Shown: one piece after another, positions 1 to 16,169 of the stretch
How positions within the stretch are numbered: position 1 is the stretch's first letter
Layout of the letters: each line of letters starts with the position of its first letter
Notes under the pieces: model-generated
Database searches by the model: none
What the model was told of the DNA's origin: nothing
Seen by the model: only the letters and a program-made list of their open reading frames with translations
DNA from: a virus
Taxonomy: Duplodnaviria; Heunggongvirae; Uroviricota; Caudoviricetes
Strand: one strand, 5' to 3'
DNA length: 16,169 nt
IMG/VR virus record: IMGVR_UViG_2540341091_000001
Coordinates: 1-16,169 of that record
Made by a program: the position numbers and the translations under genes

Positions 1-474
1 ATGTACAGTCCGGTACAAATAGCCAATAAATTCATAACGTTGGGAAACCAACATCATAATCCTCTGACCCACATGCAACTGCAGAAGCTTACTTATATTG
101 CCCATGGTTACTATTTAGCATTAACAGGTAAGCCTTTGCTCAATGAATGTGTCTCCGCGTGGAAGTACGGTCCAGTTATTCCTGGAATGTACGATGCTTT
201 CAAAGACTATGGGAATAAACCTGTTACGAATGTAGCAGTAGCTCCTTTTGGTGGCATCGTTACTATGGATCCGCAAGCAGAGAGCATTATCGGGGCTGTT
301 TATAAGTTTTACGGCTCGAAAAATGGAATTGAGTTATCAACTCTAACTCATATGCCAGGTACGCCTTGGTCACAAGCTTATAATGGTATTGGCTCGTCGA
401 TCATCTCAAATGATGCGATCAAGGCTTATTATCATGATTTATTGAATAACCGACAGCAATGTCAGGGCCTCTGA
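1..474 (+). CDS. Panacea-domain (DUF4065; GepA/SocA-like) protein, putative antitoxin or phage-associated protein; start coincides with window edge so the true N-terminus is unverified
   Basis: ORF-track translation contains the motifs I associate with the Panacea domain (LQKLTYIAHGYYLALTGKPL, AWKYGPVIP, THMPGTPW). Followed 22 bp later by a co-directional membrane-protein gene. Family assignment is from memory. Confidence 0.6.
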   Translation: MYSPVQIANKFITLGNQHHNPLTHMQLQKLTYIAHGYYLALTGKPLLNECVSAWKYGPVIPGMYDAFKDYGNKPVTNVAVAPFGGIVTMDPQAESIIGAVYKFYGSKNGIELSTLTHMPGTPWSQAYNGIGSSIISNDAIKAYYHDLLNNRQQCQGL

Positions 475-496
475 AAAAGTAATATTCAGGGATGAC

Positions 497-1045
497 ATGT
501 CTCATAATTCAGATATCTATAAACTGATCGGAGCGGCCGCAGGTGTTGAAAATGGTCGCTCTGAAGCATCCTTAAACTCTACTGACAGTCAAGAGCAGGC
601 TTTTGAATCCGCATTTGAGCCGTCTAATCATGAACGCGATGATGATTCTTCTTCAGAAAATAAGGCTATTCTGGAGGAAGAAGAGTTTGGTTCTAATACT
701 GGTGCATTGCATGAGTTTATGCAGCAGAACAGAATGGACAGTCTTCAAGCTCAGCTTGATATGCTCAAATCACAAGTACGGGATAAGATAGCTGACGCAA
801 CTGGTAAAGAAATAGACAATGAGCTCCGGACAAAAATGGCATCATTCACGGTTTGGTTTATGTCGTGTTGGTGCTTATTCGTTGTCGCAATGTTTACATC
901 GTTTCTTATTGCACATGAAGGAAAGGCTCCAGTTGAAGCGATCGTTGCATTACTAGGTACAAGTACAATTAGTATTGTTGGTTTGGTTGGTTTCGTTGTT
1001 AGTGGATTGTTCAAATCAAGAAAAGATAGTGATAAAGAAAAATAA
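497..1045 (+). CDS. hypothetical protein with acidic, Ser/Glu/Asp-rich N-terminal half and two C-terminal transmembrane helices; candidate toxin/effector partner of the Panacea protein
   Basis: ATG at 497 preceded by AGGGA at 488-492. Hydrophobic stretches WFMSCWCLFVVAMFTSFLIA and AIVALLGTSTISIVGLVGFVVSGLF. No recognisable catalytic motif. Confidence 0.5.
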   Translation: MSHNSDIYKLIGAAAGVENGRSEASLNSTDSQEQAFESAFEPSNHERDDDSSSENKAILEEEEFGSNTGALHEFMQQNRMDSLQAQLDMLKSQVRDKIADATGKEIDNELRTKMASFTVWFMSCWCLFVVAMFTSFLIAHEGKAPVEAIVALLGTSTISIVGLVGFVVSGLFKSRKDSDKEK

Positions 1046-1063
1046 CCCGTACATATACGGGTT
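1044..1063 (-). terminator. intrinsic terminator hairpin between convergent genes, serving the minus-strand PrtN-like gene
   Basis: 8-bp stem AACCCGTA (1044-1051) / TACGGGTT (1056-1063) with loop CATA; on the minus strand it is followed by TTTTT (plus-strand A-run 1036-1043). Confidence 0.4.
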
Positions 1064-1078
1064 ATCCATAGTTTTAGT

Positions 1079-1348
1079 TTAGTTATATTTTTTTTCCGTT
1101 CTGACTTTTTCCCACTCAGCTCGCCCTTCTTCCCGTCTTTTGTCAATATATTCCGCAAGATCCTGAATGTTGATGCAGCGTTTTGCTTTTTGTGATGTAC
1201 CGATGCGATATGTAGGTACAGGCAACTTACAAGCGTTTGCTTTTGCTTCTGCTGTGGCTGGACTCATACCAAAGTATTTTTGACTAACTGCTGAGAGTTC
1301 AATGTTTGGGGTATTGAATTCAGCCATCAGTAAAAACAAGGTATTCAT
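1079..1348 (-). CDS. PrtN-like (pyocin-activator family) small DNA-binding regulator
   Basis: 89 aa; ATG at 1348 with GGAG 7 nt upstream; segment GMSPATAEAKANACKLPVPTYRIGTSQKAKRCINIQDLAEYIDKRR resembles the PrtN/phage activator family as I recall it. Confidence 0.5.
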   Translation of the reverse strand: MNTLFLLMAEFNTPNIELSAVSQKYFGMSPATAEAKANACKLPVPTYRIGTSQKAKRCINIQDLAEYIDKRREEGRAEWEKVRTEKKYN

Positions 1349-1384
1349 ATCATTTCTCCATCATAACCGGCTGCACCCGGTGAG

Positions 1385-2167
1385 TTACTTATTCATTTCA
1401 ATAATATTATTTTCTATCATTGATTTATTTAAAACCAAAGAAGGAGCAAGATGGTTGTCTATTTTAAACAATGCATAACTTTTAAACTGTTGGTGATATC
1501 CGTAACTAATAAGGATGCTAGAAAAATCTCTTAATTCATCTTCTTTTAAAAAATTAAAATGAAATGGGTTGTCACCATTTATGAACAATGAAACATCTAT
1601 TATGCAGTATTTCTCTCTGTTGTCATTTGCATAGAAAAAAATATAAGACATTCTGTTTGTTAAGACAATGCCATTAAATTTTCTTATGTCTGTAGCTATT
1701 TTGTTTTCCATGTTTGGTGCCACATATTTATTTTCAGAAATACATTTAATTTCATCTCCAGATGTCGTGATTATATAAAAATGAAACTTATCATAAATAT
1801 CTAACTTAACTACGCCATCATTATTATAAAGGCTGCTAAATTTTGGTGGTTCAACTTTTAAAGAATCATAGTTCTTTAAAAGAAGAGGGGAGTCAAATTT
1901 AATAACTTGTAGTATCCCTTTACCTTCAACCTCCATATTGATTGAAGATATAGCAATTGCATTATCTCTTTTATTATTCAGGATTATGGTTGATATATGC
2001 ATGTCATATATTCTACTTGCATTTGCTGAATACGACACTGTCACCTTTTTTGATATTTTTTGCACGCCAAAATATATAGTGAAGGCAGCGGCAAGAATAG
2101 ATAAGAATTTAATGTCAAATAAGGACCATAGCCACATTAGTTGCTCAATTGCTTCAGAGTTAATCAT
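1385..2167 (-). CDS. hypothetical protein with an N-terminal transmembrane anchor, AT-rich orphan (moron-like); start codon uncertain (alternatives at 2179 or 2221)
   Basis: Long minus-strand ORF in markedly AT-rich DNA. N-terminal hydrophobic helix LMWLWSLFDIKFLSILAAAFTIYFGV. The track start at 2221 is TTG and sits upstream of the promoter predicted at 2204-2232, so an internal ATG (MINSEAIEQ...) is preferred. No known domain recognised. Confidence 0.45.
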   Translation of the reverse strand: MINSEAIEQLMWLWSLFDIKFLSILAAAFTIYFGVQKISKKVTVSYSANASRIYDMHISTIILNNKRDNAIAISSINMEVEGKGILQVIKFDSPLLLKNYDSLKVEPPKFSSLYNNDGVVKLDIYDKFHFYIITTSGDEIKCISENKYVAPNMENKIATDIRKFNGIVLTNRMSYIFFYANDNREKYCIIDVSLFINGDNPFHFNFLKEDELRDFSSILISYGYHQQFKSYALFKIDNHLAPSLVLNKSMIENNIIEMNK

Positions 2168-2203
2168 TTGCTTTACCATTATCGCTGTAATACAACACAT
2201 GTG

Positions 2204-2232
2204 TATATATACGCAATGCAATTATTTTGCAA
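2204..2232 (-). promoter_or_regulatory. candidate sigma70 promoter for the 1385-2167 gene
   Basis: Minus strand reads TTGCAA (plus 2227-2232), 17-bp spacer, TATATA (plus 2204-2209). Confidence 0.3.
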
Positions 2233-2353
2233 GTGCTTCATTTACTATCAATAGCTTCGTCACGTTATTGTTTAATGGTTCTTTATAGGGGCGGCAATAG
2301 TTAAAATTATCGCTTCCGTAAACGCCCCCGCAGGGGCATTTGCAGTAATGAAA

Positions 2354-3178
2354 TCAGGCGGTGAAAGTACCAATAAAGGTTTCTACTTTGCTGTCTTTGA
2401 ATTTCTCAACAAGCAGATCACGAAATTCGTTAGCCATTTCTTCCTGTACCGCTTCCAGCTGAATAATGCGCAGAACCAGTACAGGACGATCGCCAGTGAT
2501 AATGCTGAGGCGTAATTTAAACGGACGTTCTTTCAGACCTTCAAACGGAGCGCATTTAAATTCAAATGCCACTGGCATAATGTCTTTGGTCTTCGCTTCG
2601 ACAGACTCCATCAGGGAGCGTTTGCCGCTGAAGTCATTATCTTCAAAATCAGCGGTCTGGTTCGCTTCAATTGTGATTTTACGGATCGCCGCAGCCGCTT
2701 TGGTTGCCTGAATGGCGTCACCATTAGCATCAAAGCCCACAAGGTAGTCGGCCCAGTCTTCAATCCATTCTGCCAGTGACTTCTGGGAGTTACGCTCGCC
2801 GTTAACAGACAACAGAGCAGAGAACGGTGCTGTCTTTTTCAGTTTGAGAGTGGCGGTGTTATCTGCGTGACCTGGTTCATCAATAGTACCCAGGTTAAGC
2901 ACACTGACGGCACGCATATTATCGGCATCGATAAAGCAGCGGGTGCCTTCATCTGCAAGAACTTTAGAATAACGGGTAAAGTCATCGATGCTGGCAGTGG
3001 AAAGCGCACCACGGAAACGGAAGCGATTTAAATTAAATTTTTCCAGATCATGAATGCGGAAATTCTCAGGCAATGCCACAGCATCGGCACCAATCTTACT
3101 GATAATTTCATTAACACCCTGAGCAGAAATAAGGGCATGGATTTGATTAATTGCGGTTGCGTCTAAGTTCTGAGACAT
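2354..3178 (-). CDS. phage protein resembling YfdQ (DUF2303 family)
   Basis: 274 aa, the same length as E. coli CPS-53 YfdQ as I remember it; ATG at 3178 with AGGA about 7 nt upstream. Homology not verified. Confidence 0.55.
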
Positions 3179-3242
3179 AATAAGTCCTCACTATATAAAG
3201 ATATTCAGTGATGAGATAAATAATCAGTTTATTAGAACGATA

Positions 3243-3605
3243 TTAACGACCTGCTGCGCGGAGTTTTCCGTCAGGTTCACCGGCAAGAGTCAGTAATTGT
3301 CCCTGGTCCTCCTGCAGAATAGTCAGGCGACCACCGCGATTGACATACATCGGCGTTTCGGTGGTGTCTTCTTCGGAAATTTTCCCGCGGTTAGTCGGGC
3401 GAACATATGAGAGTTTGTGTTTGATTTTCACACGGTTCTCATCAAATGGTTCGATTTCCAGGTTGAGTGAGACCTTACCTTTGGTTTTCGTGTTCATCAC
3501 ACCGGAAGCGACTTCACTGAGAACTGCGCCGATTTTGGTTTCAAATACGCCGCCGTCCAGCTCCCCGATAAATGCCTGCACATCAGTACTGCGTTCGCTA
3601 GCCAT
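3243..3605 (-). CDS. small phage protein (about 120 aa), possibly YfdP-like
   Basis: Internal ATG at 3605 (MASERSTDVQAF...) has a strong GAGGAG Shine-Dalgarno 5-10 nt upstream. The upstream extension in the ORF track (start 3836) runs through structured non-coding DNA and is rejected. Confidence 0.5.
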   Translation of the reverse strand: MASERSTDVQAFIGELDGGVFETKIGAVLSEVASGVMNTKTKGKVSLNLEIEPFDENRVKIKHKLSYVRPTNRGKISEEDTTETPMYVNRGGRLTILQEDQGQLLTLAGEPDGKLRAAGR

Positions 3606-3653
3606 TTTGCTGCTCCTCATCATATCGACCCTGCAAGGTCGGTTGGTTTCTCC

Positions 3654-3787
3654 ACAAAACAGAGAAGAACACCTGCGGTGGCAGCCGCCCGGATGGATTG
3701 GGTTATGAGCCCGTCGTCCGGTGATGCTCTTCTCTGTTTTGTAAAAAGAGCGGTACCAGCCGGAAGCAAGTGTACAAACTGGTACCG
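3654..3787 (-). repeat. two adjacent large inverted repeats (potential RNA stem-loops) in the leader upstream of the 3243-3605 gene
   Basis: Perfect 15-bp inverted repeat ACAAAACAGAGAAGA (3654-3668) / TCTTCTCTGTTTTGT (3728-3742) enclosing 59 nt. Perfect 9-bp inverted repeat CGGTACCAG (3751-3759) / CTGGTACCG (3779-3787) enclosing 19 nt. Confidence 0.4.
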
Positions 3788-4188
3788 CCAAAGCAGTGGC
3801 TGTTGTGGTGGGGTTGTCACTCAGGCGTATGGTCAACCTGACAATCCGGTGTCCTCAACGGGGAAAGAGTAACCCCGCCATACTTACCGCCGCGCCATTT
3901 CGCGGATTACCACAACGCTGAGAGCACTTAGCCAGTTACGGCACCACACTTTGTCGCGGTTCCATAAATGCCCTCATCGTTGCACCCTGGTCTCTTCCCA
4001 GGCGTCAAACCGGATCGCCACGCTGGTTAGGCGTCTTATCAGCATCATCATTGACTTGCACATTCCGGCTACCTGGTTTGTTTGCCCGAGCAAGGAGTGG
4101 ATTGTCCCCTTTAACGTCCCCAGACCGCTAACGACGCATGTGCCATACGCCGTGTTACAACCAAATTTAGTTTAATCTTGCCTGTGTT

Positions 4189-4233
4189 ATGTATCCTATA
4201 GATACATTATGTATCTCAAGGGTACATTGTCAA
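4189..4233 (-). promoter_or_regulatory. pL-like leftward promoter overlapped by two repressor operators
   Basis: Minus strand: TTGACA (plus 4228-4233), 16-bp spacer, CATAAT (plus 4206-4211). Operator-like 17-mers TGTATC-CTATA-GATACA (4190-4206) and TGTATC-TCAAG-GGTACA (4210-4226) share a consensus with the cI-cro intergenic sites. Confidence 0.45.
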
Positions 4234-4235
4234 GT

Positions 4236-4260
4236 ATAAAAAAACCTGCCGAAGCAGGTT
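4236..4260 (-). terminator. intrinsic terminator downstream of the cI-like gene
   Basis: Stem AACCTGC (4243-4249) / GCAGGTT (4254-4260), loop CGAA; the minus strand follows with a T-run (plus A-run 4236-4242). Confidence 0.5.
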
Positions 4261-4271
4261 ATAAATATTGA

Positions 4272-4946
4272 TTAGGCCTTTATTTTGTATCTTCTTGGTT
4301 TTCCTGAGAAAATCACTGTACCAATTATAGAGCAATTACCGTTGATCTTAATGTAAGGTTCAGGCCAGTTTGGGTTTAATGCTTTGAGGTAACGCTGTGT
4401 TCCATCTTCTATCAACCGCTTGAAGGTGGTTTCGCCTGTATCGTGCATCAATGCAATAACGTCGTCACCGTGGCAGGCAGGGACTTCAGGATCAACAAAA
4501 ATCATGTCTCCCGGGCGGTACTCATCAATCATTGAATCACCAATCACCCGCAAGATATAAGTCATTTCGCCACAGGGTACAGGGCAGGGATAAGTTTCTG
4601 CTGTGCTCAAATCAACCTCAGAATAGCCAACTTCTTTCCATGCTCCGGCCTGTACCCATGATATGACAGGGACTAACGTTATTTGTTTGTTAGTGATTGA
4701 AACGTCAGGTTTTTTTGTGATGTTCGTTGTCTGGTGTTCTTGATCAAGCCATCCGACAGGCAGGTCGAAACATTTTTCGATGTGCCGTGCCATGCTGTCA
4801 CCGATATTTTTAGTTGCACCATCTCCCATAAACCTGCTGGTCTGGGTTGGCTCGCGATCAATCATGGTGGCAAAGGAAGAATTCCCGCCAACACCATCTC
4901 TCAGTTTTCTGGCGTTAGACCGCCGGATGTCATGGACTGTTTTCAT
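4272..4946 (-). CDS. cI: cI-like prophage repressor: N-terminal HTH plus C-terminal S24 (LexA-like) autopeptidase domain
   Basis: 224 aa. C-terminal domain has the Ser (VIGDSM) and Lys (TFKRL) typical of S24 self-cleaving repressors. Divergent from a cro-like gene with operators between them. No Shine-Dalgarno before the ATG, consistent with a leaderless pRM-type transcript. Confidence 0.8.
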   Translation of the reverse strand: MKTVHDIRRSNARKLRDGVGGNSSFATMIDREPTQTSRFMGDGATKNIGDSMARHIEKCFDLPVGWLDQEHQTTNITKKPDVSITNKQITLVPVISWVQAGAWKEVGYSEVDLSTAETYPCPVPCGEMTYILRVIGDSMIDEYRPGDMIFVDPEVPACHGDDVIALMHDTGETTFKRLIEDGTQRYLKALNPNWPEPYIKINGNCSIIGTVIFSGKPRRYKIKA

Positions 4947-4963
4947 AAAGAAATTAAAACCTT

Positions 4964-5030
4964 TGTACCGATAAGGTACAAGTATCTTGAAGGTTCATCT
5001 CAATCATGTAATATGTATACCGGAGGTACA
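4964..5030. promoter_or_regulatory. oR-like operator cluster with divergent pRM/pR promoters
   Basis: 17-bp sites TGTACC-GATAA-GGTACA (4964-4980) and TGTATA-CCGGA-GGTACA (5014-5030), plus a degenerate site AGTATC-TTGAA-GGTTCA (4981-4997). Candidate pRM on minus strand TTGTAC-N17-TTTAAT ends about 7 nt before the cI ATG. The 5014-5030 site overlaps the cro RBS. Confidence 0.45.
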
Positions 5031-5036
5031 TGTTGT

Positions 5037-5258
5037 ATGAAAGCGTATTGGGACTCTTTAACCAAAGAACAGCAGGGTGAGTTGGCCGGAAAAGTTGGCT
5101 CAACACCAGGCTACTTACGGCTGGTTTTCAATGGTTATAAAAAAGCCAGTTTTGTGCTGGCTAAAAAACTTGAGCAATGCACGTCAGGTGCAATTACGAA
5201 ATCTGACTTAAGACCGGATATCCCACAGCCAGTATCAGCGATTTGCTGGTTGTGGTGA
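5037..5258 (+). CDS. Cro/YdaS-like small DNA-binding protein
   Basis: 73 aa from ATG 5037 with GGAGG at 5022-5026; HTH-like segment LAGKVGSTPGYLRLVFNGYKKASFVLAKKLEQCTSGAI. The longer track ORF (4734-5258) overlaps cI antisense and is rejected. Confidence 0.6.
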   Translation: MKAYWDSLTKEQQGELAGKVGSTPGYLRLVFNGYKKASFVLAKKLEQCTSGAITKSDLRPDIPQPVSAICWLW

Positions 5259-5313
5259 TGAAGAAATCCACAGCAGGTATCACGATTAGCTGAATTTTCA
5301 TAACCCATATGCG

Positions 5314-5337
5314 GGCGCCATTTCTGGCGCCTTTTTT
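5314..5337 (+). terminator. intrinsic terminator after the cro-like gene
   Basis: Stem GGCGCCA (5314-5320) / TGGCGCC (5325-5331), loop TTTC, then TTTTTT (5332-5337). Confidence 0.55.
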
Positions 5338-5361
5338 ATTGCAGAAAAGCGAGAGGTAATT

Positions 5362-5961
5362 ATGCGTAAACTTTATGCCGCCATTTTGTCCGCAGCCATC
5401 TGTCTGGCCGTATCCGGTGCGCCTGCATGGGCGTCTGAACATCAGTCCACGCTGAGCGCGGGCTATCTTCATGCCTCGACGAACGTTCCCGGCAGCGATG
5501 ATCTGAACGGGATTAACGTGAAATACCGTTATGAGTTTACGGACACACTAGGGCTGGTGACGTCATTCAGCTATGCAGGAGACAAGAATCGCCAGCTGAC
5601 TCATTACAGCGATACCCGCTGGCATGAAGATTCCGTGCGTAACCGCTGGTTCAGCGTGATGGCGGGGCCGTCTGTGCGCGTGAATGAATGGTTCAGCGCG
5701 TATGCGATGGCGGGTGTGGCTTACAGCCGTATTTCGACTTTCTCCGGGGATTATCTCCGCGTAACTGACAACAAGGGGAAAACGCACGAAGTGCTGACCG
5801 GAAGTGATGACGGTCGCCGCAGCAACACGTCTCTGGCGTGGGGGGCTGGCGTGCAGTTTAACCCGACCGTATCCGTGGCCATTGATATTGCTTATGAAGG
5901 CTCCGGCAGTGGCGACTGGCGCACTGACGGTTTCATCGTGGGTGTCGGTTATAAGTTCTGA
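5362..5961 (+). CDS. lom: Lom (Ail/Lom family outer-membrane protein), lambda lom homologue
   Basis: 199 aa with a signal peptide; C-terminus ...AYEGSGSGDWRTDGFIVGVGYKF matches lambda Lom as I remember it; internal INVKYRYE and SVMAGP motifs; RBS GAGAGG at 5351-5356. Confidence 0.85.
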   Translation: MRKLYAAILSAAICLAVSGAPAWASEHQSTLSAGYLHASTNVPGSDDLNGINVKYRYEFTDTLGLVTSFSYAGDKNRQLTHYSDTRWHEDSVRNRWFSVMAGPSVRVNEWFSAYAMAGVAYSRISTFSGDYLRVTDNKGKTHEVLTGSDDGRRSNTSLAWGAGVQFNPTVSVAIDIAYEGSGSGDWRTDGFIVGVGYKF

Positions 5962-5988
5962 TTAGCCAGGTAACACAGTGTTATGACA

Positions 5989-6014
5989 GCCCGCCGGTTC
6001 AGGCGGGCTTTTTT
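5989..6014 (+). terminator. intrinsic terminator between lom and the tail-fibre gene
   Basis: Stem GCCCGCC (5989-5995) / GGCGGGC (6002-6008) followed by TTTTTT (6009-6014). Confidence 0.55.
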
Positions 6015-6025
6015 GTGGGGTGAAT

Positions 6026-9000
6026 ATGGCAGTAAAGATTTCAGGTGTACTGAAAGACGGTGCAGGTAAACCGGTACAGAACTGCACAATCCAGCTGAAA
6101 GCAAAACGTAACAGCACCACGGTGGTGGTGAACACGGTGGCATCTGAAAATCCGGATGAAGCCGGGCGTTACAGCATGGACGTTGAGTACGGTCAGTACA
6201 GCGTTATTCTGTTGGTGGAAGGCTTCCCGCCATCGCATGCCGGGACCATCACCGTGTATGAAGACTCACAACCGGGTACGCTGAATGATTTTCTCGGTGC
6301 CATGACGGAGGATGATGCTCGTCCGGAGGCACTGCGCCGCTTTGAACTGATGGTGGAAGAGGTGGCGCGTAACGCGTCCGCAGTGGCACAGAACACGGCA
6401 GCCGCGAAGAAGTCAGCCAGCGATGCCAGCACATCAGCCCGGGATGCGTCGGCTTCAAAAGAGGCAGCAAAATCATCAGAAATGAGCGCAGCCTCTTCGG
6501 AAACGGCGGCAGGAAATTCCGCGAAGGCCGCAAAAACGTCTGAGACGAATGCGGATAACAGCGCACAGGCGGCAGCGGCCTCACAAACTGCATCGGCAAA
6601 CTACGCGACAGCCGCCAAAAAATCAGAAACCAACGCGAAAAATAGCGAGGCAGCAACAAAGAGCAGTGAAACAAACGCGGCGAAATCTGCGGCGGACGCA
6701 CTTAATTATCGCAACCAGGCGCAATTAATTGTTGGCGATAATATCGGTCTTGGCTCAGCCCCGCGTGATTGTCCTGATATTTCCGGCAACCCATCAGGGT
6801 ATATCGGATTTATGCGCATTATGAGTAATGCAAAAGGCTTTCCATCGATTGCATCCGGTGAAAGCAGTCTTACGGGGTTTATTAGTCAGGTAGATGGAAC
6901 ACCAGCGTATACAGGTGTATTTCAGGGATGGGCTACGCGCTCGCTTTATACTTATCGCTGGAATCCGACAATAGGCCCGCAATGGACACGCCACGCAAGA
7001 AAAGATGAGGTTATCCGATTTCAGCGTTCAAGCGACACAAGAACCATCATTTTATCTACTGACGTTCAGGCGGACGGCTGTTACTTACAGGTTGATGCTG
7101 ACGGTCAGTGGGGCGCATTTAACCCTAAAGCTGGTAGATGGCAACCGCTCGCAGTTGCGCAAGGTGGCACAGGGGCGAATGATGCAAGTACAGCGCGCTC
7201 TAAACTTGAAGTCATGTTTGAAGCAAAAACTGGCCTTGATGCGAATACGAACTTAAACGATATAAAAGGTACTACAGCCGGTTTTTATTACCAACCAATG
7301 TCTGCCAACGCAAAGCCAGAACTAAATTACCCGATACAGCTTGCTGGTGCATTGTTAGTGCAAAGAACTGGTGCTAATGGTAGTGATGGTTGTATCCAGA
7401 GCTATTTTGTATATAACAATTCATCAATTCTTTATAGAAGGATATATACCAGCACACAAGGTTGGAGTGTATGGAAAAAAATAGTATTAACAGAAAGAAT
7501 TGAAGAAGGCGAATCGACTACTTACGTTTATTCGAATTACTCACCATCAGCGCCACGACTTCAGGTGTCAACATCTGGATTGTGGGGTTGCCATAACGGA
7601 TCGTCATGGGTTCCATTACCTATTGGACAAGGAGGCACTAATGCGGCAACTGTTGATGGTGCCAGAACGAATCTTGGCTTAGGTAGGAACAACAGCCCTC
7701 AACTTAACAGTCTATTTCTTGATAGATATAGTGATTCGACCAATACATACACATCTAGTGGAATTCTCCATACAAGACTGTTAGCAACTGACAGCACTGT
7801 GCGTCTTGGTGCTGATATGTATGTTGAGACTTTATCAAATGAGCCAGGTCAATTAACAATAAGGTTTACATACGATGGTTCAACTGGTGCTTCAAAATAT
7901 CTAAACCTTAACTCAGAAGGTAATTTAATTGTAGATAGTGCGATACTGAGATCAACGGTTGAAAAACCTTTACAAATAAGGAGCGCTAACCCAGCAATAA
8001 GATTTAATGAAACAGATCGCCCGGCTAACACGCCTACTTATACTCTCATTGCTAATGCTGGTGACTGGTTTATTCAGAAACGCGATTATGATGATGCCGG
8101 AAGCGTTAGTAACGCAATTGCATATAATTTCGCAAACGACAGAATTGATGTGCAAAATCTTAAAGCGTCTGGGTTAATTACAGCTAACTCAGGAATCGCA
8201 ACATTAACAGGTCATGACTGGAACGCTCAGCATACTGATAACGTCGACAAATTTAGACCAATTGCAGGCAGTACAAACGGCCCGGCAGGCTCTATGGTTC
8301 TTGGCGGCATTCATGTTCAATTTAGTAAAAATTATGCTGTGCAGTTCGGAGGCCGCAATTCCGGTTTTTGGGGAAGAACAATTGAAAATGGAACGACGCA
8401 GGAATGGAAGAAATTACTAACAGTAGACGATCTCAATTCATCTACCGATCTTGCTGTCAGGTCATTAACCACATCTAACCCGGTAAAATCTGGCGGAGGG
8501 CGAATTGATGTCCTTGGAAGCACGTCAGACTATAGCAAAATGGATTGCTTTGTACGTGGGTTTGATAGCACCGGTAATTCTCTCGCGTGGGCGTTGGGTT
8601 CATCAGTCGGCGTAAGTAAGATGCTGTCGCTAAAAAATTTCTTTAGCGGAGCTGAGATACTGCTAAATGGTAATGACGGCGCGGTTCAACTCAAAACAGG
8701 TGCTGTTAACGGTGCTAAAGCGCAGGCGCTCACTATCAACAAGGATGAGGTTAACTCAACTGTTGATTTAACTCTTACAAAACAAACAGGGACTGGCAAT
8801 CGTTTTGTTTTACAGAACTTAGGTAATACAGAACTACCATTTGCTGTCAAGGTGTGGGGTTCAGGTGATCGACAAAACGTTTTTGAGGTTGGAACGTCTG
8901 CCGCGTATCTGTTTTATGCTCAAAAAACATCGTCAGGTCAGCTGTTTGATGTAAACGGTGCTATTAACTGTACAACACTGAATCAGTTATCAGACCGCGA

Positions 9001-9367
9001 GCTGAAAGACAATATTCAGATTATCAGTGACGCAACCGAAGCTATCCGTAAAATGAACGGGTACACCTACACACTTAAGGAAAACGGACTGCCTTACGCT
9101 GGTGTTATTGCACAGGAAGCAATGGAGGCAATACCGGAAGCGGTAGGCTCATTCACTCATTACGGTAAAGAGTTGCAGGGACCAACGGTTGACGGCAATG
9201 AATTACGTGAAGAAACACGTTATCTGAATGTTGACTACGCCGCCGTGACGGGCTTACTTGTTCAGGTCGCCCGTGAAACAGATGATCGCGTTACCGCGCT
9301 GGAAGAAGAAAACGCAGAATTAAAACAAAGATTATCTGCAATTGAGGCGGCGCTTGCCTCTAAATAA
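6026..9367 (+). CDS. stf: side tail fibre: lambda Stf-like N-terminus, divergent central/distal region, C-terminal intramolecular-chaperone (peptidase S74-like) domain
   Basis: N-terminus MAVKISGVLKDG...GRYSMDVEYGQYSV...HAGTITVYEDSQPGTLNDFL is near-identical to lambda Stf as I recall it. Real ATG is 6026 (the track begins at a GTG at 6020). C-terminal 125 aa (SDRELKDNI...TALEEENAELKQRL) resemble the self-cleaving chaperone domain of endosialidase-type fibres. Confidence 0.85.
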   Translation: MAVKISGVLKDGAGKPVQNCTIQLKAKRNSTTVVVNTVASENPDEAGRYSMDVEYGQYSVILLVEGFPPSHAGTITVYEDSQPGTLNDFLGAMTEDDARPEALRRFELMVEEVARNASAVAQNTAAAKKSASDASTSARDASASKEAAKSSEMSAASSETAAGNSAKAAKTSETNADNSAQAAAASQTASANYATAAKKSETNAKNSEAATKSSETNAAKSAADALNYRNQAQLIVGDNIGLGSAPRDCPDISGNPSGYIGFMRIMSNAKGFPSIASGESSLTGFISQVDGTPAYTGVFQGWATRSLYTYRWNPTIGPQWTRHARKDEVIRFQRSSDTRTIILSTDVQADGCYLQVDADGQWGAFNPKAGRWQPLAVAQGGTGANDASTARSKLEVMFEAKTGLDANTNLNDIKGTTAGFYYQPMSANAKPELNYPIQLAGALLVQRTGANGSDGCIQSYFVYNNSSILYRRIYTSTQGWSVWKKIVLTERIEEGESTTYVYSNYSPSAPRLQVSTSGLWGCHNGSSWVPLPIGQGGTNAATVDGARTNLGLGRNNSPQLNSLFLDRYSDSTNTYTSSGILHTRLLATDSTVRLGADMYVETLSNEPGQLTIRFTYDGSTGASKYLNLNSEGNLIVDSAILRSTVEKPLQIRSANPAIRFNETDRPANTPTYTLIANAGDWFIQKRDYDDAGSVSNAIAYNFANDRIDVQNLKASGLITANSGIATLTGHDWNAQHTDNVDKFRPIAGSTNGPAGSMVLGGIHVQFSKNYAVQFGGRNSGFWGRTIENGTTQEWKKLLTVDDLNSSTDLAVRSLTTSNPVKSGGGRIDVLGSTSDYSKMDCFVRGFDSTGNSLAWALGSSVGVSKMLSLKNFFSGAEILLNGNDGAVQLKTGAVNGAKAQALTINKDEVNSTVDLTLTKQTGTGNRFVLQNLGNTELPFAVKVWGSGDRQNVFEVGTSAAYLFYAQKTSSGQLFDVNGAINCTTLNQLSDRELKDNIQIISDATEAIRKMNGYTYTLKENGLPYAGVIAQEAMEAIPEAVGSFTHYGKELQGPTVDGNELREETRYLNVDYAAVTGLLVQVARETDDRVTALEEENAELKQRLSAIEAALASK
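6380..6710 (+). repeat. in-frame Ala/Ser/Thr-rich tandem peptide repeats within stf
   Basis: Translation shows repeated units such as AAKTSETNADNS, AAKKSETNAKNS, ATKSSETNAAKS, as in lambda Stf. Confidence 0.4.
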
Positions 9368-9373
9368 TATTAA

Positions 9374-9396
9374 GGGGCTGTGCGCCCCGTTTTATT
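9374..9396 (+). terminator. putative intrinsic terminator after stf
   Basis: Stem GGGGC (9374-9378) / GCCCC (9384-9388) followed by GTTTTATT. Confidence 0.4.
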
Positions 9397-9403
9397 GGGT
9401 AGG

Positions 9404-9697
9404 ATGAAAATGGGTATAACACCTTTCCTTCATGCACTTTGTGCTGTGGCTGCGCAGATACTGGTGGGGCTTTTTACCGGAAACTGGGTTTACGGAGCGA
9501 TAGCCAGTTGTACGTTCTTCATTGCGGGCGAACACACCCAAGCATAATATCGCTGGATTGAAATGTTCGGGCATGGCAAGCGGATTAACATGCCGTGGTG
9601 GGGCGGTTTTGATCCACGCGCATGGGATGTGGCAAGCCTGATGGATTTTGCTGTGCCGATGGTAGCGTGTCTTCTGATCTGGCTGTTGATCCGTTGA
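9404..9697 (+). pseudogene. small hydrophobic (membrane) protein gene interrupted by an in-frame TAA at 9545-9547
   Basis: Frame from ATG 9404 gives MKMGITPFLHALCAVAAQILVGLFTGNWVYGAIASCTFFIAGEHTQA, then TAA, then continues in the same frame for 49 codons (YRWIEMFGHGKRINMPWWGGFDPRAWDVASLMDFAVPMVACLLIWLLIR) to TGA at 9695-9697. Not in the ORF track because each half is under 60 aa. Confidence 0.35.
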
Positions 9698-9705
9698 ACA
9701 TAAAA

Positions 9706-9741
9706 AGCCGCAGCAACTTGCCATGGCAGGATACTGCGGCT
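9706..9741. terminator. putative bidirectional terminator between the small membrane-protein gene and the convergent RT gene
   Basis: 8-bp stem AGCCGCAG (9706-9713) / CTGCGGCT (9734-9741) with a 20-nt loop containing the palindrome TGCCATGGCA; A-run upstream and T-rich DNA downstream. Confidence 0.3.
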
Positions 9742-9804
9742 GGTTTGTGAGTTTAAATAGTGTGTTTATTGCGATATATTTTAATGACTTAATGGATTAC
9801 ATAT

Positions 9805-10668
9805 CTATGATATTCCTGAAATATCCTCTTCAAGCTCTTTTACTGATTTCGCAATTTTAAATTTAAACTTCCTCTCTATTTCACTATTGCTAAGTTTTTT
9901 TTCCTTCTCTTTACCTATCCACATAGAAACAAGTTCTCGTTTCTGAGATATATGTAGATTGTCAAAGTTAGGTATGTATTTAAAAGTCTCCGCTCTACCT
10001 CTGCGGAGTTCATAGAAAGTTTTAATCAAAGATTTTGGTTTTATTTCTGATGAAAGGCCGAATCGGCGGATAAGATTATTGATAGTATGATTAACAGAGC
10101 GAAGTTGAGCTGTTGAGGTTATTTGTGAGAAGTACGATACCCATCCCAATCGTTTACCTTCAAACACACATCCCGTAATTCTGAGATTTAGTTTCCACTG
10201 ACAATATGCAACAGCTCGTTCTTTATCACGCTTACTTTTAGCTTGTAGTAGAGCGTGCCTATATGCAGTAAAAATTTTTGCTAAGGATGACTCAAATCTA
10301 AGAATGCTCTCATGTTTTATCAATAATTCTCGATTTTCTATGTGGTATCCCAAAAAGTTAAAACTTTCATCCAAACTGCCTACTTTGGATTTTGAGTTCT
10401 CTTCATTTAATGGATGTGGGTTTAAATTTAATGATTGAAGCTTATCAATGATATGAGAAGCTATTTTTGTTGCTTGATATTTTGGTGTTAAAATAAGAAT
10501 GTCATCAACGTATCGCATGTACCATATGTCATGCATTTTATTGATTTCATCATCGAAATTAGATAGTGATATTTCAGCTAAAATGTTTGATATCGCTAAT
10601 CCCTGAGGTACTCCTCTGGTATTATTAGGGATACCTTTGCTTCCTGTGGTTCCACTTACAGTAGGCAC
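9805..10668 (-). CDS. reverse transcriptase, C-terminal segment (motifs 3-7 and a 170-aa C-terminal extension); in the -1 frame relative to the N-terminal segment
   Basis: Translation has GVPQGLAISNILAEI (motif 3/4), YMRYVDDILIL (the YxDD active site) and FNFLGYHI (motif 7). The track start is a GTG; this frame is open upstream to a TAG at 10708-10710, so it spans the A6G site of the upstream segment. Confidence 0.8.
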   Translation of the reverse strand: MPTVSGTTGSKGIPNNTRGVPQGLAISNILAEISLSNFDDEINKMHDIWYMRYVDDILILTPKYQATKIASHIIDKLQSLNLNPHPLNEENSKSKVGSLDESFNFLGYHIENRELLIKHESILRFESSLAKIFTAYRHALLQAKSKRDKERAVAYCQWKLNLRITGCVFEGKRLGWVSYFSQITSTAQLRSVNHTINNLIRRFGLSSEIKPKSLIKTFYELRRGRAETFKYIPNFDNLHISQKRELVSMWIGKEKEKKLSNSEIERKFKFKIAKSVKELEEDISGIS

Positions 10669-10685
10669 GATTAATGATGATGTTA

Positions 10686-11174
10686 TTAACTGTCTAATTT
10701 CTTTTTTCTAATTTTATTTTTTATTGCATTAATTATCAATTTATGTTCAATTGAAGGATAGAAACTTTTAAGATCTATTTTTGCATATTCAGCATATAGA
10801 CTGTTGTTTAATGCTTCTTTCAATGAGTCAATTACTGTATGTGGTAGTTTTAATCTGGACTTAGGATATATTTCCGTAAGGCATTCACAGAGAGCTCTAA
10901 GAGTAATTCTGTCCCTAGCAGTTGGTATGGAAATCTGTCTGGGTGTAGAGTTAGCGCCTTTAGATATTAATTTTTCTTTATATGCTGTAAATTTGTAATT
11001 GCCAGAATTAACCTTTTCAAAAATGAAAGTGATCTCATTTTTTATTGTCAAATCAAGTTTTGATGGGCGAATCCGATCTATGCCAATCGCTCCTGATTCT
11101 TTGATTTTTTCAGAGTATACTTTTAGAAGATTTTTTTTCGAGAATGACTTTTTAAAAATTCTGCTTGCAGTCAT
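10686..11174 (-). CDS. reverse transcriptase, N-terminal segment (fingers, motifs 1-2); frame ends 15 nt after an A_AAA_AAG heptamer
   Basis: ATG at 11174 (the track begins at a TTG at 11180). Motifs GIDRIRPSKL, PRQISIPTARDRITLRAL and AKIDLKSFYPSI. Start overlaps the 3' end of the upstream membrane-protein gene by 23 nt. Confidence 0.75.
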   Translation of the reverse strand: MTASRIFKKSFSKKNLLKVYSEKIKESGAIGIDRIRPSKLDLTIKNEITFIFEKVNSGNYKFTAYKEKLISKGANSTPRQISIPTARDRITLRALCECLTEIYPKSRLKLPHTVIDSLKEALNNSLYAEYAKIDLKSFYPSIEHKLIINAIKNKIRKKKLDS

Positions 11175-11703
11175 AGTCAATCCAAAGATATATTAATGGG
11201 AGTATATAAAGTGCGGCAGTAATAAATATTCGAAGTAATATCCATAAAATAACAATTATTTTTTCTTTTTGTGTGGGGATCCTCGTCTTAAGTCCAACTT
11301 GAGTTACCCTTGAAATTTTATCATCTATGTCACGGTGATTCTCAACCTCATTGAGCAAATTAAAATATTTTTCTTTCTGTTCAAGAGATAACTGTTGACT
11401 GGTGGTAATGTCAAAATAGAGTCGCTGTAGTGCAATATAATTCCTTCTCATGGCTATTGCTCGACCACGAAAATCTAGGTTAGATACGATCAGAGAAATA
11501 CCCAGTAGAGCCACTGAAAGTATCGCCGCAACGACATCTGTATTATCTCCTAGAACCTTTGGAAATCGCAACGTTACAATTGAAAGTACCGCACTCAATA
11601 TAGCATACCAAACGAGGATAAATTGAGAGTGTTTTTCAAGCCATTCTAGTCGATGGTGCGCTTGGATACGTGCTTTATATGTAAACCAAATATTGTCATG
11701 CAT
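11152..11703 (-). CDS. multi-pass membrane protein (two N-terminal TM helices plus a C-terminal hydrophobic helix), possibly SLATT-like; candidate effector partner of the RT
   Basis: 183 aa; hydrophobic segments FILVWYAILSAVLSIVTL, VVAAILSVALLGISLIVS and IIVILWILLRIFITAALYILPLIYLW around a charged helical middle. Translationally coupled to the RT. SLATT assignment is an unverified guess from architecture. Confidence 0.6.
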   Translation of the reverse strand: MHDNIWFTYKARIQAHHRLEWLEKHSQFILVWYAILSAVLSIVTLRFPKVLGDNTDVVAAILSVALLGISLIVSNLDFRGRAIAMRRNYIALQRLYFDITTSQQLSLEQKEKYFNLLNEVENHRDIDDKISRVTQVGLKTRIPTQKEKIIVILWILLRIFITAALYILPLIYLWIDYDCKQNF

Positions 11704-11727
11704 AAAAGATCCTTTTTAAAAGCGGAA

Positions 11728-11808
11728 GGGGCAGGATATATTGGAACCGTTGAACATCCTGCCCGGCAGGATCAGTGAGCATAAGCTCAACAGTAAAATA
11801 TTACTGTT
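11728..11808 (-). other. structured 5' leader of the membrane-protein/RT operon (candidate cis-regulatory RNA or RT-associated ncRNA)
   Basis: 9-bp stem GGGCAGGAT (11728-11736) / ATCCTGCCC (11755-11763) with an 18-nt loop; 20-bp palindrome AACAGTA-AAATAT-TACTGTT (11789-11808). Confidence 0.3.
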
Positions 11809-11865
11809 CATTATCAGAGCCGCCCTTGCATGCGCAAGAGGAAAAACCTGCCCCATCCCTTTGAA

Positions 11866-11894
11866 TTATTACAATTTAATGATCTTAAAGTCAA
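11866..11894 (-). promoter_or_regulatory. candidate sigma70 promoter for the membrane-protein/RT operon
   Basis: Minus strand TTGACT (plus 11889-11894), 17-bp spacer, TAATAA (plus 11866-11871); about 30 bp from the IS2 left end. Confidence 0.3.
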
Positions 11895-12015
11895 TACAAG
11901 TGAATGGTGTCCAGAGATGATGAATAGACTGGCCCCCTGAATCTCCAGACAACCAGTATCACTTAAATAAGTGATAGTCTTAATACTAGTTTTTAGACTA
12001 GTCATTGGAGAACAG

Positions 12016-12381
12016 ATGATTGATGTCTTAGGGCCGGAGAAACGCAGACGGCGTACCACACAGGAAAAGATCGCAATTGTTCAGCAGAGCTTTGAACCGG
12101 GGATGACGGTCTCCCTCGTTGCCCGGCAACATGGTGTAGCAGCCAGCCAGTTATTTCTCTGGCGTAAGCAATACCAGGAAGGAAGTCTTACTGCTGTCGC
12201 CGCCGGAGAACAGGTTGTTCCTGCCTCTGAACTTGCTGCCGCCATGAAGCAGATTAAAGAACTCCAGCGCCTGCTCGGCAAGAAAACGATGGAAAATGAA
12301 CTCCTCAAAGAAGCCGTTGAATATGGACGGGCAAAAAAGTGGATAGCGCACGCGCCCTTATTGCCCGGGGATGGGGAGTAA
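12016..12381 (+). CDS. insC: IS2 transposase OrfA (InsC)
   Basis: [41 protein letters not shown]... is the IS2 InsC sequence; ATG 12016 with GGAG at 12007-12010. The track ORF from 11971 is an upstream extension. Confidence 0.9.
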
Positions 12382-13244
12382 GCTTAGTCAGCCGTTGTCT
12401 CCGGGTGTCGCGTGCGCAGTTGCACGTCATTCTCAGACGAACCGATGACTGGATGGATGGCCGCCGCAGTCGTCACACTGATGATACGGATGTGCTTCTC
12501 CGTATACACCATGTTATCGGAGAGCTGCCCACGTATGGTTATCGTCGGGTATGGGCGCTGCTTCGCAGACAGGCAGAACTTGATGGTATGCCTGCGATCA
12601 ATGCCAAACGTGTTTACCGGATCATGCGCCAGAATGCGCTGTTGCTTGAGCGAAAACCTGCTGTACCGCCATCGAAACGGGCACATACAGGCAGAGTGGC
12701 CGTGAAAGAAAGCAATCAGCGATGGTGCTCTGACGGGTTCGAGTTCTGCTGTGATAACGGAGAGAGACTGCGTGTCACGTTCGCGCTGGACTGCTGTGAT
12801 CGTGAGGCACTGCACTGGGCGGTCACTACCGGCGGCTTCAACAGTGAAACAGTACAGGACGTCATGCTGGGAGCGGTGGAACGCCGCTTCGGCAACGATC
12901 TTCCGTCGTCTCCAGTGGAGTGGCTGACGGATAATGGTTCATGCTACCGGGCTAATGAAACACGCCAGTTCGCCCGGATGTTGGGACTTGAACCGAAGAA
13001 CACGGCGGTGCGGAGTCCGGAGAGTAACGGAATAGCAGAGAGCTTCGTGAAAACGATAAAGCGTGACTACATCAGTATCATGCCCAAACCAGACGGGTTA
13101 ACGGCAGCAAAGAACCTTGCAGAGGCGTTCGAGCATTATAACGAATGGCATCCGCATAGTGCGCTGGGTTATCGCTCGCCACGGGAATATCTGCGGCAGC
13201 GGGCTTGTAATGGGTTAAGTGATAACAGATGTCTGGAAATATAG
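12339..13244 (+). CDS. insD: IS2 transposase OrfB (InsD), normally made as an OrfAB fusion by -1 frameshift at A6G (12333-12339)
   Basis: 301-aa DDE-type integrase-fold protein matching IS2 InsD; slippery A_AAA_AAG at 12333-12339 lies in the orfA/orfB overlap. Confidence 0.9.
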
Positions 13245-13260
13245 GGGCAAATCCATGAAC

Positions 13261-13509
13261 TTAATGAACAAACCACTCGTCAGCAGACTCCCAGGTATCT
13301 TTCAGAGTCTCCTGAACAAAAGTTTTAGCTGAATCTTTATCAGCGGTGCGCGTAACAGAAAGGCCATCGTTGCTGGTGGCTTTTACGATCACTTCTACAT
13401 CGTCATAACGTTTACTGATGCGTCGGGTTAATTCTTCCTTTAACGCATCCACAGCACCGGTTGGCATTTTAGTCATTTTTTCTTTGGCTATGCAGATTTC
13501 AATACGCAT
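13261..13509 (-). CDS. dinI: DinI-like SOS-inducible protein (prophage-borne)
   Basis: 82 aa [37 protein letters not shown]...[11 protein letters not shown] resembles DinI; GGGGA Shine-Dalgarno 5 nt upstream; LexA boxes immediately upstream. Confidence 0.8.
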
Positions 13510-13523
13510 AAAAGTCCCCTACA

Positions 13524-13567
13524 CTGTATTTGTATACAGTATTATTTTTAACTGTATGGATAAACAG
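13524..13567 (-). promoter_or_regulatory. two tandem LexA (SOS) boxes in the dinI-like promoter region
   Basis: CTGTATTTGTATACAG (13524-13539) and CTGTATGGATAAACAG (13552-13567) both fit CTGT-N8-ACAG; the first, with flanks, is near-palindromic ACTGTAT...ATACAGTA. Confidence 0.7.
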
Positions 13568-13569
13568 TG

Positions 13570-14667
13570 TCAAGAGGTCTTATTTCTGCTCCTTTGGAGT
13601 TCTTCAAAACGATTATGTAAAGATTTCGGATACAGTTCGGTATATACCTGCCATAGCACGTTTAATGAACGATGCCCTGTAACCTGAGCGACTTCCTCAA
13701 TACTAAAACCAGCCTCAAATAAGCGACTTGCCCCTTCTCTACGCAAATCATGGTATCTCAGATCTTTAATACCTAATTTGCTTCTTACCCTCTGAAATCC
13801 TGCGGTAACAGAAGTGCTGTTATATGGAAAAATGAATTCTGATTTTTTGGGTTGTCGCTGGACGATATCCCAGGCTTCCCCAAGCAAGGCAACTTTCATA
13901 TGGTTGCCTTCCTTTTTACGTGGATCTTTCCTGTCTCTTACTAGTATAGATTTTTGTTCCTGGTCGAGATCTTCCCATCGTAACCGGCATACTTCTCCGA
14001 TTCGCATACAGGACCACACAGAAAATTTGAGGATATCAACGAACGGAATTTTTGAGCATTTATGAGTAGATCGTTGTTGAAGGCCTTCAATGAGCATGTT
14101 CAGTTCATCAGATGCTGGTCTACGATTACGACGGTTTGATTTACCAATCAAACCGAGTTTAAGTAGATATGGACGAGCGCTTTTCGCCGGGTTTGATGTG
14201 TAATTGATTCCGTATACAGGTTTTGCCGCATCCAGAACACTGCCAAGATAACTAACATCGTGGCTGACTGTTGCTGGGCCTGCACCAGCGTTGTTTCTTA
14301 GCCTGCAATGTTCAATTACGTCATTTTCTGTCAGTTCAGATAGTTTGATCGCGGAGATGTCACTATCCATAAGCAGTTCCAGCACATATCTTTTAGTACG
14401 GCCTGCTTTACCTCCGGCATTTGGGTCATTTAAATATTTGTGTAGTAAGTCACGGACTGTAAGTCCGTCAACAGCATTTGATGATGGAATGCCATATAGA
14501 TCTAATTCCATCACTTTCTGTGCGCCCCATGTTTTGGCATGAGCATGTTTAGGGAATGTTTTGCTTTCCCTGTAAGTGATAACACCTTTTTCTTTGATAA
14601 TCACATTACAGCGATAGCGTGGTGTGCCATCGGATTTTAGTCGTTTCTCTATGTTATAGTACGCCAT
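13570..14667 (-). CDS. int: tyrosine recombinase / phage integrase, dusA-associated type
   Basis: 365 aa; C-terminal catalytic region with RYHDLRREG, HRS and conserved Tyr (WQVYTELY). Divergent from and directly adjacent to the 5' end of dusA. GAGG Shine-Dalgarno 7 nt upstream of ATG 14667. Confidence 0.9.
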   Translation of the reverse strand: MAYYNIEKRLKSDGTPRYRCNVIIKEKGVITYRESKTFPKHAHAKTWGAQKVMELDLYGIPSSNAVDGLTVRDLLHKYLNDPNAGGKAGRTKRYVLELLMDSDISAIKLSELTENDVIEHCRLRNNAGAGPATVSHDVSYLGSVLDAAKPVYGINYTSNPAKSARPYLLKLGLIGKSNRRNRRPASDELNMLIEGLQQRSTHKCSKIPFVDILKFSVWSCMRIGEVCRLRWEDLDQEQKSILVRDRKDPRKKEGNHMKVALLGEAWDIVQRQPKKSEFIFPYNSTSVTAGFQRVRSKLGIKDLRYHDLRREGASRLFEAGFSIEEVAQVTGHRSLNVLWQVYTELYPKSLHNRFEELQRSRNKTS

Positions 14668-14755
14668 TACACGACCTCGTTATTTCGGGTTCCCATAAAG
14701 CGTGGGAACCTGTGCGGGAACCTAACGCGAGAAAAATAGCCTGAAATGTTCAAAA

Positions 14756-15793
14756 ATGCACGATAATCCTGAAACACAGAAAACTAATCAAACCAGCGTG
14801 ATGCCTGAAAAAACTGGCGCTTACTGGAGTTCTCGGTTTAGCATTGCTCCTATGCTCGACTGGACGGACAGACATTGCCGCTATTTCTTGCGTCTGCTTT
14901 CCCGCAATACGTTGCTGTATACCGAAATGGTGACCACAGGGGCGATTATTCACGGTAAAGGTGATTACCTGGCGTACAGTGAAGAAGAACATCCGGTAGC
15001 GTTGCAACTCGGCGGTAGCGATCCGGCGGCGCTGGCACAGTGTGCGAAGCTGGCAGAAGCGCGTGGATATGATGAGATCAACCTGAATGTCGGCTGCCCG
15101 TCTGACCGGGTGCAGAACGGCATGTTTGGTGCGTGTCTGATGGGTAATGCGCAGCTGGTTGCCGACTGCGTGAAAGCGATGCGCGATGTGGTGTCGATTC
15201 CAGTGACGGTGAAAACGCGTATTGGCATCGATGACCAGGACAGCTATGAATTTCTCTGCGATTTCATCAACACCGTTTCCGGCAAAGGCGAGTGTGAGAT
15301 GTTTATCATCCACGCACGTAAAGCCTGGCTTTCGGGGTTAAGCCCGAAAGAAAACCGTGAAATCCCGCCGCTCGATTATCCGCGTGTGTATCAACTGAAG
15401 CGTGACTTTCCGCATCTGACAATGTCGATTAACGGTGGTATCAAGTCGCTGGAAGAGGCCAAAGCACACCTGCAACATATGGATGGCGTGATGGTCGGGC
15501 GCGAGGCGTATCAGAATCCGGGTATTCTGGCGGCGGTAGACCGGGAGATCTTTGGTTCCTCGGATACCGATGCCGATCCAGTGGCGGTAGTGCGCGCCAT
15601 GTATCCGTACATTGAGCGTGAACTCAGCCAGGGGACGTATCTCGGCCATATTACCCGGCATATGTTGGGCTTGTTCCAGGGTATTCCTGGCGCGCGGCAG
15701 TGGCGGCGTTATTTAAGTGAAAATGCCCATAAAGCGGGTGCAGACATTAATGTGCTGGAACACGCGCTCAAACTGGTGGCGGATAAGCGTTAA
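14756..15793 (+). CDS. dusA: tRNA-dihydrouridine synthase A; 5' end probably contributed or reconstituted by the integrated element (alternative start ATG 14801)
   Basis: Translation matches E. coli DusA throughout ([37 protein letters not shown], ...ALKLVADKR); followed by pspG as in the E. coli chromosome. Confidence 0.9.
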
Positions 15794-15875
15794 CTTTTCA
15801 CCAAAAAGTAGTCAAATTCACCACGCCCTGCGCACCGTCGCGGGGCATTTTGCTGTTAAATCAATAGATTATTTT

Positions 15876-15890
15876 TGGCATGATTCTTGT
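15876..15890 (+). promoter_or_regulatory. candidate sigma54 (-24/-12) promoter of pspG
   Basis: TGGCAT-GATTC-TTGT approximates the TGGCAC-N5-TTGC sigma54 consensus (GT instead of GC at -13/-12), about 35 nt upstream of the pspG ATG. Confidence 0.35.
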
Positions 15891-15926
15891 AATGCCAGCA
15901 AGAGATTTCATATTTGGGAGAGCATC

Positions 15927-16169
15927 ATGCTGGAACTACTTTTTGTGTTTGGCTTTTTTGTCATGCTGATGGTCACCGGCGTTTCGTTGCTGGGCATTAT
16001 CGCCGCGCTGGTTGTGGCGACGGCCATTATGTTCCTCGGCGGTATGCTGGCATTGATGATTAAGTTGCTGCCGTGGTTACTACTGGCGATTGCGGTGGTG
16101 TGGGTTATTAAGGCGATTAAAGCACCAAAAGTGCCGAAATATCAGCGTTATGACCGCTGGCGTTACTAA
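15927..16169 (+). CDS. pspG: phage shock protein G
   Basis: 80 aa MLELLFVFGFFVMLMVTGVSLLGIIAALVVATAIMFLGG...KYQRYDRWRY; RBS GGGAGAG at 15915-15921. The track ORF from 15717 is an upstream extension. Confidence 0.85.
   Translation: MLELLFVFGFFVMLMVTGVSLLGIIAALVVATAIMFLGGMLALMIKLLPWLLLAIAVVWVIKAIKAPKVPKYQRYDRWRY

Follow-up and report, generated by a model that had tools for sequence, protein, structure and literature searches.

The window, by which we mean the whole stretch of 16,169 nt analysed here, opens with two consecutive genes on the plus strand. The first, panA (1-474, plus strand), encodes a stand-alone Panacea (DUF4065) antitoxin of 157 amino acids with a pI of 8.5 (PF13274, WP_000287252.1). 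The second, panT (497-1045, plus strand), encodes a 182-amino-acid membrane toxin of cluster T3, which is listed in RefSeq as WP_000019186.1. The genes are arranged as a bicistron with an intergenic spacer (475-496, plus strand) of exactly 22 nt, the distance given in the original prediction, and a Shine-Dalgarno-like AGGGA is located at 488-492, 4 nt upstream of the panT ATG.

It had been pointed out beforehand that the first gene begins at the window edge, with the suggestion to examine the sequence upstream. The ATG of panA is indeed base 1 of the window, and the missing upstream region could be read from genomes that are identical at this locus. In these genomes the ATG is preceded by the ribosome-binding site GAGGAGGG, and base 1 is therefore the true start of panA. 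The 300 nt upstream (within L002 5592-6000, the upstream region in one such genome) include a 105-nt fragment of the 5′ end of dusA, which represents the attL side, and a perfect sigma-70 consensus promoter, TTGACA-16-TATAAT, 158-185 nt before the ATG (L002 5816-5843). The promoter of panAT thus falls outside the window, upstream of base 1. At the other end, a bidirectional hairpin terminator, AUAACCCGUACAUAUACGGGUUAU (1040-1067, both strands), overlaps the panT stop codon and is common to panT and the convergently transcribed xis gene; terminator-like sites were located on both strands (L002 7042-7065 and 7067-7040, equivalent to window 1042-1065 and 1067-1040). As it possesses its own promoter and terminator, panAT represents an autonomous operon in the attL-proximal position of a 'moron'.

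The prophage and its other accessory genes

Nearly the entire window (1-14750) consists of a decayed lambdoid prophage integrated at dusA, a remnant of approximately 15 kb, in which panAT is the first operon inside attL. It precedes xis (1079-1348, minus strand), which is convergent to panT and encodes an excisionase identified by profile matches to the PrtN family and phrog_1300. Comparison with the full-length prophage of AR434 yielded a match restricted to window positions 1-5222, and the junction near 5222 lies inside the cro-like YdaS gene, 16 nt before the gene end. Past the junction the window continues directly with lom (5362-5961), followed by the gene for a tail fibre of 1115 amino acids (6020-9367) and by accessory genes; the genes for replication and lysis as well as those for the head and most of the tail are missing. 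The order after the lom/tail-fibre genes is a reverse transcriptase and SLATT pair, an IS2 element, the integrase gene (13570-14667, minus strand) and an intact dusA (14756-15793).

The reverse transcriptase is of the defence-type class UG17 (PADLOC RT_UG17; region 9805-11703, minus strand) and adjoins a SLATT_5/RTasSLATT two-TM effector gene (11152-11703, minus strand). It is broken into two ORFs in the window (10686-11180 and 9805-10668) because a run of T near 10702 is 1 nt shorter than in NZ_OW848980.1, for which RefSeq records an intact protein of 456 amino acids. Either the gene is truly inactivated by this frameshift, or a sequencing error in the homopolymer has produced the split. Toward the attR end, the IS2 (IS3-family) transposase with its programmed frameshift (approximately 11971-13244, plus strand) is inserted with the SLATT gene on one side and the DinI-like and integrase genes on the other.

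Between xis and yfdQ a further ORF of 278 amino acids was observed (1385-2221, minus strand; the RefSeq call is 260 amino acids, WP_000610754.1). The stretch around it is very AT-rich with 28% GC compared to 41-49% in the surroundings. The ORF belongs to phrog_14996 and has a hydrophobic N-terminal segment, and searches against Pfam, NCBIfam and PADLOC yielded zero matches. In PhiR47_1 and several other sampled genomes the slot between xis and yfdQ is filled instead by exonuclease VIII, ea22 and similar genes, and the ORF looks like a swapped-in accessory gene. An Rfam scan of the whole window returned zero families reaching the gathering score. Further ORFs overlapping panAT, two antisense (121-276 and 751-1158, minus strand) and two out of frame (603-791 and 819-956), were rejected as spurious, because the substitutions follow the reading frames of panA and panT.

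Features of PanA and PanT

The assignment of the first gene product to Panacea/DUF4065 had been made from the sequence with a profile search proposed as a check. This search clearly supported it, with a match of PanA to Pfam PF13274 (SocA_Panacea) at E=5.9e-18 and 66.3 bits (cut-off 25.7) that spans positions 1-112 of the 113 in the profile. The motifs W54-K-Y56-G-P-V59 and L-T-H117-x-P-G-T-P-W are conserved among five PanA proteins partnered with toxins of the T3 PanT family, and PanA is identical at the protein level across most sampled genomes and alleles. For PanT, an end-to-end match to phrog_13343 was obtained (E=2.9e-111), but searches against Pfam, NCBIfam and PADLOC gave no significant match, in agreement with the earlier description of a partner lacking a recognisable toxin domain. 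In PADLOC-DB v2.0.0, zero families were found at E<=0.01 for PanT and likewise for PanA. A search for relatives with solved structures returned only chance-level matches, a WD40 protein (E=0.3) and a lamin coiled coil (E=0.09).

PanT is built from an N-terminal soluble part and two C-terminal hydrophobic helices. Residues 1-75 (497-721, plus strand) are acidic, Ser/Asn-rich and mostly disordered, and are probably cytoplasmic; they comprise 17 D/E against 4 K/R, giving a net charge of -13, together with 22 S/T/N/Q, and in an alignment of 43 homologues this region is variable in both sequence and length. Residues 76-113 (722-835, plus strand) form the helix preceding TM1, which is the putative docking site for PanA by analogy to the Bartonella pair described below. 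Among the soluble parts of the protein this helix is under the strongest constraint, its pN/pS of 0.08 (seven alleles) being below the values of both other segments. The helix is closed by the motif G103-x-x-I-D-N-x-L-R111, in which G103, I106, D107, N108, L110 and R111 are invariant among the 43 homologues.

TM1 (approximately residues 114-139; 836-913, plus strand) is indicated by hydropathy and by a model helix with a pLDDT of 77-85, and TM2 (approximately residues 146-172, IVALLGTSTISIVGLVGFVVSGLF; 932-1012, plus strand) by hydropathy and the alignment. Kyte-Doolittle windows of 19 residues exceeding 1.6 are confined to residues 114-140 and 145-172. Together with the net charge and the model, this agrees with the original prediction of an acidic N-terminal half and two C-terminal transmembrane helices, and the earlier description of the two genes has proved accurate throughout. 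Invariant or near-invariant positions include W125, C126, F128 and V129 of TM1 and nearly all of the TM2 stretch IALLGTSTISIVGLVGFVVSGLFK; columns 150-173 are invariant or nearly so across the 43 homologues, the identity of which goes down to 31%. TM2 is rich in the small residues Gly, Ser and Thr, a composition that would be compatible with tight helix-helix packing and an oligomeric pore. An AlphaFold2 model calculated with the 43 homologues showed disorder at residues 18-52, a helix at 68-139, a loop at 140-145 and a second helix at 146-178. The overall confidence of this model is low (mean pLDDT 60, pTM 0.27), with values of 77-85 in the membrane region and below 50 at residues 19-53. The loop between the TM helices is short and slightly acidic (AHEGKAPVE), and the C-terminal tail is basic (KSRKDSDKEK). 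Following the positive-inside rule, we infer that PanT adopts an N-in/C-in hairpin, which would leave the 113 N-terminal residues in the cytoplasm and within reach of PanA.

Among seven alleles pN/pS was 0.04 for panA and 0.20 for panT; both genes are under purifying selection, and neither is a chance ORF. The PanT alleles of the sampled genomes vary mainly in the acidic region and in TM1. In the allele of E. coli ET120 (WP_370602600.1, L003:897-1454) an in-frame duplication of three residues, VGL, was observed within TM2.

The published E. coli PanA-PanT pair and its relatives

In Kurata et al. 2022 (PNAS 119:e2102212119), Table 1 lists a validated pair from E. coli STEC O31, WP_000287252.1 as antitoxin and WP_000019185.1 as toxin, with the mode of action 'Membrane' (PMC8832971). 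The supplementary row for this pair gives toxin cluster T3, the order A|T, a gap of 22 nt, the status 'TA' and the flag 'NotPhage' (PMC8832971). PanA of the window is 100% identical to WP_000287252.1 by alignment, and PanT is 97% identical over its full length to WP_000019185.1, which was found in STEC1588. At the identical locus of AR434, RefSeq annotates WP_000287252.1 (Panacea domain-containing protein) and WP_000019186.1 (hypothetical protein), and the GenBank record of PhiR47_1 (PV340566.1) labels the same two genes 'PanA antitoxin' and 'PanT toxin'. The two toxin alleles share one 90% protein cluster with 109 members. They differ by six substitutions, E61A, V130A, A131G, T134V, A144P and S178G, of which four lie in or directly after TM1 and three within it; all six are conservative and leave the invariant columns of the family untouched.

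The STEC O31 pair also shares with the window pair the gene order, the 22-nt spacer, the species and the prophage position in every genome examined. It differs in the six conservative PanT substitutions and in the flag 'NotPhage', whereas the pair described here is prophage-borne. Two of the features by which PanAT systems in the sense of Kurata et al. are recognised, a Panacea domain and a same-strand two-gene layout with a short gap, are present in the window. The placement in T3 follows from the full-length identity to WP_000019185.1, with which charge, hydrophobic windows and model helices agree. The window pair is thus almost certainly the PanAT toxin-antitoxin module of cluster T3 already known from E. 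coli, forming an accessory operon at the attL end of the prophage. By this sequence identity the locus is evidently a rediscovery of a published and validated system. The original reading of a PanA-PanT-like toxin-antitoxin pair is hereby confirmed, whereas its suggestion of a new partner type has to be abandoned in view of the near identity of PanT to a validated toxin.

Among 5,426 complete genomes of E. coli, 78 contain DNA identical to window 1-1100, in a single copy each and always on the chromosome, and PanT with exactly this sequence is encoded on over 900 contigs. In addition, panAT is present in isolated phages, namely PhiR47_1, the Stx phage 1720a-02 and phiSTEC1575-Stx2k; inducible phages, Stx2 phages included, carry the module. 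Its presence in a prophage and in isolated phages indicates that the flag 'NotPhage' is outdated.

Synteny was analysed for four PanT homologues with 65, 48, 40 and 36% identity, which derive from Enterobacter, Providencia and a metagenome. In all four cases a Panacea gene encoding 153-157 amino acids is located 21-44 nt upstream, and the order of PanA followed by PanT was thus shown to be strict across Enterobacterales in this four-locus sample. Identity of PanA to the window protein drops together with that of PanT (75/69, 61/43, 45/39 and 50/38%), and the two genes form one coherent module whose members co-diverge. Known or candidate defence genes adjoin three of these four T3 loci. At the Providencia locus (L013:2502-6495) these are methylase and specificity genes of a type I RM system. 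In two P2-like prophages panAT is located between gpA and the portal gene, adjoining a reverse transcriptase of 586 amino acids in one (L015:2489-5724) and a CBASS DncV-like cyclase with Cap15 in the other (L017:2495-5962). The gpA-portal position figures in the P2 literature as a hotspot for anti-phage systems.

Mode of action

The activity of the pair has been characterized experimentally for PanT_Esc.col. Expressed in E. coli, this PanT is toxic, and its own PanA neutralises it (PMC8832971, Table 1 and Fig. 2B). The test of toxicity and neutralisation suggested with the original prediction has accordingly been carried out already, on near-identical proteins. Induction stops growth and inhibits transcription, translation and replication indiscriminately, an effect shared by the uncoupler CCCP and by HokB, a membrane toxin with a comparable metabolic-labelling profile (PMC8832971). 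Microscopy with DiSC3(5) and SYTOX Green demonstrated inner-membrane depolarisation and raised permeability, which the authors read as large pores (PMC8832971). In a 10 x 10 cross-test PanAs efficiently protected solely against their cognate toxins, and ClpXP and Lon were dispensable for neutralisation by the PanAs tested (PMC8832971). Stable PanA:PanT complexes were obtained by pull-down for five pairs, the E. coli pair not being among them (PMC8832971).

How PanA may contact its toxin is suggested by the work of Ernits et al. 2023, who modelled a compositionally similar pair from Bartonella, a membrane toxin and the stand-alone Panacea antitoxin belonging to it (PMC10440598). This pair from Bartonella apis/choladocola (T12/NetFlax D11) resembles the present one in combining a stand-alone Panacea antitoxin with a small toxin that carries a charged N-terminal region and C-terminal TM helices (PMC10440598). 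The Bartonella toxin depolarises and permeabilises the membrane, as published for PanT_Esc.col. It belongs to a cluster different from T3, and homology of T12/D11 to T3 is regarded as no more than possible by Kurata et al. (PMC8832971). The exchanges Y56A and H120E in the Bartonella PanA abolished neutralisation (PMC10440598), which supports direct contact of the Panacea domain with the unstructured N-terminal region and the short pre-TM helix of that toxin. Judging from numbering and motif position, Y56 and H117 of the window PanA are plausibly the equivalents of Bartonella Y56 and H120. The putative docking site at PanT residues 76-113 is likewise transferred from the Bartonella PanT:PanA interface tested by mutagenesis.

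We therefore propose a working model as follows. PanT would insert as an N-in/C-in helical hairpin with the acidic N-terminus and the conserved pre-TM helix facing the cytoplasm. The small basic PanA might then bind this helix and the N-terminal region directly, in a type II-like neutralisation analogous to that of the Bartonella pair, and so block assembly of PanT into a pore via the invariant Gly/Ser/Thr-rich TM2. Loss of PanA, or its displacement by a trigger, would free PanT, and the membrane potential would collapse. Like the type I toxin HokB, SLATT/2TM effectors and phage holins, PanT kills by inserting helices into the membrane, the potential of which is lost. In contrast to Hok, PanT is much larger and is controlled by a protein rather than by an antisense RNA; unlike holins and SLATT/2TM effectors, it is encoded outside a lysis cassette and matches no such profile. 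A function as holin or in lysis was rejected, as holin Pfam matches are absent and panT maps to the interval from attL to xis, outside a lysis module.

Possible biological roles

The toxin-antitoxin mechanism would be compatible with a role in anti-phage abortive infection, a reading which we put forward tentatively. The lysogen would express panAT, and an invading phage might inactivate or titrate PanA, or the Panacea domain might sense a phage cue; the PanT pores would then kill the cell before the invading phage could finish its cycle. Such a role fits the position of the operon, flanked by attL and xis at the edge of the prophage and provided with its own consensus promoter, which is typical for lysogenic conversion genes. 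The type I RM genes, the reverse transcriptase and the CBASS cyclase with Cap15 that adjoin other family members point in the same direction, as does the UG17 reverse transcriptase and SLATT defence pair kept by the window prophage itself. Ernits et al. have moreover hypothesized that Panacea senses a trigger (PMC10440598). Nevertheless, this association derives from four neighbourhoods and is anecdotal rather than statistical, and the PADLOC v2 models match neither PanA nor PanT. The searchable literature contained no phage-challenge or role experiments on T3 PanAT; the search for phage-defence tests of Panacea/PanAT found just the two papers of the Hauryliuk/Atkinson groups and preprints.

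Alternatively, panAT might serve prophage addiction or stabilisation, which appears rather doubtful. Type II toxin-antitoxin modules classically act by post-segregational killing: upon loss of the element the labile PanA would vanish and the residual PanT would kill the cell. This would account for the survival of the module in a remnant lacking the genes for replication, lysis and most structural proteins, since the prophage has a deletion reaching from the cro-like gene as far as lom yet panAT is intact, and it is in line with the invariance of the PanA protein among most alleles. However, neutralisation by PanA is independent of Lon and ClpXP (PMC8832971), and intact inducible phages also carry panAT. 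In the searchable literature no reports on PanA turnover were found. Killing after excision would penalise phage induction only if excision preceded lysis, an argument that is uninformative either way. The addiction and abortive-infection roles are mutually compatible and do not exclude each other.

It is very improbable that the allele of the window is inactive or attenuated, with the six substitutions abolishing the pore and the pair being a decaying passenger of a dead prophage. The prophage is degraded, the neighbouring defence reverse transcriptase is frameshifted, and the differences to the validated allele are concentrated in TM1 and in the loop that leads to TM2. Nevertheless, these are conservative exchanges (V/A, A/G, T/V, A/P in the loop, S/G and E/A) outside the invariant columns, the exact protein is present on more than 900 contigs, and the pN/pS of 0.20 argues for continued constraint. 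In addition, panA is intact and identical, as would be expected if the toxin were still dangerous.

A SocAB-like type VI system, in which the Panacea protein would serve as an adaptor for proteolysis and hand the toxin to ClpXP, was rejected as hardly credible: Panacea is the domain of the Caulobacter antitoxin SocA, and the best NCBIfam match of PanA is SocA_antitoxin (NF047745, E=1e-27), but its 97 bits are far under the equivalog cut-off of 190, SocA is the ClpXP adaptor for a DnaN-binding toxin whereas the partner here is a pore-forming membrane protein unrelated to SocB, and ClpXP and Lon were dispensable for the PanAs tested (PMC8832971). An already catalogued defence system was likewise rejected, as PADLOC returned zero matches for PanA, PanT and the neighbouring 278-amino-acid ORF.

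Publication of the pair dates from 2022 and covered its toxicity, its neutralisation and the membrane as target of the toxin, and PanA and PanT already appear by name in public phage records; the remaining interest is modest and concerns specialists in toxin-antitoxin systems and phage defence. The 'NotPhage' label of the original paper needs correction, and the placement at the prophage edge together with RM, CBASS and reverse-transcriptase neighbours makes a defence role directly testable. With due reserve, we suggest that T3 PanAT may be a phage-borne abortive-infection system excluding competing phages, with the stand-alone Panacea domain as the sensor of an infection cue and PanT as the pore-forming executioner. 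Its carriers would be dusA-integrating lambdoid phages, including Stx2 phages, and P2-like phages with the module in the gpA-portal variable region. Secondarily, panAT might also help decayed prophage remnants such as this one to persist in the chromosome.

Follow-up and report, generated by a model that had tools for sequence, protein, structure and literature searches.

An AT-rich prophage cassette encodes a predicted membrane-anchored Ig-like protein that is a candidate single-gene anti-phage determinant

What does a markedly AT-rich gene do beside the excisionase gene of a prophage remnant, and is it carried for the phage or for the bacterial host? The locus lies in a 16,169-nucleotide stretch (the window, that is, the whole stretch of DNA that was analysed), which is what remains of a lambdoid prophage that integrated at dusA in E. 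coli. The window opens with a Panacea/SocA-like gene (1-474) and its 182-aa partner (497-1045), followed by a PrtN-family excisionase gene (xis; 1079..1348, minus strand; phrog_1300 excisionase). The gene under study (hereafter the target), whose end lies 36 nt upstream of xis, comes next, and then yfdQ, yfdP, a LexA-family cI-like repressor gene and a truncated cro. Past the truncated cro, 7.8 kb is deleted relative to NZ_OW848980; the order then resumes with lom and a gene for a tail fibre, followed by a UG17 reverse transcriptase gene and its SLATT partner, IS2, dinI, the integrase gene and dusA. The remnant has lost the replication genes and most structural genes, and the target is still intact. 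The Panacea/SocA-like pair and the UG17 reverse transcriptase-SLATT system are also retained. A scan with Rfam returned no RNA family in the window.

A discrete AT-rich cassette between xis and yfdQ

The target is encoded on the minus strand at 1385..2167 (stop codon 1385-1387), and its product of 260 aa and about 30 kDa (MINSEAIEQL...IEMNK) corresponds to RefSeq entry WP_000610754.1, a 260-aa 'hypothetical protein' that matches PHROG 14996. The longest open reading frame called mechanically at this position spans 1385..2221, with a TTG start and 278 aa, and a preliminary description of the locus had regarded the start codon as uncertain. This point is now settled: M-[IL]-N opens the protein at the equivalent position in all 11 close homologues and in the RefSeq entry, which fixes the start at ATG 2167. 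Of 5,426 complete E. coli genomes, 98 carry the gene. The exact protein sequence occurs on 668 contigs, under source names that all read 'hypothetical protein', and a literature search returned no paper naming WP_000610754.

The base composition of the target sets it apart from its surroundings. With 28.7% GC (GC3, 26%), it lies well below xis (40%), yfdQ (46%), the cI-like repressor gene (45.5%) and host dusA (53%), so that the earlier impression of an AT-rich reading frame of roughly 260 aa among neighbours of 40-46% GC was accurate. Homologous genes in other enterobacterial loci behave in the same way (29-33% GC versus 38-54%, mostly 40-54%, in the 2-kb flanks), and a base composition distinct from that of the surrounding phage genes, one of the marks of a moron, recurs in 10 other loci. 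Selection has kept the coding sequence. The dN/dS ratio was 0.42-0.48 against a 92%-identity E. coli variant, 0.42-0.85 across the close E. coli variants, which differ by few substitutions, and 0.07 against a Citrobacter homologue. The target is a real gene under purifying selection.

When compared by blastn with its sister prophages at dusA (E. coli E47, phage mEp460 and K-12 CPS-53), the window loses homology after position 1380 and regains it at 2305. What lies between, the target and 137 bp of 5' DNA, is therefore a discrete cassette of 924 bp (1381..2304), with boundaries that are seen in the blastn breakpoints, in matches confined to the flanks and in the GC profile. The corresponding slot of E47 is filled by 2.35 kb of ordinary early genes, namely a 3'-5' exonuclease gene, two small genes (annotated as hypothetical and as phage protein) and yfdR, and that of CPS-53 contains yfdT, a further gene and yfdR. 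A single joined match covered this xis together with yfdQ in 96 complete E. coli genomes. The one full-identity match listed among them is 2,100 bp long, the combined length of the flanks and the cassette, and an empty xis-yfdQ site did not occur among the matches listed for these genomes. The segment 1381-2304 is thus a self-contained, horizontally exchanged accessory cassette, and the xis-yfdQ slot of dusA-integrated lambdoid prophages serves as an exchange point for cargo. The earlier suggestion of an acquired moron holds insofar as the cassette is exchanged and its gene recurs in unrelated mobile elements. It is not a textbook moron in the sense of Hendrix and Juhala, however, because it swaps with a block of early genes and has no terminator of its own; the genes on its two sides are not direct neighbours in the sister prophages, which have the 2.35-kb block between them.

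The transcriptional setting is that of the early-left region, as had been proposed. The target lies on the same strand as the cI-like repressor gene, yfdP and yfdQ, downstream of them and directly upstream of xis. Within the 137-bp leader of the cassette, a promoter-like sequence TTGCAA-N17-TATATA (2204..2232, minus strand) is located 37 nt 5' of the ATG and is kept in the 92%-identity variant (L019). The element exists as previously described, but the term near-consensus overstated it, since it matches 8 of 12 consensus positions (4/6 in each hexamer) and has no T at -7, where the -10 hexamer ends in a conserved T. It is overlapped by two alternative promoter-like elements, TTGATA-16-CAAAAT (2251..2224, minus strand) and TATACA-18-GATAAT (2207..2178, minus strand). 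A generic promoter scan of positions 1000-2600 revealed no excess of such sites (7 found versus 6.9 expected from shuffles), and significance for TTGCAA-N17-TATATA cannot be claimed on sequence alone. In two homologous loci (L030 and L031), the genes on both sides lie on the opposite strand, which implies that the homologue carries its own promoter there.

On the yfdQ side, the conserved flank contains a G+C-rich hairpin (2316..2345, minus strand) that comes shortly after yfdQ and is followed by UUUACGG. A 64-nt stretch around it (2290-2353) folds at -23 kcal/mol (z -2.8), and the hairpin was not called by the terminator scan. It may be a weak terminator or an attenuator, in which case it would shield the cassette from pL read-through. 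No terminator belonging to the target itself was found, because the 36 nt before xis form no more than a 5-bp hairpin (z -0.54), which no U-tract follows. Co-transcription of the target with xis is therefore likely.

A widespread family with a predicted membrane anchor and Ig-like domain

The target matched the PHROG 14996 HMM over its full length (E 2.9e-176, 585 bits, residues 1-260 on profile positions 1-260), and this PHROG is annotated as of unknown function. Searches of Pfam, NCBIfam and PADLOC gave no match for the target or for 34 diverse relatives, none of the 5,027 PADLOC models matched the target at E<=1, and sequence and profile searches of the PDB were likewise negative. The family is uncharacterised and missing from the curated libraries searched, and it would be a new family of a known functional kind. 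A word-indexed search identified 11 close clusters in E. coli/Shigella, Citrobacter and Klebsiella. When a profile was searched against 1.84 billion representatives, 220 clusters were recovered at E<=1e-3 and 140 at <=1e-10. The family therefore amounts to about 220 clusters at 50% identity, nearly all of 230-280 aa and with the same layout, and it is wider than PHROG 14996 since it includes plasmid and chromosomal-island members. By tblastn, the target was not found in 50,697 sequenced phage isolates. The earlier remark that the protein contains no recognisable motif agrees with the sequence searches, and a housekeeping phage function was not found.

An AlphaFold2 model of the target, built from a 34-sequence alignment, was confident (pLDDT 91, pTM 0.78). 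Reading from the N-terminus, it predicts a long helix (residues 4-38) and a beta-sandwich of Ig-like type (42-141); a disordered linker leads on to a small alpha/beta domain (156-247), and a poorly conserved helix (248-259) ends the chain. The N-terminal transmembrane helix that had been noticed earlier was recovered as a single hydrophobic stretch at codons 13-38 (2054..2131, minus strand), by hydropathy (Kyte-Doolittle 1.7 at residues about 13-38), by its flanking charges and by the modelled helix. The Ig-like sandwich (codons 42-141; 1745..2044, minus strand) carries a conserved N65-K-R-D68-N loop and a P94-L-L-L-K98 motif. The alpha/beta domain (codons 156-247; 1427..1702, minus strand) was delimited by the model and by conservation, with Y179, G194, F202 and N205 as its conserved residues.

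Across the wide family, conservation was observed at F29, Y32, F33, K37 (invariant), I58, N65, D68, P94 (invariant), K98, S111, C142, Y179, G194, F202 and N205. The near-invariant lone cysteine is C142, a position at which some members have G, V or L, and there is no conserved cysteine pair. This set of residues does not resemble a catalytic constellation, and the model shows no catalytic signature. The most conserved segment is the transmembrane core, with a mean top-residue frequency of 0.51 compared with 0.40-0.42 in the globular parts, which suggests a role for the helix beyond that of an anchor.

The charges flanking the helix bear on its orientation. In nearly all of the 34 diverse members, the N side carries a net charge of 0 or less and the C side +2 to +3. 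By the positive-inside heuristic, the short N-terminal tail would probably lie outside, and the cytoplasm would hold both the Ig-like and the alpha/beta domain. This C-in topology is not secure. Ig-like sandwiches occur more often outside the cytoplasm than within it, and the best fold matches of the target are extracytoplasmic proteins (archaeal pilins, FlaF/FlaG and usher chaperones). The N-terminal region of the target is net negative and has no signal-peptide n-region. Its soluble part is not basic, with a pI of 6.6 and 25 K+R against 26 D+E.

The archaeal type IV pilin and FlaF-FlaG folds likewise combine an N-terminal hydrophobic helix with an Ig-like sandwich. The matches to pilin-type folds had Z scores below 8 and 8-16% identity, and the similarity is for that reason considered to be generic to Ig-like domains. 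A pilin reading was rejected, because the target has neither a prepilin leader nor a cleavage motif and its N-terminus is net negative. Furthermore, pilins do not have the extra C-terminal alpha/beta domain of the target.

Genomic neighbours and comparison with known systems

The xis-int module that directly follows the gene in close relatives is of one of three unrelated types, and the upstream neighbour of the gene varies (yfdQ, a gene for a ParB-HTH protein, or genes for proteins of 242 aa and 477 aa). In six distinct enterobacterial contexts, it stands directly upstream of a small xis-like open reading frame in the same orientation. Other settings include the nin region of a Klebsiella prophage, a position as a lone divergent gene between opposite-strand antirepressor and DUF4145 genes, and a Buttiauxella locus in which the homologue adjoins the gene of an HNH protein. 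Two small Acinetobacter plasmids were also found by tblastn to carry a homologue, in one case with MazEF and an HNH protein as neighbours.

Distant loci were collected by look-ups and by a degenerate DNA pattern on metagenome contigs, which gave 43 pattern matches, 17 of them true members by HMM. Several of these distant members adjoin restriction-modification genes: one stands with HsdR, a YgjP fragment, HsdS and HsdM of a type I system (L057), another with YgjP (L073), a third with HsdS (L033), and a fourth with an Eco57I-type methyltransferase and RE_XamI, a type II pair (L036). Others adjoin GmrSD_C of type IV restriction (L054), AbiJ_NTD4 (L061) or an FRG-domain protein (L058), and two members adjoin HNH nucleases (L011 and L038). 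The remaining direct neighbours comprise a Tse2-like toxin, RelB, YafO, MazEF, ParE, a MobA relaxase and integrases. The tally of defence neighbours is a raw count over about 25 hand-inspected loci, with no background statistic. A dedicated partner gene was considered and rejected, since the neighbours differ by context and the 477-aa Citrobacter and 427-aa Acinetobacter neighbours are unrelated. With no conserved neighbour, the target would work, if at all, as a single gene. The presence of relatives beside restriction, abortive-infection and toxin-antitoxin genes makes the target a reasonable anti-phage candidate. The earlier guess of superinfection exclusion or defence has in this way gained support that is real but circumstantial, from distant members beside restriction-modification, GmrSD_C, AbiJ_NTD4, FRG, HNH and toxin-antitoxin genes.

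The nearest functional precedents are single-gene defences anchored in the membrane, and three of these, SNIPE, PdpSau and AbiP, have been studied experimentally as single-helix proteins with their body in the cytoplasm; that such proteins exist speaks for a defence role. SNIPE (PD-lambda-1) of E. coli is a membrane-bound nuclease encoded by a single gene that cuts phage DNA during injection, and it is built of a short periplasmic N-terminal tail, a single-pass transmembrane segment and a cytoplasmic body of DUF4041 and GIY-YIG (PMC13190303). The predicted topology of the target is the same, with an N-out transmembrane segment and a cytoplasmic body by the positive-inside heuristic in nearly all 34 members. 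However, the target and its 34 relatives lack DUF4041 and GIY-YIG and have no PADLOC or Pfam match, and the N-terminal region is the least conserved part of SNIPE, whereas the transmembrane helix is the most conserved part of the target. AbiP/AbiC and PdpSau are each encoded by a single gene, measure about 250-280 aa and have a membrane helix at the N-terminus; they are constitutively present, and their genes are found on plasmids and prophages at accessory positions (PMC13064643, PMC10127798). In AbiP and PdpSau, the cytoplasmic part is basic and binds nucleic acid (PMC10127798, PMC13064643). The target resembles AbiP/AbiC and PdpSau as a single gene with a predicted N-terminal membrane anchor and no conserved partner. 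It differs from PdpSau, and from AbiP as described, in that its soluble part is a beta-sandwich of pI 6.6. Kinship with PdpSau was rejected, as hhalign of the family profile gave a probability of 0.4% over the transmembrane segment only. Similarity to AbiC was not seen either, with no target match at E<=1 in the scan of the PADLOC set, which we take to include an AbiC model.

Prophages also encode small membrane proteins for superinfection exclusion (Sie) near the lysogeny or integration module, such as HK97 gp15, P22 SieA/SieB and lactococcal Sie2009, and these genes are often AT-rich with their own promoter. The target differs from them in having no Pfam match to the SieB, other Sie or Imm families (a scan to E 10 gave only the Ig-like PF24498, with 16 bits against a cut-off of 28), in the predicted cytoplasmic location of its bulk, and in a family that also occurs outside prophages.

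Proposed role and rival explanations

We consider the target to be a candidate stand-alone, membrane-tethered phage-exclusion or abortive-infection determinant, with a probability of about 0.5. The lysogen expression, topology, anti-phage activity and mechanism that we infer can be outlined as follows. The prophage and other mobile elements would carry the gene for the benefit of the host, and the protein would be tethered to the inner membrane by its one N-terminal transmembrane helix. At the inner face of the membrane, a phage component would be bound by the Ig-like module, which is non-enzymatic, and the unusually conserved helix would then interfere with a stage of infection that takes place at the membrane, either genome entry or early establishment. 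Alternatively, the helix may self-associate and thereby damage the membrane. A bolder version, which we regard as unlikely, postulates an unrecognised class of single-protein immunity: the helix would dock onto the host genome-entry channel, a non-enzymatic Ig-like 'catcher', tethered on the cytoplasmic side of the inner membrane, would grab the ejected tape measure or pilot protein, and infection would be stopped at or just after injection with no nuclease involved. If true, this mechanism would be distinct from those of SNIPE, AbiP and the Sie proteins.

Several observations weigh against a defence role. The target matched none of the 5,027 PADLOC models, and its accession is not among the entries of the DefensePredictor supplements. 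It follows the direction of the pL (early-left) operon, its promoter-like element is weak and has no statistical support, and no terminator separates it from xis, so that it could be an early lytic gene and not one expressed in the lysogen. In addition, its soluble part is not basic, unlike those of AbiP and PdpSau.

Among the other explanations, all of them improbable, we would give the most credit to cargo unrelated to defence, which might serve the envelope, stress responses or the maintenance of a plasmid or element, or might be an AT-rich hitch-hiker silenced by H-NS that brings E. coli no current benefit. Very low GC is typical of xenogeneic DNA silenced by H-NS in enterobacteria, and the GC of the target is of this order. 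The moderately low dN/dS with few substitutions in close E. coli variants would fit as well, as would the fact that no source record gives the protein a functional annotation. This explanation is hard to reconcile, however, with the strong conservation of length, architecture and motifs over about 220 clusters, with the long-range dN/dS of 0.07, or with the repeated placement beside restriction, Abi and toxin-antitoxin genes. Less probable is an early-left lytic accessory gene that is expressed from pL and serves the phage itself, by host take-over, as a Kil-like membrane effector or in counter-defence. Its strand, its place downstream of the pL-side yfdP/yfdQ and directly upstream of xis, its replacement of ordinary early genes (the exonuclease gene, yfdR and others) of sister prophages, its weak promoter and the lack of its own terminator are all compatible with this explanation. 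It accounts poorly for relatives on non-phage elements, where they lie behind type I and type II restriction-modification genes, on small plasmids or beside toxin-antitoxin genes, and for the L030 and L031 homologues between opposite-strand genes, a position that implies a promoter of their own. The absence of the target from all 50,697 phage isolates (0 by tblastn) and its intactness in a remnant without replication genes and most structural genes point the same way.

We give still less weight to classical superinfection exclusion with the opposite topology, in which the helix would act as a signal-anchor and periplasmic Ig-like domains would bind the incoming tail-tip/tape-measure complex or an inner-membrane receptor and so block genome injection. 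An injection block of this kind has been proposed for HK97 gp15 and lactococcal Sie2009, and a prophage-borne gene that lies near xis/int in most enterobacterial loci and encodes no conserved catalytic residues would suit it. The charge distribution across the family favours N-out/C-in, though, and the net-negative N-terminal region without a signal-peptide n-region and the single near-invariant cysteine with no conserved pair also speak against periplasmic domains. Members beside restriction-modification operons and on small non-prophage plasmids are, moreover, less typical of Sie genes. Finally, it is very improbable that the target is an accessory factor of the excision/integration module that regulates xis or int, an idea suggested by its position directly upstream of a same-orientation xis-like frame in six enterobacterial contexts. 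The xis/int partners belong to three unrelated families, and the gene is also found far from recombinases, in the nin region, in restriction-modification operons and on plasmids. Such a role would be without precedent, as we know of no membrane-anchored Ig-like protein that acts as a recombination directionality factor.

If the target proves to be protective, it would add a new, fairly widespread family, ranging over enterobacterial prophages, Acinetobacter plasmids and restriction-modification-linked islands, to the single-gene defences that act at the membrane. Its combination of an Ig-like body and a conserved transmembrane helix with no enzyme domain is unlike that of SNIPE, AbiP/PdpSau and the known Sie proteins. 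Should it have no phage phenotype, the target would be one more AT-rich prophage ORFan. The small size (924 bp) and defined boundaries of the cassette make it directly testable.

Deletion junction and state of the prophage

Alignment of the window to the closely related prophage of NZ_OW848980 located a deletion junction at 5212-5222, where the two aligned pieces overlapped by 11 bp. The NZ_OW848980 prophage was otherwise near-identical to the window (99.9% identity in our own alignment). Relative to it, the window lacked 7.8 kb spanning ymfL through most of gpJ, and the cro-like ymfT was truncated by 15 nt and fused to the 3' end of gpJ at the junction. The 7.8-kb loss together with the truncated ymfT indicates that the prophage is a non-viable remnant that has retained mostly cargo genes.

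Cargo genes, an IS2 element and a hairpin in the prophage

The minus strand at 9804-11703 carried the gene for a defence-associated reverse transcriptase of the UG17 class, together with that of its RT-associated SLATT partner. The PADLOC RT_UG17 match (E 1e-158) was scored on the intact copy of the reverse transcriptase in locus L010, and the SLATT partner, at 11152-11703 on the same strand, was matched with an E value of 1.5e-56. Compared with the intact 456-aa gene of NZ_OW848980, the reverse transcriptase frame in the window was broken past about residue 157 at an A run; the window copy is a pseudogene, or else the break stems from a sequencing error. An IS2 (IS3-family) element on the plus strand, at about 11970-13244, lay between the SLATT gene and dinI and adjoined the integrase end of the prophage.

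The attL end carried two plus-strand genes within 1-1045. A Panacea/SocA-like antitoxin-domain gene at 1-474 (NCBIfam SocA_antitoxin, E 1e-27, below cut-off) was followed after 22 nt by the start of a second gene, which encodes a 182-aa protein with no known function (phrog_13343), and the arrangement looks like a PanA-type toxin-antitoxin pair. PADLOC gave no significant match for either protein, only chance-level ones (E about 0.02-0.03). The sister prophage of E. coli strain E47 contained a different Panacea variant, and its homology to the window ended at 1098, which makes the attL end another exchange point for cargo.

A G+C-rich hairpin at 2316-2345 on the minus strand was found directly 3' of yfdQ. 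It falls inside the flank that the window has in common with its sister prophages, to which homology resumes at 2305. The 64-nt stretch containing it had a fold energy of -23 kcal/mol, and a terminator scan did not call it. Because only three U's directly trail the hairpin, it may terminate transcription weakly, or attenuate it, within the pL operon.

Neighbours of related genes in other genomes

Two neighbouring genes stood out at loci of other members of the family of the 260-aa, putatively membrane-anchored protein (PHROG 14996). In all four listed Citrobacter contexts (L002-L005), an uncharacterised 477-aa gene (6015-7448), whose protein had no match in Pfam or PADLOC, preceded the family member at a distance of about 550 nt. 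Elsewhere the island varied, with a P4-like satellite in one context and CbtA/CbeA islands in two. The 477-aa gene may represent a second piece of uncharacterised cargo, or it may simply belong to the same integrase module. On each of two unrelated metagenomic contigs, L057 (838-8066) and L073 (1948-3485), the family member was directly 3' of a YgjP-like (WLM-type) metallopeptidase gene. In L057 a complete type I R-M operon was attached to this metallopeptidase gene. A recurring link to YgjP may merit a systematic look.

Follow-up and report, generated by a model that had tools for sequence, protein, structure and literature searches.

Four conserved RNA modules are predicted in the early-left leader of a lambdoid phage and include a pseudoknotted element absent from Rfam 15

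What occupies the ∼600 bp between the pL-like promoter and the first early-left gene of this lambdoid phage, where no credible gene is found? The window analyzed here is the whole 16,169-nucleotide stretch of the virus record IMGVR_UViG_2540341091_000001, and the leader in question spans positions 3606–4198. A sequence-only reading had described a protein-free, GC-rich and highly structured leader of ∼600 bp. Its extent is borne out, except that the first gene starts at position 3605 and not at 3606, and its GC content is indeed high (53.1% versus 44.4% in the whole window). The leader is framed by the following features.

4272–4946, minus strand: cI-like repressor gene (Peptidase_S24), directly upstream of pL
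4260–4243, minus strand: terminator of the cI-like gene, between that gene and pL
4206–4233, minus strand: pL-like sigma-70 promoter with −35 TTGACA (4233–4228), 16-nt spacer and −10 CATAAT (4211–4206); 11 of 12 matches
4190–4226, no strand: two OL operator palindromes, TGTATCCTATAGATACA at 4190–4206 and TGTATCTCAAGGGTACA at 4210–4226, overlapping the −10 hexamer
3243–3605, minus strand: yfdP-like gene (120 aa), the first early-left gene
2354–3178, minus strand: yfdQ-like DUF2303 gene, next after the yfdP-like gene

The pL-like promoter is the sole promoter-like site on the minus strand from 4233 to 3606, and transcription would start near position 4199. The operator pattern of OL recurs at OR (4964–4980 and 5014–5030), and the pR operon of the prophage is truncated after cro. 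The yfdP/yfdQ gene pair also follows the leader in ST64B, SfV and mEp460. No ORF between pL and yfdP has a family match that would mark an N-like gene, and ARAGORN finds no tRNA or tmRNA in the window.

The minus-strand leader RNA folds with a minimum free energy of −233.9 kcal/mol, compared with −196.5 ± 7.0 kcal/mol for shuffled sequences (z −5.4), in agreement with the structured character ascribed to it. The perfect 15-bp inverted repeat reported earlier at 3654–3668 / 3728–3742 forms the core of a 25-nt pair (3654–3678 / 3718–3742) with 84% complementarity. The second repeat, described as 9 bp long, was correctly located but comprises 10 perfect base pairs (3750–3759 / 3779–3788). Both repeats had been judged unlikely to arise by chance, which holds for the longer one only: the longest perfect inverted repeat in 200 shuffled leaders never exceeds 12 bp, and a perfect repeat of at least 10 bp is seen in nine of the 200. 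The 15-mer is far beyond chance; the 10-mer would be marginal by itself, and its conservation is all that rescues it. The largest and most conserved part of the leader, termed element C, lies outside both repeats and was missed in the sequence-only reading.

As read from the sequence, the leader is a mosaic of four separate, conserved RNA modules that would be transcribed leftward from the pL-like promoter. Their parts are as follows.

3986–4152, minus strand: element C core, with H1 (loop AUGGCACAU), H2 enclosing a variable arm, a variable hairpin, H4 and H5 (loop GAAGAGA)
Within the element C core, minus strand: pseudoknot PK1, in which the H1 loop GCACAU would pair with AUGUGC
Within the element C core, minus strand: pseudoknot PK2, in which the H4 loop RACC would pair with GGUK
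3917–3985, minus strand: element C 3′ domain, with the long helix P6 (CGAUGAGGGCAUUUA with UAAGUGCUCUCAGCG, ∼17 bp) capping a variable insert
3802–3916, minus strand: module B, a structured domain closed by GUUGUGGU/ACCACAAC
3743–3801, minus strand: DicF-slot small-RNA body, with a single-stranded tail AGCCACUGCUUU, a 10–13-bp GC-rich hairpin (3779–3788 / 3750–3759), a 19-nt loop and the U-run UCUUUUU (3749–3743)
3654–3742, minus strand: long hairpin, with a 20-bp stem (3742–3723 with 3654–3673) and a conserved three-way apex CGACGGGCUCAUAACCCAAUCCAUCCGG; it contains the 15-bp repeat
3606–3653, minus strand: proximal 5′ UTR of the yfdP-like gene, with a small hairpin (3624–3643) and the Shine–Dalgarno sequence GAGGAG (3613–3618), 7 nt before the AUG at 3605

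Because of their G-U pairs, all helices are specific to the minus-strand RNA. Phages differ in which segments of the leader they share. Some part of it occurs in 4737 of 5426 complete E. coli genomes and at least 80% of it in 1099, and at least 1099 of the 5426 carry element C within a near-full-length leader. A 100% identical sequence is present in E. coli AR434. The modules are independently mobile, and every one of them shows purifying selection together with compensatory changes.

Element C (∼4186–3917) is modeled as an RNA of ∼270 nt in which five helices covary and two pseudoknots form. In an alignment of 34 non-redundant homologues (A4), 97.5% of the cells are paired and 12 pairs exhibit compensatory changes; none of 500 shuffles reaches the real value, and slid controls are 28–47% paired. 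In H1, pair 10–26 is G-U, G-C or C-G and pair 12–24 is G-C or A-U. In PK2, pair 132–152 is C-G in 28 sequences and A-U in six. Covariation supports the five helices and PK2. A fold from RNAalifold, in which GCACAU and AUGUGC form an ordinary nested helix that replaces H1, was rejected because H1 covaries and the competing U26–G95 pair breaks. Over 43 distinct versions, many of them compensatory variants, the P6 duplex has an energy of −21.8 kcal/mol, versus −14.9 kcal/mol with its 3′ strand shuffled. A lambda-type nut site, in which a single-stranded boxA is followed by a boxB hairpin and serves N, is not seen: the only boxA-like string, UGCUCUC, is the paired 3′ strand of P6 and is lost in compensatory variants. 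The 3′ domain ends at a conserved junction, ...CAGC/GUUGUGG (3917/3916). The region 4186–3910 is conserved across 94 distinct variants of element C, in which ∼60 invariant nucleotides cluster in the junctions and the two pseudoknots while the peripheral hairpins vary. The idea that element C is a CsrA sponge was abandoned, as it contains just two invariant GGA motifs. In a check for Rho-utilization signals, the C/G ratio is below 1 throughout element C and 1.2–1.7 over 3874–3700.

A covariance model of element C has a single match in the window (3956–4174, minus strand; 178.6 bits). In the sequences searched with this model, which were those fetched by exact-word patterns, each locus gives one strong match (144–190 bits), and scores elsewhere are at most 10.5 bits. 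The 4227 families of Rfam 15, including GOLLD, ROOL, riboswitches, ribozymes, C4 and tRNA, have no match in the window at gathering thresholds and give chance-level hits at E 1–10; in the homologous leaders of P1, phiV10-like phages, mEp390, ST64B, SfV and Flotzy, Rfam detects tRNAs only. A literature search for the invariant strings of element C produced no match in main texts, the strings are absent from the supplements of Tree et al. (2014), and a search of the literature on the P1 ban leader and on phiV10/SPN1S RNAs yielded nothing on element C. Element C is uncatalogued, with no description found in Rfam 15 or the searched literature.

Element C is found in three unrelated contexts, comprising 78 lambdoid early-left loci (3′ of a cI-type repressor gene and/or 5′ of yfdP/yfdQ-type genes), 22 loci upstream of P1 ban and 45 loci in the portal–terminase gap of Uetakevirus, and among the sequences searched it ranges over 12 genera of Enterobacterales. 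Many N-less lambdoid prophages have it immediately downstream of the early promoter. In those lambdoid and Uetakevirus loci that were read, it lies within ∼10–80 nt of the predicted start, a promoter-proximal position that is also expected of a cis-acting element. Depending on the locus, element C is followed by a tRNA, module B, the 5′ module of the small RNA sRNA-17 or the ban ribosome-binding site. In phiV10-like (epsilon15-like) phages, tRNA-Arg(UCU) begins exactly at the element C junction, and in P1, tRNA-Ile2 is located 20–25 nt upstream of H1; these abutting tRNA genes argue that the ends of element C are processing sites. Neither the present window nor the other lambdoid loci show an adjoining tRNA. 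In P1, where the trnI–ban spacer measures 285 nt, the ban start codon comes after element C with no terminator annotated between them, and in both P1 and Uetakevirus, element C occurs without a downstream small RNA.

Over 107 nt, module B is ∼93% identical to the K-12 Qin sequence that immediately precedes DicF and forms the 5′ part of a 190-nt DicF precursor. The P1 ban operon has module B as well, 5′ of the annotated 'dicF-like region'. In alignment A6, its structure is 95.9% paired and eight pairs show double changes; an internal pseudoknot is only weakly supported. Northern blots and primer extension of the Qin precursor revealed two species, one of 190 nt that depends on RNase III and one of 53 nt that depends on RNase E (PMC10448788). 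The 5′ end of the 190-nt species is a processing product, and no internal promoter was found (PMC10448788). The GUUGUGG junction precedes module B in Qin as well, at the mapped RNase III-dependent 5′ end of the 190-nt species, and module B of the window starts at this same motif at position 3916.

The hairpin that follows module B (ΔG −21.2 kcal/mol, z −3.8) takes the location of DicF in an alignment with the K-12 ydfC–dicB spacer. In the slot after module B, which was located in 139 places, the 40 commonest sequences contain a hairpin and a U-run, and the tail and loop are hypervariable. The hairpin is predicted to be an intrinsic terminator; the terminator scanner gave no call for it because its loop exceeds 8 nt. 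As in Qin (Rfam RF00039; Faubladier 1990; PMC5069750; PMC10448788), the locus belongs to a repressor-controlled early operon of a lambdoid prophage, and the same slot holds a terminator hairpin with a U-run ahead of downstream genes. The hairpin itself, however, has another sequence. The Rfam DicF model (RF00039, threshold 48 bits) has no match in 3500–4350 even at E values up to 10, and the same search finds K-12 DicF at 76.7 bits. The window lacks the DicF 5′ arm UUUCUGGUGAC and the loop ACUCC, which pairs with the ftsZ ribosome-binding site, and keeps only AGUUU. Pairing of the present hairpin with ftsZ was rejected because its RNAduplex score is no better than those of shuffles and the Shine–Dalgarno-complementary ACUCC is lost. 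The surroundings also differ: the array here is preceded by element C, comes before any ORF and leads to yfdP/yfdQ, whereas the Qin array comes after ydfABC and leads to dicB.

The 3′ part of the predicted small RNA has a counterpart in sRNA-17, a 193-nt RNA from an mEp460-like prophage of E. coli K1 RS218 whose ends were mapped by RACE and which was detected on Northern blots (Sun et al. 2020, PMC7719688). The string caccacaacagccactgctttggcggtaccagtttgtacacttgcttccggctggtaccgc in the published sRNA-17 alignment (PMC7719688) corresponds to 3809–3750 of the window on the minus strand. The sRNA-17 sequence was reconstructed from the supplementary alignment of that paper and the loci of the present analysis. 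The span from GUUGUGG to UCUUUU is 193 nt in sRNA-17-type loci, and in the published alignment the rows of full length stop at the junction (PMC7719688). The sRNA-17 locus shares with the window the order cI, pL, element C, small RNA, long hairpin and yfdP, a 5′ end at the same junction motif, and identical 3′ 55 nt including the hairpin and U-run. At least 20 loci contain element C followed by the sRNA-17 5′ module, the same hairpin and the same long hairpin. The two differ in the 5′ two-thirds, where sRNA-17 has another module (GUUGUGGUGAAUGCGCAGGC...); its 5′ 134-nt domain (GUUGUGGUGAAUGCGCAGGCUGAUGCGCG...) is not in the window, and module B of the Qin type stands in its place. By combining a Qin-type module B with an sRNA-17 3′ end, the window is a recombinant of two small-RNA types. 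The sequence-only reading had listed an sRNA among its options, and this option is supported for the part with the 9/10-bp repeat, given a hairpin and U-run in the DicF slot and a 3′ end identical to that of sRNA-17. Element C, the relation to DicF and the modular structure were not noticed in the sRNA-17 publication.

The long hairpin (ΔG −51.2 kcal/mol, z −7.8) also precedes yfdP-like genes in ST64B, SfV and Flotzy, where it is conserved. In alignment A7, its stem is 98.5% paired and four pairs exhibit compensatory changes, including G-C to C-G flips, and its G-U pairs occur on the minus-strand RNA only. The small hairpin at 3624–3643 is no better than shuffles (z +0.4). The early-left RNA of phage lambda contains RNase III sites in the N leader and in sib. 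Like these, the long hairpin is a long perfect duplex in the pL transcript near the ribosome-binding site of an early gene; unlike them, it has a conserved three-way apex, and it is a candidate RNase III site.

Could the repeats instead be sites in DNA, such as extra operators for looping, or could the region conceal a gene for a small protein or an N-gene relic? The GTAC-containing motifs of the DicF-slot hairpin look like operator half-sites, and the earlier reading had related GGTACC/TGTACA to the operator and envisaged extra repressor sites. However, the pattern TGTAYC-N5-GRTACA is confined to OL and OR, the leader has no match to it at two or fewer mismatches, and phages with other repressors and of other immunity types have the same hairpin. 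For a hidden gene, mechanical ORFs of 64–77 codons with GTG or TTG starts exist (3620–3820, minus strand; 3678–3872 and 3951–4175, plus strand), which makes the earlier mention of only 25–30-codon frames inexact; the yfdP frame is open back to 3836, and CDSs are annotated within the leader in the Ayreon and cdtI phage records. The leader ORFs have no Pfam match, and no reading frame is conserved across element C homologues: the inter-motif distances are not multiples of 3, and an invariant 19-mer falls in three different frames. Coding on the opposite strand was also rejected, as a stop-free frame exists in 21 of the 34 homologues but differs between them. The absence of a convincing ORF is thus upheld, and the hypothetical proteins annotated inside the leader in phage records are probably spurious. 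An N-gene relic conflicts with the purifying selection and compensatory changes seen in all modules. Covariance analysis across relatives, which the sequence-only reading had suggested, reveals RNA-type covariation in element C, module B and the long hairpin. With such covariation in all modules, DNA-level sites, a concealed gene and a relic are together extremely improbable, and a noncoding, structured region that is functional at the RNA level is supported.

We favor, with moderate confidence, a model in which the leader is a polycistronic noncoding transcript that is cut at conserved junctions into stable RNAs, the terminator of the small RNA also attenuates early-left transcription, and element C acts in trans. 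The model draws on the structures, homologies, modular mosaic and genomic contexts described above and on the literature on homologues, namely on the DicF species of 190 and 53 nt, which depend on RNase III and RNase E, and on the 193-nt sRNA-17, whose ends are mapped. On these grounds we infer where transcription starts, how this phage processes its transcript, what the terminator and long hairpin do, and that element C acts in trans. When the cI-like repressor leaves OL, RNA polymerase would start near 4199 and proceed leftward through four RNA modules before the first gene. A cut at CAGC/GUUGUGG (3917/3916), just past P6, would free element C from module B, by analogy with the equivalent Qin site, where RNase III is documented. 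Module B and the terminator hairpin (3916 to ∼3744, 173 nt) would constitute a small RNA of the DicF/sRNA-17 type, with a 5′ end generated by processing and a 3′ end set by the intrinsic terminator that it carries. Hfq binding and target pairing probably involve the hairpin, the U-tail and the variable single-stranded tail, and RNase E may trim the 173-nt RNA further, as with DicF. The DicF-slot terminator would also limit transcription into the early-left genes. Read-through transcripts would carry the 20-bp hairpin (3742–3654) in the yfdP 5′ UTR, most likely as a double-strand-specific (RNase III-type) processing or stability element. Element C would be released as a stable RNA whose invariant pseudoknotted core acts in trans on a factor conserved across Enterobacteriaceae, and it is not thought to act on the polymerase that made it.

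The put RNA of phage HK022 consists of two stem-loops in ∼70 nt, with one copy after each early promoter (pL and pR), and reportedly needs a tether to the polymerase. Element C might resemble put in function, as a cis-acting processive antiterminator that is bound to polymerase and replaces the missing N; polymerase would then pass the DicF-slot terminator, the long hairpin and later early-left terminators. As with put in HK022 and HK639, a promoter-proximal structured RNA is located in the early operon of an N-less lambdoid phage with terminators downstream. No N-like gene intervenes between pL and the first gene, and element C is the first element transcribed from pL in the lambdoid loci read (10–60 nt past the predicted start) and is promoter-proximal in the Uetakevirus cassette too. 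A terminator hairpin lies less than 200 nt downstream of element C, the 99.5% identical phage Ayreon has a further annotated early-left terminator, and others have suggested that lambdoid phages related to 2H10, which lack N, use RNA of the put type (PMC12315714). The architecture, however, departs from that of put: element C is 3–4 times larger, folds with two pseudoknots and five or more helices, has processing sites and tRNAs at its flanks, and is shared by P1 and epsilon15-like phages. In the HK022 nun–cI region, which contains the putL site, blastn with the leader finds nothing better than E 0.4 and the element C model has no match. The window holds one copy and none between pR and the post-cro terminator, the pR operon being truncated after cro. 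A probable RNase III stem ends element C, and tRNAs adjoin it (after it in phiV10-like phages, before it in P1), so that processing would cut the tether that put needs; moreover, P1 has no annotated terminator between element C and the ban start codon. Membership of the put family, as raised in the earlier reading, fails on sequence similarity, architecture and copy number, and a put-like function is regarded as unlikely.

The concentration of invariant nucleotides in junctions and pseudoknots, with a variable periphery, is typical of aptamers and ribozymes, and element C is located in a 5′ leader exactly at processing junctions. It could thus be a sensor, such as a riboswitch-like aptamer that sets downstream processing or termination through a fold controlled by its ligand, or a self-cleaving ribozyme that frees neighboring tRNAs and sRNAs. 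We give this reading a small chance because none of the 4227 Rfam families matches, including the known riboswitch and ribozyme classes, no consistent expression platform is present downstream of element C, and the cut at the equivalent Qin junction needs RNase III and not RNA alone. The 5′ end of the small RNA offers another point of dispute. The authors of the sRNA-17 study assigned it to transcription from an own ArcA-controlled promoter and detected the RNA in uninduced stationary-phase lysogens (PMC7719688). Applied here, the B-plus-hairpin sRNA would have its own promoter in the 3′ part of element C, and the 'C' DNA would be mainly regulatory (ArcA sites and a promoter). The upstream fragment binds ArcA and expression in the lysogen varies with oxygen and growth phase (PMC7719688), in agreement with such a promoter, and expression in uninduced lysogens fits poorly with strict pL dependence, an objection that is tempered by the spontaneous firing of the Qin dicB promoter in a subpopulation of cells. 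Nevertheless, the minus strand has no sigma-70-like site from 4190 to 3606, and selection has acted on an RNA fold rather than on protein-binding DNA, as the compensatory changes, the two pseudoknots and the strand-specific G-U pairs show. Element C lacks a downstream small RNA in P1 and Uetakevirus, and the homologous Qin 5′ end is a processing product. An own promoter is accordingly considered very unlikely. The ideas of an own promoter and of polycistronic processing are not fully exclusive.

Among other known RNAs, GOLLD and ROOL (PMC12286853; PMC5737381) are likewise ornate, pseudoknotted RNAs of phages and prophages with no associated protein. They often lie beside tRNA genes, as element C does in P1 and phiV10-like phages. 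They are 580–800 nt long, whereas element C is ∼170–270 nt, has no Rfam match and occurs in Enterobacteriaceae rather than in Firmicutes or in marine or rumen samples; the window itself has no tRNA. The anti-sRNAs AsxR and AgvB of EHEC (Tree et al. 2014, PMC4104026) resemble the DicF-slot RNA as short prophage sRNA families at fixed positions, in which a conserved terminator scaffold is combined with 5′ pairing regions that vary. They differ in sequence and in their location downstream of pR′.

Qin DicF, the P1 'dicF-like region' and sRNA-17, which comes from neonatal-meningitis E. coli, are forms of a single modular small-RNA locus. A constant scaffold bearing a hypervariable tail and loop suggests that sRNA seeds are varied by prophages through cassette exchange, and since sRNA-17 is linked to growth in blood and invasion, such seed diversification bears on virulence. 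A wider proposal is put forward tentatively: element C may represent a new functional RNA class of P1-like, epsilon15-like and N-less lambdoid phages (including Stx2c and cdt phages) whose core has its own biochemical activity, and early noncoding transcripts may be built from interchangeable RNA cassettes. If so, the activity could be modification of RNA polymerase in place of N, ligand sensing, cleavage at the junction or sequestration of a host factor, and the cassettes (element C, module B, the sRNA-17 5′ module, tRNAs and variable seed hairpins) would be joined at a common GUUGUGG junction. Element C is found both in the model phage P1 and in toxin-converting prophages. The leader suggests an early-transcription plan for N-less lambdoid phages in which the first 600 nt of the early-left transcript are given over to RNAs and a terminator precedes the genes, and how these phages pass their early terminators becomes directly testable.

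The window is a lambdoid prophage. Its positions 3550–4300 are 99.5% identical to Escherichia phage Ayreon; for phage cdtI and several Stx2c-converting phages, identity is 98–99%. The promoter and gene layout defines the gene-free stretch as a ~590-nt early-left (pL) leader, for which the minus strand is relevant. Two operator palindromes overlap the pL-like promoter, and a yfdQ-like DUF2303 gene lies downstream of the yfdP-like ORF. From 5' to 3', the leader RNA modules are element C, module B, a hairpin in the DicF slot and a long hairpin.

Features of the early-left region
4272–4946, minus strand: cI-like repressor gene (Peptidase_S24)
4260–4243, minus strand: terminator of the repressor gene
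−35 at 4233–4228 and −10 at 4211–4206, minus strand: sigma-70 promoter (11/12), directly downstream of the terminator of the cI-like gene
~4186–3917, minus strand: element C
3243–3605, minus strand: yfdP-like ORF, the next gene after the promoter

Outside the leader, the early-left region encodes a small PrtN-like protein of the pyocin activator family (1079–1348, minus strand). An Ail/Lom outer-membrane protein gene (5362–5961) stands right after cro and a strong terminator (5313–5342, plus strand), with a tail-fibre gene of 1115 aa (6020–9367) beyond it. The prophage appears deleted or rearranged, since no genes for replication, Q, lysis, head or tail are present in this context (5258–9367). 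The cluster at 12339–15793, with an IS3-family transposase (12339–13244), a tyrosine integrase (13570–14667, minus strand) and a Dus-family gene (14756–15793), suggests integration at a dusA-type site; because the integrase is on the 'wrong' side relative to the pL operon, two elements may lie in tandem. An apparent retron-type defence module (9805–11703, minus strand) contains a SLATT_5 two-transmembrane effector (11152–11703) followed by a reverse transcriptase split into two ORFs (N-terminal half, 10686–11180; C-terminal half, 9805–10668), a split that points to a frameshift or to gene inactivation. Rfam found no msr/msd RNA at this module.

The leader contains both inverted repeats described in a sequence-only reading. 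The longer repeat is 15 bp, as described, and exceeds chance (0 of 200 shuffles; maximum, 12), whereas the shorter one spans 10 bp rather than 9, a length reached or exceeded in 9 of 200 shuffles. The leader is GC-rich (53% versus 44% in the window) and highly structured, with an RNA fold 5.4 standard deviations better than shuffles, as that reading had held. Its count of only 25- to 30-codon frames was too low: mechanical ORFs of up to 77 codons are found with GTG or TTG starts, some of which the Ayreon and cdtI records list as hypothetical proteins. The leader ORFs have no match in Pfam. Across 34 homologues of element C, the spacings of invariant motifs show no preference among the three residues modulo 3, and an invariant 19-mer is read in three different frames. 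The region is therefore noncoding, as proposed, and a hidden gene is rejected. Hypothetical-protein CDSs inside the RNA modules of loci L001 (Ayreon; 6129–6323 and 6425–6544), L002 (cdtI; 3868–4323) and L128 (mEp390; 1839–2081) are probably false gene calls. Extra operators for repressor looping were also suggested, but no operator-pattern match lies inside the leader, and this role is rejected.

Conservation of element C spans ~4186 to 3910. Searches with an invariant 24-mer yielded at least 120 IMG/VR contigs, and those with the 19-mer yielded 24 stretches from a one-genome-per-species collection, with diversity biased to close relatives by the exact-word patterns used for fetching. Named Enterobacterales species from 12 genera account for 22 of the 24 stretches; one is a true copy in a MAG labelled Bacillota, which is probably misbinned. 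The remaining match, in an Oscillospiraceae MAG, is due to chance. The structure of element C was derived from 34 non-redundant sequences.

Helices of element C
H1: hairpin with the invariant loop AUGGCACAU
H2: helix closing a variable arm
Variable hairpin: between H2 and H4
H4: hairpin with the loop RACC
H5: hairpin with the loop GAAGAGA

In the alignment, 97.5% of cells are in standard pairs, with both-sided changes at 12 pairs. This level was reached by 0 of 500 shuffles, and slid registers are only 28–47% paired. G-U pairs tie the fold to the transcribed strand. The H4 loop RACC pairs with GGUK to form pseudoknot PK2; at its variable pair, 28 sequences have C-G and the other 6 have A-U, without exception. 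The H1 loop GCACAU is complementary to an invariant AUGUGC, a putative pseudoknot (PK1) that cannot covary because both sides are invariant. In the window, the 3' helix P6 has ~17 bp; it caps an insert variable in length and sequence and is kept through many compensatory variants. In L126 (SPN1S), L091, L094 and related loci, this insert carries the tRNA T-arm-like sequence CUGGUUCAAUUCCAG; it looks like an embedded tRNA fragment or tRNA-like domain and recalls the tRNAs embedded in GOLLD. Searched with a covariance model of the element C alignment, the window yields a single copy (3956–4174, 178.6 bits), and HK022, ST64B, SfV, Flotzy and Qin yield none. Element C matches no Rfam family, and its conserved strings are absent from the searched literature.

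Module B follows the junction at 3917/3916. Window positions 3810–3916 are ~93% identical to the sequence directly 5' of DicF in the ydfC–dicB spacer of K-12 Qin. The polycistronic dicBF RNA of Qin yields a 190-nt species with an RNase III-dependent 5' end, and the 53-nt DicF is an RNase E product (PMC10448788). The 5' end of the 190-nt species lies at the motif CCGGUUGUGG, the same junction that ends element C in the window. Qin (L125, ~3110–3200) lacks the element C core but retains, upstream of module B, both the junction and a P6-like helix (AAGCGCA...UGCGCUU), so the processing stem is a module in its own right. A further GUGAUGCGGUGAAUGCGGC module begins after DicF in Qin. The fold of module B is 95.9% paired, with double changes at 8 pairs; an internal pseudoknot is weakly supported.

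At the DicF position, the window holds CUGCUUUGGCGGUACCAGUUUGUACACUUGCUUCCGGCUGGUACCGCUCUUUUU, a −21 kcal/mol hairpin (z-score, −3.8) that corresponds to the shorter inverted repeat and is followed by a U-run. It is not DicF by Rfam criteria and, unlike DicF, lacks the 5' arm and the loop pairing with the ftsZ ribosome-binding site. Among 139 module B places, the 40 commonest downstream sequences all contain a terminator hairpin with hypervariable tail and loop, and the slot holds canonical DicF, the window's version, a P1 version, an ST64B version or others. In P1, module B and the slot hairpin occupy the annotated 'dicF-like region' of the same ban operon as element C. Separate from that region, the C–ban spacer of P1 (L003, ~2900–2960) contains UUUUCUGGUGAUGAC, a near-match to the DicF 5' arm UUUCUGGUGACG.

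A related published small RNA is sRNA-17, which an mEp460-like prophage of E. coli K1 RS218 encodes. RACE at both the 5' and 3' ends and Northern blots defined it as a 193-nt RNA that is higher in stationary phase and repressed by ArcA (PMC7719688). The tail-plus-hairpin sequence of the window appears verbatim in the supplementary sRNA-17 alignment (PMC7719688), whose full-length rows end at the same GUUGUGG as the sRNA-17 loci. In the analysed loci, full sRNA-17 runs from GUUGUGGUGAAUGCG... to ...CCGCUCUUUU (193 nt), and in at least 20 loci it sits between element C, which it directly follows, and the same long hairpin. Given the shared hairpin, junction and order, the leader represents the sRNA-17 locus with its 5' module exchanged for a Qin-type module B. 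One stem, GUUGUGGU/ACCACAAC, closes either module. The small RNA predicted in the window covers 3916–3744 (173 nt). Both modules begin with GUGGU and finish with ACCAC (window 3916 and 3802–3809; L088, L008 and others), matching the first acceptor-stem bases of tRNA-Arg(UCU) (GUGGCAU...AUGCCAC), which takes the same slot in phiV10-like phages (L004, 2504). They may mimic a pre-tRNA acceptor stem or have been exchanged by recombination at shared sequence.

A 20-bp stem (3742–3723 with 3654–3673) topped by a three-way apex is built around the 15-bp repeat (−51 kcal/mol; z-score, −7.8). ST64B, SfV, Flotzy and many prophages keep this long hairpin in front of their yfdP-like genes. Its stem is 98.5% paired, with both partners changed at four pairs, G-C to C-G flips among them, and the apex CGACGGGCUCAUWACCCAAUCCAYCCGG is nearly invariant. 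The uninterrupted 20-bp duplex, 45 nt before the ribosome-binding site, resembles an RNase III site and is a putative one.

The leader is a mosaic, detected by sensitive blastn search, in which separate phages share separate pieces.

Shared pieces of the leader
3606–3810: common to SfV, SfII and mEp460
3794–3916: common to many prophages and an Actinobacillus phage
3910–4153: common to phiV10, TL-2011b and O157 typing phage 10, and partly to P1, P7 and SPN1S

At least one piece occurs in 4737 of 5426 complete E. coli genomes, and at least 80% of the leader in 1099; RefSeq annotates nothing under the leader matches in these genomes. The slot hairpin and module B are known elements (DicF precursor and sRNA-17) in a new arrangement. 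In the literature and databases searched, we found no earlier description of element C, of the long hairpin as a conserved unit or of a cassette grammar in which modules share a GUUGUGG junction.

Among 153 occurrences of element C, three settings are seen. In lambdoid early-left regions (78), it follows a cI-type repressor gene, precedes yfdP/yfdQ-type genes or does both, with a predicted promoter only 10–60 nt before its start in the loci read. In P1-like elements (22), it lies upstream of ban. In Uetakevirus (45), it is flanked by the portal and large-terminase genes but encoded antisense to them, shortly after a promoter with a probable palindromic operator. The TTGACA promoter before the cassette overlaps the palindrome TTACCTnnnAGGTAA, probably an operator, in L004 (2835–2870), L126, L146 and L149. 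tRNA-Ile2 lies 20–25 nt upstream of H1 in P1, and tRNA-Arg(UCU) starts exactly at the C-ending junction in phiV10-like phages; from these adjoining tRNAs, we infer that the boundaries of element C are RNA-processing sites.

Derepression of pL would produce a single transcript containing element C, module B, the slot hairpin, the long hairpin and the yfdP mRNA. A cut at P6 and the junction would free element C and create the 5' end of the small RNA composed of module B and the hairpin. The intrinsic terminator of the small RNA would set its 3' end and attenuate transcription into the genes, and read-through RNA would be processed or stabilised at the 20-bp hairpin. Production of the small RNA from an internal ArcA-controlled promoter, as proposed for sRNA-17, is very improbable, since a promoter-like site is absent and the upstream sequence shows RNA-type covariation.

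A put-like cis antiterminator would suit a promoter-proximal element in a phage without N. However, element C shares nothing with the put region of HK022, is present only once and would be cut loose from polymerase if processed as its flanks imply, which makes this role unlikely. The conservation pattern agrees with a riboswitch or ribozyme, but we consider this quite unlikely given that no consistent expression platform is present and the homologous cut in Qin requires RNase III. By context, the closest analogues of element C are GOLLD and ROOL, large phage RNAs near tRNA islands whose function is unknown (PMC12286853). A role of element C in trans is favoured because processing sites and tRNAs bound it, because it moves as a cassette among unrelated phages and because its single-stranded and pseudoknot nucleotides do not vary among the 12 genera of hosts.

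Follow-up and report, generated by a model that had tools for sequence, protein, structure and literature searches.

The locus studied here is, judged by its sequence, very probably a prophage-borne DRT10 system (UG17, class 2 UG/Abi) with the SLATT-RT (UG17-A) architecture, nearly identical to Eco3DRT10, but present, as sequenced, as a copy whose reverse transcriptase (RT) gene is frameshifted and which would be inactivated or strongly attenuated. It was identified in the viral window, i.e., the whole stretch of 16,169 nucleotides that was analyzed, and the strain is APEC O78. The combination of UG17 and SLATT entered the catalogues in 2022 (PMC9226505), and the name DRT10 followed in 2025 (PMC12632851). 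DRT10 is a tripartite system of a non-coding RNA (ncRNA), a SLATT membrane protein and an RT, in which the ncRNA is essential. A sequence-only reading of the same DNA had recognized the SLATT and RT genes as a two-gene module, which holds for the two genes; the essential ncRNA, which is located outside the segment 9805-11703 covered by that reading, was missed, as was the IS2 element. The features of the locus are summarized in Table 1.

Table 1. Features of the DRT10 locus and its surroundings in the window.
Feature	Position	Strand	Remarks
Tail fibre gene	6020-9367	+	
Likely intrinsic terminator of the operon	9702-9741	-	Hairpin 9741-9706, then UUUU; MFE -21.3 kcal/mol, z -3.41; putative function
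RT gene, 3' fragment	9805-10668	-	Annotated as 287 aa from GTG; PQG, YVDD, R371, C-terminal priming serine S456
RT gene, 5' fragment	10686-11174	-	Stop of the 0 frame after 162 aa; N-terminal part, upstream of YVDD; 23-nt overlap with SLATT gene
Frameshift site	10701-10707	-	A6 run 10707-10702, then G10701; A_AAA_AAG heptamer in the 0 frame as sequenced
SLATT_5 membrane effector gene	11152-11703	-	Intact, 183 aa; PADLOC, Pfam and NCBIfam profiles
DRT10 ncRNA	11858-11722	-	137 nt (Eco3DRT10 numbering); upstream of SLATT gene
Template loop A-B-A'	11740-11752	-	Template CAACGGUUC 11752-11744; realignment segment CAAU 11743-11740
ncRNA SL5	11772-11756	-	
ncRNA SL4	11788-11777	-	
ncRNA SL3	11808-11789	-	
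ncRNA loop A	11822-11809	-	
ncRNA SL2	11840-11823	-	
ncRNA SL1	11858-11847	-	Paired with 11735-11724
ncRNA promoter	11865-11894	-	TTGACT 11894-11889, 18-nt spacer with TG, AATAAT 11870-11865
IS2 insertion	11925-13255	+	Outside the DRT10 system; terminal inverted repeat starts at 11925; RefSeq IS2 transposase

Family Assignment of the RT and the Membrane Protein

The two genes overlap on the minus strand, as had been noted from the sequence, with the RT starting from the ATG at 11174. After the stop of the 0 frame at 10686, the remainder of the RT is read one base back, in the -1 frame, up to a stop at 9805. The frame is interrupted at the A6 run, which splits the gene into two open reading frames. 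The proposal that the addition of one A to this run restores the frame was borne out, since the repaired protein (9805-11174 plus one A) has the same sequence as WP_001678535.1, the intact RT of E. coli AR434, and across 2201 bases the two loci differ in nothing but the missing A. The repaired RT consists of 456 aa, close to the 455 aa that had been estimated, with the YVDD motif at residues 222-225. The Pfam RVT_1 domain spans residues 72-279 and is followed by a C-terminal part of 177 aa, slightly longer than the extension of about 170 aa previously described. The protein ends with ISGIS, the last residue being S456, and the same end was found in all five E. coli alleles (5/5). A tract of seven A instead of six was found in 4/4 other E. 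coli alleles matched, and the homologous RTs are encoded by a single open reading frame of 454-457 aa in nine of nine diverged loci. Another A-tract, A8, is located at nucleotides 30-37 of the RT gene. Slippage from A7 to A6 may recur in unrelated E. coli lineages.

In the PADLOC profile search, the repaired RT matched RT_UG17 over its entire length (E-value 1.2e-158, 526 bits; residues 1-456 aligned to all 429 positions of the profile), followed by Drt3a as the runner-up (4.4e-37) and by weaker cross-matches to Drt2 (1.2e-24) and Drt9 (7.8e-20). The suggestion of a UG/Abi/DRT-type RT was thereby confirmed, while the opinion that it fits no named family from its sequence, and might represent a variant not yet described, proved wrong. 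An assignment to DRT3 (UG3+UG8) was rejected, given that Drt3a (NF041747) scored 112.6 bits against a cutoff of 200 and that the locus contains a sole RT gene and no Drt3b.

That the RT instead belongs to a retron or a group II intron is a reading to which we give practically no credence. Some database records label the protein as a retron-type RT, among solved structures, RTs of group II introns and of the retron type are the most similar in sequence, with a group II intron RT (6AR1) as the best match (3e-14) in the PDB copy searched, which contains no DRT10 entry, and there is weak similarity across families to the profiles retron_St85_RT (58.7 bits) and TIGR04416 (group_II_RT_mat; 144 bits). 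These scores are, however, far under the curated cutoffs of 235 and 300, respectively, as compared to the full-length match to UG17, and the NAxxH motif, a retron hallmark already reported as missing, was not found in the RT. Nor did a search of the whole window against Rfam 15, which contains no model for the DRT10 ncRNA, yield a match to any family, including retron msr and group II intron RNAs. The RNA that is associated with the RT is the DRT10 ncRNA.

The 183-aa protein encoded upstream of the RT was identified as SLATT_5 by profiles from PADLOC (RTasSLATT, 1.5e-56), Pfam (1.3e-28, 100 bits, cutoff 29.5) and NCBIfam (136 bits, cutoff 60), which answers the question of a membrane effector raised by the sequence-only reading. 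It is identical to WP_000543834.1 and contains three hydrophobic stretches, approximately residues 27-46, 55-76 and 148-173, in agreement with the multi-pass membrane protein described previously.

The module has the tail fibre gene on one side and DinI, the integrase and dusA downstream of it on the other, consistent with the slot between the tail fibre and the integrase to which it had been ascribed. A megablast search of the phage collection gave no match.

The ncRNA and Its Template

The promoter of the ncRNA is the best sigma-70-like site in the region 9600-12100 (10 of 12 matches, extended TG), is invariant across six E. coli alleles, and is located 7 nt upstream of ncRNA position 1. The ncRNA is predicted to fold with a minimum free energy of -57.2 kcal/mol (z -4.58), and compensatory changes were observed in 16 of the 36 consensus pairs in an alignment of 12 sequences from 9 genera, where 97.4% of the cells were paired, versus about 50% in slid controls (0/500 shuffles). 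Residues U43, G44, G86, G104, C107, G111, C116, A117 and U119 agree with the published Eco3 ncRNA (10.64898/2026.06.29.735271), and the location of the ncRNA gene is likewise as published. [quoted passage not shown]

The template CAACGGUUC and the following CAA(U) occupy ncRNA positions 107-119, 3 nt past SL5, and a CAA...CAA pattern of 9-11 nt was found in each of the 11 distinct loops examined. From CAACGGUUC followed by CAAU, we predict that the present allele would direct the synthesis of 9-nt cDNA repeats of the sequence 5'-GAACCGTTG-3'. The same template variant is also present in loci from Klebsiella and Photorhabdus, which suggests that it is the commoner form. The allele also holds a GUUC...GUUC repeat in an 8-nt register, which could lower the precision of the repeats and, if used, would give an 8-nt CGTTGAAC periodicity.

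Comparison to Known Systems

We compared the locus to Eco3DRT10, to which the link was made by the accession number OKX54664.1 given in a cryo-EM preprint (10.64898/2026.06.29.735271) and an exact-sequence look-up. The RT allele of E. coli ETEC4069, with a 2-aa extension from a TTG start, corresponds exactly to OKX54664.1, and the repaired RT differs from OKX54664.1 at 5 of 456 residues (98.9% identity), so that the system, as identified by its sequence, is one already known from work on a closely similar allele. Both loci have overlapping genes in the order ncRNA-SLATT-RT, and both RTs, once the present one is repaired, have 456 aa, the YVDD motif, R371 and the terminal priming residue S456. 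The SLATT proteins differ at 4 of 183 residues (98% identity), and the ncRNAs are collinear, 137 nt long, and have the same five stem-loops, with the template at C107-C115 and A' at 116-119. The templates differ at bases 110 and 112, being CAACGGUUC here and CAAUGAUUC in Eco3DRT10, each followed by CAAU, of which the latter is the published template (PMC12632851) and is also present in the ETEC4069 allele. The predicted repeats consequently differ, with GAACCGTTG for the present allele versus GAATCATTG for Eco3DRT10, and the A-A' homology amounts to 3 nt plus one G-U here as compared to 4 nt in Eco3DRT10. Unlike Eco3DRT10, the present locus has a frameshifted RT (A6), and its ncRNA promoter is preceded, at a distance of 31 bp, by an IS2 element.

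The UG17-A system of Escherichia sp. E3659 has the same subtype and architecture, with an ncRNA upstream of the SLATT gene, but represents a more distant allele that produces 7-nt repeats from another template (10.64898/2026.04.29.721553). Its ncRNA of about 143 nt is independently transcribed, the cDNA consists of tandem repeats, and the toxicity is under the control of SbcB (10.64898/2026.04.29.721553). DRT9 (UG28) and DRT2 (UG2) resemble DRT10 in having a class 2 UG RT, an ncRNA template and synthesis of repetitive cDNA, which in DRT9 is also protein-primed. However, DRT9 makes poly-dA from a U-rich template, uses a tyrosine for priming and forms a hexamer, DRT2 builds a neo gene by rolling-circle copying, and SLATT is not an obligatory effector in either of them. 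Retrons with 2TM effectors, such as Retron-Ec48, are likewise prophage or defense-island modules in which an RT and its ncRNA are combined with a small membrane effector, but the present locus falls short of the retron RT profiles and lacks both msr/msd and branched msDNA, and the cDNA of DRT10 is a protein-linked tandem repeat. With telomerase (TERT and telomerase RNA), DRT10 shares a short internal RNA template, realignment on A', a template boundary set by a stem-loop and repeat-addition processivity (PMC12632851). It differs from telomerase in being protein-primed and compact (456 aa), in forming a 2:1 complex with the RNA and in serving defense rather than chromosome ends.

Mode of Action

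Published work on Eco3DRT10, the RT of which has been characterized genetically, biochemically and by cryo-EM, has shown that the separately transcribed ncRNA of 137 nt binds two RT monomers, that the RT uses its C-terminal serine (S456) as the primer for copying the short loop B template, and that the cDNA realigns on A' to yield kilobase-long single-stranded tandem repeats; the defense depends on an active RT as well as on the ncRNA and the SLATT protein (10.64898/2026.06.29.735271; PMC12632851). For the repaired allele, we infer protein-primed synthesis of repeat cDNA and a defense dependent on the RT, SLATT and ncRNA from the identity of its RT to OKX54664.1. For DRT10, abortive infection by way of the SLATT protein has been put forward as a working model. 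According to such models, phage infection would alter the level or the processing of the cDNA, with the involvement of SbcB or a phage SSB-like protein, and the altered cDNA would unleash the toxicity of SLATT. Since the change from A7 to A6 breaks the RT before the catalytic motifs, the copy described here, as sequenced, is expected to express the ncRNA and SLATT together with full-length RT in small amounts at most.

Origin and Consequences of the Frameshift

The missing A may reflect either a genuine mutation that recurs or a sequencing error in the homopolymer. If it is an error left over from the 454-based assembly of APEC O78, the DRT10 locus would be fully functional. The lesion is indeed a one-base length change in a homopolymer, and Newbler 454 contigs served as the reference for the assembly (PMC3622999). 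The same-serogroup strain chi7122 has an intact RT of identical amino acid sequence (CCK49377.1), and the annotation shows one intact RT in every other complete genome of E. coli that was listed, the list covering about 85 of 188; how frequent A6 is among the 188 was judged from the annotation of these listed records. Yet the assembly was corrected with Illumina reads at about 539x and checked by PCR and Sanger sequencing (PMC3622999), and the A6 allele is present in the independent genome ECZU34 (GCA_016587035.1), which has a different 3' RT allele, other tail-fibre genes, no IS2 and no further indel. A6 is also present in two Logan assemblies, although these are possibly noisy, with one further homopolymer deletion in each. 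An assembly error is thus a possible, although rather unlikely, explanation. The RT frameshift, which ECZU34 shares, and the IS2 insertion are the two features that set this strain apart. The IS2 element, which is absent in AR434 and the other alleles compared, is located 31 bp upstream of the -35 box of the ncRNA promoter and 5 bp past the dinI stop, and is transcribed divergently.

The heptamer A_AAA_AAG is highly slippery in E. coli, as is known from dnaX. By placing it in frame, the change from A7 to A6 could permit some -1 slippage, which would remake the wild-type RT at a low level, the product of such a slip being exactly that of the wild type (IRKKEIRQL). The split RT could accordingly be read as a regulated gene, in which dnaX-like programmed -1 ribosomal frameshifting yields both a short and a full-length RT. 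As a native feature, this was rejected and is considered highly improbable, because the tract is A7 and in frame in other E. coli alleles, the nine diverged homologs also have one open reading frame, and neither a stimulatory structure downstream of the heptamer (z +0.33) nor a Shine-Dalgarno-like element upstream of it was found in the sequence. Slippage on the heptamer would be at most an incidental leakiness. It is also improbable, if slightly less so, that the A7 tract, together with A8, serves as a contingency switch of a defense system that is toxic, costly and dependent on SbcB, with the "off" A6 allele being attenuated and reversible rather than dead. Loss of sbcB as the cause of the RT inactivation was rejected, since the annotation of APEC O78 shows an intact sbcB.

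Implications

For annotation, the locus shows that an "RNA-directed DNA polymerase," a "hypothetical protein" and a "SLATT" entry can together represent one DRT10 locus, the ncRNA of which is unannotated. DRT10 is of importance as a bacterial RT system that makes telomerase-like tandem repeats and has been proposed to be a relative of telomerase, as already published. To this, the window adds a natural variant of the template, with its predicted GAACCGTTG repeats, and what appears to be an example of natural inactivation, by a homopolymer frameshift and with an IS2 element beside the promoter, which is in keeping with the toxicity reported for UG17 under limiting SbcB.

Identity of the locus

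The minus-strand locus in the window is a copy of DRT10, in essence the Eco3 model system of E. coli with a broken RT gene, and it is not novel. Two overlapping minus-strand genes and a disrupted RT frame, as described in a sequence-only reading, were confirmed by reading the ORFs. The 0 frame of the RT gene reaches a stop after 162 aa, at position 10686, and the remainder, including the YVDD motif, is encoded one base back, in the -1 frame, down to position 9805. The repair proposed in that reading, one A added to the A6 run (10707-10702), yields a 456-aa protein, the repaired RT, with exactly the sequence of the uninterrupted RT of E. coli AR434; the missing A is the sole difference between the window and AR434 over 2201 bases.

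Along its whole length, the repaired RT matched PADLOC RT_UG17 (E 1.2e-158, 526 bits); the next-ranked profiles were Drt3a (4e-37), a generic RT model, UG4 and Drt2. All scores to the NCBIfam models were far below the curated cutoffs (group II intron RT, 144 bits against 300; Drt3a, 113 against 200; Drt2, 76 against 390; retron St85, 59 against 235), and Pfam recovered RVT_1 only (residues 72-279). The 183-aa protein was identified as SLATT_5 by PADLOC ("RTasSLATT", 1.5e-56), Pfam (1.3e-28) and NCBIfam (136 bits, cutoff 60), and contains three hydrophobic segments. Given the UG17 match and the SLATT_5 partner, the RT is of the UG/DRT type with a membrane effector, and neither a retron nor a group II intron RT, in line with the sequence-only reading. 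The suggestion that it was unplaceable and perhaps an undescribed variant does not hold, since the repaired RT differs from the Eco3DRT10 RT (OKX54664.1) at 5 of 456 residues. The SLATT proteins differ at 4 of 183 residues, and the Eco3DRT10 RT landmarks (YVDD, R371, S456 and the length of 456 aa) are all present in the repaired RT. OKX54664 is annotated with two additional N-terminal residues (10.64898/2026.06.29.735271), and the window correspondingly has TTG as an alternative start, two codons ahead of the RT ATG; by exact-sequence look-up, the RT allele of E. coli ETEC4069 plus this extension equals OKX54664.1.

The combination of UG17 and a SLATT partner was catalogued in 2022 as a class 2 UG/Abi group, and was noted to make sbcB indispensable in certain strains of E. 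coli (PMC9226505). In 2025, the UG17 system was shown to provide phage defence and was named DRT10; it requires the RT, the SLATT protein and an ncRNA of about 137 nt encoded upstream of SLATT, and the RT uses its own C-terminal serine as primer and copies a short template repeatedly, with A-B-A' realignment, into kilobase-long tandem-repeat ssDNA (PMC12632851). Two 2026 preprints describe SbcB regulation and a phage SSB-like trigger (10.64898/2026.04.29.721553), and, by cryo-EM, one ncRNA with two RT monomers (10.64898/2026.06.29.735271).

Features of the locus and its surroundings (window coordinates)
Feature	Position	Strand	Remarks
Panacea domain-containing protein	1-474	+	RefSeq annotation
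Hypothetical protein, 182 aa	497-1045	+	RefSeq annotation; after Panacea gene
LexA-family repressor gene	4272-4946		
lom	5362-5961		
Tail-fibre gene	6020-9367		1115 aa
Short ORF between tail fibre and RT	9410-9697	+	annotated pseudogene with internal stop
Probable operon terminator	9741-9702	-	hairpin, then U-run
RT gene	11174-9805	-	ATG at 11174; discontinuous; 23-nt overlap with SLATT gene
Second homopolymer, A8	11138-11145	-	near RT gene 5' end (RT nt 30-37)
SLATT gene	11703-11152	-	183 aa
Template loop	11740-11752	-	polymorphic; compared with loci L004 (5024-5160), L008, L010
DRT10 ncRNA	11858-11722	-	upstream of SLATT
ncRNA promoter-like site	11894-11865	-	TTGACT-18-AATAAT with TG; best-scoring in region
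IS2, complete copy	11925-13255		1331 bp; flanked by 4-5 bp (A)TGAA duplication

The ncRNA and its template loop

The sequence-only reading was right about the RT and its membrane effector, and missed the third component, the ncRNA, which lies outside the coordinates it covered. The predicted fold consists of a GC-rich basal stem (SL1) and four more stem-loops (-57.2 kcal/mol, z -4.58). Numbered from the first G, the ncRNA matches all the Eco3 landmarks (U43, G44, G86, G104, C107, G111, C116, A117 and U119). An independent test of the structure drew on nine divergent loci (RT identity 59-84%) in Serratia, Klebsiella, Pantoea, Photorhabdus, Pectobacterium, Morganella, Aeromonas and Pseudomonas. 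In each of the nine, a single-ORF RT is overlapped by SLATT_5, and a recognisable ncRNA lies upstream. In a 12-sequence alignment, 97.4% of the cells in 36 consensus pairs were paired, as compared to about 50% with slid partners, and compensatory changes were found in 16 of the 36 pairs, as compared to 1-4 in slid controls and 0 of 500 shuffles. Within E. coli, the ncRNA is highly conserved (3 differences in 137 nt) save for its polymorphic template loop, and its 69-nt 3' segment in the window has exact matches in 82 of 188 E. coli genomes.

Three bases past SL5, loop B of the window reads CAACGGUUC followed by CAAU, whereas the Eco3/ETEC4069 allele has CAAUGAUUC followed by CAAU. The latter is the published Eco3DRT10 template, which gives GAATCATTG repeats (PMC12632851). 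For the window allele, the mechanism described for Eco3 predicts repeats of 9 nt, GAACCGTTG: the last three cDNA bases at the 3' end would realign on CAA, with a G-U pair at the fourth position. Mismatches at this position are tolerated in Eco3 (PMC12632851). The CAACGGUUC template was also found in most E. coli alleles sampled and in the Klebsiella (L008) and Photorhabdus (L010) loci, and a CAA-anchored A-B-A' pattern of 9-11 nt was present in all loops examined.

Origin of the RT frameshift

The window derives from E. coli APEC O78 (NC_020163.1, about 237.7-253.9 kb). A survey of 5426 complete E. coli genomes recovered the locus at >=90% identity in 188, and one intact RT is annotated in all the other records listed (about 85 of the 188). 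Strain chi7122, likewise O78, has an intact RT protein of identical sequence. The APEC O78 assembly has a 454 scaffold, which makes a sequencing or assembly error at the A6 run possible, although the assembly was corrected with 539x Illumina coverage. Also against an error, the identical A6 allele is the sole indel in the locus of ECZU34 (GCA_016587035.1, L027), which has another 3' RT allele and other tail-fibre genes than the window and lacks IS2. A6 was also seen in two Logan assemblies, each with a second homopolymer deletion, which may be noisy. On balance, we consider it fairly likely that A6 in APEC O78 is a real mutation. DRT10 toxicity is suppressed by an exonuclease, the sbcB product (10.64898/2026.04.29.721553), but its loss does not account for the lesion, since the APEC O78 annotation shows an intact sbcB.

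As sequenced, the 0 frame runs through the frameshift site as A_AAA_AAG. This heptamer is the classic -1 slippery sequence of E. coli, and a -1 slip there would regenerate the exact wild-type RT. A conserved slippery design was rejected: elsewhere an A7 run is in frame, the homologues are single ORFs, and no stimulatory structure was found at the site (folding z +0.33). That the heptamer could make the A6 allele leaky is an improbable reading. The A8 and A7 tracts make the RT gene prone to frameshifts or homopolymer sequencing errors.

Disruptions of the DRT10 RT and SLATT genes recur among other E. coli (L017-L021, L023-L025, L027, L028 and H55). In one Logan assembly (L019) the A8 tract is shortened to A7, in GCA_045582745.1 the A7 tract is A8, codon 120 carries a nonsense mutation in the RT/SLATT locus of ERR4920114, and IS1 lies within SLATT in strain 510016 (H55). 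In five draft assemblies the contigs share one starting base within the RT, a pattern suggestive of an IS insertion at that point.

Genomic setting

IS2 interrupts the sequence 5 bp beyond the dinI stop, with its left end 31 bp upstream of the -35 box. The insertion spares both the ncRNA promoter and the RNA, and neither AR434 nor any other allele examined carries it. At the other end of the locus, the hairpin and U-run probably terminate the operon.

A degraded prophage is integrated at dusA, and the window spans its right arm. Much of the prophage has been lost (4272-9367): the LexA-family repressor and truncated YdaS-family fragments abut lom and the tail-fibre gene, with no head or tail genes annotated between them. 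The short ORF next to the RT is also a pseudogene in AR434, and is intact in ETEC4069 and HCM-28C-2. The Panacea protein and the adjacent 182-aa protein, encoded in the same remnant, may form a pair of the PanA type, acting as toxin-antitoxin or in defence.

In every case the ncRNA-SLATT-RT module is flanked by tail-fibre genes on one side and a dinI-like gene on the other. The prophages that carry it occupy at least three chromosomal attachment sites: dusA (L001/L002), prfC (L004/L006) and yecD-aspS (L003). The adjoining tail-fibre cassettes differ among these prophages, and in THO-003 a macro-domain protein is encoded among the tail-fibre genes. The neighbours of diverged DRT10 loci (L012-L015) include nSTAND3 in Klebsiella, HNH_5 in Morganella, a second RT in Aeromonas and Methyltransf_35 in Pseudomonas, and such defence-type neighbours fit a defence-island context.

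Follow-up and report, generated by a model that had tools for sequence, protein, structure and literature searches.

A one-base contraction of an A-run splits the reverse transcriptase gene of a DRT10 locus in the Escherichia coli APEC O78 sequence

Sequence comparison across E. coli genomes identifies the frame break in the reverse transcriptase (RT) gene of the window analyzed here (the whole stretch of 16,169 nucleotides, identical to E. coli APEC O78 NC_020163.1 237704-253872) as an ordinary contraction by one base, from A7 to A6, private to this sequence. Both the gene and the system to which it belongs, DRT10, were already known, and the break is nothing new in kind. The slippery heptamer A_AAA_AAG found at the break is, judging from the sequence of intact alleles, a by-product of that deletion. 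The finding has little significance beyond annotation, where two RefSeq proteins, WP_244428875.1 and WP_244428874.1, each turn out to be half of a single DRT10 reverse transcriptase.

The DRT10 locus and its split reverse transcriptase

The APEC O78 window represents a decayed lambdoid prophage integrated at dusA, with an integrase, a DinI-like gene, a copy of IS2, the RT locus, and tail-fibre genes. The features of the RT locus are as follows.

9805-10701, minus strand: C-terminal part of the RT in the -1 frame, containing the catalytic motif YVDD and ending in Ser456
10686-11174, minus strand: N-terminal part of the RT in the 0 frame, 162 aa from ATG, stop codon TAA at 10688-10686
10701-10707, minus strand (approximately NC_020163.1 248404-248410): site of the one-base contraction, where A6 followed by G makes up the A_AAA_AAG heptamer; in relatives the G follows A7
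11152-11703, minus strand: intact gene for a SLATT effector of the SLATT_5 family, 183 aa, two-TM, RefSeq WP_000543834.1
11724-11859, minus strand: predicted, intact DRT10 (UG17-A) ncRNA of ~136 nt, from fold and covariation, both ends inferred
11865-11894, minus strand: promoter-like site TTGACT-18-TG-AATAAT, 10 of 12 matches plus an extended -10 TG, a consensus match only
11925-13254: IS2, with the target duplication ATGAA at 11920-11924 and 13255-13259

On the minus strand the N-terminal RT frame ends in AAA ATT AGA AAA AAG AAA TTA GAC AGT TAA, with the heptamer phased X_XXY_YYZ and its AAA and AAG as 0-frame codons. The -1 frame meets its last stop, a TAG, at 10710-10708 and stays open from that point to 9805. 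The initial annotation, made from the sequence alone, had described an RT frame that breaks at A_AAA_AAG and continues open in the -1 frame, and the sequence reads as it described. The fused RT that it proposed from a -1 slip was likewise reconstructed exactly, giving a product of 456 aa (...IRKK-EIRQLITSSLIVPTVSG...) that matches the PADLOC model RT_UG17 from end to end (E = 1.2e-158, residues 1-456 on model positions 1-429 of 429) as well as Pfam RVT_1 (E = 8.3e-21). This exact 456-aa protein was found on at least 1000 public contigs, and the 162-aa product on 2-4. RefSeq annotates the gene in two pieces, WP_244428875.1 as a 'hypothetical protein' (10686-11174) and WP_244428874.1 as an 'RNA-directed DNA polymerase' (9805-10668, 287 aa from the GTG at 10668). 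The DRT10 RT, by definition one ORF, is present in this assembly as ORFs of 162 and 287 aa, and is continuous in every relative inspected.

DRT10 consists of a UG17 RT, a SLATT protein, and an upstream ncRNA, and acts in anti-phage defense; the RT copies the ncRNA into protein-primed tandem-repeat cDNA, and defense requires all three parts (PMC12632851; bioRxiv 10.64898/2026.04.29.721553). The SLATT ORF of the window matched PADLOC RTasSLATT (E = 1.5e-56) and Pfam SLATT_5 (E = 1.3e-28). The two genes lie in the order SLATT-RT, with the SLATT gene overlapping the RT start (11174) by 23 nt. Ser456 is the protein-priming residue in the RT of Eco3DRT10 (PMC12632851), and a C-terminal serine was kept in 14 of 14 RT homologues from other genera.

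An Rfam scan of positions 9600-12100 matched the DRT10 ncRNA to no family, its sole result being a chance microRNA match, and the ncRNA was therefore identified through folding and covariation. The 220-nt interval separating SLATT from IS2 folds (z = -2.89) into a basal stem around four stem-loops and a single-stranded template loop. Furthermore, 14 of the 34 consensus pairs showed pairing-preserving changes on both sides in a set of 13 homologous sequences from 5-6 genera (Escherichia, Buttiauxella, Photorhabdus, Pseudomonas, Stutzerimonas). The unpaired template loop contains CAA-CGGUUC-CAA, an A-B-A' pattern with a period of 9. Published DRT10 ncRNAs lie upstream of SLATT, measure ~137-143 nt, and carry a template loop with an A-B-A' repeat (PMC12632851; 2026 bioRxiv preprint); the position and architecture predicted for the RNA at 11724-11859 agree with this description. 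The promoter-like site is placed to start the ncRNA, its last base lying 6 nt upstream of the 5' end predicted for that RNA.

Apart from the RT frame, the locus is by its sequence a complete DRT10 of the Eco3 type, with defense and cDNA synthesis as predicted functions. It resembles Eco3DRT10 (Tang et al. 2025, PMC12632851; Sanchez-Nieto et al. 2026, bioRxiv 10.64898/2026.04.29.721553) in its three-part order of ncRNA, SLATT_5, and RT, the two protein genes overlapping, in an RT of 456 aa with YVDD and a terminal Ser456 equivalent to the published priming residue, and in an ncRNA of ~136 nt with a central stem, four stem-loops, and an A-B-A' template loop of 9-nt period. A tyrosine recombinase adjoins the locus, as it does in two of the three E. 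coli systems that were tested. It differs from Eco3DRT10 in the RT frame, broken here by one absent A, and in the template loop, which reads CAACGGUUC here and CAAUGAUUC in the published system. The published Eco3 template was found at the same place in strain MLI121, two bases different from the APEC O78 loop; on this comparison, E. coli alleles that are otherwise nearly identical differ in their template. The loop CAA-CGGUUC-CAA predicts a tandem-repeat cDNA of GAACCGTTG.

The A-run in other genomes and the slippery heptamer

The locus was present in 188 of 5426 complete E. coli genomes. A 63-mer carrying A6 matched perfectly in one of these 188, APEC O78 itself, and a 63-nt query with the A6 version of the other main allele matched perfectly in none of them. 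The other 187 genomes differ from the A6 sequence at the site, and every one inspected carries A7 and a single intact 456-aa RT. All ten relatives that were fetched, including alleles 90-95% identical over the locus, read TTAG-AAAAAAA-GAAATTAG, and in a spread sample 59 of 59 other records had one extra base together with a single CDS annotated as 'reverse transcriptase domain-containing protein'. The RT of isolate 23, the closest relative and a carrier of the same IS2 insertion, differs by that one base only. Each of the 14 RT homologues from other genera is encoded by one unbroken ORF, with the peptide K-[IV]-R-K-x-E kept around the site and the A-run absent. In two Logan contigs A6 is accompanied by further homopolymer errors at other places in the gene, a pattern typical of uncorrected long reads.

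The wild-type site reads AG-A AAA AAA G-AA, and loss of any one A gives AG-A AAA AAG AAA. The heptamer stands in phase at the break because one A lost from A7G necessarily leaves A6G here, and a -1 slip restores the wild-type protein because the heptamer is the product of that same loss. A slippery heptamer exactly at the frame break is what any one-base deletion in A7G leaves, and it speaks for recoding only where the break is conserved. In the window as a whole, AAAAAAG occurs 7 times against 5.25 expected, no commoner than by chance.

These comparisons bear directly on programmed -1 frameshifting, by which a fixed ratio of the 162-aa product and the full-length RT would be made, as in dnaX or the IS3-family transposases. 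The likeness to those sites lies in an identical heptamer, correctly phased, on which a slip gives a longer, functional-looking product, here a complete RT; the same heptamer serves the IS2 copy in the window at 12333-12339. The sites differ in that the break here is unconserved, with the A6 sequence in 1 of 188 E. coli loci and in 0 of 14 homologues from other genera, and in that the heptamer arose by a one-base deletion in A7G. They differ also in their surroundings, since no hairpin, pseudoknot, or Shine-Dalgarno (SD)-like element accompanies the heptamer: the 101 nt 3' of it fold like their shuffles (z = -0.13), and the 25 nt 5' of it consist of A and T only, with no GGAG-like sequence. 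The initial annotation had seen neither a strong downstream hairpin nor an upstream SD-like element, and both observations are borne out. Heptamers of the A_AAA_AAG class lacking stimulators shift at ~0.3% in E. coli, and at no more than ~3.7% in the best 3' context (PMC4066793). Moreover, the DRT10 papers (PMC12632851; 2026 bioRxiv) describe single RT genes and never use the word 'frameshift'. With the break unconserved and stimulators absent, programmed frameshifting was rejected and is considered highly improbable. Among the three explanations that the initial annotation had left open, regulated -1 frameshifting thus falls, with A7 in frame in the relatives inspected and A6 a singleton among 188, the very pattern that the annotation had named as refuting; an indel, either a mutation or an error, stands.

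A further reading takes the A7 run as a phase-variable tract, kept as a slippage-prone switch of a self-toxic system that would be off at A6 or A8 and on at A7. Length variants do occur, A6 in APEC O78 and Zam_UTH_34 and A8 in GCA_045582745.1, A7 was kept in all E. coli alleles sampled, and toxicity of DRT10 has been reported; against this, variants are rare (1 of 188 complete genomes), several variant contigs come from error-prone long-read data, retention of seven bases is expected by chance at a divergence of 10% or less, and the run is absent at this site in homologues from other genera. Slippage of an A7 tract in mismatch-repair-proficient E. coli is also much too infrequent to sustain classical phase variation. 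We regard such a tract as quite unlikely, and slightly more so a version in which A7 would act as a low-frequency contingency switch with recurrent A6 and A8 off alleles, the A6 allele being 'dimmed' through -1 slippage and not null. The A8 record, GCA_045582745.1, also carries two substitutions adjacent to the tract.

Origin and consequence of the missing base

As an indel, the break has the properties shared by homopolymer frameshift pseudogenes and by 454 or Nanopore miscalls: a single-base change in an A/T run that is private and splits an otherwise identical gene. No feature here distinguishes it from that category, to which it belongs. The preferred reading, held with even confidence, is a genuine slippage mutation that switches DRT10 off in APEC O78. 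Replication slippage would contract the A-run of the lysine codons, changing AGA AAA AAA GAA to AGA AAA AAG AAA, and we infer that the base is absent from the DNA itself. Loss of RT function is plausible, given the reported toxicity of DRT10 in the absence of SbcB.

Homopolymer under-calls are the typical error of 454 sequencing, and coverage is usually lowest in AT-rich regions; the region of the break is AT-rich, with 33% GC. The APEC O78 assembly took 454/Newbler contigs as its reference sequence and corrected them with ~539x Illumina reads (PMC3622999). A serious competitor to mutation, given a little less than even weight, is an artefact, in which the DNA of the strain would carry A7 and encode an intact RT, the homopolymer having been under-called in a 454-derived contig and missed by the Illumina correction. 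Consistent with an artefact, more than 30 genomes carry intact A7 alleles that agree with this one at every other base. Furthermore, APEC O78 shows three private single-base deletions within 16 kb, all of them contractions of A/T runs, against ~1 private SNP, a ratio counted as too indel-rich for normal mutation. When SNPs were polarised with a third genome, EC130, the APEC O78 branch carried ~3 private SNPs and 3 private deletions, a balance that favors neither mutation nor error. The two deletions other than that in the RT gene are as follows.

3233, yfdQ-yfdP intergenic region: private deletion of one base (A here, AA in four relatives)
13254, end of IS2: private one-base deletion, the terminal A missing, in repeated DNA

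Both lie in multi-copy DNA, where correction fails for another reason; the RT gene occurs only once in APEC O78, which favors a real mutation. The 500-bp segment around 3233 occurs in five places of that genome, and the deletion there is for this reason likely a consensus artefact. The argument that three clustered private deletions must all be assembly errors is weakened, as two of them lie in repeated DNA.

Several comparisons count for a real mutation and against an error, as does the correction with ~539x Illumina reads. In 50 kb of adjacent unique sequence, APEC O78 differs from isolate 23 by 5 SNPs and 0 indels, and the 2.1-kb SLATT-RT segment, which includes two A8 runs, equals the nearest relatives exactly, the one-base gap aside. 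The same A6 was found independently in Zam_UTH_34, in an allele 30 SNPs away, where it is the only indel in 5.3 kb; this assembly has a Canu/Nanopore backbone polished by Pilon with MiSeq reads. The Nanopore backbone of Zam_UTH_34 was counted against a real mutation, as were the two further A6 contigs, which are visibly noisy. Independently disrupted RT copies in other E. coli assemblies were counted in its favor, as was the A8 variant in GCA_045582745.1.

If the deletion is real, the 0 frame would yield 162 aa that hold, of the RT motifs, only the N-terminal ones and lack YVDD and the priming Ser456. Because catalytic and Ser456 mutants of DRT10 lose defense (PMC12632851), A6 would leave the system essentially off in APEC O78. 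Some ~0.3-4% of ribosomes might slip by -1 on A_AAA_AAG and make the exact wild-type RT, so that the allele would be slightly leaky, perhaps to the degree indicated by reporter data from other sequence contexts. Leaky frameshift alleles rescued by slippage are known from 'savior' indel correction (PMC5009743) and from AAA-AAA in pDEST17 (PMC1851650). As in the 'savior' alleles, loss of one base from a run of A's in lysine codons leaves a sequence prone to -1 slippage, and the slip restores the protein; the difference is that rescue here is derived from published reporter values. A genuine mutation would mean that APEC O78 has a switched-off, possibly slightly leaky copy of a defense system that is intact in its closest relatives, which would be relevant when the strain serves as a phage host.

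Other features of the prophage and of related RT loci

Three further genes of the prophage are of note.

1-474, plus strand: Panacea-domain protein (RefSeq annotation)
497-1045, plus strand: 182-aa hypothetical protein, following the Panacea-domain gene
9410-9697, plus strand: small gene with an internal stop in APEC O78 and near relatives, where it is annotated as a pseudogene

The first two (1-1045) may form a PanA-type toxin-antitoxin pair in the same prophage. The small gene at 9410-9697 is intact (288 nt) in HCM-28C-2 and MLI121.

A deletion junction was located at window ~5212-5222, where isolate 23 has ~8 kb of extra prophage DNA, from ymfL to the tail-tip gene gpJ; according to the RefSeq annotation, truncated gene remnants flank the junction on both sides. 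Over 66 kb, all seven substitutions between APEC O78 and isolate 23 are transitions (window 2458 and 3200, and five in the adjacent sequence), too few to argue for a mutator history.

The IS2 insertion separates the DinI-like gene from the putative promoter of the DRT10 ncRNA and lies 31 nt upstream of the -35 box. It is common to isolate 23, EC130, and MS20649 and is absent from A1_181 and others. The APEC O78 copy measures 1330 bp, without the terminal A that is present in isolate 23, EC130, and MS20649.

In other E. coli assemblies the RT is interrupted ~25 nt downstream of the A-run, equivalent to window ~10669-10678, which would be an independent route of RT inactivation. Five of these contigs start at an identical base, and one contig shows foreign sequence ending AGATGTGTATAATAGACAG, which we take to resemble an end of the IS4/IS50 type.

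Follow-up and report, generated by a model that had tools for sequence, protein, structure and literature searches.

What lies between the IS2 element and the reverse transcriptase (RT) operon in this stretch of phage DNA, and does the adjacent RT depend on it? We addressed this question in a sequence of 16,169 nt (hereafter the window), for which an earlier note had described a structured 220-bp leader and had proposed that it holds a structured non-coding RNA (ncRNA) serving the neighbouring defence RT as partner or template. We found that positions 11858..11722 of the minus strand are very likely the 137-nt ncRNA of a DRT10 (UG17-A, Eco3DRT10-type) anti-phage system. The proposal of an RNA partner was borne out by a covariance model match, by covariation of the paired positions and by the identities of the adjacent genes.

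11722..11858, minus strand: DRT10 (UG17, Eco3-type) ncRNA, 137 nt, placed by covariance model R1 and by the published numbering

We examined the genes downstream of this RNA, and found two overlapping genes on the same strand.

11152..11703, minus strand: gene for a SLATT_5 two-transmembrane effector, 183 aa (Pfam SLATT_5, 1.3e-28; PADLOC RTasSLATT, 1.5e-56)
11710..11714, minus strand: SLATT Shine-Dalgarno sequence AAGGA, 6 nt before the ATG, read from the sequence
9805..11174, minus strand: UG17/DRT10 RT gene, 456 aa in intact alleles, overlapping SLATT by 23 nt and split by a 1-nt deletion near 10707

A purine-rich GGAG or GGA is conserved at the position of the SLATT Shine-Dalgarno sequence in the homologues. 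The PADLOC profile RT_UG17 matched twice, with 4.1e-59 over profile positions 1-160 and 1.8e-93 over positions 179-429, and these matches represent the two halves of the RT, which the frameshift divides into open reading frames of 164 and 287 aa. The homopolymer at 10702-10708 reads A6 in the window, compared with A7 in the E. coli loci examined. In 187 complete E. coli genomes, RefSeq annotates this DNA as SLATT and a single RT of 456 aa, again with an overlap of 23 nt. The YVDD active site and the C-terminal Ser456 of the RT are invariant in 26 homologues. Judged by these sequence matches, the SLATT gene, the UG17 RT and the upstream ncRNA are a DRT10 system.

DRT10 is a recently described defence system in which an RT and its RNA add repeats much as telomerase does. 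The UG17 RT was previously found by RIP-seq to bind a 137-nt ncRNA located directly upstream of SLATT (Tang, ..., Sternberg 2025, PMC12632851). This ncRNA has a large central stem and four smaller stem-loops, with the template and realignment segments A-B-A' in the loop after stem-loop 5 (SL5) (PMC12632851). In Eco3DRT10, the sequence CAAU-GAUUC-CAAU at nt 107-119 is the template, and the RT primes on its own Ser456 to produce (GAATCATTG)n single-stranded DNA (PMC12632851). The binding of the RNA by the RT, the tandem-repeat cDNA and the need for it in phage defence were shown in Eco3DRT10 and in eight other homologues (PMC12632851). An independent study described UG17-A ncRNAs that are transcribed from a promoter of their own and in which the basal stem is essential (Sanchez-Nieto, ..., Toro 2026, 10.64898/2026.04.29.721553).

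To identify the RNA in the window, we collected relatives of the locus with a protein search using the intact RT, which returned many proteins at 58-84% identity, and with a genome scan, which gave 44 loci. Choosing the longest open reading frame was unreliable for the SLATT starts in the homologues (GTG and TTG starts, truncated calls), and the conserved WFTYKARI motif was used as the anchor. The regions upstream of SLATT aligned with the window in Xenorhabdus, Photorhabdus, Buttiauxella, Pseudomonas, Stenotrophomonas and Bordetella. Covariance model R1 was trained on the upstream regions of 23 non-E. coli homologues from these six genera, and nothing from the window or from E. coli was included. 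Searched against the 16-kb window, R1 (a model built in this analysis from the same loci, and not a published covariance model) gave a full-length match at exactly 11858..11722 with 114.1 bits and an E-value of 1.4e-28. The runner-up match in the 16 kb scored 12 bits.

R1 also recovered two further Pseudomonas loci. It gave no match in 17 more distant loci (mostly alphaproteobacterial, with RTs 24-37% identical), which fits the published statement that the covariance models are subtype- or clade-specific (10.64898/2026.04.29.721553). The sole match of Rfam 15 to 9000-12100 at E<=1 was one to the bantam miRNA, which we attribute to chance. Rfam 15 holds no family for the DRT10 RNA, so there is no curated threshold for such a match, and RefSeq annotates no feature beneath it. 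Since neither RefSeq nor Rfam 15 marks this RNA, spotting a DRT10 ncRNA in raw sequence matters in practice.

The published numbering led to the same boundaries. We aligned CAAC in the window to the published A segment, which starts at nt 107, and counted 106 nt back to 11858. The basal stem begins at this base, and the -10 element ends 6-7 nt ahead of it. Counting 137 nt forward from 11858 led to 11722, just beyond the 3' strand of the basal stem.

The earlier note had also proposed a minus-strand promoter, TTGACT-N17-TAATAA, in this region. We found it where it had been placed, as the following two elements.

11889..11894, minus strand: -35 hexamer TTGACT of the ncRNA promoter (promoter scan and homologue comparison)
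11865..11873, minus strand: extended -10 element, read as TG-T-AATAAT or TG-TAATAA-T (promoter scan, conservation over 29 loci)

The promoter scan scored TTGACT-18-AATAAT with the TG as a 10/12 match, and the spacer is 17 or 18 nt depending on the reading. The match alone is not significant, because 1.2 +/- 1.1 sites of this quality are expected by chance from the same scan over these 400 bp. Across 29 loci, A2 of the -10 element is invariant, T6 is conserved in at least 90%, and the distance to the 5' end of the RNA is fixed. The -35 sequence is retained as TTGAYT in the enterobacterial relatives Xenorhabdus, Photorhabdus and Buttiauxella. It is this conservation, and not the motif match, that supports the putative promoter. 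The ncRNA has its own sigma-70 promoter at 11894-11865, which is intact in the window, and the promoter, the palindrome discussed below and the structured RNA are a single minus-strand gene.

The description of the whole 220 bp as a structured leader needs to be narrowed. It holds a structured RNA, but this RNA covers only the 137 nt of 11858..11722, and 11859-11924 consists of the promoter and upstream DNA. In IS-free E. coli loci, the stop codon of a DinI-like gene ends 1 nt short of the position that corresponds to 11924. Because this stop codon adjoins the equivalent of 11924, the 220 bp is the complete native intergenic region.

We then asked how the RNA folds, using RNA folding and covariance analysis across homologous loci, both of which had been suggested earlier as checks. 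The 147-nt stretch analysed has a fold energy of -58.5 kcal/mol (z = -5.06), and none of 200 shuffled sequences was as stable, showing that the region is more structured than expected by chance. The architecture is a 12-bp basal stem closing a multiloop with stem-loops SL2 to SL5, and a single-stranded loop of about 20 nt lies between SL5 and the basal stem.

11847..11858, minus strand: 5' strand of the basal stem, GGAUGGGGCAGG, nt 1-12, G+C-rich, pairing with 11735-11724
11724..11735, minus strand: 3' strand of the basal stem, CCUGCCCCUUCC, nt 124-135, complement of the 5' strand, supported by covariation
11823..11841, minus strand: stem-loop 2, CCUCUUGCGCAUGCAAGGG, nt 18-36, with 3 covarying pairs and 96.3% of cells paired
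11789..11808, minus strand: stem-loop 3, the 20-bp palindrome, nt 51-70, with compensatory changes in 4/8 pairs and 99.4% of cells paired
11777..11788, minus strand: stem-loop 4, GAGCUUAUGCUC, nt 71-82, with 2 covarying pairs, found by RNAalifold
11756..11772, minus strand: stem-loop 5, AUCCUGC-CGG-GCAGGAU, nt 87-103, with 100% of cells paired and 2 covarying pairs; predicted 5' template-boundary element

Covariation was tested on a sequence-only MAFFT alignment of 29 loci with 27 distinct sequences. We found that the fold is conserved: in the five-helix structure, 97.1% of cells are paired and 20 of the 37 pairs show double, compensatory changes among the 27 distinct sequences. None of 500 shuffles reached any of these measures, and sliding the pairing partners by 1-3 columns reduced pairing to 45-58%. 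The basal stem contributed compensatory changes in 9 of 11 pairs, with 95.6% of its cells paired. RNAalifold on the 23 non-E. coli sequences predicted the same five helices, with 18 of 35 pairs compensatory and the template loop open. The single-sequence minimum free energy structure contained extra inner pairs (GG/CUG with the template loop), which are absent from the RNAalifold prediction.

The junction GCGGCUCUGAUAAU between SL2 and SL3 (nt 37-50, 11822-11809) is unpaired and hardly varies over the range from E. coli to Bordetella. No helix reaches this degree of conservation, which points to contact with a protein or to a tertiary interaction.

A second hairpin, with a 9-bp stem at 11728-11763, had been described as part of the leader. 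The pairing of GGGCAGGAT (11763-11755) with ATCCTGCCC (11736-11728) is present in the sequence, but it does not belong to the conserved fold. It joins the 3' arm of SL5 to the 3' strand of the basal stem, and is possible because the SL5 stem of E. coli happens to resemble the basal stem. Across the homologues, only 56.5% of its cells are paired, there is no covariation, and 201 of 500 shuffles were as good. These values exclude it as a conserved helix. Its energy in the mature RNA is 3.3 kcal/mol higher than that of the canonical fold, and it contributes about 2% to the predicted ensemble, which makes it a minor alternative conformer.

The layout of the operon raises the question of whether the structure acts chiefly in cis, as an mRNA leader (for example of the attenuator, thermosensor or riboswitch-like type) that controls transcription or translation of SLATT-RT, and not in trans as a template RNA. 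After the basal stem, the sequence continues with GCUUUUAAAAAGGAUCUUUU-AUG, so that only 18 nt separate the 3' end of the RNA from the SLATT ATG, and the promoter scan found no promoter between them. Because of this short gap and the lack of a promoter within it, the SLATT-RT mRNA is probably made by read-through from the ncRNA promoter; the operon transcript then probably carries the structure, and the RNA would, by layout, physically also be the operon leader. The sequence GCUUUU after the basal stem may cause partial termination, and the alternative conformer described above does exist in E. coli. However, this conformer is not conserved, and the Shine-Dalgarno sequence lies outside the conserved structure. 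The homologous RNA is a discrete species of about 137-143 nt that is bound by the RT and active in trans, and the cDNA repeat is set by the sequence of its loop (PMC12632851; 10.64898/2026.04.29.721553). The Rfam 15 scan (9000-12100, E<=1) also gave no riboswitch or leader match. We therefore consider a mainly cis-acting role very unlikely, and continue with the reading as a DRT10 template RNA.

The 20-bp palindrome at 11808-11789, AACAGTAA-TATT-TTACTGTT, had been noticed before and was confirmed; in the RNA it forms stem-loop 3. The suggestion that it could instead be a protein operator was not supported. A DNA operator for a dimeric repressor of the operon would be compatible with a perfect 8+8 inverted repeat that has an AT-rich centre and lies near a promoter, but the palindrome is located at +51 to +70, within the transcribed RNA and not over the promoter. 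Its arms are not fixed and change together across genera (AACAGU/ACUGUU, AACGGC/GCCGUU, AACGAC/GUCGUU), and the loop between them varies from 4 to 11 nt among the homologues, often as a UUCG tetraloop, which fits an RNA hairpin. No regulator gene is conserved in the cassette. Taken together, an operator is highly improbable here, and we treat the palindrome as a helix of the DRT10 ncRNA.

We next located the template. The loop CAAC-GGUUC-CAAU was observed at nt 107-119, within the unpaired stretch GUUCAACGGUUCCAAUAUAU after SL5, and the template starts 4 nt past SL5.

11744..11752, minus strand: predicted template A-B, CAAC-GGUUC, nt 107-115, at the same position as CAAU-GAUUC in Eco3DRT10
11740..11743, minus strand: predicted realignment segment A', CAAU, nt 116-119, with its role taken from Eco3DRT10 mutagenesis

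A CAA...CAA repeat is found at the template site in most of the 29 homologues. Compared with Eco3DRT10, the window allele carries C110 and G112, which leads to a predicted repeat of GAACCGTTG instead of GAATCATTG. A and A' share three of their four bases in the window allele, and the fourth is C in one and U in the other. Realignment would then use three Watson-Crick pairs and a dG:rU wobble. Published work showed that a match of about 3 nt between A and A' is generally required and that mismatches at the fourth base are tolerated (PMC12632851). Among the 187 E. coli genomes with the locus, the window-type template CAAC-GGUUC-CAAU is present in 153 and the Eco3-type CAAU-GAUUC-CAAU in 34, and thus the template studied by experiment, that of Eco3, is the rarer of the two in E. 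coli (34/187 vs 153/187).

By homology with Eco3DRT10, the system in the window is expected to work as follows. The RNA would be transcribed from its own sigma-70 promoter and would fold with the template loop single-stranded. The RT encoded downstream would bind this RNA and prime on its own C-terminal Ser456, copy nt 115 to 107 (CAAC-GGUUC), and stop at the boundary set by SL5. The 3' end of the cDNA would then re-pair with A' (CAAU, nt 116-119) and the cycle would repeat, as in telomerase. Repeated rounds would yield long tandem repeats of single-stranded DNA, and for this allele the predicted cDNA is (GAACCGTTG)n. This cDNA presumably controls the SLATT membrane effector. The boundary role of SL5 and the need for all three parts in defence come from published work on a 98%-identical allele and on other homologues (PMC12632851). 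For the window allele, we infer RT binding, protein priming, the repeat product and defence from the published homologue, and we observed the gene identities, the RNA boundaries, the fold, the position of A-B-A' and the intact promoter in the window itself.

The window allele has two features that could modify this scheme. A second direct repeat, GUUC(104-107)...GUUC(112-115) with a period of 8, is present in the window allele and absent from Eco3. Together with the imperfect A/A' match, it could give a different or mixed-register product of 8/9 nt in vivo, and an 8-mer periodicity of CGTTGAAC would mark use of the second GUUC register. In addition, the extended SL5, which is specific to E. 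coli and Xenorhabdus, can swap partners with the basal stem to form the 9-bp hairpin, and might in this way act as a conformational switch that sequesters the template. That either effect makes natural polymorphism of template or fold tune the output of DRT10 is a speculative idea, and we regard it as unlikely.

We compared the locus with known systems. It shares with Eco3DRT10 the operon order of ncRNA, SLATT and a 456-aa RT ending in Ser456, as well as the 137-nt length, the register, the basal stem with four stem-loops, and the template loop after SL5 with A-B-A' at nt 107-119. The RT record of Eco3 (OKX54664) has two extra N-terminal residues, matching the TTG-started open reading frame MT-MTASRIF here, and the priming serine is its last residue, S458, renumbered S456 (OKX54664). 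The allele of E. coli IHE3034 has exactly the published Eco3 template, and its RT is identical to the intact window RT at 451/456 positions (99%). The window differs from Eco3DRT10 in C110 and G112, with A and A' matching at three positions as against four, and also in the IS2 copy next to the locus and the frameshift in the RT. The RNA in the window is a close allele of Eco3DRT10 in a family described in 2025-2026, and is already known, not a new kind of element. What the analysis adds for this locus is the exact boundaries of the RNA and the predicted repeat (GAACCGTTG)n.

The UG17-A ncRNA of Escherichia sp. E3659 (10.64898/2026.04.29.721553) is similar in lying directly upstream of overlapping SLATT and RT genes, in being transcribed from a promoter of its own, in requiring its basal stem (SL1), and in carrying a short template flanked by a repeated triplet. 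It differs in its length of about 143 nt, its six predicted stem-loops and its template ACUUAUUACU, which gives a 7-nt AGTAATA repeat; its RT gene has 1338 nt, or about 445 codons according to the published coordinates. In DRT9 (UG28), a structured ncRNA likewise lies upstream of a class-2 UG RT, and its loop serves as the template for protein-primed repetitive DNA; the folds of the DRT9 and DRT10 ncRNAs are closely similar according to the authors (PMC12632851). However, DRT9 uses a conserved poly-U template to make poly-dA and primes on tyrosine, whereas the loop in the window has no poly-U and the best match of its RT is UG17. The likeness to telomerase RNA, an analogy drawn by the authors (PMC12632851), concerns the way of working (a short template, a 3' alignment segment and a 5' template-boundary helix); there is no homology of sequence or structure, and the system here is bacterial and protein-primed, not primed by chromosome ends.

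We give almost no credence to a retron msr-msd RNA that yields branched multicopy single-stranded DNA (msDNA), although a structured RNA beside an RT and a two-transmembrane effector occurs in some retrons and several database records label the RT 'retron-type', since in PADLOC the RT matches UG17 at 4e-59 and 1.8e-93 compared with about 3e-4 for the best retron RT models, the Rfam 15 scan (9000-12100, E<=1) gave no retron family, and the homologous RT primes on protein and has tandem-repeat DNA, not msDNA, as its product (PMC12632851).

The state of the DRT10 locus in this strain depends on how the RT deletion is read. Over 8227 nt, the window is identical to E. coli MS20649 save for two single-base deletions in A/T runs, one in the A-run of the RT gene and the other removing one A from an AA at the junction of IS2 and its target (13255-13256). 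The deletion in the RT A-run is absent from all of the best-matching E. coli genomes listed. Two homopolymer deletions in otherwise identical DNA suggest a sequencing or assembly error. The alternative to a homopolymer error is a real inactivation of the RT in this strain, and if the frame break is real, the RNA is left without a working partner here.

We also examined the insertion that borders the locus.

11925..13255, plus strand: complete IS2 insertion of 1331 bp, outside the system (junctions and comparison with IS-free loci)

IS2 is located 1 nt after the stop codon of the DinI-like gene and 31 nt upstream of the -35 hexamer of the ncRNA. It splits the DinI-like gene from the DRT10 cassette, leaving the promoter and the ncRNA gene untouched. 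The 5-bp target duplication in MS20649 is ATGAA. The same insertion is present in MS20649 and absent from the four IS-free loci examined. It is apparently present in two other genomes, in which the matches reach the base adjacent to IS2.

Between the RT and the tail-fibre gene, at 9392-9724, RefSeq places a short hypothetical gene on the opposite strand. RefSeq flags this gene as carrying an internal stop where the genome is identical to the window, and it is intact in IHE3034 and HCM-28C-2. For the minus-strand open reading frame at 9392-9724, no family match was found.

The order of the cassette is DinI-like gene, ncRNA, SLATT, RT and tail-fibre genes, located at a prophage end (9392-16169; five loci compared). 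It adjoins the integrase and dusA in the window and in MS20649, and prfC in FDAARGOS_433, IHE3034, MS6192 and HCM-28C-2. The position beside either dusA or prfC indicates that the defence module travels with prophages using different attachment sites. Two genomes carry two copies of the cassette.

Follow-up and report, generated by a model that had tools for sequence, protein, structure and literature searches.

An IS2 element between a dinI-like gene and a DRT10 defense module in a degraded lambdoid prophage of Escherichia coli

The IS2 element and its prophage setting

The window, that is, the whole stretch of DNA analyzed here (16,169 nucleotides; positions 1 to 16,169 of the IMG/VR record IMGVR_UViG_2540341091_000001), carries a dinI-like gene and a reverse transcriptase (RT) module on its minus strand, and an insertion sequence lies between the two on the plus strand. 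The features of the locus are collected in Table 1.

Table 1. Features of the window at and around the IS2 insertion, ordered by position.
Feature	Coordinates	Strand	Basis and details
Intrinsic terminator, hairpin followed by UUUUU	9700-9741	-	-21.3 kcal/mol, z = -3.83; 64 nt past the RT stop codon
DRT10 reverse transcriptase gene (UG17)	9805-11174	-	PADLOC RT_UG17; split by a one-base deletion
DRT10 SLATT effector gene, 183 aa, intact	11152-11703	-	Pfam SLATT_5, E = 1.3e-28; PADLOC RTasSLATT, E = 1.5e-56
DRT10 template ncRNA, ~135 nt	11724-11859	-	Covariation; basal stem, four internal stem-loops, template loop
Predicted DRT10 ncRNA/operon promoter	11865-11894	-	TTGACT (-35, 11894-11889), 18-nt spacer, TG-extended AATAAT
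Left target-duplication copy, ATGAA	11920-11924	.	Single ATGAA in empty sites, ATGAA on both sides in filled relatives
IS2 (IS3 family), complete element	11925-13255	+	99.9% full-length identity to annotated IS2 copies
IS2 IRL, 42 bp	11925-11966	+	Inverted-repeat search; start TAGACTGG; terminal TA
IS2 orfA/orfB (OrfAB transposase)	12016-13244	+	ATG of orfA at 12016; end of orfB at 13244
IS2 IRR, 41 bp	13215-13255	+	Inverted-repeat search; 3' end AATCCA; reverse complement begins TGGATTTG
Right target-duplication copy	13255-13259	.	First A shared with the terminal A of IS2; alignment to relatives L001 and L023
Prophage dinI-like gene, 82 aa	13261-13509	-	Pfam DinI, E = 1.1e-19; annotated in relatives as DinI-like family protein
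Predicted dinI promoter	13524-13573	-	Promoter scan: TTGACA 13573-13568, AAAAAT 13549-13544
Prophage tyrosine integrase gene	13570-14667	-	Pfam Phage_integrase; dusA adjacent in the annotation of relatives; marks the prophage end

The insertion sequence is an intact IS2, as the initial annotation had it: the full element, both terminal repeats, both open reading frames and the frameshift window between them were found. It shares with the IS2 of Escherichia coli the length of 1331 bp, the terminal repeats, orfA and orfB with the A6G window for -1 frameshifting (AAAAAAG, 12333-12339), the DDE (rve) domain and the 5-bp target duplication. No substantial difference was seen, except that the window copy alone lacks one A at the boundary of IRR and the target duplication. 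Pfam recognized HTH_Tnp_1, HTH_21, rve and rve_3 in its reading frames, an identical copy bears the RefSeq label of an IS2 transposase with programmed frameshift, and matching copies are annotated as "IS3-like element IS2". An IRL of 42 bp ending in TA and an IRR of 41 bp ending in CA, forming imperfect repeats, are part of the definition of IS2 (PMC3299598). The same work places a weak, inward-facing promoter, P_IRL, just inside IRL, together with a binding site for OrfA (PMC3299598); by our own reading, P_IRL would correspond here to TGaTAGTCT at about 11972-11980. The outward -35 element that IS2 uses in the minicircle junction promoter sits within IRR (PMC3299598, PMC9330008). Across 5426 complete E. 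coli genomes, 4853 carry IS2, with a median of four copies and a maximum of 41; intergenic IS2 is common, and as an insertion event the present one is ordinary.

The predicted promoter of the dinI-like gene is overlapped, at both its -35 and its -10 element, by two predicted LexA boxes, each of them perfect (13524-13539 and 13552-13567). A search of the whole window for CTGT-N8-ACAG returned two matches against 0.19 expected, both at this promoter, which supports the predicted LexA control of the gene proposed in the initial annotation. Beyond dinI lies the integrase gene, next to which relatives carry dusA; this side of the window therefore represents the integrase end of a dusA prophage, and the host element is a degraded lambdoid prophage.

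The DRT10 module and its template RNA

Judged by its sequence, the module beside IS2 is the known anti-phage defense system DRT10, which consists of a UG17 reverse transcriptase, a SLATT protein and a template ncRNA. The combination of a UG17 RT with SLATT has been characterized as DRT10 in two studies (PMC12632851; bioRxiv 10.64898/2026.04.29.721553). In the window, the PADLOC RT_UG17 profile is matched by two successive open reading frames, one over profile positions 1-160 (E = 4e-59) and the other over positions 179-429 (E = 2e-93), and the RT carries a YVDD motif. The SLATT protein is 100% identical to WP_000543834.1, and its gene overlaps that of the RT by 23 nt. The part of the PMC12632851 supplement that lists UG17 loci contains near-identical SLATT and RT proteins; among the rows listed in the supplements of that paper, neither the RefSeq accessions nor the ncRNA sequence had a match. 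A retron was considered as well, given an RT, a structured RNA and a protein with two transmembrane segments; it was rejected, as the two RT_UG17 E-values stand against about 1e-4 for the retron RT models.

The order ncRNA, SLATT, RT is that of the SLATT-RT arrangement of DRT10 (UG17-A in the 2026 preprint). Unlike DRT10 as described, the window has an RT broken by a one-base deletion, which occurs in this sequence alone, and an IS2 element 30 bp upstream of the promoter. The co-directional array of dinI, a non-coding stretch, a membrane-protein gene and an RT that the initial annotation had drawn thus stands in its layout, with the module now identified as DRT10. The putative DRT10 promoter was the top-scoring minus-strand site of the promoter scan, with 10 of 12 matches and a TG extension. 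Its hexamers stop 6 nt upstream of the first base of the ncRNA, for which a 5' end near 11858 is predicted. Relatives in Xenorhabdus, Photorhabdus and Pseudomonas have a -10-like element at the equivalent place ahead of their ncRNA.

The non-coding stretch, previously taken for a 220-bp leader, is corrected here to the DRT10 template ncRNA of about 135 nt with a promoter of its own, on the grounds of covariation and of the published architecture. The DRT10 papers describe a template ncRNA of 137-143 nt directly upstream of SLATT and under its own promoter (PMC12632851; bioRxiv 10.64898/2026.04.29.721553), and the position and architecture of the RNA in the window agree with this description. 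To analyze its structure, 17 sequences were aligned, comprising 14 loci of other genera (RT identity 58-84%), the window and two E. coli variants. In the consensus fold, a long basal stem encloses four stem-loops, and a single-stranded loop comes after them; standard pairs fill 98.5% of its cells, and compensatory changes occur in 15 of the 35 pairs. None of 500 shuffled controls reached any of the observed values, and pairing fell to about 50% when the 3' partners were slid by 1-3 columns. A search of the whole window against Rfam 15 at gathering thresholds gave no match; as there is no Rfam family for the DRT10 ncRNA, it was recognized by comparison and covariation.

The template loop of the window, CAACGGUUCCAAU, occupies positions 11752-11740, single-stranded and ahead of the 3' arm of the basal stem, and displays the A-B-A' pattern CAA-CGGUUC-CAA. 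In the E. coli CE10 variant (98% DNA identity), the loop reads CAAUGAUUC, which is exactly the published Eco3 template; the cDNA repeat reported for Eco3DRT10 has 9 nt, and CAAUGAUUC is its reverse complement. In contrast to Eco3DRT10, the window has CAACGGUUC-CAA, with two bases different, and its predicted cDNA repeat is therefore GAACCGTTG; an alternative register would give 8-mers of the GTTCAACG type. Eco3DRT10 is probably the closest studied relative of the window locus, a view based on the published 9-nt template in the CE10 variant and on the C-terminal serine 456 of the RT. S456 has been reported as the priming residue of Eco3DRT10, and the intact RT of the window's relatives is likewise 456 aa long with a C-terminal serine. 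Tandem-repeat cDNA synthesis and phage defense have been demonstrated for Eco1-3DRT10 and for the E3659 system (PMC12632851; bioRxiv 10.64898/2026.04.29.721553).

Filled and empty sites and the RT frameshift

To find the site without the element, the two IS2 flanks were joined and compared with E. coli genomes. Strain AR434 has such an empty site (...GATGATGAACTTAATG...), which is 4 bases shorter than the joined flanks; strain 6409 likewise has one. This DRT10 variant is present in 187 complete E. coli genomes; 181 of them have an uninterrupted junction between the ncRNA and dinI, and three more carry IS2. Filled sites were searched for with a query across the left junction in the 5426 complete E. 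coli genomes, and three were found: MS20649, EC130 and OW848980, each with an IS2 of 1331 bp and ATGAA on each side. The pentamer is single in the empty sites and doubled in the filled ones, which bears out the target duplication that had been suggested from the window alone, and the comparison with prophages lacking IS2, proposed at the same time, recovered the predicted empty site. The distances given in the initial annotation were also confirmed, the dinI stop codon (13261-13263) being 5 bp off the IS2 end and the -35 hexamer found in the promoter scan being separated from the left end of IS2 by 30 bp.

At the right junction, relatives read CCAATGAA and the window reads CCATGAA, that is, one A fewer. 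The IS2 copy of the window and those of the three genomes are otherwise identical. Either the duplication copy in the window has four of its five bases, or the element is 1330 bp long. Because this A is missing, the right duplication copy shares an A with the IS2 end; with the shared A assigned to IS2, the element still terminates in CA and the right copy reads TGAA. The same insertion is already annotated in the three public genomes, just as DRT10 itself has already been characterized. MS20649 was from human blood in Finland, EC130 from a pig in China and OW848980 from a human in Spain.

Repeats are a frequent cause of misassembly, and IS2, a multicopy element (median 4, maximum 41 per genome), might have been put in the wrong place in the window by the assembler. 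We regard this as hardly credible: three independent complete genomes have these junctions, and in them the 5 bp that occur once in empty sites are perfectly duplicated; both junctions of the window run on into unique flanks. The insertion is common to four independent sequences and is therefore taken as genuine and not as an assembly artifact.

Over 10-17 kb around the site, identity among the IS2-bearing genomes is complete or nearly so, and the empty-site strain AR434 matches at 100% across 6.5 kb on the side of dinI. The extent of prophage deletion differs among the IS2-bearing genomes, the window having a fourth pattern of its own, with lom joined to the repressor region; no complete E. 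coli genome is an exact match to the window. The near-identity of the flanks and the match to AR434 indicate a single, recent insertion restricted to one sublineage, with further decay of the prophage afterwards.

The RT gene is split ahead of the YVDD motif by the shortening of a coding-strand A7 run to A6 (T6 on the plus strand at 10702-10707, T7 in relatives). The frameshift reported in the initial annotation is thus present in the window, yet it is private to it and may be an error. Among the 187 genomes with this RT, none has the frameshift and all have the intact frame, including MS20649, EC130 and OW848980, which encode an intact 456-aa RT (WP_001678535.1). Between 5218 and 16169, only two things set the window apart from OW848980, the RT deletion and the A lost at the IS2 junction. 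Over the left 5.2 kb, the window has one further deletion of a single base relative to MS20649 (AA to A near 3234), and one substitution. In all, about 15 kb compared with the closest relative contain one substitution and three deletions of one base. This excess of deletions over substitutions is the pattern expected of consensus errors, and, with the RT frame intact in all 187 genomes, the RT frameshift is probably an assembly error. The deletions of the window could instead reflect real slippage, and the frameshift a real mutation in the source strain. A_AAA_AAG is the classical -1 slippery heptamer; the A6 allele, if real, would carry it in the zero frame, and slippage by -1 at this point would give back the exact wild-type protein sequence. 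The frameshift should be treated with caution and not be taken as biology without resequencing.

The initial annotation had linked the IS2 insertion with the frameshift and read the two together as signs of a module being silenced or costly. Silencing or decay of a costly module would fit the splitting of the window RT ahead of its YVDD motif, the heavy degradation of the surrounding prophage and the IS1 inside the SLATT gene of strain 510016, and DRT10-type loci can be toxic under exonuclease SbcB repression (bioRxiv 10.64898/2026.04.29.721553). However, no functional part of DRT10 is hit by IS2, so that the insertion itself gives no ground for speaking of silencing or cost; the junction between leader and dinI is uninterrupted in 181 of the 187 genomes, and the ratio of deletions to substitutions is that of consensus errors. 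We therefore find this explanation very unlikely. The link between the two lesions is not supported either: as the other three IS2 carriers encode an intact RT and the deletion is found in 0 of 187 genomes, we treat the insertion and the frameshift as separate events.

Possible transcription between dinI and DRT10

Compared with L024, a dusA prophage without DRT10, the cassette amounts to about 2155 bp in place of 35 bp; the two sequences become homologous again precisely at the dinI stop codon. In a prfC prophage, the same interval is occupied by a serine acetyltransferase gene. Since the contents of this slot vary, DRT10 is cargo beside a resident dinI. The dinI-DRT10 array was found in prophages at several attachment sites (dusA, prfC and near yecD/aspS), and about 1600 genomes carry this dinI without DRT10. 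As a conserved partner of DRT10, dinI was rejected: no homologue was found in up to 3 kb of upstream DNA at any of 14 DRT10 loci in other genera (Xenorhabdus, Photorhabdus, Buttiauxella, Pseudomonas, Stutzerimonas). The dinI-RT linkage on which the initial annotation had relied is thus consistent within E. coli; the roughly 1600 genomes and the 14 loci without it partly bear out the refuting observation that the same annotation had named.

The intrinsic terminator downstream of the RT gene has a counterpart in L024, in which the same strong hairpin and U-run lies about 63 nt past dinI (homology boundaries L024/L002). Between dinI and SLATT, no minus-strand intrinsic terminator is predicted in the empty site. 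The cassette therefore separates dinI from the terminator that comes after it in prophages without DRT10, which makes read-through architecturally plausible; SOS-driven transcription from dinI into DRT10 before the insertion is a plausible consequence. One alternative fold of the 3' part of the ncRNA has a hairpin of 11 bp with a U-rich stretch after it, and the structure of the ncRNA could by itself terminate or process transcripts coming from dinI.

We propose the following course of events. IS2 entered the 31-bp spacer that separates the dinI stop codon from the -35 element of the DRT10 promoter. Until then, transcripts from the presumably SOS-inducible dinI promoter could have crossed the ncRNA, SLATT and RT as far as the shared terminator. 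The inserted IS2 parts dinI from DRT10 by 1.3 kb of sequence, antisense and untranslated, which should stop most read-through, and it also parts dinI from that terminator. Expression of DRT10 from its own promoter should continue, since this promoter, the 30 bp preceding its -35 element, the ncRNA and both genes all lie outside IS2 and are untouched. Most likely, IS2 just cuts off the transcription arriving from dinI. We infer all three elements of this scheme, namely earlier read-through, its loss upon insertion and the continued autonomous expression of DRT10, from the sequence. IS2 is classically known for its polarity in gal, and here too it lies within a transcription unit, so that polarity is expected. 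The scan of the minus strand inside IS2 detected no intrinsic terminator; any block would therefore have to be Rho-dependent.

The initial annotation had suggested that IS2 re-wires the expression of the module through its adjacent end. This was not supported, as the end next to DRT10 is IRL, with P_IRL directed into the element, and IRR, with the outward -35, faces the 3' end of dinI. The element might nevertheless shift DRT10 expression actively, up or down, by having replaced the DNA upstream of about -67, by an effect of P_IRL as a divergent promoter or on supercoiling, or through binding of OrfA at IRL. The IS2 end is just 30 bp from the -35, and P_IRL and the OrfA site just inside IRL would form with the DRT10 promoter a back-to-back pair about 105 bp apart. 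Fusion promoters of IS2 are known at ampC, acrEF and neoR (PMC9330008), where, as here, IS2 lies immediately upstream of the gene or module concerned. In contrast to those cases, IRL and not IRR faces the module, the module keeps an intact promoter, and the prediction gave no fusion promoter. The outward -35 in IRR points away from DRT10; the core promoter is native, as are the 30 bp ahead of its -35, where UP elements usually lie; and the promoter scan returned no new promoter-like site at either IS2 junction and none on the minus strand within the element. A fusion promoter at the IS2 ends was also considered by eye and rejected, since the hexamer at a distance of 17 bp from the -35 of IRR resembles a -10 poorly, matching it at 2-3 of 6 positions. 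An active change of DRT10 expression by IS2 is, in our view, unlikely.

Together, these results make it probable that a recent, lineage-restricted IS2 came to lie between a LexA-controlled dinI and its DRT10 cargo, leaving the parts of the module unbroken and cutting off read-through, and that the RT frameshift is a separate matter.

A wider proposal can be attached to this picture, although we rate it as rather unlikely. DRT10 in E. coli lambdoid prophages may lie inside the LexA-controlled dinI unit, so that DNA damage or prophage induction would raise the ncRNA, SLATT and RT by read-through, and the IS2-bearing locus would be a natural uncoupled mutant. If this were true, a telomerase-like defense system would be coupled to the SOS response. 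Neither of the two DRT10 papers (PMC12632851; bioRxiv 10.64898/2026.04.29.721553) mentions SOS, LexA or DinI, and a link between DNA damage and DRT10 would thus be one that they do not describe. Strains near-identical at the locus, with and without IS2, form a natural pair suited to testing transcription from dinI into DRT10.

The position of the cassette resembles that of the cargo genes ("morons") of lambdoid prophages at the tail-fiber/integrase end, as it likewise occupies a variable slot, here between the tail-fiber genes and dinI. Unlike typical morons, it brings its own promoter without a terminator of its own, lying between dinI and the terminator found after dinI in prophages that lack the cassette.

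Template loop and fold of the ncRNA

The template loop of the DRT10 ncRNA in the window reads CAACGGUUC-CAA and differs at two bases from the published template of Eco3DRT10, probably its closest studied relative, CAAUGAUUC-CAAU, which is present in E. coli CE10. By homology, the 9-mer GAACCGTTG is the predicted cDNA repeat of the window system. The loop also allows an alternative 8-nt register, GUUC-AACG-GUUC, with a longer re-annealing segment of 4 nt.

The last ncRNA stem-loop of the E. coli and Xenorhabdus variants has as its 3' arm GGGCAGG, a second copy of the basal stem's 5' arm; this repeat is absent from the Pseudomonas relatives. Because of this duplication, folding of the single sequence favours another structure, a hairpin of 11 bp with CUUCCGCUUUU after it, and the region could act as a switch from the ncRNA fold to one resembling a terminator, or back.

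Features of the DRT10 module, its surroundings and compared loci
Feature	Location	Strand	Remarks
DRT10 ncRNA	11724-11859	-	template loop at 11740-11752
GGGCAGG repeat and alternative hairpin	11724-11772	-	possible fold switch
A7-to-A6 deletion in RT gene	10696-10709	-	A_AAA_AAG
Hairpin and U-run terminator	9700-9741	-	3' of RT gene; strong, -21.3 kcal/mol
Same hairpin, L024 (dusA prophage without DRT10)	about 3398-3435		directly after dinI
Prophage gene content	1-5400		Panacea-domain gene, PrtN-like and YfdQ-like genes, S24 (CI/LexA-like) repressor
Prophage junction	around 5212-5222
IS1 insertion in SLATT gene, L005 (E. coli 510016, NZ_CP025851.1)	5236-6027		same DRT10 variant as window

The frameshifted RT allele and single-base differences

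The deletion in the RT gene generates, in the zero frame, a -1 slippery heptamer of the dnaX/IS type, at which a -1 slip would, judging by the reading frames, yield exactly the wild-type RT sequence. If the deletion is real, the A6 allele might therefore be leaky. Compared with MS20649, a complete genome carrying the same IS2 insertion, the window has lost a single base at a third place (AA to A, about 3234) and has one substitution (positions given for the two: 3200 and about 3234), both in intergenic DNA far from the IS2 site. These differences add to an impression that the single-base deletions of the window may be sequence errors. Single-base length differences of the DRT10 module also occur in other assemblies, as two genomes, W137 and CT265, match it over a span that exceeds the usual 2121 by one base.

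Cassette placement, prophage remnant and a separate insertion

The same terminator hairpin stands after RT in the window and after dinI in the prophage lacking DRT10, which places the DRT10 cassette between dinI and the terminator. The prophage is a remnant, in which the Panacea-domain, PrtN-like, YfdQ-like and S24 repressor genes are fused directly to the DNA immediately preceding lom and the tail-fibre gene; its deletion pattern is distinct in each of the four IS2-bearing genomes. The IS1 insertion in SLATT of E. coli 510016 is a separate event in another strain, and the dinI adjoining the interrupted gene is truncated.
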